A stretch of DNA of 22,004 nt, from positions 1 to 22,004 of the forward strand of contig CBDETK010000009.1 of assembly GCA_965242865.1 (NCBI GenBank), in the 5' to 3' direction. Below the pieces are notes generated by a model, which was given only the letters and a program-made list of their open reading frames with translations, ran no database searches and was not told where the DNA came from. This stretch comes from Candidatus Latescibacterota bacterium. Its GTDB lineage: Bacteria; Latescibacterota; UBA2968; UBA8231. The position numbers and the translations under genes were made by a program. How positions within the stretch are numbered: the first letter of the stretch is position 1; every line of letters starts with the position of its first letter. This document shows, piece after piece, positions 1 through 22,004 of the stretch.

Positions 1-200
1 CCGAAGCCGACGCGGATGGCTTTCCTTCCGGCCCAGCGGACGCGATACGCCCGGCGCATGCGCCCGGTGCGGACCGGGATGGCGGCGCGAAACTGGCGGC
101 CGGTGCGGCCCTTGCGCAGCTCGTTGGCTACGATGTTGCGGATGCGCCAGTTGGCTTGCCGGAAGCGGATGCCCTGCTGCCGGCGGGGGGTCTGGGTCAT
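1..200 (-). CDS. HK97 gp10-like basic virion protein, 5' part (runs off window edge)
   Basis: Same sequence as the 5' end of 20464-20913. ATG at 200, PVRTGRMRR motif. Confidence 0.6.
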   Translation of the reverse strand, partial: MTQTPRRQQGIRFRQANWRIRNIVANELRKGRTGRQFRAAIPVRTGRMRRAYRVRWAGRKAIRVGF

Positions 201-202
201 GC

Positions 203-2725
203 TTACAGCCTCCAGATGGTCAAGGGGGTAGGGTCGCGGTTGGTGCGGTCGGAGGCTATAAGCAGCCGGCGGTCTGAGCTGCGGCGAGCGAAGTAGAAGA
301 TGGTGTCCACGCCCGCGGCTGAGCCGGACCGCAGCTTATAGTCGGCAGCCGCGTAGCCGGCCACGCCAGACGATTGGGTTCCGGCCGTGCTGTGGATCTC
401 GCCGCCGTAGAACATGCGCACGGGCGCGATTTGGCCGCCGATGTTCATGATCCATAAGCCCGTAGCGAAGTTGGACGGCAGCGTGTAGCCGGTGTCCGTC
501 CAGCGGTTGGCGACCGTGATGTCCACGTTGCCCGAAAAGGCAGGAGCCAGCCCGGGGGCGCGGTCGGGGATATCGTCCGAGTGTTGAAAATCGGCCACGA
601 CGTTGGCCGAGAAAGAGCCGCTTCCACTGACTGCGCCAGATTGGCCGCGGTACTCCATGTACAGATAGACATTGCCCTGCCGCGGGTTTTCCGCCGAAGG
701 ACCGCTAATAGCGACATGCAAAAAGAGGAGGCCCTGCCGTTGGGCGCCGCTATATATCCCAAACGCCAGAAGCCCCACTCCTGGCCTACGAGCCAGGACC
801 AAACCGGGTGTCTGTCGCCGTAAATCTGTCATGGAAATAAGCGTCGACAGCCGTGCCGTGCGCTCAACGGCCTCGCTGCTAAAGGATAGGTTGGTCGGCA
901 CCGTGGGCTGGTTTAGCTGAACGCTCGCCTCTACTTCAAGGATGCCCTGAGCAAGGGCGGCGTTGCCCCTAAGTACCTGCGTATTGCTGTACCGAGTGCC
1001 CGTCAAATCGACCAGCGTCGGCACCGGCATCACCCCGTTGTGCAACTCTAGCAAGCCCGCCGAGCGTCCGCCCCCTCCGCTCACCGCGGGCGCGGGTATA
1101 TCCTGCCAAGCAGCCCCGGTCCACCGCTCGAGGTTGGACGGCGCGCTCGCGTCGTAGCGGACGTCGCCGGCCTTTGGCGGCGTCTCGGCAGAAAGCTCGA
1201 CCGGCTCGTCGTACTGGGGCGTGACGACCGCGCCGCCGGGCAGGTTGGCAATCTGCACCTCGAAGTAGTACCACATGGCGTTGGCCGAGTTGGCAATCTC
1301 TTGGAGGCCCGCCAGCGACTGATAGAGGTCGTCGTCGATGTTGAGCCGAAATTTCGTTGGGTCGTTGCCCAAGCTGTTGGCCACCCGCACGATGACATAC
1401 CAGTTCTGGCGGCGCGTGCCGTGCGTTACGGTGTCTGTGTAGCTGGCCGCGGTCGCTTGGTTGGCGTTGCGGCGCGTGGACTGCGGCCCCGAGATCTGCA
1501 GGTCGCCCGAGCGGGCTTCCCAGCCGCCGGCGGTCGTAGCGCGGTCGAGCGCATCGAGCTCTTGGCCCAGCTTGTCGGCGGGGATGTCGTCTTGGTTGCC
1601 TTCTTCGGCCCAGTTGGCTACGCCGGCCTGTACCCGGGCGTCGACCTGCGCTTGCGTGAGGCCGCCGCCGCCGCCGGACGGGGCGTTGCCCAGCTTGTTG
1701 AGCGGGATTTGGTCTGTGTTGCCGTCTTCGGCCCACGTCGCCGGGTCCGGTCCCTCGACCGCGGCCACCCGCGCATCGACCTGCGCTTGCGTAAGCCCCC
1801 CGGATTCATTGGCCCACTCCGCATCGCCGTCGGACGCGGCCTTGAGCACTTGGCCCACGTTCGGGTTGTCGGCCAGGTCGCGCGCGGCGGGCGTATCCCC
1901 TGAGCCTTGGGTAGCCCACGCCTCGACGCGGGCGCCAATGCGGGCGTCGACCTGCGCTTGGGTGAGGCCGCCGCCGCTCGCGGCCGCGGACGTCCGCACC
2001 CGATAGAGGGTAAAGCCCAGCGTACCGGTGCCATCTTGGTTGGCGATCAGGATGGTATTGTTCGCAGAGCGGCCAATCCAGAAGTCGGTGACGTTGTTGG
2101 CGTCCGGCAGCGCAATGACCTCACCGCCGGTGAGCTGTCGCCCCGGGTTGCTTGTTCCCAGCGCGCGAAACTGGGCGGCGTTGATCCAGAAGCTGCGTCC
2201 GTTGTCGAAGTCGAGCACAACCCAGCCGGCGGCGGGTACGACCAGACCGCTGTCTACGCTGGTCGTGCCCGAGGCGTTGAAGACGAAGTTGCTGCCTATC
2301 TGTTCAAAGACGGTCGAGGCCGGCGCGCTGGGCGGCTGCTCGGCGAGGATGCGCCGCACAATCGCCTCGACCGCCTGTTCGTCCACCGGCTGGCCGCCGT
2401 CGCCGGTGGCCGCGGCCACGTCGGCAAGGTCGAAATCGACCGGCGCAACGCCGCGCTGTACCCACGGGTCGACCAGCGCCCGCGCGCCGCTTTCGTTCCA
2501 GGCCACCCCAGAGCGCGTCACGTTGGGCGCGTCGTAGAGATAGCCAGCCACCCTAATAACCGCCTCGTCGCGCACGTCTTCGGGGGCCAGCGGCGCGTAG
2601 GTATCCACCAGCGCACGCCCGACCGCCAACAGGCGCGTGCCAATCGCCGTCAGTTGGGCGCTGACGACCTCGCCTTCGGGCGCGGCCCGTATCGCGTTGA
2701 GCAGTTGGGCAACCGTTAGAGCCAT
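203..2725 (-). CDS. Head-tail adaptor (HK97 gp6/SPP1 gp15-like N-terminus) fused to a long repeat-containing fibre/receptor-binding region, ~840 aa
   Basis: Start is more likely ATG 2725 (MALTVAQLL, GGAG upstream) than 2767. The first ~95 aa (APEDVRDEAVIRVAGYLYD...GARALVDPW) resemble gp6-type connectors. They are followed by 3 GGLTQAQVDAR repeats, Gly linkers, a YDAS...LERWTGAAW fibre-like motif and beta-rich domains. Confidence 0.7.
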   Translation of the reverse strand: MALTVAQLLNAIRAAPEGEVVSAQLTAIGTRLLAVGRALVDTYAPLAPEDVRDEAVIRVAGYLYDAPNVTRSGVAWNESGARALVDPWVQRGVAPVDFDLADVAAATGDGGQPVDEQAVEAIVRRILAEQPPSAPASTVFEQIGSNFVFNASGTTSVDSGLVVPAAGWVVLDFDNGRSFWINAAQFRALGTSNPGRQLTGGEVIALPDANNVTDFWIGRSANNTILIANQDGTGTLGFTLYRVRTSAAASGGGLTQAQVDARIGARVEAWATQGSGDTPAARDLADNPNVGQVLKAASDGDAEWANESGGLTQAQVDARVAAVEGPDPATWAEDGNTDQIPLNKLGNAPSGGGGGLTQAQVDARVQAGVANWAEEGNQDDIPADKLGQELDALDRATTAGGWEARSGDLQISGPQSTRRNANQATAASYTDTVTHGTRRQNWYVIVRVANSLGNDPTKFRLNIDDDLYQSLAGLQEIANSANAMWYYFEVQIANLPGGAVVTPQYDEPVELSAETPPKAGDVRYDASAPSNLERWTGAAWQDIPAPAVSGGGGRSAGLLELHNGVMPVPTLVDLTGTRYSNTQVLRGNAALAQGILEVEASVQLNQPTVPTNLSFSSEAVERTARLSTLISMTDLRRQTPGLVLARRPGVGLLAFGIYSGAQRQGLLFLHVAISGPSAENPRQGNVYLYMEYRGQSGAVSGSGSFSANVVADFQHSDDIPDRAPGLAPAFSGNVDITVANRWTDTGYTLPSNFATGLWIMNIGGQIAPVRMFYGGEIHSTAGTQSSGVAGYAAADYKLRSGSAAGVDTIFYFARRSSDRRLLIASDRTNRDPTPLTIWRL
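1566..1975 (-). repeat. Three intragenic GGLTQAQVDAR(x7-12)WA repeats
   Basis: Cores at about 1633-1666, 1769-1801 and 1940-1972. Two continue as WAE(D/E)GNxDxIPxxKLG. Confidence 0.9.
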
Positions 2726-3264
2726 CGTGATCTCCGTGAAGGTTTCGCCGGCGGCGCGTCGAGCCAACGTTGAATAAACTCGATCTCCGATTGGGGATAG
2801 GCCGGCCGATCGACGATGGAAACGCCCGTTATGGTGGCCTGCTCGATGACGATATCGCGGTGGCCGCGGTCACGGATTTTCTCATCGACAAACTCAATCG
2901 ACAAGCCCCGAAGCGCCCCGCGGTCGATGAGCGCGGCCGCATCGCGCCCCACGGTGGTATCGGGTAGGTCGATCTCGACGAAGTAGCCGCGATCGCGGCT
3001 GTCGAGCCGCAGGCCGCCGTTAGGGTATTGCGCCAGCAATTGCGAGCGGTCGTGCTGGACGGACGCTATCACCCCGCGGTTGTAGGGCGTCAACGCCCCG
3101 CGCTTGAACTGCTCGCGCAAGGCAAACGCGCCCCGGCCTAATCGGGCTACGTCCCCCCAGATAATAGCCGCCCCGCGCACAGTGCCTAACCCCCTCGCTA
3201 GGTCCCCGCTCTCGTTGCGGGTAAAGGCCAGTGGCAGGGCGGCGGATTGTTTGGCCGCGGTCAC
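2716..3264 (-). CDS. HK97-family prohead protease
   Basis: 182 aa with motifs F.EQF..GAL, HD, LPDT..GRD, GLSIEF, VSIVDRPAYP. GTGA overlap with the capsid stop. Confidence 0.92.
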   Translation of the reverse strand: MTAAKQSAALPLAFTRNESGDLARGLGTVRGAAIIWGDVARLGRGAFALREQFKRGALTPYNRGVIASVQHDRSQLLAQYPNGGLRLDSRDRGYFVEIDLPDTTVGRDAAALIDRGALRGLSIEFVDEKIRDRGHRDIVIEQATITGVSIVDRPAYPQSEIEFIQRWLDAPPAKPSRRSRWL

Positions 3265-4533
3265 TTCGCGGTCGCGACGAAGCGGCGGAAGTTAGCCGCG
3301 CGAATGAGGGCGAAATCCCACATCTGAATGATGGTGAGGGCGACTTGGCCCTTGGCCGCGGCCGTGTACGGATCGCGGATGAGCTGCAGGGACGGCCACA
3401 CGGCCGCGATCGCGGCGCCGGCCAGCCCGCGCCCCTTCGAGGCATAGGCCCACTTGTCGCCGTCGGCGAGCTGCCCGCCCGCGATGTGGTTGGACGAGTT
3501 CATCGACAGCCCCTGCATCTTGAGGATGTCGTAGAGGAACATTTCCACGTCCGCATTGACCAACTTCTTGAATGCGACCAGCGAGCTGCTATCCATCGCC
3601 AACTGCACGTCCTCGAGCATGGTCGCGTACACCCCATCAATCGCCGAGAGGACGTCCCCATGGAGGTCTTCGGCGGTCGCCGTCGAGAAGGTGGCTACCG
3701 TCTCGGTCTGGCCGGCCGCCAGCGCGTTGGACAGGCCGTTGGACGTCAGTTGGGCGTTGCCGTTGAAAATCTGGCTGTCCATCTCGTTGGCCAACGCCAT
3801 CGACAAGTCCTGACGAAGCCGCGCTTCCAACTGCGGCAGCCGCGCCAAATCTTCGAGCTCGAACAGGTACCGCGCCGTGATGCGATGCGGATCCATGACG
3901 ACCGTGGAGAGCGTGGCCGCGTCCGCGTCGTGGGCGGCAGCGCGGGCTACGGTGTCCGGGTCGACGCCGCCGGTGAGCACCGTGTGGACGCGCTCGCCCA
4001 CGGGCACGCTCTCGAAGGTGACGCCCAGCCAGCGGGCTATCGACGTGGTGAACACCCGCGCCAGGAAGCGGCCCGAGCTAACCGGCGCGTCCGCGGCGTT
4101 GAAGTCGCTGACCGCATCGGCCCGCTCTTCGGGCGCGACTAACATAATCAGCGGGATATGGCCGGCGTCCGCGGGGATTTTGAACGCTTCGGCCAGCTCT
4201 TTTTCCGCGCCTTCGGCGTTGCGCTGGCTGAGGGCGCTGACGGCGAAATTGGACAGCAGGGCGCGGCAGGATAGCTGCTGCAGCTCGCGGACTTCGGCGT
4301 CCGGGTTGTCGTCGCGCTTTTGTTCGGCGTCCGCGGTGTCTTCGTCCGCCGTCGAGTCGTCGTCCTGGGCTACGAGCGCGGCCCGCAGCTTAGGCTCGAT
4401 GTCCTGCAGCTCGCGGGTGGCTTTTTCCAGCTCAGCAGCTTCCGCGTCTTCGAGCGCGTCTTTTCCCAGCAAATCGTTGACGCGCTGACGAAGCTCGGAC
4501 TGCCGAACTTGGAGTTTCTGCAAAGGGGGTCAA
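3261..4533 (-). CDS. HK97-fold major capsid protein with N-terminal coiled-coil (delta/scaffold) domain
   Basis: ~420 aa: heptad-rich N-terminus, LRQDLSMALANEMDSQIFNGN, C-terminal LIRDPYT.A.KGQV.L.....WDF...R...F. Open from 4523. AGGAGG RBS and copy B (TTG ACC CCT TTG) point to a TTG start near 4533, with one extra G in copy A. Confidence 0.88.
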
Positions 4534-4556
4534 AGGGAAGTCCTCCTGTGAAAGGG

Positions 4557-5528
4557 TTACACAACAACAAATTCAGAACACCGGAGCCGCGCAAACCGCG
4601 CGCGATCTAAGTGCTCTACGCTGTCGACGCGCCAGACGGGGCGGCTGCCGTCCCACACGTCGAACTCGGATAAGAGGGCGGTCAAGGGCGGCACGTGGTC
4701 GCGGCGGACGATAAAGTCGGTAACGCGCCGCACCGTCGCTTGCGTGTCGCCTTGCTCATCGACCGTGTAATCGACGGTCTCGACCTCGCTGTCGTCGCGG
4801 CGGCTGAACAGGCGGCGGGCGGTAAACGGGCCTTCCGATTGGGGTTGTTGACCATAAAAGACGGGCACGGTGCGTAGGGTAACGAAGTCGGTAGTATCGG
4901 CGGCATCCCCCAACGCAAACAGCGCGGCTTCTTCGGTGCGCGTCACGTTCGTCTCGAAGTACAAAAGCTGCCTACGACTTGAGCCAAACGAGCCGCTCTT
5001 GGCTTGCGAGGTCAGCCCAAACCGGACGCGGCGGCGGCCCAGCGCTATCTCTATGGTCTGAACCGCAGGATAGTCCGACGGAAAAAGCGCCCCCGTGCTC
5101 AGGTCGTCTTCGGCGGCAATGACATTGGGCGGGATAGGCAAGCCCGGCCCAATCGCCCAGCCCACCGAGGGAATAGCGGCAAACGACACTCCAATCGACC
5201 CGCTACCAGCAACAGCCACCGCATTGGTCGGCTGGATGAGCAGTCGTTCGCCGGCGGTACGGGGACTGACAATATCCTTGACGAACGCAAACGCCCATGG
5301 GTCTGTGTTCTCGTTGGCCCACTGTATCCAATCCAACTGCCCACGTGGGGGCAATTGATCGTTGTAAAAAAGAGTCCTGGTCTCGAAACGCCCTTCCCAT
5401 ACGACGTTGGGCGTAATGCGCGGTAAGCCCTGATCTGCAGGCGGCACCGTAAGCGTCTGCGCGGGCACGCCATCCCCGACGTCTTTCCACGTCAACACCC
5501 CGTCGAGCGGATTTAGAATCTCGGTCAT
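4557..5528 (-). CDS. Virion protein, 323 aa; C-terminal ~100 aa resemble a head-closure (SPP1 gp16/HK97 gp7-like) domain, N-terminal ~220 aa unknown
   Basis: ATGA-coupled to the HNH gene. The C-terminus TDFIVRR...WDG...WRVDSVEHLDRARFARLRCSE follows the head-tail joining protein pattern. Confidence 0.55.
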   Translation of the reverse strand: MTEILNPLDGVLTWKDVGDGVPAQTLTVPPADQGLPRITPNVVWEGRFETRTLFYNDQLPPRGQLDWIQWANENTDPWAFAFVKDIVSPRTAGERLLIQPTNAVAVAGSGSIGVSFAAIPSVGWAIGPGLPIPPNVIAAEDDLSTGALFPSDYPAVQTIEIALGRRRVRFGLTSQAKSGSFGSSRRQLLYFETNVTRTEEAALFALGDAADTTDFVTLRTVPVFYGQQPQSEGPFTARRLFSRRDDSEVETVDYTVDEQGDTQATVRRVTDFIVRRDHVPPLTALLSEFDVWDGSRPVWRVDSVEHLDRARFARLRCSEFVVV

Positions 5529-5806
5529 AGCCCCTGCAACCTATCGTCCCATTCGAGTTTACGCGCTTTCACCTCGCGGCTCGTTTTTGCAATATGGCAC
5601 CCCCGGCACAAGGCCTGCAAATTGTGTAGCGACCAGAAGGGGCCGCCTTCGCGCCAATTCTTGACGTGATCGCACTCCAATCGACCAGCCCGCCCGCACT
5701 GGCGGCAGCGCCAGCCATCGCGCTCAAACACCTGCCGCCGAAGCTGTCGCCAGCGCGGAAGCTGGTAGTTGCGCCGCGCTTGGCGCACGCTGACGGAAGG
5801 CTTCAC
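5525..5806 (-). CDS. HNH endonuclease (terminase-associated, HK97 gp74-like)
   Basis: RWRQLRRQVFERDGWRCRQCG...ECDHV...NLQALCRGCHIAKT. Adjacent to terL. Confidence 0.93.
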   Translation of the reverse strand: MKPSVSVRQARRNYQLPRWRQLRRQVFERDGWRCRQCGRAGRLECDHVKNWREGGPFWSLHNLQALCRGCHIAKTSREVKARKLEWDDRLQGL

Positions 5807-5846
5807 GTTTTTTTTTCCGCTTTTAGGCCTGACAAACGATTAAGCT

Positions 5847-7448
5847 TCACGCCAACACCACCCGCGCCCGCGGCAATCCAATCGTCCCCAGCAATAGCTC
5901 GCCCAGCCCCGCGGCAATCACCCCAGCCTGCAGTACGTCGATGCGCCCCCGCGAGCGGGAGCGTTCCAGCGCGGGGTTGCCCGCCGGATCCCGGCGAATC
6001 GAGGATTCGCGTACCGCACTTTCGAATAGCAGGCTTTCTGCCATCGACCAGTCGGCGCGCAACACGTAGCGCTGGAACGCTCGGACATCGTGGCTGCCGT
6101 CGGCCCCGGCGGACGCGCCCTGCCCGCGGTAGACCATCGGCCAACTGATGGCCGCCTGCTGCAGGGCTTGGGCGGCTTCGGCCGCCCGATAGCGGTCGCA
6201 TCCGGCAGCCGACACTTCCTGATTTTTTAGCTGGTCCGCGCAGTCAAGCAGAAATTCTCCGACCGGCGTCACTCGACCCGGGTACACCTTCAGCTCGCCG
6301 CGATCGGCCATGCGCTGGTACAGGCCGCCCACCCCATCGCGGGCACCGCGGTCGATTAAATTCGGCGTCGAGGGGAACGCGCCCCATGCTTCGGCCCGTC
6401 CCGTAGCTGGCCAAAAAGCGACCAGCGCGGTCATACTCGATGCGCCCCCCAGGTCGAAGCCAATCACGCACGGCCCCCTTCGCGGCGCAGGCTCTTTGTG
6501 CACGCACGCCATCCAATCGGTTAAGCTGCACAAACTTTCACGCGATGGATCCTGGGGCTGGTTGAGGTCGTAGGCGCGGAACGAGGGCTGATCGGCGGGG
6601 CTGTCGAGCGCCCGTTGCGCCATGTCGCGCATATACTCCATGGACTTAATGCCGCGGCGTAAACCCGGATTAGCCGCATGCCAGGTCTGGGGCTGGTCGA
6701 TGGCCGCGGTCAACGGCGCGGCATATTCATGCCAGCAGACTCCGCGCTGAGCGCGGTCGCGCATCTCCTTGAACATCGGCCCCATCCCCTGAATGCTGAT
6801 GCAGAGCAAGCGCCCGTTGCGACCGCTGGTCGAGGACAGCACCGCGTTCCATAGCTCGCGGTGTGTCTCTTCGAGCAAGCCGGCCTCATCGATAATCGCT
6901 AAGTCGCTGCCGATGGCGTGCCCGGTCGCGCGGTCGCTGGCGAGGAATTTGACCGCGGCCCCGCGGTCGCCTTCGACGCGACCCGGTTGGGGCGTTTGCC
7001 GGTCGATTATTTCGAAGCCGCTCGCTTCGGCCGTTAATGAGATGGCCAGCCGCAGCTCTTTGGCCAGCTCGCCAGTCAGGCTGATGACGACCCCGCGCCA
7101 ATCGGGCCGATTGAGCGGCCCCACCAAGTGGCCCAGCACGTAGGCGGCTATTAGGCCAGACTTCCCATTCTTCCGCGCCACCGACAGCCCGCTTTCGCGC
7201 GCAGTGTGCGCTTCGCGGAGGAAGTGCTGCTGCCAATCGTCAATCAGGAAGGGTTCGCCCTGCAACGGCCCCGAGGGCACTTTCAGCTTGGCTTCGGCCC
7301 ACGCAAAAAAGCCGTCGAGGTCCGGTTCATACTCGGCTGCCGAACGCAGACATACGGACGCAGCGGCCTTTTTCTCCTTCTGCTTGCGCCGCCACTCACG
7401 CATATACGCCGCGTGATTGGCCCTTCTTTTTTTGGTCTCGTCCTTCAC
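5847..7448 (-). CDS. terL: Terminase large subunit (HK97/cos-type family)
   Basis: 533 aa with adenine-binding motif (PFLIDDWQ), Walker A VARKNGKS, Walker B LAIIDEAG, motif III ISIQG, W.AANP.L, nuclease GFDLG and C-terminal RID. Confidence 0.95.
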   Translation of the reverse strand: MKDETKKRRANHAAYMREWRRKQKEKKAAASVCLRSAAEYEPDLDGFFAWAEAKLKVPSGPLQGEPFLIDDWQQHFLREAHTARESGLSVARKNGKSGLIAAYVLGHLVGPLNRPDWRGVVISLTGELAKELRLAISLTAEASGFEIIDRQTPQPGRVEGDRGAAVKFLASDRATGHAIGSDLAIIDEAGLLEETHRELWNAVLSSTSGRNGRLLCISIQGMGPMFKEMRDRAQRGVCWHEYAAPLTAAIDQPQTWHAANPGLRRGIKSMEYMRDMAQRALDSPADQPSFRAYDLNQPQDPSRESLCSLTDWMACVHKEPAPRRGPCVIGFDLGGASSMTALVAFWPATGRAEAWGAFPSTPNLIDRGARDGVGGLYQRMADRGELKVYPGRVTPVGEFLLDCADQLKNQEVSAAGCDRYRAAEAAQALQQAAISWPMVYRGQGASAGADGSHDVRAFQRYVLRADWSMAESLLFESAVRESSIRRDPAGNPALERSRSRGRIDVLQAGVIAAGLGELLLGTIGLPRARVVLA

Positions 7449-7546
7449 TTTTTCATGCCCACGTGAAAGCGCGTGTTCCCCCTTGTGCGGTTTGTCCCCC
7501 TAGGCGCGACCGCCACAGGGGTCCCCGCCGCCGCCCCCGCCGTCCC

Positions 7547-7732
7547 CTTTCCACACCATCTTGTGGAAAAGATAGCAAGATGTATGGGCATCGCTAGTTT
7601 TCCACATTCTTTCCACATCCTTTCCACATCCTTCCTTCATAGGCGGGTCCACAAATCCACAGCCCCTAGTAGTGGTAAGGACAAATCCACAGCCTTGGAT
7701 CGTAGTACTAGGGGCTGTGGATTTGTGGATAA
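7547..7732. promoter_or_regulatory. DnaA-box-like array, candidate replication origin
   Basis: Perfect TTATCCACA on the minus strand (7724-7732), TTTTCCACA at 7598-7606 and 7562-7570 (minus), CTTTCCACA at 7547, 7609 and 7620, plus several AAATCCACA/TCCACA. About 10 TCCACA cores in 186 bp. Confidence 0.75.
7648..7729. repeat. Perfect 24-bp inverted repeat with an internal 14-bp direct copy
   Basis: tccacaaatccacagcccctagta (7648-7671) is the reverse complement of tactaggggctgtggatttgtgga (7706-7729). acaaatccacagcc is repeated at 7681-7694. Confidence 0.93.
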
Positions 7733-7794
7733 AAAAAAGTGCTGGACATCCGCAGACACATCATATTTATTTGTCTGTGCAATCAGGAGGCTCT

Positions 7795-7962
7795 ATGAAC
7801 TGTGCAGTCTGCGGCAGCCCAATCGATGGGTATCGCCGTGCCTTAAACCCTCGCATCAAGACGTGCTCGCCGCCCTGCTCAAAGCGCCACGCCATGAATC
7901 TGCGGAACTTGGCCGCGCGGAATAAGCGTAAACGCGAGCGCGCACAAAGAAAGGAGCGATGA
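7795..7962 (+). CDS. Small Cys4 zinc-finger protein with basic tail, 55 aa
   Basis: AGGAGG at 7785-7790 and ATG at 7795. CAVC...CSPPC then RNKRKRER. ATGA-coupled to the lysozyme. Confidence 0.75.
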   Translation: MNCAVCGSPIDGYRRALNPRIKTCSPPCSKRHAMNLRNLAARNKRKRERAQRKER

Positions 7963-8540
7963 TGGTAGAGCATGCCATCCTCGTTTCCGTCCTCAAATCG
8001 GAGGGCGGCTACGTCAACGACCCCAACGACAGCGGCGGCGAGACCTATGCCGGCATTGCCCGGCACTACAATCCCGGCTGGGAAGGCTGGGACGAAGTGG
8101 ACCGCTGGACCGGCAATAAGAACTCGCCAGACTTGCAAGACTTGCTGATGCCCATGCTGCTGCGTTTTTGGGATACTTACCTGAAGTCCAACCATATCGA
8201 GCACGTGCCGGGGCCGTTGCGGCTTCAGTACGCGCACATGGCCGCAACCAGCCCCAAGCGCGCCATCGCCGCCCTGCAGCAATTGGTGGTGTGGACGAAT
8301 CCCCTGTTGGGGTCGCCGAAGTTCGTCGATGGGCTGTGGGGCAGGAATACCCGGCAGGCCGTAGAGGACTGGTTGTCACCGGACCTCAACGCATCCGACA
8401 TGCAGAAGGGCTACTGCATAGCCTGCATAGCCCTGTACTGCGACTCGGTACGGGATCGTCCGAGTAATCAACGCTTCCTGCATGGTTGGGCGCGCCGGAC
8501 CGTCGCTGTCTGGCAAGAGGCGATCGGCCATGCAGCTTGA
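7959..8540 (+). CDS. Glycoside hydrolase family 108 lysozyme (endolysin) with C-terminal peptidoglycan-binding region
   Basis: EGGYVNDPNDSGGETYAGI catalytic motif, VDGLWG.NT, RFLHGW.RR. GGAG RBS. Confidence 0.92.
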   Translation: MMVEHAILVSVLKSEGGYVNDPNDSGGETYAGIARHYNPGWEGWDEVDRWTGNKNSPDLQDLLMPMLLRFWDTYLKSNHIEHVPGPLRLQYAHMAATSPKRAIAALQQLVVWTNPLLGSPKFVDGLWGRNTRQAVEDWLSPDLNASDMQKGYCIACIALYCDSVRDRPSNQRFLHGWARRTVAVWQEAIGHAA

Positions 8541-8700
8541 AACGTGGCTATACATTCCGCTCGACGACGAGGTGCCGCTGAGGATACGACTTCAGCTGCG
8601 CACTCCCATCGGAAAATTCAAAACGGTGATAGGCTTTTGCTCGATTACTATTCACAATCGAGAGTGTAAGCCGCGCTGGAGAGGCATCGCATTAAATTAG
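8530..8700 (+). CDS. Hypothetical protein, 56 aa
   Basis: GAGG at 8517-8520 and ATG at 8530 overlapping the lysozyme end. Intact in both copies, no recognisable motif. Confidence 0.4.
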   Translation: MQLETWLYIPLDDEVPLRIRLQLRTPIGKFKTVIGFCSITIHNRECKPRWRGIALN

Positions 8701-8838
8701 TTTAGCGACTTGGCTAAATCGCCCGTCGCTACCCCTGTCGGCACCGGAATGCTGGATCGATGGCCAGCTAATGGGGACAGAAGAGCGGATAAAAGCCGAA
8801 TAAACGCTCTCGTTTTTCCCCTATGAAGAACGATCCAA

Positions 8839-8866
8839 ACTAACGATAAATCCTATTATCGTTCGT
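8839..8866. other. dif-like / tyrosine-recombinase-type site (11-6-11)
   Basis: ACTAACGATAA-ATCCTA-TTATCGTTCGT. The ATAA-N6-TTAT core is as in E. coli dif (GGTGCGCATAA-TGTATA-TTATGTTAAAT). Arms extend to a 12/13 inverted match (8837-8868). Confidence 0.55.
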
Positions 8867-8901
8867 TTGTACGGCTTATGAAGTCCAGTCGAGAATTTCG
8901 A

Positions 8902-10026
8902 TCATGCTTCTTGTTCCATTAGGCCCGAAAGGGCCGCCGCTTTGTCCACCGCCATACCCCCCCCAACCATCGATTGAAACGCCCGCGCACGCCCGCTTAA
9001 ATCGGACGCGAACAGGCGGTCGAAGTTAAGCTGCACGCGCTCGTCCAGCTTGATCGACAGCTCTTCAGCTACGATTTCAGCTACGGGCTGAATCGTCCCA
9101 TGCAGGAAGCGTCGCCAGCTCTCGCGCTGGCTGGTTCCGTCCGAACTTTCTTCGAGTAACGCGGGCGGCACGCCCAACGCCGCGGTGATGATGCGGCTGA
9201 CTTCTACGCGGAGCGTCCCTAAGCTGTCGGGGGGATTGGGGCCTATCCGCTGGGGCGTCCAGTCCTGCCGCGGCGCGGAAAAGCGCCCTTCGCCCCAGCC
9301 GCTGGCCGTGGTCTCAACGAGCACCGTTTTGCCGCGGATACTGCCGAGTGCTTTGCGGGTGTCTTCCAGCGGATCGTACATCGTGCCGTCGGGCTTTTGC
9401 CGCGGGGAAGGGTCGCGCGGCAAGGCAATGATATTGCCTACCTGCGCGGCCGCTTCTTCGCCCAGCCGCGTCTCCAGCAGGTTGGCCAAGCGTTGGGTCG
9501 CCGCCGCGCGCTCCAGCGGCGCTTGGCCCTTCCAGGGCTGCTCAGGGCGGCGGCCAATCATAAAATGCAGCACGCCATCCCAGGGCGCGCGGCGCGTGCG
9601 GTTGCCCGAAGGCCCCAGCACGTCGAGCCGATAGCGCCAGCGCTGAGGATGGACGCCCGGGCCGTTGACCTCCCACGACGAAGCAATCCCCGCGGCGAGC
9701 ATCCCGTCGTCGAGCACGTCGAGCAGCCAGCAGCTTTCGCCCGTATAGACAAATTCGCGGGCTACCAGCCCCAGCATCGACGGACCGCACACGCCCTGCG
9801 CTCGGCGCCCGCGCACGGTCGCGGAGGCAAAGGCGCGCTCCCACAAGCCCGCGCACGCTTCTTGGGCGGCCAGCCCCGCGCGGATGGCTTCGTTGCTGGC
9901 TTGGGCCTGCTCCTCGACGGCGCGCTCAATGGCGGAGGAGAAGGAGATGGCGCGCCACTCGGCGAGCGCCAGTTGATGGACGCGCTGGCGGAGGACCGCG
10001 GGCCGAAACCAATCGAGGGCCTTCAC
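8902..10026 (-). CDS. Portal protein (HK97-like, short), 374 aa
   Basis: Likely GTG start at 10026, GTGA-coupled to the upstream ORF. Motifs GVLHF......PW.G.APL, I.AALGVPP.LL, F...TIQP....AEELS.KL, D...RA......V.GG. Confidence 0.88.
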   Translation of the reverse strand: MKALDWFRPAVLRQRVHQLALAEWRAISFSSAIERAVEEQAQASNEAIRAGLAAQEACAGLWERAFASATVRGRRAQGVCGPSMLGLVAREFVYTGESCWLLDVLDDGMLAAGIASSWEVNGPGVHPQRWRYRLDVLGPSGNRTRRAPWDGVLHFMIGRRPEQPWKGQAPLERAAATQRLANLLETRLGEEAAAQVGNIIALPRDPSPRQKPDGTMYDPLEDTRKALGSIRGKTVLVETTASGWGEGRFSAPRQDWTPQRIGPNPPDSLGTLRVEVSRIITAALGVPPALLEESSDGTSQRESWRRFLHGTIQPVAEIVAEELSIKLDERVQLNFDRLFASDLSGRARAFQSMVGGGMAVDKAAALSGLMEQEA

Positions 10027-10154
10027 TTGTGATGCTTCCGCTCGCGCTTGCGCCGGTGATGCTCGGCGTGAACCAGCTTGCCCAGCATGGCCGTGCAGAA
10101 AATGGTTAGGACATCGAACAGGTCGATGCCCTCTTGGATGAGCCAATCGCCCAT
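10023..10154 (-). CDS. Small membrane protein, 43 aa (holin-like candidate)
   Basis: GAGGAGG RBS and ATG at 10154. One hydrophobic stretch (LFDVLTIFCTAMLGKLV) followed by HHRRKRERKHHK. Confidence 0.55.
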   Translation of the reverse strand: MGDWLIQEGIDLFDVLTIFCTAMLGKLVHAEHHRRKRERKHHK

Positions 10155-10167
10155 AGGGGAAACCTCC

Positions 10168-10617
10168 TCAGAGCAGTTGTAGTGCGATACGCGCCAGCGG
10201 ATGCGAGCCAAACGTCAAGCGTATCAGCTTCTTGAGCGTGAAGGTGCGGGCCGCCTTGCGACGGAGGGCGCGGCCGGTCTTGTCGAGCTTTTCTTGGAAC
10301 ACCGCCCTCGCAATGCGCCCAGACTGGCGGGCAAACGCCAGCCTATAGGCCCTACGGATGGCCTTGACCGCGCGCAGGCGCCAGATGAACTGATAGACCC
10401 AGTAGGGAACGCGGCTGCCGAAGCCGACGCGGATGGCTTTCCTTCCGGCCCAGCGGACGCGATACGCCCGGCGCATGCGCCCGGTGCGGACCGGGATGGC
10501 GGCGCGAAACTCGCGGCCGGTGCGGCCCTTGCGCAGCTCGTTGGCTACGATGTTGCGGATGCGCCAGTTGGCTTGCCGGAAGCGGATGCCCTGCTGCCGG
10601 CGGGGGGTCTGGGTCAT
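10168..10617 (-). CDS. HK97 gp10-like, highly Arg-rich virion/neck protein, 149 aa
   Basis: AAIPVRTGRMRRAY resembles the gp10 PVxTGxLRxS motif, followed by VGF....PYW.Y. Starts 2 nt after the fibre gene stop. Confidence 0.6.
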   Translation of the reverse strand: MTQTPRRQQGIRFRQANWRIRNIVANELRKGRTGREFRAAIPVRTGRMRRAYRVRWAGRKAIRVGFGSRVPYWVYQFIWRLRAVKAIRRAYRLAFARQSGRIARAVFQEKLDKTGRALRRKAARTFTLKKLIRLTFGSHPLARIALQLL

Positions 10618-10619
10618 GC

Positions 10620-13134
10620 TTACAGCCTCCAGATGGTCAAGGGGGTAGGGTCGCGGTTGGTGCGGTCGGAGGCTATAAGCAGCCGGCGGTCTGAGTTGCG
10701 GCGAGCGAAGTAGAAGATGGTGTCCACGCCCGCGGCTGAGCCGGACCGCAGCTTATAGTCGGCAGCCGCGTAGCCGGCCACGCCAGACGATTGGGTTCCG
10801 GCCGTGCCGTGGATCTCGCCGCCGTAGAACATGCGCGCGGGCGCGATTTGGCCGCCGATGTTCATGATCCATAAGGCCGTAGCGAAGTTGGACGGCAGCG
10901 TGTAGCCGGTGTCCGTCCAGCGGTTGGCGACCGTGATGTCCACGTTGCCCGAAAAGGCTGGGAATAGGTCGGTCGGGGATATCGTCCGAGTGTTGAAAAT
11001 CGGCCACGACGTTGGCCGAGAAAGAGCCGCTTCCACTGACTGCGCCAGATTGGCCGCGGTACTCCATGTACATATAGACATTGCCCTCCCGCGGGCTTTC
11101 CGCCGAAGGACCGCTAATAGCGACATGCAAAATGAGGGAGCCCTGCCATTGGGCGCCGCTATATATAAAAAACCCCAGAAGCCCCACTCCTGGCCTATTA
11201 GCCAGGACCAAACCGGGTGTCCGTCGCCGTAAATCTGTCATGGAAATAAGCGTCGACTGCCGTGCCGTGCGCTCAACGGCCTCGCTGCTAAAGGATAGGT
11301 TGACCGGCACCGTGGGCTGGTTTAGCTGAACGCTCGCCTCTACTTCAAGGATGCCCTGAGCAAGGGCGGCGTTGCCCCTAAGTACCTGCGTATTGCTGTA
11401 CCGATTGCCCGTCAAATCGACCAGCGTCGGCACCGGCATCACCCCGTTGTGCAACTCTCGCAAGCCCGCCGAGCGTCCGCCCCCTCCGCTCACCGCGGGC
11501 GCGGGTATATCCTGCCAAGCAGCCCCGGTCCACCGCTCGAGGTTGGACGGCGCGCTCGCGTCGTAGCGGACGTCGCCGGCCTTTGGCGGCGTCTCGGCAG
11601 AAAGCTCGACCGGCTCGTCGTACTGGGGCGTGACGACCGCGCCGCCGGGCAGGTTGGCAATCTGCACCTCGAAGTAGTACCACATGGCGTTGGCCGAGTT
11701 GGCAATCTCTTGGAGGCCCGCCAGCGACTGATAGAGGTCGTCGTCGATGTTGAGCCGAAATTTCGTTGGGTCGTTGCCCAAGCTGTTGGCCACCCGAACG
11801 ATGACATACCAGTTCTGGCGGCGCGTGCCGTGCGTTACGGTGTCTGTGTAGCTGGCCGCGGTCGCTTGGTTGGCGTTGCGGCGCGTGGACTGCGGCCCCG
11901 AGATCTGCAGGTCGCCCGAGCGGGCTTCCCAGCCGCCGGCGGTCGTGGCGCGGTCGAGCGCATCGAGCTCTTGGCCCAGCTTGTCGGCGGGGATGTCGTC
12001 TTGGTTGCCTTCTTCGGCCCAGTTGGCTACGCCGGCCTGTACCCGGGCGTCGACCTGCGCTTGCGTGAGGCCGCCGCCGCCGCCGGACGGGGCGTTGCCC
12101 AGCTTGTTGAGCGGGATTTGGTCTGTGTTGCCGTCTTCGGCCCACGTCGCCGGGTCCGGTCCCTCGACCGCGGCCACCCGCGCATCGACCTGGGCTTGCG
12201 TGAGGCCGCCGGATTCATTGGCCCACTCCGCATCGCCGTCGGACGCGGCCTTGAGCACTTGGCCCACTTGCGGGTTGTCGGCCAGGTCGCGCGCGGCGGG
12301 CGTATCCCCTGAGCCTTGCGTAGCCCACGCCTCGACGCGGGCGCCAATGCGGGCGTCGACCTGCGCTTGGGTGAGGCCGCCGCCGCTCGCGGCAGCCGCC
12401 GTCCGCACCCGATAGAGGGTAAAGCCCAGCGTGCCGGTGCCATCTTGGTTGGCGATCAGGATGGTATTGTTCGCAGAGCGGCCAATCCAGAAGTCGGTGA
12501 CGTTGTTGGCGTCCGGCAGCGCAATGACCTCACCGCCGGTGAGATGTCGCCCCGGGTTGCTTGTTCCCAGCGCGCGAAACTGGGCGGCGTTGATCCAGAA
12601 GCTGCGTCCGTTGTCGAAGTCGAGCACAACCCAGCCGGCGGCGGGTACGACCAGACCGCTGTCTACGCTGGTCGTGCCCGAGGCGTTGAAGACGAAGTTG
12701 CTGCCTATCTGTTCAAAGACGGTCGAGGCCGGCGCGCTGGGCGGCTGCTCGGCGAGGATGCGCCGCACAATCGCCTCGACCGCTTCTTCGTCCACCGGCT
12801 GGCCGCCGTCGCCGGTGGCCGCGGCCACGTCGGCAAGGTCGAAATCGACCGGCGCAACGCCGCGCTGTACCCACGGGTCGACCAGCGCCCGCGCGCCGCT
12901 TTCGTTCCAGGCCACCCCAGAGCGCGTCACGTTGGGCGCGTCGTAGAGATAGCCAGCCACCCTAATAACCGCCTCGTCGCGCACGTCTTCGGGGGCCAGC
13001 GGCGCGTAGGTATCCACCAGCGCACGCCCGACCGCCAACAGGCGCGTGCCAATCGCCGTCAGTTGGGCGCTGACGACCTCGCCTTCGGGCGCGGCCCGTA
13101 TCGCGTTGAGCAGTTGGGCAACCGTTAGAGCCAT
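10620..13134 (-). CDS. Adaptor/fibre fusion, allele B; apparent frameshift near 10960
   Basis: A 19-nt segment of A is replaced by 11 nt (net -8). Removing one G from the ggg run gives in-frame DIPDRPIPAFSG, so the gene is probably intact with a read error. Confidence 0.65.
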
Positions 13135-13673
13135 CGTGATCTCCGTGAAGGTTTCGCCGGCGGCGCGTCGAGCCAACGTTGAATAAACTCGATCTCCGAT
13201 TGGGGATAGGCCGGCCGATCGACGATGGAAACGCCCGTTATGGTGGCCTGCTCGATGACGATATCGCGGTGGCCGCGGTCACGGATTTTCTCATCGACAA
13301 ACTCAATCGACAAGCCCCGAAGCGCCCCGCGGTCGATGAGCGCGGCCGCATCGCGCCCCACGGTGGTATCGGGTAGGTCGATCTCGACGAAGTAGCCGCG
13401 ATCGCGGCTGTCGAGCCGCAGGCCGCCGTTAGGGTATTGCGCCAGCAATTGCGAGCGGTCGTGCTGGACGGACGCTATCACCCCGCGGTTGTAGGGCGTC
13501 AACGCCCCGCGCTTGAACTGCTCGCGCAAGGCAAACGCGCCCCGGCCTAATCGGGCTACGTCCCCCCAGATAATAGCCGCCCCGCGCACAGTGCCTAACC
13601 CCCTCGCTAGGTCCCCGCTCTCGTTGCGGGTAAAGGCCAGTGGCAGGGCGGCGGATTGTTTGGCCGCGGTCAC
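13125..13673 (-). CDS. HK97-family prohead protease (copy B)
   Basis: Translation identical to 2716-3264. Confidence 0.92.
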   Translation of the reverse strand: MTAAKQSAALPLAFTRNESGDLARGLGTVRGAAIIWGDVARLGRGAFALREQFKRGALTPYNRGVIASVQHDRSQLLAQYPNGGLRLDSRDRGYFVEIDLPDTTVGRDAAALIDRGALRGLSIEFVDEKIRDRGHRDIVIEQATITGVSIVDRPAYPQSEIEFIQRWLDAPPAKPSRRSRWL

Positions 13674-14943
13674 TTCGCGGTCGCGACGAAGCGGCGGAAG
13701 TTAGCCGCGCGAATGAGGGCGAAATCCCACATCTGAATGATGGTGAGGGCGACTTGGCCCTTGGCCGCGGCCGTGTACGGATCGCGGATGAGCTGCAGGG
13801 ACGGCCACACGGCCGCGATCGCGGCGCCGGCCAGCCCGCGCCCCTTCGAGGCATAGGCCCACTTGTCGCCGTCGGCGAGCTGCCCGCCCGCGATGTGGTT
13901 GGACGAGTTCATCGACAGCCCCTGCATCTTGAGGATGTCATAGAGGAACATTTCCACGTCCGCATTGACCAACTTCTTGAATGCGACCAGCGAGCTGCTA
14001 TCCATCGCCAACTGCACGTCCTCGAGCATGGTCGCGTACACCCCATCAATCGCCGAGAGGACGTCCCCATGGAGGTCTTCGGCGGTCGCCGTCGAGAAGG
14101 TGGCTACCGTCTCGGTCTGGCCGGCCGCCAGCGCGTTGGACAGGCCGTTGGACGTCAGTTGGGCGTTGCCGTTGAAAATCTGGCTGTCCATCTCGTTGGC
14201 CAACGCCATCGACAAGTCCTGACGAAGCCGCGCTTCCAACTGCGGCAGCCGCGCCAAATCTTCGAGCTCGAACAGGTACCGCGCCGTGATGCGATGCGGA
14301 TCCATGACGACCGTGGAGAGCGTGGCCGCGTCCGCGTCGTGGGCGGCAGCGCGGGCTACGGTGTCCGGGTCGACGCCGCCGGTGAGCACCGTGTGGACGC
14401 GCTCGCCTACGGGCACGCTCTCGAAGGTGACGCCCAGCCAGCGGGCTATCGACGTGGTGAACACCCGCGCCAGGAAGCGGCCCGAAGACTAACCGGCGCG
14501 TCCGCGGCGTTGAAGTCGCTGACCGCATCGGCCCGCTCTTCGGGCGCGACTAACATAATCAGCGGGATATGGCCGGCGTCCGCGGGGATTTTGAACGCTT
14601 CGGCCAGCTCTTTTTCCGCGCCTTCGGCGTTGCGCTGGCTGAGGGCGCTGACGGCGAAATTGGACAGCAGGGCGCGGCAGGATAGCTGCTGCAGCTCGCG
14701 GACTTCGGCGTCCGGGTTGTCGTCGCGCTTTTGTTCGGCGTCCGCGGTGTCTTCGTCCGCCGTCGAGTCGTCGTCCTGGGCTACGAGCGCGGCCCGCAGC
14801 TTAGGCTCGATGTCCTGCAGCTCGCGGGTGGCTTTTTCCAGCTCAGCAGCTTCCGCGTCTTCGAGCGCGTCTTTTCCCAGCAAATCGTTGACGCGCTGAC
14901 GAAGCTCGGACTGCCGAACTTGGAGTTTCTGCAAAGGGGTCAA
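13670..14943 (-). CDS. Major capsid protein (copy B), split by 2 extra nt near 14485-14488
   Basis: cccgaagactaacc vs cccgagctaacc in A. ORF halves are 14446-14943 and 13670-14464. Confidence 0.8.
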
Positions 14944-14966
14944 AGGGAAGTCCTCCTGTGAAAGGG

Positions 14967-15938
14967 TTACACAACAACAAATTCAGAACACCGGAGCCGC
15001 GCAAACCGCGCGCGATCTAAGTGCTCTACGCTGTCGACGCGCCAGACGGGGCGGCTGCCGTCCCACACGTCGAACTCGGATAAGAGGGCGGTCAAGGGCG
15101 GCACGTGGTCGCGGCGGACGATAAAGTCGGTAACGCGCCGCACCGTCGCTTGCGTGTCGCCTTGCTCATCGACCGTGTAATCGACGGTCTCGACCTCGCT
15201 GTCGTCGCGGCGGCTGAACAGGCGGCGGGCGGTAAACGGGCCTTCCGATTGGGGTTGTTGACCATAAAAGACGGGCACGGTGCGTAGGGTAACGAAGTCG
15301 GTAGTATCGGCGGCATCCCCCAACGCAAACAGCGCGGCTTCTTCGGTGCGCGTCACGTTCGTCTCGAAGTACAAAAGCTGCCTACGACTTGAGCCAAACG
15401 AGCCGCTCTTGGCTTGCGAGGTCAGCCCAAACCGGACGCGGCGGCGGCCCAGCGCTATCTCTATGGTCTGAACCGCAGGATAGTCCGACGGAAAAAGCGC
15501 CCCCGTGCTCAGGTCGTCTTCGGCGGCAATGACATTGGGCGGGATAGGCAAGCCCGGCCCAATCGCCCAGCCCACCGAGGGAATAGCGGCAAACGACACT
15601 CCAATCGACCCGCTACCAGCAACAGCCACCGCATTGGTCGGCTGGATGAGCAGTCGTTCGCCGGCGGTACGGGGACTGACAATATCCTTGACGAACGCAA
15701 ACGCCCATGGGTCTGTGTTCTCGTTGGCCCACTGTATCCAATCCAACTGCCCACGTGGGGGCAATTGATCGTTGTAAAAAAGAGTCCTGGTCTCGAAACG
15801 CCCTTCCCATACGACGTTGGGCGTAATGCGCGGTAAGCCCTGATCTGCAGGCGGCACCGTAAGCGTCTGCGCGGGCACGCCATCCCCGACGTCTTTCCAC
15901 GTCAACACCCCGTCGAGCGGATTTAGAATCTCGGTCAT
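14967..15938 (-). CDS. 323-aa protein with head-closure-like C-terminus (copy B)
   Basis: Translation identical to 4557-5528. Confidence 0.55.
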   Translation of the reverse strand: MTEILNPLDGVLTWKDVGDGVPAQTLTVPPADQGLPRITPNVVWEGRFETRTLFYNDQLPPRGQLDWIQWANENTDPWAFAFVKDIVSPRTAGERLLIQPTNAVAVAGSGSIGVSFAAIPSVGWAIGPGLPIPPNVIAAEDDLSTGALFPSDYPAVQTIEIALGRRRVRFGLTSQAKSGSFGSSRRQLLYFETNVTRTEEAALFALGDAADTTDFVTLRTVPVFYGQQPQSEGPFTARRLFSRRDDSEVETVDYTVDEQGDTQATVRRVTDFIVRRDHVPPLTALLSEFDVWDGSRPVWRVDSVEHLDRARFARLRCSEFVVV

Positions 15939-16216
15939 AGCCCCTGCAACCTATCGTCCCATTCGAGTTTACGCGCTTTCACCTCGCGGCTCGTTTTTGC
16001 AATATGGCACCCCCGGCACAAGGCCTGCAAATTGTGTAGCGACCAGAAGGGGCCGCCTTCGCGCCAATTCTTGACGTGATCGCACTCCAATCGACCAGCC
16101 CGCCCGCACTGGCGGCAGCGCCAGCCATCGCGCTCAAACACCTGCCGCCGAAGCTGTCGCCAGCGCGGAAGCTGGTAGTTGCGCCGCGCTTGGCGCACGC
16201 TGACGGAAGGCTTCAC
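15935..16216 (-). CDS. HNH endonuclease (copy B)
   Basis: Translation identical to 5525-5806. Confidence 0.93.
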   Translation of the reverse strand: MKPSVSVRQARRNYQLPRWRQLRRQVFERDGWRCRQCGRAGRLECDHVKNWREGGPFWSLHNLQALCRGCHIAKTSREVKARKLEWDDRLQGL

Positions 16217-16256
16217 GTTTTTTTTTCCGCTTTTAGGCCTGACAAACGATTAAGCT

Positions 16257-17858
16257 TCACGCCAACACCACCCGCGCCCGCGGCAATCCAATCGTCCCCA
16301 GCAATAGCTCGCCCAGCCCCGCGGCAATCACCCCAGCCTGCAGTACGTCGATGCGCCCCCGCGAGCGGGAGCGTTCCAGCGCGGGGTTGCCCGCCGGATC
16401 CCGGCGAATCGAGGATTCGCGTACCGCACTTTCGAATAGCAGGCTTTCTGCCATCGACCAGTCGGCGCGCAACACGTAGCGCTGGAACGCTCGGACATCG
16501 TGGCTGCCGTCGGCCCCGGCGGACGCGCCCTGCCCGCGGTAGACCATCGGCCAACTGATGGCCGCCTGCTGCAGGGCTTGGGCGGCTTCGGCCGCCCGAT
16601 AGCGGTCGCATCCGGCAGCCGACACTTCCTGATTTTTTAGCTGGTCCGCGCAGTCAAGCAGAAATTCTCCGACCGGCGTCACTCGACCCGGGTACACCTT
16701 CAGCTCGCCGCGATCGGCCATGCGCTGGTACAGGCCGCCCACCCCATCGCGGGCACCGCGGTCGATTAAATTCGGCGTCGAGGGGAACGCGCCCCATGCT
16801 TCGGCCCGTCCCGTAGCTGGCCAAAAAGCGACCAGCGCGGTCATACTCGATGCGCCCCCCAGGTCGAAGCCAATCACGCACGGCCCCCTTCGCGGCGCAG
16901 GCTCTTTGTGCACGCACGCCATCCAATCGGTTAAGCTGCACAAACTTTCACGCGATGGATCCTGGGGCTGGTTGAGGTCGTAGGCGCGGAACGAGGGCTG
17001 ATCGGCGGGGCTGTCGAGCGCCCGTTGCGCCATGTCGCGCATATACTCCATGGACTTAATGCCGCGGCGTAAACCCGGATTAGCCGCATGCCAGGTCTGG
17101 GGCTGGTCGATGGCCGCGGTCAACGGCGCGGCATATTCATGCCAGCAGACTCCGCGCTGAGCGCGGTCGCGCATCTCCTTGAACATCGGCCCCATCCCCT
17201 GAATGCTGATGCAGAGCAAGCGCCCGTTGCGACCGCTGGTCGAGGACAGCACCGCGTTCCATAGCTCGCGGTGTGTCTCTTCGAGCAAGCCGGCCTCATC
17301 GATAATCGCTAAGTCGCTGCCGATGGCGTGCCCGGTCGCGCGGTCGCTGGCGAGGAATTTGACCGCGGCCCCGCGGTCGCCTTCGACGCGACCCGGTTGG
17401 GGCGTTTGCCGGTCGATTATTTCGAAGCCGCTCGCTTCGGCCGTTAATGAGATGGCCAGCCGCAGCTCTTTGGCCAGCTCGCCAGTCAGGCTGATGACGA
17501 CCCCGCGCCAATCGGGCCGATTGAGCGGCCCCACCAAGTGGCCCAGCACGTAGGCGGCTATTAGGCCAGACTTCCCATTCTTCCGCGCCACCGACAGCCC
17601 GCTTTCGCGCGCAGTGTGCGCTTCGCGGAGGAAGTGCTGCTGCCAATCGTCAATCAGGAAGGGTTCGCCCTGCAACGGCCCCGAGGGCACTTTCAGCTTG
17701 GCTTCGGCCCACGCAAAAAAGCCGTCGAGGTCCGGTTCATACTCGGCTGCCGAACGCAGACATACGGACGCAGCGGCCTTTTTCTCCTTCTGCTTGCGCC
17801 GCCACTCACGCATATACGCCGCGTGATTGGCCCTTCTTTTTTTGGTCTCGTCCTTCAC
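16257..17858 (-). CDS. terL: Terminase large subunit (copy B)
   Basis: Translation identical to 5847-7448. Confidence 0.95.
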   Translation of the reverse strand: MKDETKKRRANHAAYMREWRRKQKEKKAAASVCLRSAAEYEPDLDGFFAWAEAKLKVPSGPLQGEPFLIDDWQQHFLREAHTARESGLSVARKNGKSGLIAAYVLGHLVGPLNRPDWRGVVISLTGELAKELRLAISLTAEASGFEIIDRQTPQPGRVEGDRGAAVKFLASDRATGHAIGSDLAIIDEAGLLEETHRELWNAVLSSTSGRNGRLLCISIQGMGPMFKEMRDRAQRGVCWHEYAAPLTAAIDQPQTWHAANPGLRRGIKSMEYMRDMAQRALDSPADQPSFRAYDLNQPQDPSRESLCSLTDWMACVHKEPAPRRGPCVIGFDLGGASSMTALVAFWPATGRAEAWGAFPSTPNLIDRGARDGVGGLYQRMADRGELKVYPGRVTPVGEFLLDCADQLKNQEVSAAGCDRYRAAEAAQALQQAAISWPMVYRGQGASAGADGSHDVRAFQRYVLRADWSMAESLLFESAVRESSIRRDPAGNPALERSRSRGRIDVLQAGVIAAGLGELLLGTIGLPRARVVLA

Positions 17859-17889
17859 TTTTTCATGCCCACTGTATGGGCATCGCTAG

Positions 17890-18024
17890 TTTTCCACATT
17901 CTTTCCACATCCTTTCCACATCCTTCCTTCATAGGCGGGTCCACAAATCCACAGCCCCTAGTAGTGGTAAGGACAAATCCACAGCCTTGGATCGTAGTAC
18001 TAGGGGCTGTGGATTTGTGGATAA
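17890..18024. promoter_or_regulatory. DnaA-box-like array (copy B, lacking the two leftmost boxes)
   Basis: Same as 7598-7732. TGTGGATAA at 18016-18024. Confidence 0.72.
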
Positions 18025-18086
18025 AAAAAAGTGCTGGACATCCGCAGACACATCATATTTATTTGTCTGTGCAATCAGGAGGCTCT

Positions 18087-18257
18087 ATGAAACTGTGCAG
18101 TCTGCGGCAGCCCAATCGATGGGTATCGCCGTGCCTTAAAACCCTCGCATCAAGACGTGCTCGCCGCCCTGCTCAAAGCGCCACGCCATGAATCTGCGGA
18201 ACTTGGCCGCGCGGAATAAGCGTAAACGCGAGCGCGCACAAAAGAAAGGAGCGATGA
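18087..18257 (+). CDS. Zinc-finger protein (copy B), disrupted by three 1-nt A-run expansions
   Basis: atgaaactg, cttaaaaccc and cacaaaagaaagg each have one more A than in copy A. Confidence 0.6.
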
Positions 18258-18835
18258 TGGTAGAGCATGCCATCCTCGTTTCCGTCCTCAAATCGGAGGG
18301 CGGCTACGTCAACGACCCCAACGACAGCGGCGGCGAGACCTATGCCGGCATTGCCCGGCACTACAATCCCGGCTGGGAAGGCTGGGACGAAGTGGACCGC
18401 TGGACCGGCAATAAGAACTCGCCAGACTTGCAAGACTTGCTGATGCCCATGCTGCTGCGTTTTTGGGATACTTACCTGAAGTCCAACCATATCGAGCACG
18501 TGCCGGGGCCGTTGCGGCTTCAGTACGCGCACATGGCCGCAACCAGCCCCAAGCGCGCCATCGCCGCCCTGCAGCAATTGGTGGTGTGGACGAATCCCCT
18601 GTTGGGGTCGCCGAAGTTCGTCGATGGGCTGTGGGGCAGGAATACCCGGCAGGCCGTAGAGGACTGGTTGTCACCGGACCTCAACGCATCCGACATGCAG
18701 AAGGGCTACTGCATAGCCTGCATAGCCCTGTACTGCGACTCGGTACGGGATCGTCCGAGTAATCAACGCTTCCTGCATGGTTGGGCGCGCCGGACCGTCG
18801 CTGTCTGGCAAGAGGCGATCGGCCATGCAGCTTGA
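18254..18835 (+). CDS. GH108 lysozyme (copy B)
   Basis: Translation identical to 7959-8540. Confidence 0.92.
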   Translation: MMVEHAILVSVLKSEGGYVNDPNDSGGETYAGIARHYNPGWEGWDEVDRWTGNKNSPDLQDLLMPMLLRFWDTYLKSNHIEHVPGPLRLQYAHMAATSPKRAIAALQQLVVWTNPLLGSPKFVDGLWGRNTRQAVEDWLSPDLNASDMQKGYCIACIALYCDSVRDRPSNQRFLHGWARRTVAVWQEAIGHAA

Positions 18836-18995
18836 AACGTGGCTATACATTCCGCTCGACGACGAGGTGCCGCTGAGGATACGACTTCAGCTGCGCACTC
18901 CCATCGGAAAATTCAAAACGGTGATAGGCTTTTGCTCGATTACTATTCACAATCGAGAGTGTAAGCCGCGCTGGAGAGGCATCGCATTAAATTAG
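18825..18995 (+). CDS. Hypothetical protein, 56 aa (copy B)
   Basis: Translation identical to 8530-8700. Confidence 0.4.
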   Translation: MQLETWLYIPLDDEVPLRIRLQLRTPIGKFKTVIGFCSITIHNRECKPRWRGIALN

Positions 18996-19133
18996 TTTAG
19001 CGACTTGGCTAAATCGCCCGTCGCTACCCCTGTCGGCACCGGAATGCTGGATCGATGGCCAGCTAATGGGGACAGAAGAGCGGATAAAAGCCGAATAAAC
19101 GCTCTCGTTTTTCCCCTATGAAGAACGATCCAA

Positions 19134-19161
19134 ACTAACGATAAATCCTATTATCGTTCGT
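19134..19161. other. dif-like site (copy B)
   Basis: Identical to 8839-8866. Confidence 0.55.
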
Positions 19162-19196
19162 TTGTACGGCTTATGAAGTCCAGTCGAGAATTTCGA

Positions 19197-20322
19197 TCAT
19201 GCTTCTTGTTCCATTAGGCCCGAAAGGGCCGCCGCTTTGTCCACCGCCATACCCCCCCCAACCATCGATTGAAACGCCCGCGCACGCCCGCTTAAATCGG
19301 ACGCGAACAGGCGGTCGAAGTTAAGCTGCACGCGCTCGTCCAGCTTGATCGACAGCTCTTCAGCTACGATTTCAGCTACGGGCTGAATCGTCCCATGCAG
19401 GAAGCGTCGCCAGCTCTCGCGCTGGCTGGTTCCGTCCGAACTTTCTTCGAGTAACGCGGGCGGCACGCCCAACGCCGCGGTGATGATGCGGCTGACTTCT
19501 ACGCGGAGCGTCCCTAAGCTGTCGGGGGGATTGGGGCCTATCCGCTGGGGCGTCCAGTCCTGCCGCGGCGCGGAAAAGCGCCCTTCGCCCCAGCCGCTGG
19601 CCGTGGTCTCAACGAGCACCGTTTTGCCGCGGATACTGCCGAGTGCTTTGCGGGTGTCTTCCAGCGGATCGTACATCGTGCCGTCGGGCTTTTGCCGCGG
19701 GGAAGGGTCGCGCGGCAAGGCAATGATATTGCCTACCTGCGCGGCCGCTTCTTCGCCCAGCCGCGTCTCCAGCAGGTTGGCCAAGCGTTGGGTAGCCGAT
19801 GCGCGCTCCAGCGGGGCTTGGCCCTTCCAGGGCTGCTCAGGGCGGCGGCCAATCATAAAATGCAGCACGCCATCCCAGGGCGCGCGGCGCGTGCGGTTGC
19901 CCGAAGGCCCCAGCACGTCGAGCCGATAGCGCCAGCGCTGAGGATGGACGCCCGGGCCGTTGACCTCCCACGACGAAGCAATCCCCGCGGCGAGCATCCC
20001 GTCGTCGAGCACGTCGAGCAGCCAGCAGCTTTCGCCCGTATAGACAAATTCGCGGGCTACCAGCCCCAGCATCGACGGACCGCACACGCCCTGCGCTCGG
20101 CGCCCGCGCACGGTCGCGGAGGCAAAGGCGCGCTCCCACAAGCCCGCGCACGCTTCTTGGGGCGGCCAGCCCCGCGCGGATGGCTTCGTTGCTGGCTTGG
20201 GCCTGCTCCTCGACGGCGCGCTCAATGGCGGAGGAGAAGGAGATGGCGCGCCACTCGGCGAGCGCCAGTTGATGGACGCGCTGGCGGAGGACCGCGGGCC
20301 GAAACCAATCGAGGGCCTTCAC
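19197..20322 (-). CDS. Portal protein (copy B), 1-nt G-run expansion near 20160
   Basis: cttggggcgg vs cttgggcgg in A. Otherwise matches apart from ERASATQ vs ERAAATQ. Confidence 0.82.
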
Positions 20323-20450
20323 TTGTGATGCTTCCGCTCGCGCTTGCGCCGGTGATGCTCGGCGTGAACCAGCTTGCCCAGCATGGCCGTGCAGAAAATG
20401 GTTAGGACATCGAACAGGTCGATGCCCTCTTGGATGAGCCAATCGCCCAT
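20319..20450 (-). CDS. Small membrane protein (copy B)
   Basis: Translation identical to 10023-10154. Confidence 0.55.
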   Translation of the reverse strand: MGDWLIQEGIDLFDVLTIFCTAMLGKLVHAEHHRRKRERKHHK

Positions 20451-20463
20451 AGGGGAAACCTCC

Positions 20464-20913
20464 TCAGAGCAGTTGTAGTGCGATACGCGCCAGCGGATGC
20501 GAGCCAAACGTCAAGCGTATCAGCTTCTTGAGCGTGAAGGTGCGGGCCGCCTTGCGACGGAGGGCGCGGCCGGTCTTGTCGAGCTTTTCTTGGAACACCG
20601 CCCTCGCAATGCGCCCAGACTGGCGGGCAAACGCCAGCCTATAGGCCCTACGGATGGCCTTGACCGCGCGCAGGCGCCAGATGAACTGATAGACCCAGTA
20701 GGGAACGCGGCTGCCGAAGCCGACGCGGATGGCTTTCCTTCCGGCCCAGCGGACGCGATACGCCCGGCGCATGCGCCCGGTGCGGACCGGGATGGCGGCG
20801 CGAAACTGGCGGCCGGTGCGGCCCTTGCGCAGCTCGTTGGCTACGATGTTGCGGATGCGCCAGTTGGCTTGCCGGAAGCGGATGCCCTGCTGCCGGCGGG
20901 GGGTCTGGGTCAT
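20464..20913 (-). CDS. HK97 gp10-like protein
   Basis: Same as 10168-10617 except one E/Q difference (GREF vs GRQF). Confidence 0.6.
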   Translation of the reverse strand: MTQTPRRQQGIRFRQANWRIRNIVANELRKGRTGRQFRAAIPVRTGRMRRAYRVRWAGRKAIRVGFGSRVPYWVYQFIWRLRAVKAIRRAYRLAFARQSGRIARAVFQEKLDKTGRALRRKAARTFTLKKLIRLTFGSHPLARIALQLL

Positions 20914-22004
20914 GCTTACAGCCTCCAGATGGTCAAGGGGGTAGGGTCGCGGTTGGTGCGGTCGGAGGCTATAAGCAGCCGGCGGTCTGAGCTGCGGCGA
21001 GCGAAGTAGAAGATGGTGTCCACGCCCGCGGCTGAGCCGGACCGCAGCTTATAGTCGGCAGCCGCGTAGCCGGCCACGCCAGACGATTGGGTTCCGGCCG
21101 TGCTGTGGATCTCGCCGCCGTAGAACATGCGCACGGGCGCGATTTGGCCGCCGATGTTCATGATCCATAAGCCCGTAGCGAAGTTGGACGGCAGCGTGTA
21201 GCCGGTGTCCGTCCAGCGGTTGGCGACCGTGATGTCCACGTTGCCCGAAAAGGCAGGAGCCAGCCCGGGGGCGCGGTCGGGGATATCGTCCGAGTGTTGA
21301 AAATCGGCCACGACGTTGGCCGAGAAAGAGCCGCTTCCACTGACTGCGCCAGATTGGCCGCGGTACTCCATGTACAGATAGACATTGCCCTGCCGCGGGT
21401 TTTCCGCCGAAGGACCGCTAATAGCGACATGCAAAAAGAGGAGGCCCTGCCGTTGGGCGCCGCTATATATCCCAAACGCCAGAAGCCCCACTCCTGGCCT
21501 ACGAGCCAGGACCAAACCGGGTGTCTGTCGCCGTAAATCTGTCATGGAAATAAGCGTCGACAGCCGTGCCGTGCGCTCAACGGCCTCGCTGCTAAAGGAT
21601 AGGTTGGTCGGCACCGTGGGCTGGTTTAGCTGAACGCTCGCCTCTACTTCAAGGATGCCCTGAGCAAGGGCGGCGTTGCCCCTAAGTACCTGCGTATTGC
21701 TGTACCGAGTGCCCGTCAAATCGACCAGCGTCGGCACCGGCATCACCCCGTTGTGCAACTCTAGCAAGCCCGCCGAGCGTCCGCCCCCTCCGCTCACCGC
21801 GGGCGCGGGTATATCCTGCCAAGCAGCCCCGGTCCACCGCTCGAGGTTGGACGGCGCGCTCGCGTCGTAGCGGACGTCGCCGGCCTTTGGCGGCGTCTCG
21901 GCAGAAAGCTCGACCGGCTCGTCGTACTGGGGCGTGACGACCGCGCCGCCGGGCAGGTTGGCAATCTGCACCTCGAAGTAGTACCACATGGCGTTGGCCG
22001 AGTT
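20714..22004. repeat. Partial third copy, A-type allele (equivalent to 1-1291)
   Basis: Carries the A state at every A/B diagnostic site checked, e.g. aggcaggagccagcccggggg at ~21251 and the RRSSDRR, LAFGIY translations. Confidence 0.93.
20916..22004 (-). CDS. Adaptor/fibre fusion, allele A, 3' part (5' end beyond window)
   Basis: Translation matches the last ~360 aa of 203-2725. Confidence 0.75.
   Translation of the reverse strand, partial: NSANAMWYYFEVQIANLPGGAVVTPQYDEPVELSAETPPKAGDVRYDASAPSNLERWTGAAWQDIPAPAVSGGGGRSAGLLELHNGVMPVPTLVDLTGTRYSNTQVLRGNAALAQGILEVEASVQLNQPTVPTNLSFSSEAVERTARLSTLISMTDLRRQTPGLVLARRPGVGLLAFGIYSGAQRQGLLFLHVAISGPSAENPRQGNVYLYMEYRGQSGAVSGSGSFSANVVADFQHSDDIPDRAPGLAPAFSGNVDITVANRWTDTGYTLPSNFATGLWIMNIGGQIAPVRMFYGGEIHSTAGTQSSGVAGYAAADYKLRSGSAAGVDTIFYFARRSSDRRLLIASDRTNRDPTPLTIWRL

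Follow-up and report, generated by a model that had tools for sequence, protein, structure and literature searches.

Contig organization and extrachromosomal state

The DNA under study poses the question of whether a short, tandemly repeated unit devoted mainly to head assembly, packaging and lysis is a complete mobile element and, if so, to which class it belongs. The window analyzed is the entire 22,004-bp contig C9 of a genome assembled in 13 contigs. Repeat alignment shows that the unit measures 10,417 bp in copy A and 10,296 bp in copy B:

1..10417: unit copy A, with no reading frame interrupted
10418..20713: unit copy B, matching copy A at 99.2-99.7% identity; 118 bp are deleted, six indels shift the frame and 54 positions are mismatched
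20714..22004: third, partial copy, 100% identical to 1-1291

Positions 1-7462 and 10418-17872 are 99.22% identical with 47 mismatches and 7 gap openings, 7581-10417 and 17873-20713 are 99.72% identical, and the intervening 118 bp (7463-7580) are missing from copy B. The fibre gene accounts for 46 of the 54 mismatches. The six frameshifts of copy B are in coding sequence, and its indel sites are located in the fibre, capsid (2), zinc-finger (3) and portal genes; those in the zinc-finger gene are single-base insertions that jointly restore the frame. Copy B is either defective or poorly polished. Part of the population may be defective.

The element occurs outside the chromosome as head-to-tail or circular units. 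The 5.6 Mb chromosome (C13) contains no copy, and variants of the element are found on C9, C12 and C6. Contig C12 comprises 2.09 copies of a 10,505-bp unit that are 99.98% identical. In addition, the unit end is joined to the unit start (10417 to 1) in independent Logan contigs from runs of two samples. The GC content of the element is 64% compared to 60.6% for the host.

The repeat might instead have arisen as an artefact of assembly, or from a piece of a larger, ordinary prophage that was amplified or collapsed. The 2.1 copies and terminal overlap are typical of assemblers on small circles, and the indels in copy B resemble long-read errors. However, the element is unmatched by other DNA of the genome, the junction of 10417 to 1 recurs in separate Logan assemblies, relatives that share its size and gene order form circles of 9.5-11.7 kb with direct terminal repeats (DTRs) in other collections, and the att repeats of integrated relatives are about 9-11 kb apart. 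An artefact is largely refuted and very improbable, and the preliminary description of a complete small unit that is not a piece of a larger prophage is upheld.

Gene content of the unit

The features of copy A are as follows:

203..2767, minus strand: 854-aa predicted head-tail adaptor fused to a modular fibre/receptor-binding protein (AF2 model, VIA-align)
2716..3264, minus strand: prohead serine protease (S78; PF04586, E 3.8e-22)
3261..4523, minus strand: HK97-type major capsid protein (PF05065, E 7.5e-12)
4557..5528, minus strand: 323-aa predicted neck stopper (head-closure, Hc1-type; structure model, VIA-align)
5525..5806, minus strand: HNH endonuclease, packaging partner of TerL (PF01844, E 3.8e-8)
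5847..7448, minus strand: large terminase, TerL (phrog_9, E 4e-54; 697 homologues at E <= 1e-10)
7449..7794: divergent intergenic region with a DnaA-box cluster and a 23-bp inverted repeat; putative origin and/or control region
7795..7962, plus strand: 55-aa basic C4 zinc-finger protein (weak TraR/DksA-type leads)
7959..8540, plus strand: endolysin (GH108, E 1.8e-12; PG_binding_3, E 4.3e-8)
8541..8901: non-coding region with an 8-6-8 palindrome, ATAA-N6-TTAT core at about 8846
8902..10146, minus strand: portal protein (PF04860, E 1.2e-12)
10168..10617, minus strand: 149-aa neck/tail-completion protein, probable HK97 gp10-like (Ne1), crossing the arbitrary unit boundary

Ten genes fill ~9.6 of the 10.4 kb (~92% coding), and non-coding DNA of appreciable length is confined to 7449-7794 and 8541-8901. 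The head set is complete, consisting of the HK97-type capsid protein, protease and portal, and is accompanied by a packaging pair, TerL plus HNH, and by an endolysin. By our reading, the N-terminal part of the capsid protein appears coiled-coil in character. The true start of the portal probably lies downstream of the listed TTG.

Searches of every ORF of 90 aa or more with Pfam, PHROGs and NCBIfam revealed no tube, tape measure, replicase or integrase, nor any family of an alpA or primase-replicase module, for which no coding room remains. No sheath or nozzle was found by the same searches, and the models of the 854-aa and 323-aa proteins likewise showed no tube, tape measure or nozzle. The integrase family PF00589 is missing from C9, C12 and C6, and its three matches in the genome are all on the chromosome. 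As the preliminary description held, neither a replicase, an integrase nor a repressor could be recognised in the unit, and the same is true of a tail tube and a tape measure. The element also lacks an identifiable replication initiator or polymerase of its own, and tRNA and Rfam searches of it returned no tRNA and no Rfam family.

The neck proteins and the fibre

The two unknown proteins were modelled and matched neck components rather than a Rep, integrase or tail-tube protein. Residues about 15-105 of the 854-aa protein are predicted to adopt the HK97 gp6-type adaptor fold, and the remainder is predicted to be fibre. The model aligned with 3jvo_A (Z 8.0, rmsd 2.6, 78 aa), 8fwe_R3 (Z 8.1) and 6tba_2A (Z 7.2) in VIA-align. 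Residues 150-259 resemble the tip of T7 gp17 (Z 6.3) and those from 737 to 854 are similar to phage K gp144 and phi812 (Z 6.7-6.9). Moreover, PF24243 is present at the C-terminal end of two homologues, and ORFs of a co-binned tailed phage share 29-30% identity with residues 726-854.

The 323-aa protein, for which 6 homologues were retrieved among 1.84 billion representatives, is modelled as a stopper barrel to which both the N- and the C-terminal end contribute, with ~200 hypervariable residues inserted between them. The best 20 VIA-align rows are all phage, gene-transfer-agent (GTA) or satellite neck entries, the PBSX protein XkdH, or the NMR structure 2kz4, and include 8hdr_A (Z 9.4), 6tba_3A (8.6), 3f3b_A (8.5) and 9mu2_C (8.1). 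Both models are of moderate confidence (pLDDT 69 for the 323-aa and 62 for the 854-aa protein); Z values of 7-9 are in the range that VIA-align calls common, and the stopper and adaptor assignments rest on the consistency of the hits. The 149-aa ORF probably is a gp10-type (Ne1) neck protein, with weak matches to PF04883 (E 0.0035, below the cut-off) and phrog_5 (E 0.0088).

Taken together, the adaptor, stopper and probable gp10-type protein constitute a neck of the siphovirus type. The initial view that tail genes are lacking therefore holds for the tube, tape measure, sheath and nozzle, but not for the adaptor-fibre fusion, the stopper and the probable gp10-type protein.

A putative DnaA-dependent origin

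Dense clusters of canonical DnaA boxes characterize oriC-type, DnaA-dependent replicons, although such clusters also are found at replicase-dependent origins and promoters. Nine of the ten [AT]TCCACA heptamers in the unit lie within 180 bp (7549-7730), compared to a chromosomal density of 0.23 per kb. Three of the nine are strict TTWTNCACA boxes, one of which is an exact TTATCCACA; 3 strict boxes are present in the host origin region next to dnaA. Clusters of 5 or more heptamers per 400 bp occur elsewhere in the 6 Mb genome only on C12, and the cluster was seen in 0 of 37 relatives examined. The likeness to oriC-type replicons is one of sequence, and it is consistent with the earlier suggestion that host DnaA may serve for initiation.

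The companion suggestion, that host Xer is used for integration or resolution, fared poorly. The sole ATAA-N6-TTAT palindrome (8846) matches a candidate host dif site at C13:916804 at 10 of 22 arm positions by our count, and there is no integrated copy in the genome. A Xer-exploiting element (IMEX) is not supported on these grounds.

A plasmid-like episome that is inherited mainly vertically via a DnaA-dependent origin, with particle genes that are rarely used or decaying, would accommodate the DnaA-box cluster, the copy B frameshifts and the plasmid-type PF03090 replicases of certain relatives. Against this proposal, the frames are intact in copy A and in the C12 copies, TerL, protease, lysin and portal are conserved while the distal parts diversify, and host CRISPR spacers are aimed at the element. 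An episome of this kind is improbable.

A widespread family of mini-elements

The element is a member of a large, widespread family of mini-elements with conserved gene order, of which no published description was found. For the best 119 non-self TerL matches, the longest contig is 9-12.5 kb in 46 cases and 19.5-24.5 kb in 10. Five family members are circular or have DTRs; the DTR circles, which the preliminary description had proposed to seek as ~10 kb circular contigs, have the same gene order. Integrated relatives are about 8.9-10.8 kb, and possess tyrosine integrases and att repeats of 14-17 bp at tRNA 3′ ends. Integrases are present in L016, L017, L022 and L095, and the PF03090 plasmid-type replicase only in L081 and L097. 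Among 15 IMG/VR relatives, one has an integrase, two have PF03090 and 12 have neither.

The family has a single variable slot; it lies between portal and TerL and houses an integrase, a plasmid-type replicase, or neither as in the window. Members without integrase and replicase tend to have a long fibre gene instead: the gap from the protease (or capsid gene) to the portal is at least 2.3 kb in 15 of the 18 members that lack both genes and in none of the 7 that carry an integrase or replicase, counts that come from kin and are not independent.

Co-resident variants, a tailed phage and CRISPR targeting

The three co-resident variants are near-identical in TerL (99.8% amino acid identity), protease (99%) and lysin (99%), but diverge in the stopper (42%), gp10-like protein (38-40%) and fibre (54-62%). 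Conservation of TerL, protease, lysin and portal (95-99.8%) in combination with diverse distal parts points to selection on particle function. A conserved core with divergent connectors has been tied to tail compatibility by the authors of the capsid-forming PICI (cf-PICI) study (10.1101/2025.02.11.637232).

Contigs C4 and C11 of the same bin, the only ones with PF10145, carry a tailed phage with a tape measure. The fibre C-terminal domain and the endolysin are common to this phage and the element. The phage may merely have the same host.

The element is targeted by CRISPR spacers of the host. Two of the 41 spacers match it with 2-3 mismatches of 35 (median 14), and both protospacers have a 5′ TGGCC flank:

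7048..7082, plus strand: protospacer of a host CRISPR spacer, 2/35 mismatches
2550..2584, minus strand: protospacer of a second host CRISPR spacer, 3/35 mismatches

The host link rests on these two spacers, binning of small contigs being weak evidence.

These data bear on whether the unit is a domesticated GTA-like head module. RcGTA chains match the adaptor (6tba_2A) and stopper (6tba_3A) models, and replication and integration genes are absent. However, the element is not chromosomal, exists as three diverging variants and is CRISPR-targeted. In a search of 30 same-genus genomes, TerL was absent from 29 and the thirtieth gave only distant matches of 32-42% identity. Domestication hardly is tenable.

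An autonomous minimal virus is rather unlikely but has more to commend it. The portal, adaptor-fibre, stopper with insertion and gp10-like protein would form a neck-only, podovirus-like entry device that operates without a helper, and no genome in the tailed-phage lineage would be smaller. An endolysin is encoded by the element itself, as is a fibre with receptor-binding-type domains, and homology between this fibre and a domain of the co-resident tailed phage suggests direct host binding. The hypervariability of the three distal proteins is what parts in contact with the host would be expected to show, one run has k-mer depths of up to about 240-290, and size is conserved even though most IMG/VR relatives have neither integrase nor PF03090. 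Conversely, no nozzle, tube, ejection protein, membrane-piercing protein, replicase or holin was found, the neck proteins match tail-docking parts of siphoviruses and myoviruses, and total absence of a replication protein would have few precedents. It is quite unlikely that the element and the integrase-less, replicase-less majority of the family are free-living 'neck-only' viruses of ~10 kb, the smallest genomes of the tailed-phage lineage, which would rely entirely on host DnaA and the replisome at an oriC-like origin, infect through fibres mounted directly on a dodecameric adaptor and replace the tail with a plug of stopper plus insertion.

Comparison with known satellites

The unit is best viewed as a tail-less satellite virus that persists as an episome in the co-binned bacterium, forms its own capsid and resembles cf-PICIs and MiniFlayer, a reading assigned a probability of about 0.5. 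DNA would be replicated from the DnaA-box cluster at 7549-7730 by DnaA and the replisome of the host, perhaps aided by helper factors, to produce concatemers from which TerL and HNH would cut unit-length genomes into a small capsid. The neck then may dock the tail of a co-infecting tailed phage, or the particle may ride on that phage, with the adaptor-fused fibres binding the host surface.

Among features that sit less easily with a satellite, a small terminase (TerS) was not found by Pfam, PHROGs or NCBIfam, no holin was found among the ORFs, and the gp10-like match is below curated cut-offs.

The cf-PICIs, including EcCIEDL933, are described as elements of about 10-15 kb with HK97-type capsid, protease, portal, adaptor, connector, HNH and TerL, but no tail tube (10.1101/2022.09.08.507074; 10.1101/2025.02.11.637232). 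The element similarly has its own capsid, protease, portal and head-tail connectors without a tail tube, and pairs near-identical packaging modules with divergent connector genes (10.1101/2025.02.11.637232). Furthermore, the integrated relatives L016, L017 and L022 carry an integrase at a tRNA att site. The TerL group next in similarity, at 29-30% identity, includes L098, which has the cf-PICI layout of integrase, capsid, protease, portal, HNH, TerS, TerL and gp6-like connector; TerL of the element is 30% identical or less to elements of this type. The element differs from cf-PICIs in the absence of an integrase, an alpA or primase-replicase module and a recognisable TerS, in its extrachromosomal state, in its endolysin and adaptor-fused fibre, and in the gene order TerL, HNH, stopper, capsid, protease, adaptor-fibre, gp10-like, portal. 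An own fibre and endolysin are not described for tail-stealing cf-PICIs.

The Streptomyces satellites MulchRoom and MiniFlayer encode their own capsid, packaging genes and head-tail adaptor without a primase or replicase, and have DTR genomes, low GC that matches their helpers, and virulent helpers (PMC10690885). MulchRoom has an integrase and an HTH protein and uses the tail of its helper, whereas MiniFlayer has no integrase and attaches by short tail fibres to the neck of its helper (PMC10690885). Compared by description, the element likewise has capsid and packaging genes without a primase or replicase. The split between these satellites, as that report presents it, is echoed in L016, with integrase, HTH and a bare adaptor, versus the window, with an adaptor-fibre and no integrase. 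Differences from the satellites as described are that GC of the element exceeds that of its host, and that resemblance of its fibre domain to the fibre of the tailed phage points to host binding, unlike the MiniFlayer fibres on the helper neck.

The preliminary description had judged that the unit fits neither tailed phages nor capsid-forming PICIs. This judgement needs revision: the unit combines the capsid, neck and packaging set of cf-PICIs with the pattern of no integrase, no replicase and short fibres described for MiniFlayer (PMC10690885), and other members of its family possess either a tyrosine integrase, at tRNA att sites, or a PF03090 replicase.

The great majority of marine VEIMEs encode no capsid and are packaged into heads of helper size as concatemers; about 20% of VEIMEs lack an integrase (10.1101/2022.07.26.501625). 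They resemble the element in small size, concatemers in long-read data and the lack of an integrase in some members, and differ in that the element encodes a full head (10.1101/2022.07.26.501625).

Structure and completeness of the unit

The 22,004-bp stretch makes up the entire contig C9 in a genome of 13 contigs and 6.0 Mb. Self-comparison of this contig revealed 2.1 head-to-tail copies of a single unit.

Copies of the unit on the contig
1-10417: copy A; all reading frames open
10418-20713: copy B; 99.2-99.7% identity to copy A; lacks 7463-7580
Final 1,291 bp: partial third copy; identical to 1-1291

Copies A and B differ at 54 mismatched positions, 46 of which are in the fibre gene, and the coding sequence of copy B shows six frameshifting indels relative to copy A. 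In copy B the fibre gene has lost 8 bp, the capsid gene bears two indels and the portal gene one, the zinc-finger gene has gained a single base at three places, and a deletion of 118 bp removes two DnaA boxes. Copy B is either defective or else badly polished; two alleles may be joined in the contig as a heterodimer, or the assembly may be chimeric. Two other contigs of the same genome bear variants of the element: on C12 (21,965 bp), a variant with a unit of 10,505 bp is present in 2.09 copies that are 99.98% identical to each other, and C6 (8,345 bp) represents a third.

Four public runs, belonging to two studies, have Logan contigs that cover the unit, and contigs in two of these runs, which are two samples of one study, span the junction 10417->1 or its equivalent. 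No copy of the element was found on the 5.6-Mb chromosome (C13) in searches at the DNA or protein level. In view of the junction contigs, the repeat structure and the lack of a chromosomal copy, the unit is real, complete and circular or tandem, rather than a fragment of a larger prophage, and the reading as an assembly artefact is close to excluded. No entry of the phage and plasmid collections compared by Megablast matched the unit.

Gene content

Gene identities in copy A were assigned by protein-family searches.

Genes of copy A
2716-3264: prohead protease (family search)
3261-4523: HK97-type capsid protein (family search)
5525-5806: HNH nuclease (family search)
5847-7448: large terminase, TerL (family search)
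From 7795: 55-aa zinc-finger ORF (good ribosome-binding site)
7959-8540: GH108 plus PG_binding_3 endolysin (family search)
8902-10146: portal (family search)
10168-10617: gp10-like neck protein (weak family match)

Family searches found no small terminase on the element, a hydrophobicity scan yielded no credible holin candidate, and tRNA genes and Rfam families were absent. Promoter and terminator scans gave signal no higher than shuffled sequence.

Two large ORFs, encoding 323- and 854-aa proteins, lack a family match. The 323-aa protein has only six homologues among 1.84 billion representatives, and the proteins at its position in five relatives gave no convincing alignment. The matches of its structural model (pLDDT 69) in VIA-align were almost exclusively to neck entries: the 20 best rows (Z 6.5-9.4) consist of neck structures from phages, GTAs or satellites, together with the PBSX protein XkdH and the NMR structure 2kz4. 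Foldseek alone returned no row at E <= 0.001. The predicted barrel is formed by the conserved N- and C-terminal ends, which enclose an insertion of ~200 residues. Despite the GTA structures among these matches, the reading of the element as a gene-transfer agent is very nearly excluded.

In the model of the 854-aa protein (pLDDT 62), residues 15-105 aligned by VIA-align with HK97 gp6 (3jvo_A; Z 8.0, rmsd 2.6, 78 residues) and also matched the adaptors of phage Milano, RcGTA, Douge, cyanophage A4 and SaPI1. Domains beyond this region matched fibre and receptor-binding modules (Z 5.9-6.9), and two homologues of the protein end in a Pfam 'phage tail tip' domain. Foldseek with this model produced only weak rows with low TM-scores. 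The N-terminal domain had no match in Pfam and no sequence match in the PDB as a single sequence or a 12-sequence profile, and only one of the 12 member sequences matched PHROG Ad1 (E 0.028). The adaptor identity of this domain is thus a model-based prediction for which sequence-only tests were negative or weak. Within the fibre gene, positions 1620-2511 contain four diverged copies of a 64-nt repeat. The repeated peptide unit that they encode, with the consensus GLTQAQVDARV and then a W-A-E-x-G-N motif, also occurs in fibre homologues on other 10-12 kb contigs.

As modelled, the two large proteins are a neck stopper and an adaptor-fibre, and neither is a replicase, integrase or tube protein, in line with the preliminary description of an element with no recognisable replication or integration genes.

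Replication and integration

The TerL and zinc-finger/lysin operons are divergent, and nine of the ten [AT]TCCACA heptamers of the unit fall between them, within 7549-7730; the cluster includes three strict TTWTNCACA boxes. The same cluster is present on C12; at a density of at least five heptamers per 400 bp, it occurs nowhere else in the 6-Mb genome, and no comparable cluster was present in any of the 37 relatives examined. The chromosomal origin beside dnaA (~3.686 Mb, at the skew minimum) has three strict boxes. The cluster supports putative host-DnaA-dependent initiation at 7549-7730, so that the proposed use of host DnaA gains sequence support, although not proof.

The companion proposal, that host Xer acts on the element, fared poorly. 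A candidate host dif site with a CATAA-N6-TTATG core, at C13:916804-916831, lies ~3 kb away from the point where cumulative GC skew is highest. The sole ATAA-N6-TTAT palindrome of the element resembles it at 10 of 22 arm positions (hand count), and an integrated copy is absent from C13.

A family of relatives with a variable slot

TerL has 697 homologues at E <= 1e-10. Among the best 119 non-self matches (51-87% identity), the longest contig measured 9-12.5 kb in 46 cases and 19.5-24.5 kb in 10. Single-protein TerL pattern scans detected no relative in genome contigs and only distant ones in IMG/VR, whereas alignment-based scans succeeded, collecting 17 loci from titled genomes (TerL identity 43-57%) and 21 IMG/VR records (48-70%). 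The titles name Dehalococcoidia and Chloroflexota, Latescibacterota, Vicinamibacterales, Terriglobia, Alpha-, Gamma- and Deltaproteobacteria and Ca. Palauibacter. A TerL search in 60 related genomes gave distant matches only, in two of the 60.

Gene order is maintained across the family: TerL, HNH, a variable ORF, capsid, protease, the adaptor domain with or without a long extension, portal and a variable slot. Terminal overlaps of 49-127 bp mark five members as circles; ~10 kb circular contigs with this gene set, which the preliminary description proposed to seek, do exist. Four members are listed as DTR by IMG/VR with CheckV completeness of 10-14%. Complete circles of the family score 9-14% complete by CheckV and are consequently discarded as fragments.

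In closed MAG chromosomes, three copies adjoin tRNA genes with flanking 14-17 bp direct repeats 8.9-10.8 kb apart, and each carries a tyrosine integrase (40-47% identical among themselves). Among 15 IMG/VR records, an integrase was present in one, a PF03090 plasmid-type replicase in two and neither in 12. Other slot genes are mostly orphans: comparison of 70 slot ORFs from relatives plus six reference ORFs revealed just three related pairs, and Pfam assigned a family to only one of the 10 largest slot ORFs not tested before. The distance from the protease (or capsid gene) to the portal was at least 2.3 kb in 15 of the 18 members lacking both genes and in 0 of 7 with an integrase or replicase (the duplicate L085, the distant L033, the partial L077, and also L026 and L029, left out), a count that is only suggestive as the sequences are related. 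The family follows a modular design within a fixed ~10-11 kb: a single slot carries an integrase, a replicase or neither, and seems to be traded against an adaptor-fused fibre.

Individual relatives show further features. An ORF running into TerL in the integrated Dehalococcoidia locus (L016:9557-10100) opens with an HNH_3 domain, besides the separate HNH gene downstream of TerL. The chromosomal relative L026 has five tandem 126-bp units close upstream of TerL (8960-9715). A direct repeat with 4,017-bp spacing, including a 300-nt stretch reported as 100% identical, precedes another integrated element (L017:1-4317). The circular, replicase-bearing L097 also encodes an AAA_33-type kinase-like protein (9754-10224; E 6.2e-8).

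Classification of the element

A siphovirus-type neck normally docks a tail. Judged from its genes, the element has the set of a capsid-forming satellite, namely head, siphovirus-type neck and TerL plus HNH, with no tube. The earlier view that it fits neither known class is thus not upheld, and the family splits as do the Streptomyces satellites MulchRoom and MiniFlayer: MulchRoom, which encodes an integrase and an HTH protein, takes its helper's tail, MiniFlayer has short fibres and no integrase, and a replicase is lacking in both (PMC10690885). On the basis of this gene set and split, an episomal, helper-dependent satellite virus is therefore rated the most likely reading, with a probability of about one in two. 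An autonomous virus with a neck alone ranks second and is considered unlikely. No published description of the family was found in the literature, but one may still exist.

The satellite reading would extend capsid-forming satellites beyond cultured Proteobacteria, Firmicutes and Streptomyces to uncultured phyla, the relatives' titles naming Chloroflexota, Latescibacterota, Acidobacteriota, Gemmatimonadota and several proteobacterial classes. The family also offers a test of the minimal needs of a particle-forming dsDNA element.

Co-resident variants, host and candidate helper

Amino acid identities were determined for C12 and C6 with the 22,004-bp contig as reference.

Protein identity among co-resident variants
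TerL: 99.8%
Protease: 99%
Endolysin: 99%
Portal: 95-97%
HNH: 95-96%
Capsid: 88-98%
Fibre: 54-62%
Stopper: about 42%
gp10-like: 38-40%

The same pattern of near-identical packaging genes and divergent neck genes is seen in cf-PICIs, in which near-identical packaging modules accompany differing adaptor and connector genes that were shown experimentally to decide which phage tails a cf-PICI head accepts (10.1101/2025.02.11.637232).

The RpoB core of C13 shares 76% identity with its counterpart in a MAG titled Ca. Latescibacterota and 55-64% with four other comparators. The chromosome carries a CRISPR array (G000:C13:3522934-3527423) of 42 37-nt repeats and 41 spacers. Two spacers, neighbours near one array end, match the element with two and three mismatches of 35, compared to a median best match of 14 mismatches over all spacers, and both protospacers are preceded by a TGGCC motif. 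A third spacer (3523260) matches C12 with 6/36 mismatches. The three co-resident variants, with identical packaging genes but exchanged neck and fibre genes, together with the matching spacers, constitute a natural experiment on tail or host compatibility.

One tailed phage, which has an HK97-type capsid gene and a tape measure, is represented by three variants of 92-99% identity, contigs C4, C11 and C2. ORFs of this phage share 29-30% identity with the final 130 residues of the element's fibre, and its endolysin is 30-35% identical to that of the element. The phage is a candidate helper, or merely a phage of the same host. C4:12436-12543 contains two host-type CRISPR repeats (at most four substitutions) around one 34-nt spacer that has no other match in the small contigs; the pair looks like a phage-borne mini-array.

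Follow-up and report, generated by a model that had tools for sequence, protein, structure and literature searches.

Replacement-only codon differences between two alleles of the distal fibre domains of a small phage-like element

Comparison of two full alleles and a partial third supports positive (diversifying) selection on the distal part of a fibre gene carried by a ~10.4 kb phage-like element, with an excess of replacement changes that is local to this region. Every one of the 18 codons that distinguish the alleles there changes the amino acid.

Results

The contig consists of tandem copies of a phage-like unit

The window analyzed is a whole contig of 22,004 nt. It is made up of 2.1 copies, arranged head to tail, of a phage-like unit of ~10.4 kb:

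1-10417, copy A
10418-20713, copy B
20714-22004, copy A', 100% identical to A across 1291 nt

Aligned over the whole unit, A and B show 54 substitutions and 133 indel columns. According to the independent contigs of four runs, the element is tandem or circular. When the contigs of the assembly were compared, the element was not found in an integrated state. Switching by inversion, as in a shufflon, was rejected, the window being devoid of inverted repeats of 40 nt or longer. Around the fibre gene, the unit carries the following features.

5847-7448, minus strand, TerL, upstream of the fibre gene
5525-5806, minus strand, HNH, upstream of the fibre gene
4557-5528, minus strand, ORF of 323 aa with no assigned family, upstream of the fibre gene
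3261-4523, minus strand, HK97-type capsid, upstream of the fibre gene
2716-3264, minus strand, prohead protease, upstream of the fibre gene
10168-10617, minus strand, Arg-rich gp10-like ORF, downstream gene
8902-10146, minus strand, portal, downstream gene
from 7463, plus strand, divergent intergenic region, TCCACA motifs clustered at 7550-7729
7794-7925, plus strand, small Cys-rich ORF
7959-8540, plus strand, GH108 endolysin

No integrase or replication gene was detected among the ORFs of the unit. The best score of the 323-aa ORF in the ESM Atlas was 0.76, which is under any useful level. Gene order places the fibre gene in the structural module.

The fibre gene joins a predicted adaptor to a shaft and two distal domains

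The layout of the fibre gene and its alleles is as follows.

203..2725, minus strand, adaptor-fibre gene of copy A, 840 aa from ATG 2725, stop codon at 203-205
10620..13134, minus strand, adaptor-fibre gene of copy B (allele B), hot spot at 11071-11304
20916..22004, minus strand, adaptor-fibre gene of A', the third, partial copy, identical to A
2441..2725, minus strand, predicted head-to-tail adaptor module at the N-terminus (residues 1-95), almost unchanged between paralogues
1100..2335, minus strand, shaft region, in which a GGLTQAQVDARV-type repeat occurs 3-4 times
557..1069, minus strand, distal domain D1 (ORF codons 567-737), modelled as a beta-sandwich, with 14 of the 18 variable codons
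662..895, minus strand, hot spot, 12 variable codons with 17 variable bases
542..560, minus strand, Ala/Pro-rich linker from D1 to D2, exchanged in B for a stretch 8 nt shorter
206..556, minus strand, C-terminal module D2, codons 738-854, variable codons 770, 783, 793 and 830

The open frame of the copy A gene extends further, to TTG 2767, and this minus-strand ORF (203-2767) was used to build the codon table.

Structural modelling indicates a protein in which an HK97-gp6-like head-to-tail adaptor is joined to a fibre. The AF2 model of the N-terminal module has a pLDDT of 86.4, and 14 of its 15 best VIA rows are neck or connector entries of phages, GTAs or satellites. Against HK97 gp6 the module aligns over 77 of 96 residues with an rmsd of 2.3 and a Z of 7.7, a value under 8. 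The same helical module appears to occupy the first 95 residues as in the HK97 gp6-type, RcGTA and podovirus adaptors (Z 7.1-7.8), and the gene lies, as gp6-type genes do, beside protease and capsid and before the portal; unlike those adaptors, the module continues into ~745 more residues of shaft and distal domains. Stand-alone homologues of 95-125 aa exist. A Foldseek search with the module model returned no adaptor match. At the sequence level, the module had no hit in connector families of Pfam or PHROG at E<=1, and 18 module members had none at E<=0.1 (Pfam) or E<=0.01 (PHROGs).

For the distal domains the model is modest (pLDDT 67). The best phage match of D1 is the tail fibre of Klebsiella phage Kp9 (Z 5.8), and the best folds for D2 in the top four rows are phi812/K gp144, the T7 gp17 tip and a tailspike C-terminus (Z 6.0-7.2). 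The likeness of D2 to the phage K gp144/phi812 receptor-binding protein and to the T7 gp17 fibre tip (Z 6.3-7.2 over 82-99 residues) is a resemblance at the level of fold only, with Z under 8, a model pLDDT of 67 and no sequence similarity. Foldseek with the distal model gave only poor nodavirus matches (TM 0.2), none of them trustworthy, and no lectin-type match stood out for the predicted beta-sandwich. From these fold resemblances (Z 5.8-7.2), which are weak, and the gene context, we infer that the variable region is a putative receptor-binding domain.

Relatives of the protein are few. The whole sequence has no match in Pfam, PHROG, NCBIfam or PDB, and full-length relatives are limited to the paralogues on contigs C12 and C6 and a few metagenome proteins. 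In a library of 1.84 billion proteins, D1 recurs only in P0002, P0004, P0014 and perhaps P0007, about 4 proteins; D2 is shared with other fibre-like proteins, encoded by ORFs on C4, C11 and C2. A search for more alleles, covering 8000 candidates, yielded 4 proteins, namely copy B, the two paralogues and one from ENA, and a search of shorter proteins gave 1 among 5629, an unrelated partial match. No relative was found when the distal domains or the four-paralogue alignment were compared with viral, metagenome and genome contigs, and the best ESM Atlas score of the distal domains was 0.79, under any useful level. Only one of 60 related genomes (G030) has a match, of 77 residues, to the repeat module. 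Among its relatives the gene is modular and mosaic: C9, C12, C6 and P0004 have the N-terminal module in unvarying form but exchanged or diverged shafts and distal parts, and the length of the D1-D2 linker varies among paralogues. The two copies in the C12 lineage differ at just 2 bases, both outside the fibre.

Codon differences in the distal fibre are all replacements

A preliminary description of this DNA had listed 18 codons that differ between the copies in the C-terminal fibre region, all non-synonymous. We recovered the same 18 pairs, at codons 573-830 (window 278-1051). The count of 23 changed nucleotides with one at a third position was likewise reproduced: 13 changes fall at codon position 2, nine at position 1, and one at position 3 (base 758, in codon 670, GGG/TTT). 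The clustering described for twelve codons near 664-895 was confirmed, with 12 of the 18 in 662-895. All four multi-base codons (625, 660, 670 and 680) lie within this hot spot, and all are adjacent-base changes.

Elsewhere the pattern is different. In the N-terminal half, said to vary mostly silently, 13 codons differ between codons 131 and 460, and 9 of them are silent; these shaft differences are common to paralogues, being shared with C12 or C6, and at 1784-1910 B has C12 or C6 letters. TerL, protease, HNH and the endolysin (lysozyme) ORF, reported as identical, indeed show zero A/B substitutions. Across the upstream same-strand genes (2716..7448) the only substitutions are 2 silent changes in the capsid gene; the portal has 3 silent changes and 1 replacement, and the gp10-like ORF 1 replacement. 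The changed codons in the rest of the unit thus add up to 14 silent and 6 replacement ones. Substitutions number 23 per 849 nt in the distal fibre versus 24 per 9568 nt elsewhere.

The bias exceeds chance. Having at most one of 23 changes at position 3 has P=0.0011, and so does having 0.5 of 23 changes synonymous when 25.7% of sites are. Silent-to-replacement counts of 0/18 in the distal region differ from 9/4 in the N-terminal part (Fisher P=3.5e-5) and from 14/6 in the whole rest of the unit (Fisher P=4e-6). The presence of 12 of 18 codons inside 78 of 294 codons has P=4e-4, and at least four multi-hit codons P of about 0.001. Expressed as rates, codons 561-854 have pN=0.035 and pS=0.002 (pN/pS about 15), whereas codons 15-560 have pN=0.004 and pS=0.026 (pN/pS 0.16). 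The preliminary description had offered diversifying selection or targeted mutagenesis as the cause: the contrast in pN/pS, which holds without the multi-base changes, favors selection, as does the position of the variable sites in the family's least conserved columns, and mutagenesis of the diversity-generating retroelement (DGR) type did not stand (see below).

Independent contigs show polymorphism at the variant sites

Independent contigs were taken from four runs (X1-X4) of one study, which may include the contig's own source sample; parts of the unit without a listed contig (e.g., 7477-7724 in X1-X3) were not counted as absent. A contig of 1741 nt from X3 equals A over 1-1346 except for the B letter at 459, 894, 895 and 996. 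This contig represents a third haplotype; only replacement changes separate it from A and, likewise, from B. Contigs from X2 and X4 end or begin right at A/B variant sites, between 663 and 664, 723 and 724, and 849 and 850. The preliminary description had made its case dependent on independent support for allele B. Polymorphism at these sites is borne out by the contigs; B letters themselves were seen directly, among the matches listed, only at 459, 894, 895 and 996, i.e., in 3 of the 18 codons, and at the same positions the A letter was in none of the four runs, again among the matches listed. For the remaining 15 codons B is backed indirectly, by the contig break points and by 8 differences counted in X4 record 23.

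Copy B contains at least 5 consensus errors. It has one surplus base in each of four homopolymers for which A, C12 and C6 agree, and, at 4076, a hybrid of two real haplotypes that frameshifts its capsid gene. B, C12 and all four runs speak against a surplus G that copy A carries at 4525. The swap of 542-560 for a shorter stretch in B (net -8 nt) breaks the fibre frame near 10962-10969, and the last 116 codons of the B fibre remain open in another frame. Because copy B carries consensus errors, its frameshifts are probably artefacts. Most likely, the A and B "copies" are two population haplotypes threaded into one concatemeric contig.

Alternative explanations of the replacement bias

Given these errors, one could suppose that allele B (or A) is itself no real molecule but a consensus, mis-polished or chimeric, built from the noisy long reads of mixed haplotypes. 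The homopolymer extras, the 4076 hybrid, the surplus G of copy A, a broken fibre frame that is yet open downstream, and the four A letters missing from the runs would all fit. Sequencing error is, however, blind to codon position (P=0.001) and cannot spare silent sites. The variant sites share no sequence motif, the errors in B are indels rather than substitutions, and short-read contigs both break at the variant sites and confirm four B letters there, with A letters elsewhere. A chimera of real haplotypes would still imply real replacement-only polymorphism. We regard an artefact as unlikely. Patchwise gene conversion from unseen donors, such as other fibre alleles or silent cassettes, is a yet less probable source of the differences. 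The N-terminal differences, as at 1784-1910, clearly have such an origin, the family is mosaic, and adjacent-base changes could be micro-conversion tracts; diverged donors should nevertheless bring silent differences, and there are 0 in 294 codons. The genome has no other copy of the region, and the paralogues in the assembly are locally only 30-60% identical to it and do not carry the B codons consistently. About as improbable as gene conversion is relaxed constraint combined with multinucleotide mutation, in which sites would be free to vary and tandem mutations would inflate replacements with no adaptive drive. The variable sites do fall in the least conserved columns of the family (a mean of 0.22 versus 1.02 of 3 identical, P=9e-4), three of them inside lineage-specific insertions, and every multi-hit codon is an adjacent-base change. 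In the predicted secondary structure 9 of the 18 variable residues are in strands, versus 51% overall, and the variable residues show no enrichment in loops. According to one preprint, adjacent-base changes inflate replacement counts (bioRxiv 10.1101/165969). Relaxation, however, lifts pN/pS only towards 1, and the value here is about 15 when all replacement sites are counted. Single-base changes taken alone are silent in 0 of 14 cases (P=0.016 within the region), versus a silent-to-replacement ratio of 14/3 in the rest (P=3.5e-6), and the dinucleotide changes are in register 1-2 in 3 of 3 cases (P=0.04).

Templated, targeted mutagenesis by a DGR or similar system, rewriting the fibre domain, would restrict changes to positions 1 and 2 through AAY-type template codons. 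Third positions are indeed avoided, the four codons with two or three adjacent changes mostly keep the third base and resemble variable repeats, and the domain concerned forms the C-terminal part of a phage fibre. We nevertheless reject this explanation as very unlikely, since the unit lacks a reverse transcriptase, no template repeat turned up in the assembly and the adenine counts do not fit. Morphogenesis and lysis genes take up the coding space of the unit, none of its ORFs matches a reverse transcriptase, and the only RVT_1 match in the genome belongs to a 516-aa ORF that lies on a chromosome contig (C13), beside an HATPase_c_4 gene. In a blastn-short search with 203-1100 of both alleles against all 13 contigs, only the three C9 copies match closely, the best other matches being distant paralogous genes with 59-84% identity over <=193 nt. 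The assembly searched is 93.6% complete, and a trans-acting element could fall in the missing part. In the hot spot (662-895) the two alleles share 39 coding-strand adenines, and of the 17 variable sites 8 have one A and 9 have adenine in neither allele; the best-fitting model of adenine mutagenesis expects 32/21/2 versus the observed 39/8/9 (chi-square P=9e-8). The variable sites, moreover, extend across 770 nt. We infer that selection, not some mutator, lies behind the replacement bias.

Discussion

The best explanation, which we hold as a whole to be rather probable, combines coexisting haplotypes with arms-race selection on the distal fibre. The assembly would be concatemer-like, its successive units being two coexisting haplotypes of the element's population, near-identical except in the distal fibre, mainly in D1 and less so in D2. 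Ordinary mutations, several of them adjacent-base changes, would be kept in the distal fibre only if they changed the protein, under positive and probably frequency-dependent selection on a host-recognition surface in an arms race with the host. That host would be the bacterium whose chromosome shares the assembly and whose CRISPR array holds spacers against the element; three consecutive chromosomal spacers match the element family with 2, 3 and 6 mismatches. The mostly silent differences in the N-terminal shaft would reflect a separate process, exchange with paralogous elements.

The phenomenon is of a known kind; the element that carries it is unusual and almost unrecorded. A large literature deals with diversifying selection on the receptor-binding regions of phage tail fibres and tailspikes. 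As in those hypervariable regions, replacements here lie in distal domains of a modular mosaic gene, head and packaging genes are identical, and a host whose CRISPR spacers target the element is in the same assembly. Unlike typical cases, the bias is extreme for one allele pair (18:0, with four multi-base codons), and the carrier is an adaptor-fibre fusion on a ~10.4 kb element, with scarce relatives of D1.

In DGRs of the type known from Mtd of Bordetella phage BPP-1, variation affects the first two positions of codons in the C-terminal region of a phage receptor-binding protein, and the variable repeat forms the extreme C-terminus, with a C-type-lectin-like fold. The fibre described here likewise varies mostly at codon positions 1 and 2 in its C-terminal part, but reverse transcriptase, template repeat and adenine specificity are all lacking, the variable sites spread over 770 nt, and some 460-690 nt separate the hot spot from the stop codon.

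The capsid-forming phage satellites known as cf-PICIs are elements of ~10 kb that encode TerL, HNH, portal, protease, HK97-type capsid and adaptor. The present element is similarly small and has the same set of genes. In contrast to cf-PICIs, it has its own fibre and endolysin, has no detected integrase or replication gene, and is unintegrated in the assembly, being tandem or circular.

A broader reading, doubtful when all its parts are taken jointly, would make this ~10.4 kb tandem or circular element an undescribed minimal member of the HK97-type lineage, with genes for head, packaging and lysis and no recognizable gene for tail tube, tape measure or baseplate. The adaptor-fused fibre would then be its sole organ of host recognition, and the element may replicate from the DnaA-box-like motif cluster via host proteins. 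Several lineages, differing mainly in the fibre, would be present in one CRISPR-targeting host, and the distal domain would change in replacement-only, partly multi-base bursts, possibly through a non-DGR process.

The element offers an unusually clean natural case of replacement-only divergence in a phage host-recognition domain, and cautions that the signature "no third-position changes" is insufficient for calling a DGR. Since the element, its paralogues, the host chromosome and the CRISPR spacers occur in one assembly, host-range evolution can be studied with defined alleles. Being small, nearly absent from public collections and equipped with an adaptor-fused fibre, the element may therefore show the minimal needs of a head-tail virus for recognizing and entering a cell.

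Organization of the element

The assembly consists of 13 contigs, of which C13 is the 5.6 Mb chromosome and C9 is the window in its entirety. The window holds 2.1 copies of a single unit arranged head-to-tail, the last and partial copy being identical to the first over all 1,291 nt.

Unit copies and genes in the window
1-10417, copy A
10418-20713, copy B
20714-22004, copy A'
203-2725, minus strand, 840-aa "fibre"
2716-3264, minus strand, prohead protease
3261-4523, minus strand, HK97-type capsid protein
4557-5528, minus strand, unknown 323-aa protein
5525-5806, minus strand, HNH endonuclease
5847-7448, minus strand, TerL
7794-7925, plus strand, small Cys-rich ORF, 43 codons
7959-8540, plus strand, GH108 endolysin
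8902-10146, minus strand, portal protein
10168-10617, minus strand, Arg-rich gp10-like protein

No tail tube, tape-measure, baseplate, integrase or replication genes were recognised among the unit's genes. Related units, with diverged or replaced fibre regions, are borne by the paralogous elements C12 and C6; on contig C12 a 10.5 kb unit is repeated 2.09 times, and its copies share 99.98% identity.

The small ORF at 7794-7925 lies directly upstream of the endolysin gene and combines a strong ribosome-binding site with two pairs of the Cys-x-x-Cys type; a search for a family match to it found none. The divergent intergenic region (7550-7729) contains ten TCCACA motifs in 180 nt, direct and inverted (see also 17893-18021). 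The window has 24 such motifs (6.4 expected), a count reached in none of 100 shuffles. The motifs resemble DnaA boxes, and the cluster may be the origin for a unit without a replication gene. A segment of 118 nt (7463-7580) is absent from copy B, and a gap of 81 nt in the first copy of C12 shares its left boundary (7462/7463). Contigs of three sequencing runs of one study (X1, X2 and X3) end at 7475/7476 and restart at 7725; one X2 contig runs past 7475 into 26 foreign letters that resemble a template-switching adapter. A transcript may start here, or the DNA may end.

The distal part of the fibre gene diverges by replacement only

Between copies A and B there are 54 substitutions and 133 indel columns. 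The fibre gene holds 39 of the substitutions and one replaced 19-nt stretch (542-560), absent from the preliminary description, where B carries a substitute 8 nt shorter and its reading frame is broken; an alternative frame is nevertheless open over B's final 116 codons, which P0004, an ENA protein relative, conserves. Within codons 573-830 (numbered on the minus-strand ORF 203-2767), 18 codons are changed via 23 bases (13 at position 2, nine at position 1 and one at position 3), none of them silently. Our codon table thus reproduced exactly the 18 non-synonymous codon pairs of the preliminary description, with their single third-position change. The clustering of twelve codons that it reported also held, 12 of the 18 falling in the hot spot at 662-895, as did its statement that N-terminal differences are mostly silent (9 of 13 changed codons in codons 131-460) and that TerL, protease, HNH and lysozyme (the endolysin) are identical, with zero substitutions in each. 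Outside the fibre gene there are five silent and two replacement changes.

Nei-Gojobori counts gave pN = 0.035 and pS = 0.002 for codons 561-854, and pN = 0.004 and pS = 0.026 for codons 15-560. The scarcity of third-position (at most 1 of 23) and of synonymous changes (0.5 of 23) each had P = 0.0011. Silent to replacement changes numbered 0/18 in the distal part versus 14/6 elsewhere in the unit (Fisher P = 4e-6), where substitution density was ten times lower. The grouping of 12 of the 18 variable codons within 78 of 294 codons had P = 4e-4, and the occurrence of four multi-hit codons P about 0.001. Because the changed bases are adjacent in each of the four multi-hit codons, and multinucleotide mutations are reported to mimic positive selection (bioRxiv 10.1101/165969), the tests were rerun with single-base changes only: the contrast persisted (0/14 versus 14/3, P = 3.5e-6), and the within-region test was weaker (P = 0.016). 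No columns of the protein family are less conserved than the distal A/B sites (P = 9e-4), three of which sit in lineage-specific insertions. The replacement-only divergence of the distal part is real and statistically robust.

A predicted adaptor-fibre fusion

Stand-alone homologues of 95-125 aa exist for residues 1-95 (the N-module), whose model is helical and confident (pLDDT 86.4). In a structure search (VIA), 14 of its 15 best matches were phage, GTA or satellite neck/connector entries; HK97 gp6 was matched over 77 of 96 residues (Z 7.7, rmsd 2.3) and the RcGTA adaptor with 22% identity, while Foldseek and sequence libraries returned no match for the N-module. The distal 299 residues were modelled with modest confidence (pLDDT 67) as two beta-sandwiches. 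For the C-terminal module D2 (codons 738-854), the four best matches came from phage fibres or tailspikes, in each case from the receptor-binding distal domain (Z 6.0-7.2, all <8); among phage proteins, D1 (codons 567-737) was matched best by the tail fibre of a Klebsiella phage (Z 5.8, <8). Because of the N-module fold and these distal matches, the protein is best described as a putative fusion of a head-to-tail adaptor with a fibre.

The fusion is found in A, C12, C6, P0004 and two other proteins. In IMG/VR relatives the adaptor is a separate small gene in the same unusual gene order as here: three contigs of 7.7-8.6 kb (L011, L012 and L013) bear adaptor-module relatives, with the order capsid, protease, adaptor in L011, which also carries an 855-aa cadherin-like protein, and adaptor then portal in L012, which carries a tyrosine integrase. 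D1 occurs in about four proteins only, of 1.84 billion; D2 recurs in other fibre-like ORFs, in this assembly and elsewhere. Three phage-like contigs of the assembly, related to each other, have a D2-like module (about 30% identical) ending a large open frame, and the fibre's repeat module is matched in one of 60 related genomes searched (G030) by two ORFs (open frames of 1012 and 950 aa).

Module matches
C4:19061-19450, D2-like C-terminal module, 809-aa open frame
C11:5515-5898, D2-like C-terminal module, 793-aa open frame
C2:4590-4919, D2-like C-terminal module, 1997-aa open frame
G030 C2:15497-15727 and 50415-50645 (L003, L005), repeat module, 77 residues, 68% identical

Support for both alleles

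Assembled contigs with this DNA from four runs of that single study (X1-X4) were compared on unit A; the runs are not fully independent because the source sample may be among them. Among the differences listed, positions 459, 894, 895 and 996 have the B letter in all four runs and the A letter in no contig. A 1741-nt X3 contig (depth 67) is identical to A over 1-1346 except at these four positions; it represents a third haplotype, three replacement codons away from A and 15 from B. In X2 and X4, which derive from one sample, contigs start or stop exactly beside the A/B variant sites 663/664, 723/724 and 849/850, as expected for assembly-graph bubbles. An X4 contig over 1-723 shows eight differences and no gap, the number of B-type substitutions there outside the replaced linker, and on this count would be B-type. 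Among the differences listed, the B letters at 664-849 have only indirect support.

The real state at A/B indel sites was judged from the paralogues and the four runs. Copy B has one extra base in each of four homopolymers, against agreeing A, C12 and C6, and at 4076 looks like a hybrid of two real haplotypes (a 2-nt insertion) with a frameshift in the capsid gene. Its single-base or 2-nt insertions (window 14486-14488, 18090, 18138, 18240 and 20159) disrupt the reading frames of capsid, portal and the lysis region; in copy A, a surplus G stands at 4525. Copy B being so error-prone, its frameshifts, the fibre one included, are probably artefacts. Its substitutions respect codon positions, as sequencing error could not, and a search for a motif shared by their sites found none.

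Origin of the divergence

Two processes appear to have acted on the gene. N-terminal A/B differences are clustered, and over 1784-1910, where the paralogues align well, B has the C12 or C6 letter; these differences reflect exchange among family members, partly homogenising the internal GGLTQAQVDARV repeats. At 1784-1799 / 12193-12208, four silent differences fall in 16 nt, and B's internal 64-nt repeat copy is closer there to other repeat copies and to C12, pointing to gene conversion, either inside one fibre gene or from one to another. Distally, local identity to the paralogues is just 30-60%, which excludes them as donors.

The preliminary description offered diversifying selection or targeted mutagenesis. 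Because the codon pattern invites a reading as a diversity-generating retroelement (DGR), the parts of such a system were sought. No reverse transcriptase is among the unit's genes, the single RVT_1 match in the genome being a 516-aa chromosomal ORF adjoining an HATPase_c_4 gene, and a sensitive search of every contig with both alleles found no template-like third copy. Within 662-895, both alleles keep 39 coding-strand adenines and 9 of 17 variable sites have adenine in neither, and an adenine-mutagenesis model is rejected (P = 9e-8). DGR-type mutagenesis is thus unsupported, a trans-acting system absent from the 93.6%-complete assembly being conceivable. No inverted repeats of at least 40 nt, which would suggest an invertible segment, were found in the window.

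A chromosomal CRISPR array (C13:3522935-3525849; L010 6935-9850) has 41 copies of a repeat 37 nt long. Three consecutive spacers, numbers 3, 4 and 5 when counted from its low-coordinate end, hit the element family: TerL (two mismatches), the fibre N-module (three) and the C12-type D1 region (six), which is the homologue of the hot spot in C9. These matches link the element to the present host and show a conflict that is still going on. Another spacer is matched in part, over 22 nt, at window 7460-7481. A mini-array on the small phage-like contig C4 (12436-12543) has two copies of the same repeat and one 34-nt spacer, with no target among the small contigs. CRISPR escape would not avoid silent changes.

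The pN/pS contrast and the Fisher tests favour diversifying selection, and we lean towards such selection, targeting a domain for host recognition within a mixed population, as the most likely cause. This kind of phenomenon is well documented for phage receptor-binding proteins; unusual here are the purity of the pattern and its carrier, an element that is very small, hardly recorded so far and equipped with a fibre fused to an adaptor.

Follow-up and report, generated by a model that had tools for sequence, protein, structure and literature searches.

Introduction

Chromosome origins of bacteria (oriC) hold clustered DnaA boxes, whose consensus is TTWTNCACA, beside an unwinding element, and in E. 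coli oriC low-affinity boxes of the same orientation lie 2 bp apart in helically phased arrays. DnaA boxes on plasmids and phages are known to serve a Rep encoded by the element: in RK2, pSC101, P1 oriR and lambda, DnaA assists the element's own Rep on iterons. Satellites that encode a capsid and no replication genes are also known, as are capsid-forming PICIs (cf-PICIs). The basal unwinding system (BUS), the chromosomal unwinding module with which the present locus is compared, is reportedly also described by Richardson et al. in 2016.

As set out in the excerpts of Pelliciari et al. 2021 (PMC8287927) on which we draw, BUS consists in Bacillus subtilis of DnaA-boxes #6 and #7, a GC-rich spacer and DnaA-trios. 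A trio has the form NAN, with the consensus 3′-G/A-A-T-5′, and three is the stated minimum. The rule given in those excerpts for recognising a BUS asks for one box with <= 2 mismatches to TTATCCACA, an adjacent second box with <= 4 and >= 3 trios; the spacer between the first box and the trios spans 0-16 nt, 13 being commonest, and includes a GC-rich stretch of ~4 nt (PMC8287927). For plasmids, the excerpted text of a 2024 review (PMC10797057) describes an interaction of DnaA with the single-stranded unwinding element as not shown. In phage T5, a preprint available to us in part (10.1101/866236) proposes that DnaA-box pairs in inverted repeats near the genome terminus act as an injection stop, and its authors argue there against an origin role for these boxes. 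Satellite viruses with capsid genes and without replication genes are documented in the available portion of PMC10690885.

Full-text searches of the literature, in part covering top-ranked matches, brought up no Rep-less virus-like element that carries the complete unwinding module of boxes, spacer and trios. Here we describe an array (7547-7732) that, by its sequence, appears to be a site of DnaA assembly with the architecture of a chromosome-origin core. We read it, with about even confidence, as most likely the origin from which a phage-like element without a recognisable initiator of its own replicates.

Results

A tandem phage-like unit and its probable cos region

The window, i.e. the whole 22,004-nt stretch of DNA analysed, holds 2.1 copies of a unit of ~10.4 kb (G+C ~64%) that was assembled in tandem. 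The unit encodes HK97-like cos packaging, head genes and an endolysin, with the terminase and head genes running leftwards and the Zn-ribbon and endolysin genes rightwards. TerL matches PHROG 9 (E = 4e-54), its nearest cultured-phage counterparts are HK97-like at 27% identity, and the HNH endonuclease beside it matches PF01844; this TerL type, the HNH neighbour and the defined ends are those of HK97-like cos packaging with an HNH protein. By megablast the whole unit had no match among phages, a search of 1-10500 against Rfam (E <= 0.1) gave 0 matches, and no tRNA or tmRNA genes were found. Likened by gene content, the unit is similar to the Streptomyces satellites MiniFlayer and MulchRoom, which, as far as the excerpts describe them, have small genomes that encode terminase, portal, protease and capsid and lack a replication module; unlike such capsid satellites, it adds the endolysin and a long fibre-like protein, and it lacks an integrase.

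The candidate cos signal GGGGACCCCTG (Table 1) recurs in nine of 15 related loci, each time as a single occurrence on the same strand, upstream of TerL. Three short-read contigs stop 10-31 nt past the motif and one circular contig overlaps on it; it is from such contig ends, rather than from reads, that we infer genome ends at cos. The 118-bp segment unique to copy 1 (7463-7580) is centred on this motif and flanked by a 7-nt inverted repeat, ATGCCCA/TGGGCAT. Copy 2 also shows apparent frameshifts. The TerL N-terminal extension from another contig of ~22 kb reveals a third junction variant.

Table 1. Features of the array region and the genes on either side of it
Feature	Position	Strand	Remark
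Large terminase (TerL), basic N-terminal extension	5847..7448	-	First gene of the minus-strand structural operon
118-bp segment	7463..7580	.	In copy 1 only, absent from copy 2
Near-palindromic GGGGACCCCTG	7516..7526	-	Candidate cos recognition/cleavage signal; single occurrence in the window
Inverted box pair CTTTCCACA (+, 7547-7555) / TTTTCCACA (-, 7562-7570)	7547..7570	.	
Three 9-mers TTTTCCACA, CTTTCCACA, CTTTCCACA	7598..7628	+	Ends at 7606, 7617 and 7628; period 11 bp
Left mirrored BUS-like module	7645..7677	-	24-nt repeat arm; trios read from sequence
Perfect 24-nt inverted repeat	7648-7671 / 7706-7729	.	34-nt centre
Right BUS-like module	7703..7732	+	Trios, GC cluster, tandem box pair
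A8 run, AT-rich patch, AGGAGG (7786-7791), then Zn-ribbon start codon	7731..7794	+	
55-aa Zn-ribbon protein, basic C-terminal helix	7795..7962	+	Candidate alternative binder of the repeats

A cluster of DnaA boxes between divergent operons

The array occupies one of just two sizeable non-coding regions in the unit, bounded by the probable cos site, from which it lies 20-210 bp away, and by the divergent plus-strand operon. It comprises ten DnaA-box-like 9-mers. On both strands of the window TCCACA occurs 24 times, compared with 6.38 +/- 2.39 times in shuffled sequences (0 of 100 shuffles reach 24), and 10 of the 24 occurrences fall in 7550-7729, eight in the copy-2 equivalent (17893-18021) and six elsewhere as scattered sites. 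The degenerate consensus TTWTNCACA is not enriched window-wide (17 matches with 11.6 expected, a number attained in 9 of 100 shuffles); what stands out is the clustering, together with the TCCACA core. Exact consensus matches in copy 1 are found at 7562-7570 (minus strand, TTTTCCACA), 7598-7606 (plus strand, TTTTCCACA) and 7724-7732 (minus strand, TTATCCACA), and matches with one mismatch at 7547-7555, 7609-7617 and 7620-7628. An earlier note on this DNA had listed about ten TCCACA cores, including one exact TTATCCACA and two TTTTCCACA, and had pointed to three boxes with an 11-bp period; both the inventory and the phasing are confirmed. Two of the ten cores, those of the pair at 7547-7570, lie within the 118-bp segment that copy 2 lacks.

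The phased boxes at 7598-7628 have the same orientation as both boxes of the left module, which lies 16 nt away. In layout, three 9-mers spaced 2 bp apart and co-oriented with a neighbouring pair are like the arrays of E. coli oriC; unlike that origin, the region has no IHF-like site, the pattern occurring eight times in the window and not once in 7449-7794.

Two facing modules in a perfect palindrome

The right module consists of the trios TAG TAC TAG (7703-7711), GGGC (7712-7715), TGTGGATTT (7716-7724) and TGTGGATAA (7724-7732), and hence reads TAG TAC TAG / GGGC / TGTGGATTT / GTGGATAA across 7703-7732. TGTGGATAA is the perfect box TTATCCACA on the minus strand, with 0 mismatches; the adjacent box TGTGGATTT has two, and the spacer is 12 nt long with GGGC as its last four bases. 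The left module, on the minus strand, has the trios TAC CAC TAC TAG (7677-7666), GGGC (7665-7662) and TGTGGATTT (7661-7653), followed by a degenerate second box, GTGGACCC (7653-7645), with 3 mismatches to the consensus. Of the three trios on the right and four on the left, 3/7 fit the narrow consensus. By sequence, the right arm (7703-7732) thus agrees with the published BUS in boxes, spacer and trios, i.e. in every sequence feature by which that module is defined. Among 3000 Markov-1 random sequences of 10.4 kb, none had the trios, GC cluster and box pair in the strict layout, and the loose published rule was satisfied by chance in 5.1% of random sequences of that length. The oriC-like piece as a whole is ~140 bp long.

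As single-stranded DNA, the inverted repeat that holds the two arms folds with -31.5 kcal/mol (z = -5.7), a stability reached by 0 of 200 shuffles. Its centre carries an extra box-like 9-mer, AAATCCACA, at 7683-7691. A terminator was considered for this palindrome and rejected, because on neither strand does a T-run come after the hairpin: the A8 run comes after it on the plus strand, and T8 comes before it on the minus strand.

Comparison with chromosomal origins

The right module shares with the B. subtilis BUS both order and orientation, running from trios through a 4-nt GC cluster to two boxes offset by 8 nt. In the published sequence rows that we compared, its 17-nt box pair matches that of the B. 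subtilis BUS scaffold at every base, and its first 24 nt are the same as in the B. licheniformis row. The 12-nt spacer is common to the element, B. subtilis and Listeria in these rows, and the 8-nt box offset to the same three and B. licheniformis. An objection that boxes so offset cannot both bind DnaA was dropped, since real oriC sequences share the offset.

There are also differences from an oriC BUS. The module is present twice, the two copies forming a perfect palindrome in which the trios point towards each other; one of the three right trios departs from TAG or TAA, being TAC, and their number stands at the published minimum. No AT-rich stretch follows the trios, the interval between the facing modules (7666-7711) having 46% G+C and being bounded by the mirror module. 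Finally, the site lies between the terminase and Zn-ribbon genes rather than beside dnaA or dnaN, and because it is carried on a 10.4-kb tandem unit it is a look-alike on a mobile element and not a chromosomal oriC.

When 7449-7794 was searched against a plasmid database, 11 records matched, and the four that match the module come from Listeria (2), Priestia and Subdoligranulum; in all three of the four that were checked, the match lies between dnaA and dnaN. Against phages, blastn of 7449-7794 gave no match at E <= 1, and in the phage database the trios and boxes together are covered only by an 'UNVERIFIED' record whose actual content is dnaA-dnaN-recF. Other matches were set aside as chance: those of the GC-rich part of the query to polyketide synthase or hypothetical genes (H1-H6), matches of 17-20 nt (H25-H28) and matches of 18-23 nt in unannotated plasmid DNA (H34-H42). 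Match H7, a three-box array in a Clostridium plasmid spacer, was likewise set aside.

A probable plus-strand leader and a possible regulatory role for DnaA

The A8 run lies at 7731-7738, and the AT-rich patch, with 29% G+C over 7755-7775, ends 23 nt before the Zn-ribbon start codon. The earlier note had named both in likening the region to oriC. Both features are present as described; as an unwinding element the patch is a poor candidate, because it lies behind the perfect box, on the opposite side of the boxes from the trios, where unwinding of a BUS starts and which here lie towards 7666-7711. The broader proposal of an origin-like DnaA-box array is strengthened by sequence likeness (the BUS rule, the B. 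subtilis box pair and the matches in dnaA-dnaN spacers) and is not supported in its use of the AT patch. Judging from its position, the patch is more likely the -10 element and leader of the plus-strand operon. A scan of 7350-7900 returned 0 sigma-70 promoters and 0 intrinsic terminators. A 71%-identical homologue apparently retains the patch within its read-through N-terminus.

The perfect box lies ~50 bp upstream of this likely promoter, a normal position for a regulator, and just upstream of the patch and the ribosome-binding site, while the array as a whole fills the sole control region from which both operons diverge. DnaA might accordingly bind the array as a regulator that ties the two operons to the DnaA-ATP state of the host, or might be titrated by it, as by datA, with host initiation being disturbed. 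The lack of an AT-rich unwinding element and the existence of relatives that manage without the array would fit either role. Boxes alone would suffice for regulation or titration, however, and the GC cluster and in-frame trios beside the tandem pair, which occur twice, are features of an unwinding module. Moreover, datA is a DnaA sink with an IHF site, whereas 7449-7794 has no site of that kind, and no sigma-70-type promoter was found for DnaA to control. We regard this explanation as unlikely, though one to be taken seriously.

Proteins of the element that might act as initiator or bind the repeats

None of the 11 ORFs of the element matches a replication family in the Pfam and PHROGs profiles, which at the level of profile searches agrees with the earlier statement that the element lacks a Rep gene. 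Queried by tblastn, the O-like initiators of two relatives (L005 and L010, see below) had no homologue in the window (E > 1), so that by profiles and tblastn together the element-encoded initiator of an iteron-type replicon was not found. The element resembles RK2, pSC101, P1 oriR and lambda in carrying DnaA boxes in a replication control region, here a putative one, and differs from them in having trios and in that no Rep and no separate iterons were found. Any one of the Zn-ribbon protein, a 72-aa ORF or the C-terminus of p854 could be a new initiator. Profile searches (Pfam, PHROGs) assigned the Zn-ribbon protein to no family, and in the Atlas it matched hypothetical proteins only, plus a weak NinG lead; its AF2 model (pLDDT 75) has a knuckle and a long helix, and with Foldseek it matched nothing in the PDB at E <= 0.001. 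For p323, just six relatives exist among 1.8 billion representatives, and its AF2 model (pLDDT 69) gave weak Foldseek matches to phage neck proteins (best E = 0.011); the predicted fold is a lead, not proof, for p323 being a structural protein.

The repeats might also be recognised by a protein that the element itself encodes, whether the Zn-ribbon protein, TerL through its basic N-terminus, or a small terminase that has escaped recognition; the array would then be a cosB-like packaging site or a transcription switch, and its likeness to DnaA sites a coincidence. The array begins only 21 bp from the cos-like motif, the neighbouring Zn-ribbon gene is retained in the nearest relatives, and the basic N-terminal motif of TerL is conserved in 7 of 7 sequences compared. 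Among the element's ORFs, Pfam/PHROGs profile searches detected no small terminase gene, and direct-repeat arrays with an 11-bp period are typical sites of small architectural phage proteins. For coincidence to be the explanation, however, 30 nt would have to match the trios, GC cluster and box pair of oriC by chance, a layout seen in 0 of the 3000 random sequences and matched by oriC itself. In lambda, furthermore, the terminase-binding repeats of cosB lie between the cut site and the terminase genes, whereas the present array and TerL have the cos motif between them, an arrangement that, with no small terminase found, is not that of a lambda-type cosB. Relatives that have the same cos motif, such as L010, lack the array. 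Recognition by a protein of the element therefore strikes us as improbable.

Related loci

A profile scan of genome contigs with the TerL alignment gave 74 loci, including a close family of 15 (L001-L015); scanning genome contigs with TerL alone gave no loci. The nearest TerL homologues are 87%, 87% and 66% identical and lie on contigs of 10,113, 6,263 and 10,717 nt; a contig of 21,965 nt also belongs to the nearest relatives. A DnaA-box cluster or BUS is present in 0 of the 15 close relatives: across these 15 loci the conservation check that had been proposed for the array came out negative, and the array is lineage-specific. In L005 and L010, lambda-O-like initiators (PHROG 1032/270/391, E = 1e-11 to 1e-14) are encoded directly upstream of cos, in the genome slot that corresponds to that of the array, and in L010 only ~70 nt separate the divergent gene from the cos motif. 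The other 13 of the 15 have no recognised initiator, a count that includes six not scanned in that slot. With the array in none of the 15 and no recognised initiator in 13, the family may replicate in another way, e.g. by means of a helper phage.

The element could accordingly be a satellite that a helper phage copies, its oriC-like piece being a recent host fragment of little or no function or, in the style proposed for T5, an anchor to membrane-bound DnaA at the end injected first. Capsid satellites without replication genes are known (PMC10690885, in the part available), one family member (L001) is an integrated island in which an integrase accompanies nothing more than a head module, and the array is confined to one lineage. 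As excerpted, the T5 preprint (10.1101/866236) describes consensus and variant DnaA boxes in inverted repeats within an untranslated region near the genome terminus, which is like the present arrangement; unlike it, the T5 box pairs are 3 bp apart, no trios are described in that part of the text, and T5 has replication genes of its own. A passive fragment would not be expected to form a perfect palindrome extended by phased boxes. The array is also identical in the two tandem copies (214/214 bases over 7581-7794), which differ by ~1% outside it; this is a weak point, because only ~2 differences would be expected in 214 nt. No helper is known, and the T5 idea is itself a proposal. We consider a helper-copied satellite with such a fragment or anchor very improbable.

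Discussion

Because the element combines an origin-like cluster of DnaA sites with no replication gene of its own, it probably borrows the initiator of its host. In the origin reading that we favour, the cos ends would join, after which host DnaA-ATP would fill the boxes. DnaA may then oligomerise from the box pairs onto the trios and open the 46 bp between the arms (7666-7711), with extrusion of the palindrome possibly aiding the opening. The host helicase would be recruited by DnaA, and for that reason no Rep would be needed. Later rolling-circle copying could yield concatemers that the terminase and HNH endonuclease would cut at cos. The window itself is a tandem assembly of this kind.

Several observations count against an origin. 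There is no clearly AT-rich unwinding element past the trios, the centre having 46% G+C and holding another box; each module has only three or four trios, close to the published minimum; and the array adjoins the probable cos site, which leaves room for a role in packaging.

More tentatively, and at less than even confidence, we suggest that a cos-packaged mini-phage or satellite has swapped a lambda-O-like initiator for a palindromic double version of the host unwinding module, becoming a natural 'minichromosome' that is fired by host DnaA only. If this is true, a BUS with DnaA-trios would for the first time have been found at work outside a chromosome, in a symmetric form that could load helicases in both directions. 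A working module of this type would be a compact, natural and symmetric substrate for studying DnaA opening and the loading of two helicases. It would mean that a mobile element can live on the initiator of its host alone, and that within one phage family an 'own initiator' and a 'borrowed initiator' are exchanged as modules.

Results

Self-comparison of the window matched 1-7462 to 10418-17872 (99.2% identity) and 7581-11700 to 17873-22004 (98.9%), and 1-1291 was exactly identical to 20714-22004; the window therefore holds a 10.3-10.4 kb unit in ~2.1 tandem copies. Missing from copy 2 are 118 bp (7463-7580; junction 17872/17873) centred on a cos-like motif, so that a single such motif is present per 20.7-kb repeat. 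The other differences between the copies are mainly small indels and ~1% substitutions, with frameshifts in copy 2, mostly at homopolymers, in the capsid, 854-aa protein, Zn-ribbon and endolysin genes. Either copy 2 is an artefact of the long-read consensus, or the dimer is real and has one cos site. The genes of the unit form two transcription units, which diverge from 7449-7794 and converge at ~8700-8900, these being its only sizeable non-coding stretches. Family searches recognised no integrase, repressor or replication protein among its ORFs, the closest TerLs among cultured phages were those of HK97-like cos phages (27% identity), and a search of 50,697 phage records with the whole unit gave no nucleotide match.

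Genes and sequence elements of the repeat unit
Feature	Position	Strand	Remarks
p854, 854-aa protein	203-2767	-	
S78 prohead protease	2716-3264	-	
HK97-fold capsid protein	3261-4523	-	
p323, 323-aa protein between HNH and capsid	4557-5528	-	no family match
HNH endonuclease	5525-5806	-	
Large terminase (TerL)	5847-7448	-	PHROG 9, E = 4e-54
Cos-like motif	7516-7526	-	GGGGACCCCTG
Left module	7677-7645	-	four NAN trios, GGGC, TGTGGATTT, degenerate last box
Right module	7703-7732	+	TAG TAC TAG / GGGC / TGTGGATTT / GTGGATAA
Zn-ribbon protein, 55 aa	7795-7962	+	
GH108/PG_binding_3 endolysin	7959-8540	+	
72-aa ORF 3′ of endolysin	region 7959-8700	+	no family match
Portal	8902-10146	-	
gp10-like protein	10168-10617	-	weak match

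The earlier note on this DNA had described a dense, phased array of DnaA boxes between the divergent units, and this description was borne out. Ten TCCACA cores lie in 7550-7729, and the window holds 24 where 6.4 +/- 2.4 are expected, a count reached by none of 100 shuffles; the equivalent stretch of copy 2 has eight. One exact TTATCCACA and two TTTTCCACA boxes are present, as had been claimed, along with three one-mismatch boxes, and three boxes do end at 7606, 7617 and 7628, 11 bp apart. The degenerate DnaA-box consensus is not enriched window-wide (17 vs 11.6 expected; 9 of 100 shuffles reach 17), and the DnaA-box signal is one of clustering, not of the overall count of this consensus. The A8 run (7731-7738) and AT-rich patch (7755-7775, 29% G+C) were also found as reported, but their proposed role as an unwinding element was not upheld, the patch being located on the side of the perfect box that faces away from the DnaA-trios described below. 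Based on its position, with its end 23 nt ahead of the Zn-ribbon start codon, we read it as the promoter and leader of the plus-strand operon; a sigma-70 scan gave zero sites there.

The array is built around a perfect 24-nt inverted repeat (7648-7671 / 7706-7729), which as single-stranded DNA is predicted to fold at -31.5 kcal/mol (z = -5.7; equalled by 0 of 200 shuffles), and its two arms resemble the basal unwinding system (BUS) of oriC, which comprises DnaA boxes, a GC-rich spacer and DnaA-trios. The BUS rule set out in PMC8287927 calls for a DnaA box with <=2 mismatches, optionally joined by another with <=4, a 0-16 nt spacer (most often 13) containing a GC-rich stretch of ~4 nt, and at least three NAN trios, three being the minimum for activity in B. 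subtilis. In the supplement rows of that paper, the B. subtilis scaffold reads trios / GGCC / TGTGGATTT / GTGGATAA, and those of B. licheniformis, Listeria, Deinococcus and Treponema have the same layout with a 12-nt spacer. The right module, with three trios, shares with the B. subtilis BUS its box pair, spacer length and orientation. The three phased boxes lie 16 nt beyond the left module in that module's orientation, such that all left boxes face right and the two right boxes face left, both towards 7666-7711, a centre of 46% G+C that holds one further box-like 9-mer. A strict layout (box with <=1 mismatch; second box at offset 8 with <=2 mismatches; 4-mer with >=3 G/C; three in-frame NAN) occurred in 0 of 3000 Markov-1 random sequences of unit length, and the loose published rule in 5.1% of the same sequences. 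On its motifs, the array passes the tests for an oriC BUS; it lacks the AT-rich region that is a further BUS criterion. Because it is not part of a chromosomal origin and lacks this region, we class it as a look-alike carried by a mobile element. DnaA-dependent regulation or titration would suit the position of the array, but it leaves the GC cluster and the trios unexplained, and we consider it unlikely.

When 7449-7794 was searched against the plasmid collection with sensitive blastn settings, 11 records matched, four of them at 7701-7732. The three of these four that were examined match between dnaA and dnaN, on chromosome pieces filed as plasmids; this location is taken from annotation for Listeria and Priestia and was confirmed by Pfam matches of the flanking genes for Subdoligranulum. 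These dnaA-dnaN spacers are oriC BUS sequences. A narrower query (7696-7740) returned the same plasmid records and a candidate Acetoanaerobium match, and in the phage collection one record, labelled 'UNVERIFIED' and containing dnaA-dnaN-recF, spans trios and boxes. The plasmid records L075, L076 and L078 and this phage record (L079, 'UNVERIFIED Bacteriophage sp.') carry dnaA-dnaN (and recF) and look like chromosome pieces. Six of the 11 plasmid matches, which involve the GC-rich left part of the query and fall inside unrelated genes, were set aside as chance. The remaining one, to the three-box array of the query, lies in a spacer of a Clostridium plasmid whose own three boxes also have 11-bp spacing. 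This Clostridium baratii record (L077) has three TTTCCACAT boxes at 2501-2534, in an unannotated spacer beside an HTH gene, paralleling 7598-7628 of the window.

TerL homologues numbered 699 at E <= 1e-3, and many of the best 120 are on contigs of 9.5-12 kb. The closest relatives (TerL 87%, Zn ribbon 71% identical) lie on a 10,113-nt contig, and a profile scan of reference genomes yielded 15 close loci (L001-L015; TerL 44-57% identical) with the gene order TerL, HNH, variable gene, capsid, protease, adaptor/fibre, portal. The earlier note had asked for conservation in relatives: a TCCACA cluster, a 9-mer cluster and a BUS were each found in 0 of the 15 loci, which together contain six single 9-mers with <=1 mismatch in ~230 kb, and only in L004 do TGTCCACA-type cores form an inverted pair close to the cos-like motif. 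The array is, among these genomes, lineage-specific and not family-wide. What varies across loci is the slot between portal and cos. In L005 (9853-10368) and L010 (10177-10644) it encodes, just upstream of cos, proteins of 155-171 aa that are 45% identical, match HTH_36 (E = 6e-13 and 2.5e-8) and PHROG 'replication initiation protein' / 'replication initiation O-like' (E = 9e-15 and 2e-11), and resemble the lambda O N-terminal domain. Nothing in the window corresponds to these O-like proteins, and its slot is occupied by the array, the Zn ribbon and the endolysin; since the slot carries such initiators in L005 and L010, the array occupies the replication position of its relatives. In L001, the slot across TerL contains an integrase and an HTH protein. 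This locus (6568-16800 of a Dehalococcoidia MAG chromosome) is a ~10 kb island with a tyrosine integrase, an HTH protein and only a head module (TerL, HNH, capsid, protease, adaptor, portal), flanked by metabolic and ABC-transporter host genes, and resembles a capsid-forming satellite.

The near-palindromic cos-like motif occurs once each in the window and in nine of the 15 loci (L003-L008, L010, L011, L015), on the TerL strand and a short distance upstream of that gene. The short-read contigs of L004, L005 and L010 end 10-31 nt past it and start 90-107 nt before the TerL match, the L004 ends leaving an 18-nt gap when measured on its relative L008, and L007 closes on itself through a 49-nt overlap in which the motif lies. 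Taken with a terminase of HK97 type and the HNH protein, these contig ends suggest defined cohesive termini immediately downstream of the motif. On another ~22 kb contig the TerL protein reads through the junction in a third variant, which keeps the boxes at 7547-7570 and has lost ~85 nt including the motif; such variants are either biological or assembly artefacts. Upstream of cos, L004 (10505-10850) and L008 (3927-4270) have in common a ~300-nt non-coding stretch with (GACC)4 repeats and several hairpins, followed by an inverted GCTGTCCACATG pair flanking another hairpin, which could be a structured RNA or control region.

No small terminase gene was found in the unit, so a basic N-terminal extension of TerL may stand in for one. 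This motif, A-A/Y-Y-x-R-E/D-W/Y-R-R/K-K, lies ahead of the ATPase domain (7371-7448) and was present in all seven sequences examined (window, L004, L005, L010, L012 and the TerL homologues P0002 and P0004 of near relatives). The modelled Zn ribbon has a knuckle and a basic helix, and its structure search gave no match; this C-terminal helix resembles the basic TerL motif. The repeats might instead be bound by one of the element's own proteins, in packaging or as a switch. This fits the nearness to cos and the lack of a small terminase, but the 30-nt oriC likeness must then be coincidence, which makes it quite improbable in our view. p323 has only six relatives among 1.8 billion representatives; its model is beta-rich and weakly like phage neck proteins (best E = 0.011), and it evolves fast, being 42-49% identical in a contig whose TerL differs by one residue. 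Conservation of p854 is limited to its first ~100 residues, which in L001 form a separate 100-aa gene between protease and portal (14860-15162) and resemble a head-tail adaptor. In p854 itself they are joined to a long C-terminal part that contains repeated GGLTQAQVDARV units and may be a fibre.

Discussion

Observed directly are the architecture and position of the array, the lack of any recognisable initiator and the assembly's tandem form, all in a single metagenomic sequence. We give about even chances to the whole mechanism that we infer from them, an origin fired by host DnaA. Host DnaA would fill the boxes, oligomerise from the tandem box pairs onto the trios, open the 46-bp centre, perhaps aided by palindrome extrusion, and recruit the host helicase; later rolling-circle copying would supply cos packaging. 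Against an origin count the want of a clearly AT-rich segment beyond the trios, a trio count no higher than the minimum, the location of the perfect box ~50 bp upstream of the probable plus-strand promoter, the closeness of cos, relatives without the array and ORFs without assigned function in the unit (p323, Zn ribbon). That the unit is instead a helper-dependent satellite, with the oriC-like piece passive or anchoring, strikes us as very improbable; helper dependence has a precedent in PMC10690885, and an anchoring fragment in the proposal of a T5 preprint (10.1101/866236).

Among the papers listed by full-text literature searches, none describes a BUS or DnaA-trios for a phage or satellite. 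DnaA boxes occur in plasmid and phage origins, where DnaA assists a Rep protein. A 2024 review (PMC10797057) states that no contact between DnaA and a plasmid's single-stranded unwinding element has been demonstrated. The sequence evidence for the module is of unusual specificity, and its small size would allow direct testing.

Follow-up and report, generated by a model that had tools for sequence, protein, structure and literature searches.

We propose, at a probability of roughly one half, that a palindrome carried once per unit by an HK97-type capsid element without integrase or replication gene (hereafter the E-site) is a core site for a host recombinase, recP, and serves mainly to resolve multimers by recombination between copies of the element. 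The proposal rests on sequence comparison, in which the arms of the E-site recur in a host chromosomal palindrome (P) that stands before the gene for this recombinase and is conserved with it across the bacterial family. We infer that recP binds both P and the E-site, that recombination occurs there, and that its outcome is resolution and not integration. The window analysed here (22,004 nt) is the entire contig C9 of a 13-contig, 6.0-Mb assembly (genome G000) of a Candidatus Latescibacterota bacterium, and its features are listed in Table 1.

The contig is a circularly overlapping sequence of 20,713 bp (1291-nt overlap) that holds two units and no host junction. The frameshifts of unit B fall in the capsid, portal, fibre, and 96-aa genes, and each unit also encodes a 323-aa protein. 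Two further contigs are related, C12 with two units (~96.7% identical) and C6, which is partial and more divergent. Pfam and PHROG scans detected no integrase or recombinase gene among the 12 ORFs of the element, and a six-frame search of the assembly for PF00589 gave three matches, all on the chromosome contig C13; the earlier note's view that the element lacks a recombinase of its own is borne out. The same scans revealed no recognisable replication gene among the ORFs. Six DnaA-box-like 9-mers, one of them without deviation from the DnaA-box consensus, lie within 186 nt of the divergent gap upstream of the terminase gene, in a candidate origin that would depend on host DnaA. Given this cluster and the lack of a replication gene, the element seems to outsource both replication and recombination to its host.

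Table 1. Features of the window, in order of position
Feature	Position	Strand	Details
Unit A	1..10417		
854-aa protein, probably fibre	203..2767	-	four internal repeats; no Pfam/PHROG family match
Prohead serine protease	2716..3264	-	PF04586, 3.8e-22
HK97-type major capsid protein	3261..4523	-	PF05065, 7.5e-12
HNH endonuclease	5525..5806	-	Pfam and PHROG scans
Terminase large subunit	5847..7448	-	phrog_9, 4e-54
Candidate origin	7547..7732		six DnaA-box-like 9-mers; 8-6-8 palindrome; three direct TTTCCACAT repeats; perfect 24-nt inverted repeat
96-aa basic protein, Cys-rich motif	7672..7962	+	phrog_7479
Endolysin, GH108 and peptidoglycan-binding domain	7959..8540	+	last clear gene of short plus-strand operon
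AT-rich gap between convergent gene ends	8541..8901 (361 nt)		sole frame a doubtful 72-aa one, 8482-8700
E-site copy 1	8837..8868		13-6-13 palindrome
E-site copy 1, 11-6-11 core	8839-8866		left arm 8839-8849; centre ATCCTA 8850-8855; right arm 8856-8866
Portal protein	8902..10146	-	PF04860, 1.2e-12; last gene of long minus-strand operon
149-aa protein, weak gp10-like neck likeness	10168..10617	-	PF04883, 0.0035, below cut-off
Unit B	10418..20713		99.2% identical to unit A over most of length (7.4 kb); lacks 7463-7580; frameshifts in four genes
E-site copy 2	19132..19163		unit B; same sequence as copy 1
Terminal overlap of circular contig	20714..22004		exact repeat of 1-1291

The earlier note had offered the palindrome as a possible explanation of a tandem array. 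This did not hold up, as the contig consists of two unlike units closed by overlap and without a host junction, perhaps an assembly path. The E-site is not where the two-unit contig switches between intact and frameshifted stretches, so the A-B dimer cannot be described simply as a fusion of two monomers at this position. At 10961-10968, short-read contigs do not agree with the sequence of unit B. The contig with its two units is perhaps a true heterodimer, perhaps a path traced through strain bubbles in a circular graph.

The E-site reads AAACTAACGATAA-ATCCTA-TTATCGTTCGTTT and recurs exactly in unit B. Twelve of its 13 arm positions pair, with a lone T/G mismatch at arm position 5, and there is one site per 10.3-10.4 kb unit. 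This is the near-perfect, AT-rich palindrome that had been described from the sequence, with the ATAA-N6-TTAT core as stated there, and its placement between convergent operons was likewise confirmed. The gap that contains the site is bounded by the stop of the endolysin gene (plus strand, 8540), which is ~300 nt from the site, and that of the portal gene (minus strand, 8902), which is 34 nt from it; GC content around the site falls to a 40-nt minimum of 0.32 versus 0.64 for the window. With one core site per monomer, two arms, and a short asymmetric centre, the E-site has the make-up of a multimer-resolution site. All three variant contigs have the identical sequence; together with 221 flanking bases it is unchanged in the single copy of C6 and in both copies of C12, from the same assembly, and positions 8666-8907 are invariant in unit A, unit B, C12, and C6; since the whole 8400-8970 stretch is >99% conserved among the variants, this invariance is uninformative. 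As a bare palindrome the E-site is weak evidence, because comparable ones (13-nt arms, <=1 mismatch, 3-10 nt loop) arose in 6 of 60 cases when one unit was resampled with a first-order Markov model, the mean being 0.15 per unit.

The argument is carried by the likeness to P. All 13 contigs were scanned for 11-6-11 sites whose arms had up to three mismatches each against those of the element. Of the 12 matches, five are element copies, six are weak sites (2-3 mismatches per arm), and one is P, the only non-element site with <=1 mismatch per arm (one in each). P (ACTACCGATAA-CGGGCA-TTATCGGTAGT, at C13:927346) is a perfect 11-6-11 palindrome, and recP, which starts 113 nt downstream, encodes a 326-aa Xer-family tyrosine recombinase, the third in the genome. 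In an alignment to XerD (1a0p) the protein has lost none of the catalytic residues R, K, HxxR, H, and Y, and its scores lie below every curated cut-off (132.7 bits for XerC, where the cut-off is 335; 118.9 for XerD; 111.7 for XerA; 91.8 for XerS). In G000, the one genome considered in this respect, GC skew changes sign at 0.92-0.94 Mb, which puts P (0.927 Mb) at the terminus position. The same genome encodes a XerD of 335.7 bits (cut-off 329.6) and a second XerC/D-like gene of 282 bits, and we therefore rejected P and recP as a replacement of XerC/XerD dimer resolution. Classical-looking dif-like sites of the form xxxATAA-N6-TTATGTAAAT occur on C13 at 900390, 916804, and 922342 (plus orientation) and at 928546 and 932485 (minus orientation). 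They have only 9-11 of 22 arm bases in common with the E-site, eight of these being the ATAA/TTAT cores. On this evidence XerCD acting at dif, the partner that had been suggested, is not the likely one. The comparison with the host's own sites, proposed at the same time, has now been run with a divided outcome, in that P beside recP is a near-match whereas the classical dif-like sites are dissimilar.

The pairing of site and gene at the host was upheld across the family. A single copy of recP is present in 60 of 76 family genomes and, within the genus, in 28 of 30. Of 30 loci compared, 29 have a P site 58-273 nt upstream of the gene, and in the remaining one (G139) the distance is 445 nt; the gene-distal arm is exactly the left arm of the element in 15 of the 29, as tallied by eye. 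Six family genomes match ACTAACGATAA-N6-TTATCGTTAGT in both arms with no mismatch, where the E-site has one. P-type sites (<=3 mismatches) were found in 50 of the 60 recP-positive family genomes and in none of the 16 recP-negative ones, and a control with the reversed pattern matched nowhere in all 76; within the genus, 28 of 31 genomes contain such a site, mostly exactly once. The shared absence of P and recP is partly trivial, because the two are adjacent and an assembly gap takes both; nevertheless, both are missing from G103 (1 contig), G104, and G105, which are contiguous. In 28 of 30 loci the distance from the mutL stop to P is 10-268 nt (~25 nt in most genomes), and the order mutL, P, recP on one strand, which also occurs in the marine metagenome relative L092, is ancestral. 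A site beside a recombinase gene and conserved with it is the arrangement of a single-recombinase Xer/dif module, and P and recP display it.

The arms themselves are more widely distributed. A metagenome scan for exact arms returned 23 stretches on 22 contigs (GC 26-64%), seven of which have a PF00589 gene starting 32-596 nt from the site; three of these seven genes are 60-65% identical to recP, and four are 23-28% identical. Contigs with the exact arms include type I restriction-modification loci as well as an AT-rich phage family in which the site separates terS from the gene that follows it, in both cases with no recombinase nearby, so that arm identity alone is no proof of use by recP and, outside the host family, is weak evidence. 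Given the size of the collection, some exact-arm matches may be coincidences among many ATAA-N6-TTAT palindromes. Extra P-type sites in G098, G099, and G106 lie in transposase-rich or unannotated regions that are not phage-like.

Among the other explanations, the one that survives best, although we judge it unlikely, is that the E-site is only a bidirectional terminator or RNA hairpin of the convergent operons, its likeness to P being coincidental or due to a shared hairpin shape. The site lies exactly between two convergent 3' ends, it is predicted to fold on either strand into a hairpin of 12 pairs (-12.4 kcal/mol on one and -14.2 on the other; z-scores -3.4 and -3.2), palindromes of its kind arise on resampling at the rate given above, and in most genomes host P itself follows shortly after the end of mutL. 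When 168 genomes of the phylum were searched for the portal protein, the islands recovered were all distant ones (G103, G105, G139, G167, G048, and G075), and those of G103 and G139 have GC-rich, T-tailed hairpins after the portal gene; a terminator is thus to be expected at the position of the E-site. No ATAA-N6-TTAT site occurs in six 31-32 kb regions around related capsid islands (G103, G105, G139, and G167), so the E-site is not a shared feature of the element family, and none occurs in viral contig L075 (46% portal identity). Yet while its position at 3' ends suits an intrinsic terminator, the E-site has an AT-rich stem followed by three T in place of a GC-rich stem and a T run, and it was not called in a terminator scan covering 7300-9100, whereas this family does have canonical terminators with GC-rich stems and T tails. 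Nor does a hairpin need 20-21 of 22 arm bases identical to a site that precedes a recombinase gene in 29 of 30 loci, and the chance of such a match at one of three recombinase promoters is very small.

We consider it improbable that the E-site is an attP in the strict sense, through which the element would integrate at P, a P-like site, or dif by means of host recombinases and form tandem arrays. The element has no integrase, the arms of its site match those of host P, and P is a hotspot of cargo insertion. Integration of CTX and TLC is possible with imperfect central homology, and, by analogy with some Xer-exploiting phages, a single strand exchange between partly homologous sites might let the element integrate. 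Integrative mobile elements that exploit Xer (IMEXs), with their tandem arrays, are described in the passages of PMC12715192 that concern them, and examples (see also PMC7062461) are CTXphi, TLC, and VGJphi together with gokushovirus and double jelly-roll prophages. Like these, the present element carries a mimic of a host Xer-family target, lacks an integrase, and appears in tandem. It differs in that its site mimics P and not the classical dif-like sites, and in that its head genes are of the HK97 fold, whereas the IMEXs named in those passages of PMC12715192 are non-tailed phages.

Integration at a host site, one of two options in the earlier note, found no counterpart in the genomes. By blastn there is no copy of the element on the 5.61-Mb contig C13, P is unoccupied on the G000 chromosome, and no integrated copy or att junction was found for this element. 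Compared with the P centre CGGGCA or the genus consensus CAGGCA, the E-site centre (ATCCTA, or TAGGAT on the other strand) agrees at only 1-3 of the 6 positions, and from P's own centre it differs at 4-5 of 6. A chromosomal site that joins this centre with the arms is absent from G000, the P centres listed for 50 family genomes do not include it, and a 185,579-species collection holds no record of a core that contains it. An element-sized insert between two such sites is absent from 31 genus genomes, and the low arm identity of the classical dif-like sites speaks against dif as a target. In four public runs from two studies, Logan contigs continue across the E-site without a break, with no loose end or joint at 8837-8868 among the matches listed; rare forms are dropped from such contigs, and rare junctions may have escaped. 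Recombination at the E-site, whether between element and chromosome or between element copies, was not seen. Because only element copies have the centre ATCCTA, recombination between copies is favoured over integration at P or dif. Of the two roles first suggested for the site, attP or dimer resolution, the second fits better and the first, having neither an integrated copy nor a partner for the centre, less so.

Just as improbable, in our estimate, is a protein-binding operator or decoy in place of a crossover site. Here recP, or a regulator of recP and the LRR/ANK genes, would control transcription of the element or be titrated by it, and P, which the E-site resembles, could itself serve another protein as its operator. 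In front of recP, host P overlaps the promoter-like sequence TTGACT..TATACT, P-like sites lie upstream of LRR and ANK genes, and each element unit has a single lone site. Against this, an 11-6-11 arrangement with ATAA/TTAT is the layout of Xer-type core sites, and the E-site is found at gene ends, not at a promoter.

The organisation of P-type sites at other loci also bears on the choice between operator and crossover site. G133 has two duplicated loci, each with two P-type sites 158 nt apart, whose inner arm and centre make up a perfect inverted repeat of 17 nt (the centres being TAAAAG and CTTTTA) around a promoter-like segment adjoining large LRR genes. In G000, an inverted copy of the centre and one arm of P lies 183 nt away, and together they bracket a 172-nt segment, unique among the 30 loci, that contains the promoter-like sequence and separates an LRR gene from recP. 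Centres differ between loci and agree within pairs; neither inverted shared centres nor their variation by locus is required of an operator. When G000 is compared with G139, its closest relative, P stands out as an island of 36 identical nt with unrelated DNA and cargo on both sides, and in these two genomes alone, among the 30 loci, LRR or ANK cargo of 1.3-1.5 kb separates mutL from P. At a syntenic methylase locus, a P-type site is accompanied by ANK genes in G000 and by an LRR gene in G139, and further P-type sites adjoin ankyrin or LRR genes. A second, degenerate site on the mutL side of the LRR insert was considered and was not convincing. The paired centres, the identity island, and the cargo suggest that P-type sites are crossover sites and not merely operators; a recombination event at them was not seen in the loci compared.

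Less probable still is a cargo docking site or scar, with P-type sites travelling along with LRR/ANK cassettes that enter or leave the element. The methylase locus, with ANK genes in one genome and an LRR gene in the other, is compatible with this, as is a decayed capsid island in G139 that is distinct from the six regions above (terminase truncated and frameshifted, followed by HNH and capsid genes, at 32-35% amino-acid identity). The island carries a lone perfect site, ACCAACGATAA-CTAGAG-TTATCGTTGGT, with an LRR lipoprotein gene directly after it, between the terminase and HNH genes that are adjacent in other islands. It is, however, the single such island found; no cassette lies beside the E-site, and none with two flanking sites was found. 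As a second, unrelated capsid element with a lone P-type site, the island also speaks for the main proposal. A packaging site is unlikely, as the E-site is not near the terminase gene.

If the E-site acts in multimer resolution by recP, as we propose, the 11-bp arm, 6-bp centre, and 11-bp arm would form a core site for a host tyrosine recombinase that the element does not encode, and the enzyme would be a third, conserved Xer-family paralogue, not XerC or XerD. Two recP monomers would bind the two arms, and the asymmetric centre would set the polarity of the site and its permitted partners. Since ATCCTA is common only to element copies, the expected reaction is one between them. Dimers and higher multimers of the presumably circular, extrachromosomal element would be converted to monomers, and the reverse reaction, their formation, would also be possible.

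Multimers of plasmids are resolved at cer and psi by host XerCD, and those of the plasmid-prophage P1 at loxP by Cre. The task envisaged for the E-site would be comparable, and among the kinds of site compared it would work most like these, with one putative tyrosine-recombinase core site per presumed circular replicon, a reaction between copies of the element, and, as for cer and psi, an enzyme supplied by the host. The presumed enzyme differs in being the third Xer paralogue and not XerCD. The carrier differs as well, being a 10.4-kb HK97-type capsid element that has no replication gene.

Single-recombinase Xer modules include XerH/difH and XerA. Another is XerS/difSL of streptococci and lactococci (PMC1914069). 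Host P and recP resemble it in that a site with near-palindromic arms adjoins a dedicated recombinase gene near the terminus as part of a conserved module, and differ in that the host also has XerD, a XerC-like gene, and classical-looking dif-like sites, while recP lies below the XerS, XerA, XerC, and XerD cut-offs. The pdif/dif modules of Acinetobacter, plasmid XerC/XerD sites in alternating orientation (PMC13141974, PMC6449649, and PMC7399989), likewise show Xer-type sites accompanying mobile accessory genes, a possible parallel for P-type sites by LRR/ANK genes. P-type sites, by contrast, are palindromic, chromosomal, and tied to a third recombinase. A literature search found no paper on such a recombinase system in Latescibacterota, and the sponge Latescibacterota genome paper PMC12993501 has 0 occurrences of 'recombinase'. 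A full-text search for the arm sequences gave only primers and unrelated matches.

Borrowing of host Xer-type recombinases occurs in filamentous phages, microphages, double jelly-roll phages, and plasmids. Were an integrase-less HK97-type capsid element to use a host recombinase site, this strategy would reach the tailed-phage lineage. As the arms of the E-site are those of the host family's P, they would then also provide a sequence-based link between uncultured phage-like contigs and their hosts. A wider and more doubtful possibility is that sponge-symbiont Latescibacterota possess a genome-wide recombination network, in which a third Xer-family recombinase and P sites with centres as compatibility codes would flip promoters and shuffle LRR/ankyrin cassettes, and into which, as into host DnaA, capsid elements without integrase or replication gene would plug. 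These would then be the first phage-like vehicles with the HK97 fold that a host recombinase maintains and perhaps also loads with symbiosis genes. At the host, mutL-P-recP constitutes an undescribed module with P-type sites beside LRR and ankyrin genes, and it may control or move genes thought to mediate sponge symbiosis.

The stretch holding a cluster of DnaA-box-like 9-mers is likely an origin that uses the host's DnaA, in an element without a replication gene. One of the six 9-mers matches the consensus perfectly, and the cluster also contains an 8-6-8 palindrome, TTTCCACAT as a direct repeat in three copies, and a perfect 24-nt inverted repeat.

Coordinates of the candidate origin and of other features of the element and of host and related genomes
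Feature	Location	Remark
DnaA-box-like 9-mer cluster	window 7547-7732; unit B 17890-18024	six 9-mers in 186 nt
Indel-polymorphic stretch	window 7463-7580	directly upstream of terminase start
854-aa protein gene	window 203-2767	
Frameshifts in unit B	window 10620-11126, 14437-14488, 18140, 20140-20180	fibre, capsid, 96-aa, portal genes
Short-read contigs differ from unit B	window 10961-10968	
Mirror layout of dif-like sites	G000:C13:900390-947000 (L006, L007)	host chromosome
Third - orientation dif-like site	C13 946958	as read from the site list
Inverted P-type pairs	L067 9958-10143; L068 10038-10223	G133
Inverted P-type pair	C13:927163-927373	G000 (host)
Triple sites	G106:C2 (L111 10011-10471)	within 460 nt, direct order
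Decayed capsid island	G139:C1:3847400-3852013 (L065 8700-13313)	
Methylase-adjacent locus	L102 (G000:C13:2038874); L066 (G139:C1:3473536)	syntenic

Indel polymorphism among the units and variants is found just before the terminase gene, including an 81-nt indel in the related variant contig C12, and contigs from public runs break off at window 7476 and 7725. The four genes frameshifted in unit B are intact in unit A; unit B is perhaps either a defective variant or a badly polished copy. The 854-aa protein is without a Pfam or PHROG family match. Its gene carries four copies of a 64-nt repeat coding for a GGLTQAQVDARV-like motif, and across units and variants the C-terminal part of the protein diverges most (from 95% down to 55%).

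Three other small contigs of the host assembly (C2, C4, and C11) are additional phage-like elements; they code for proteins distantly homologous to the endolysin, to the C-terminus of the fibre, and to the terminase, at 21-35% identity. None of them carries a P-type site, meaning a site that resembles P, the 11-6-11 palindrome upstream of the recombinase gene recP. Palindromes with the same arms occur near both ends of a single gut metagenome contig (L087/L088; 10,220 nt), 9,920 nt apart and adjoined by a tyrosine recombinase gene; this contig may represent a circular element of 9.9 kb whose assembled ends overlap. In one AT-rich family of phage contigs (L112-L114, L116, L085, and L089; 27-33% GC), such a palindrome separates the small terminase gene from the gene that follows it and lies upstream of a portal gene of the SU10 type.

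Classical-looking dif-like sites at the host terminus form a mirror layout, with three in + orientation left of ~925 kb and three in - orientation to its right. Comparison of the host with the related genome G133 shows an inversion, with respect to the flanking DNA, of the block between the innermost pair, which consists of mutL, P, and recP.

P-type sites also lie beside cargo genes. A lone perfect site occurs in a decayed capsid island of G139, the closest relative of the host, where it and an LRR lipoprotein gene form an insertion that separates the frameshifted terminase gene from the HNH and capsid genes. At a syntenic locus adjoining an N6/N4 DNA methylase gene, the cargo comprises ankyrin genes in the host and an LRR gene in G139, with a P-type site adjoining it in both. 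Three sites in the related genome G106 share a right arm and differ in left arms and centres, an arrangement that resembles a series of empty cassette junctions. In G133 and the host, P-type sites form inverted pairs with a spacing of 158-183 nt next to LRR genes, and a promoter-like segment lies between the two sites of a pair; these segments are candidate invertible promoters for genes of eukaryote-like proteins.
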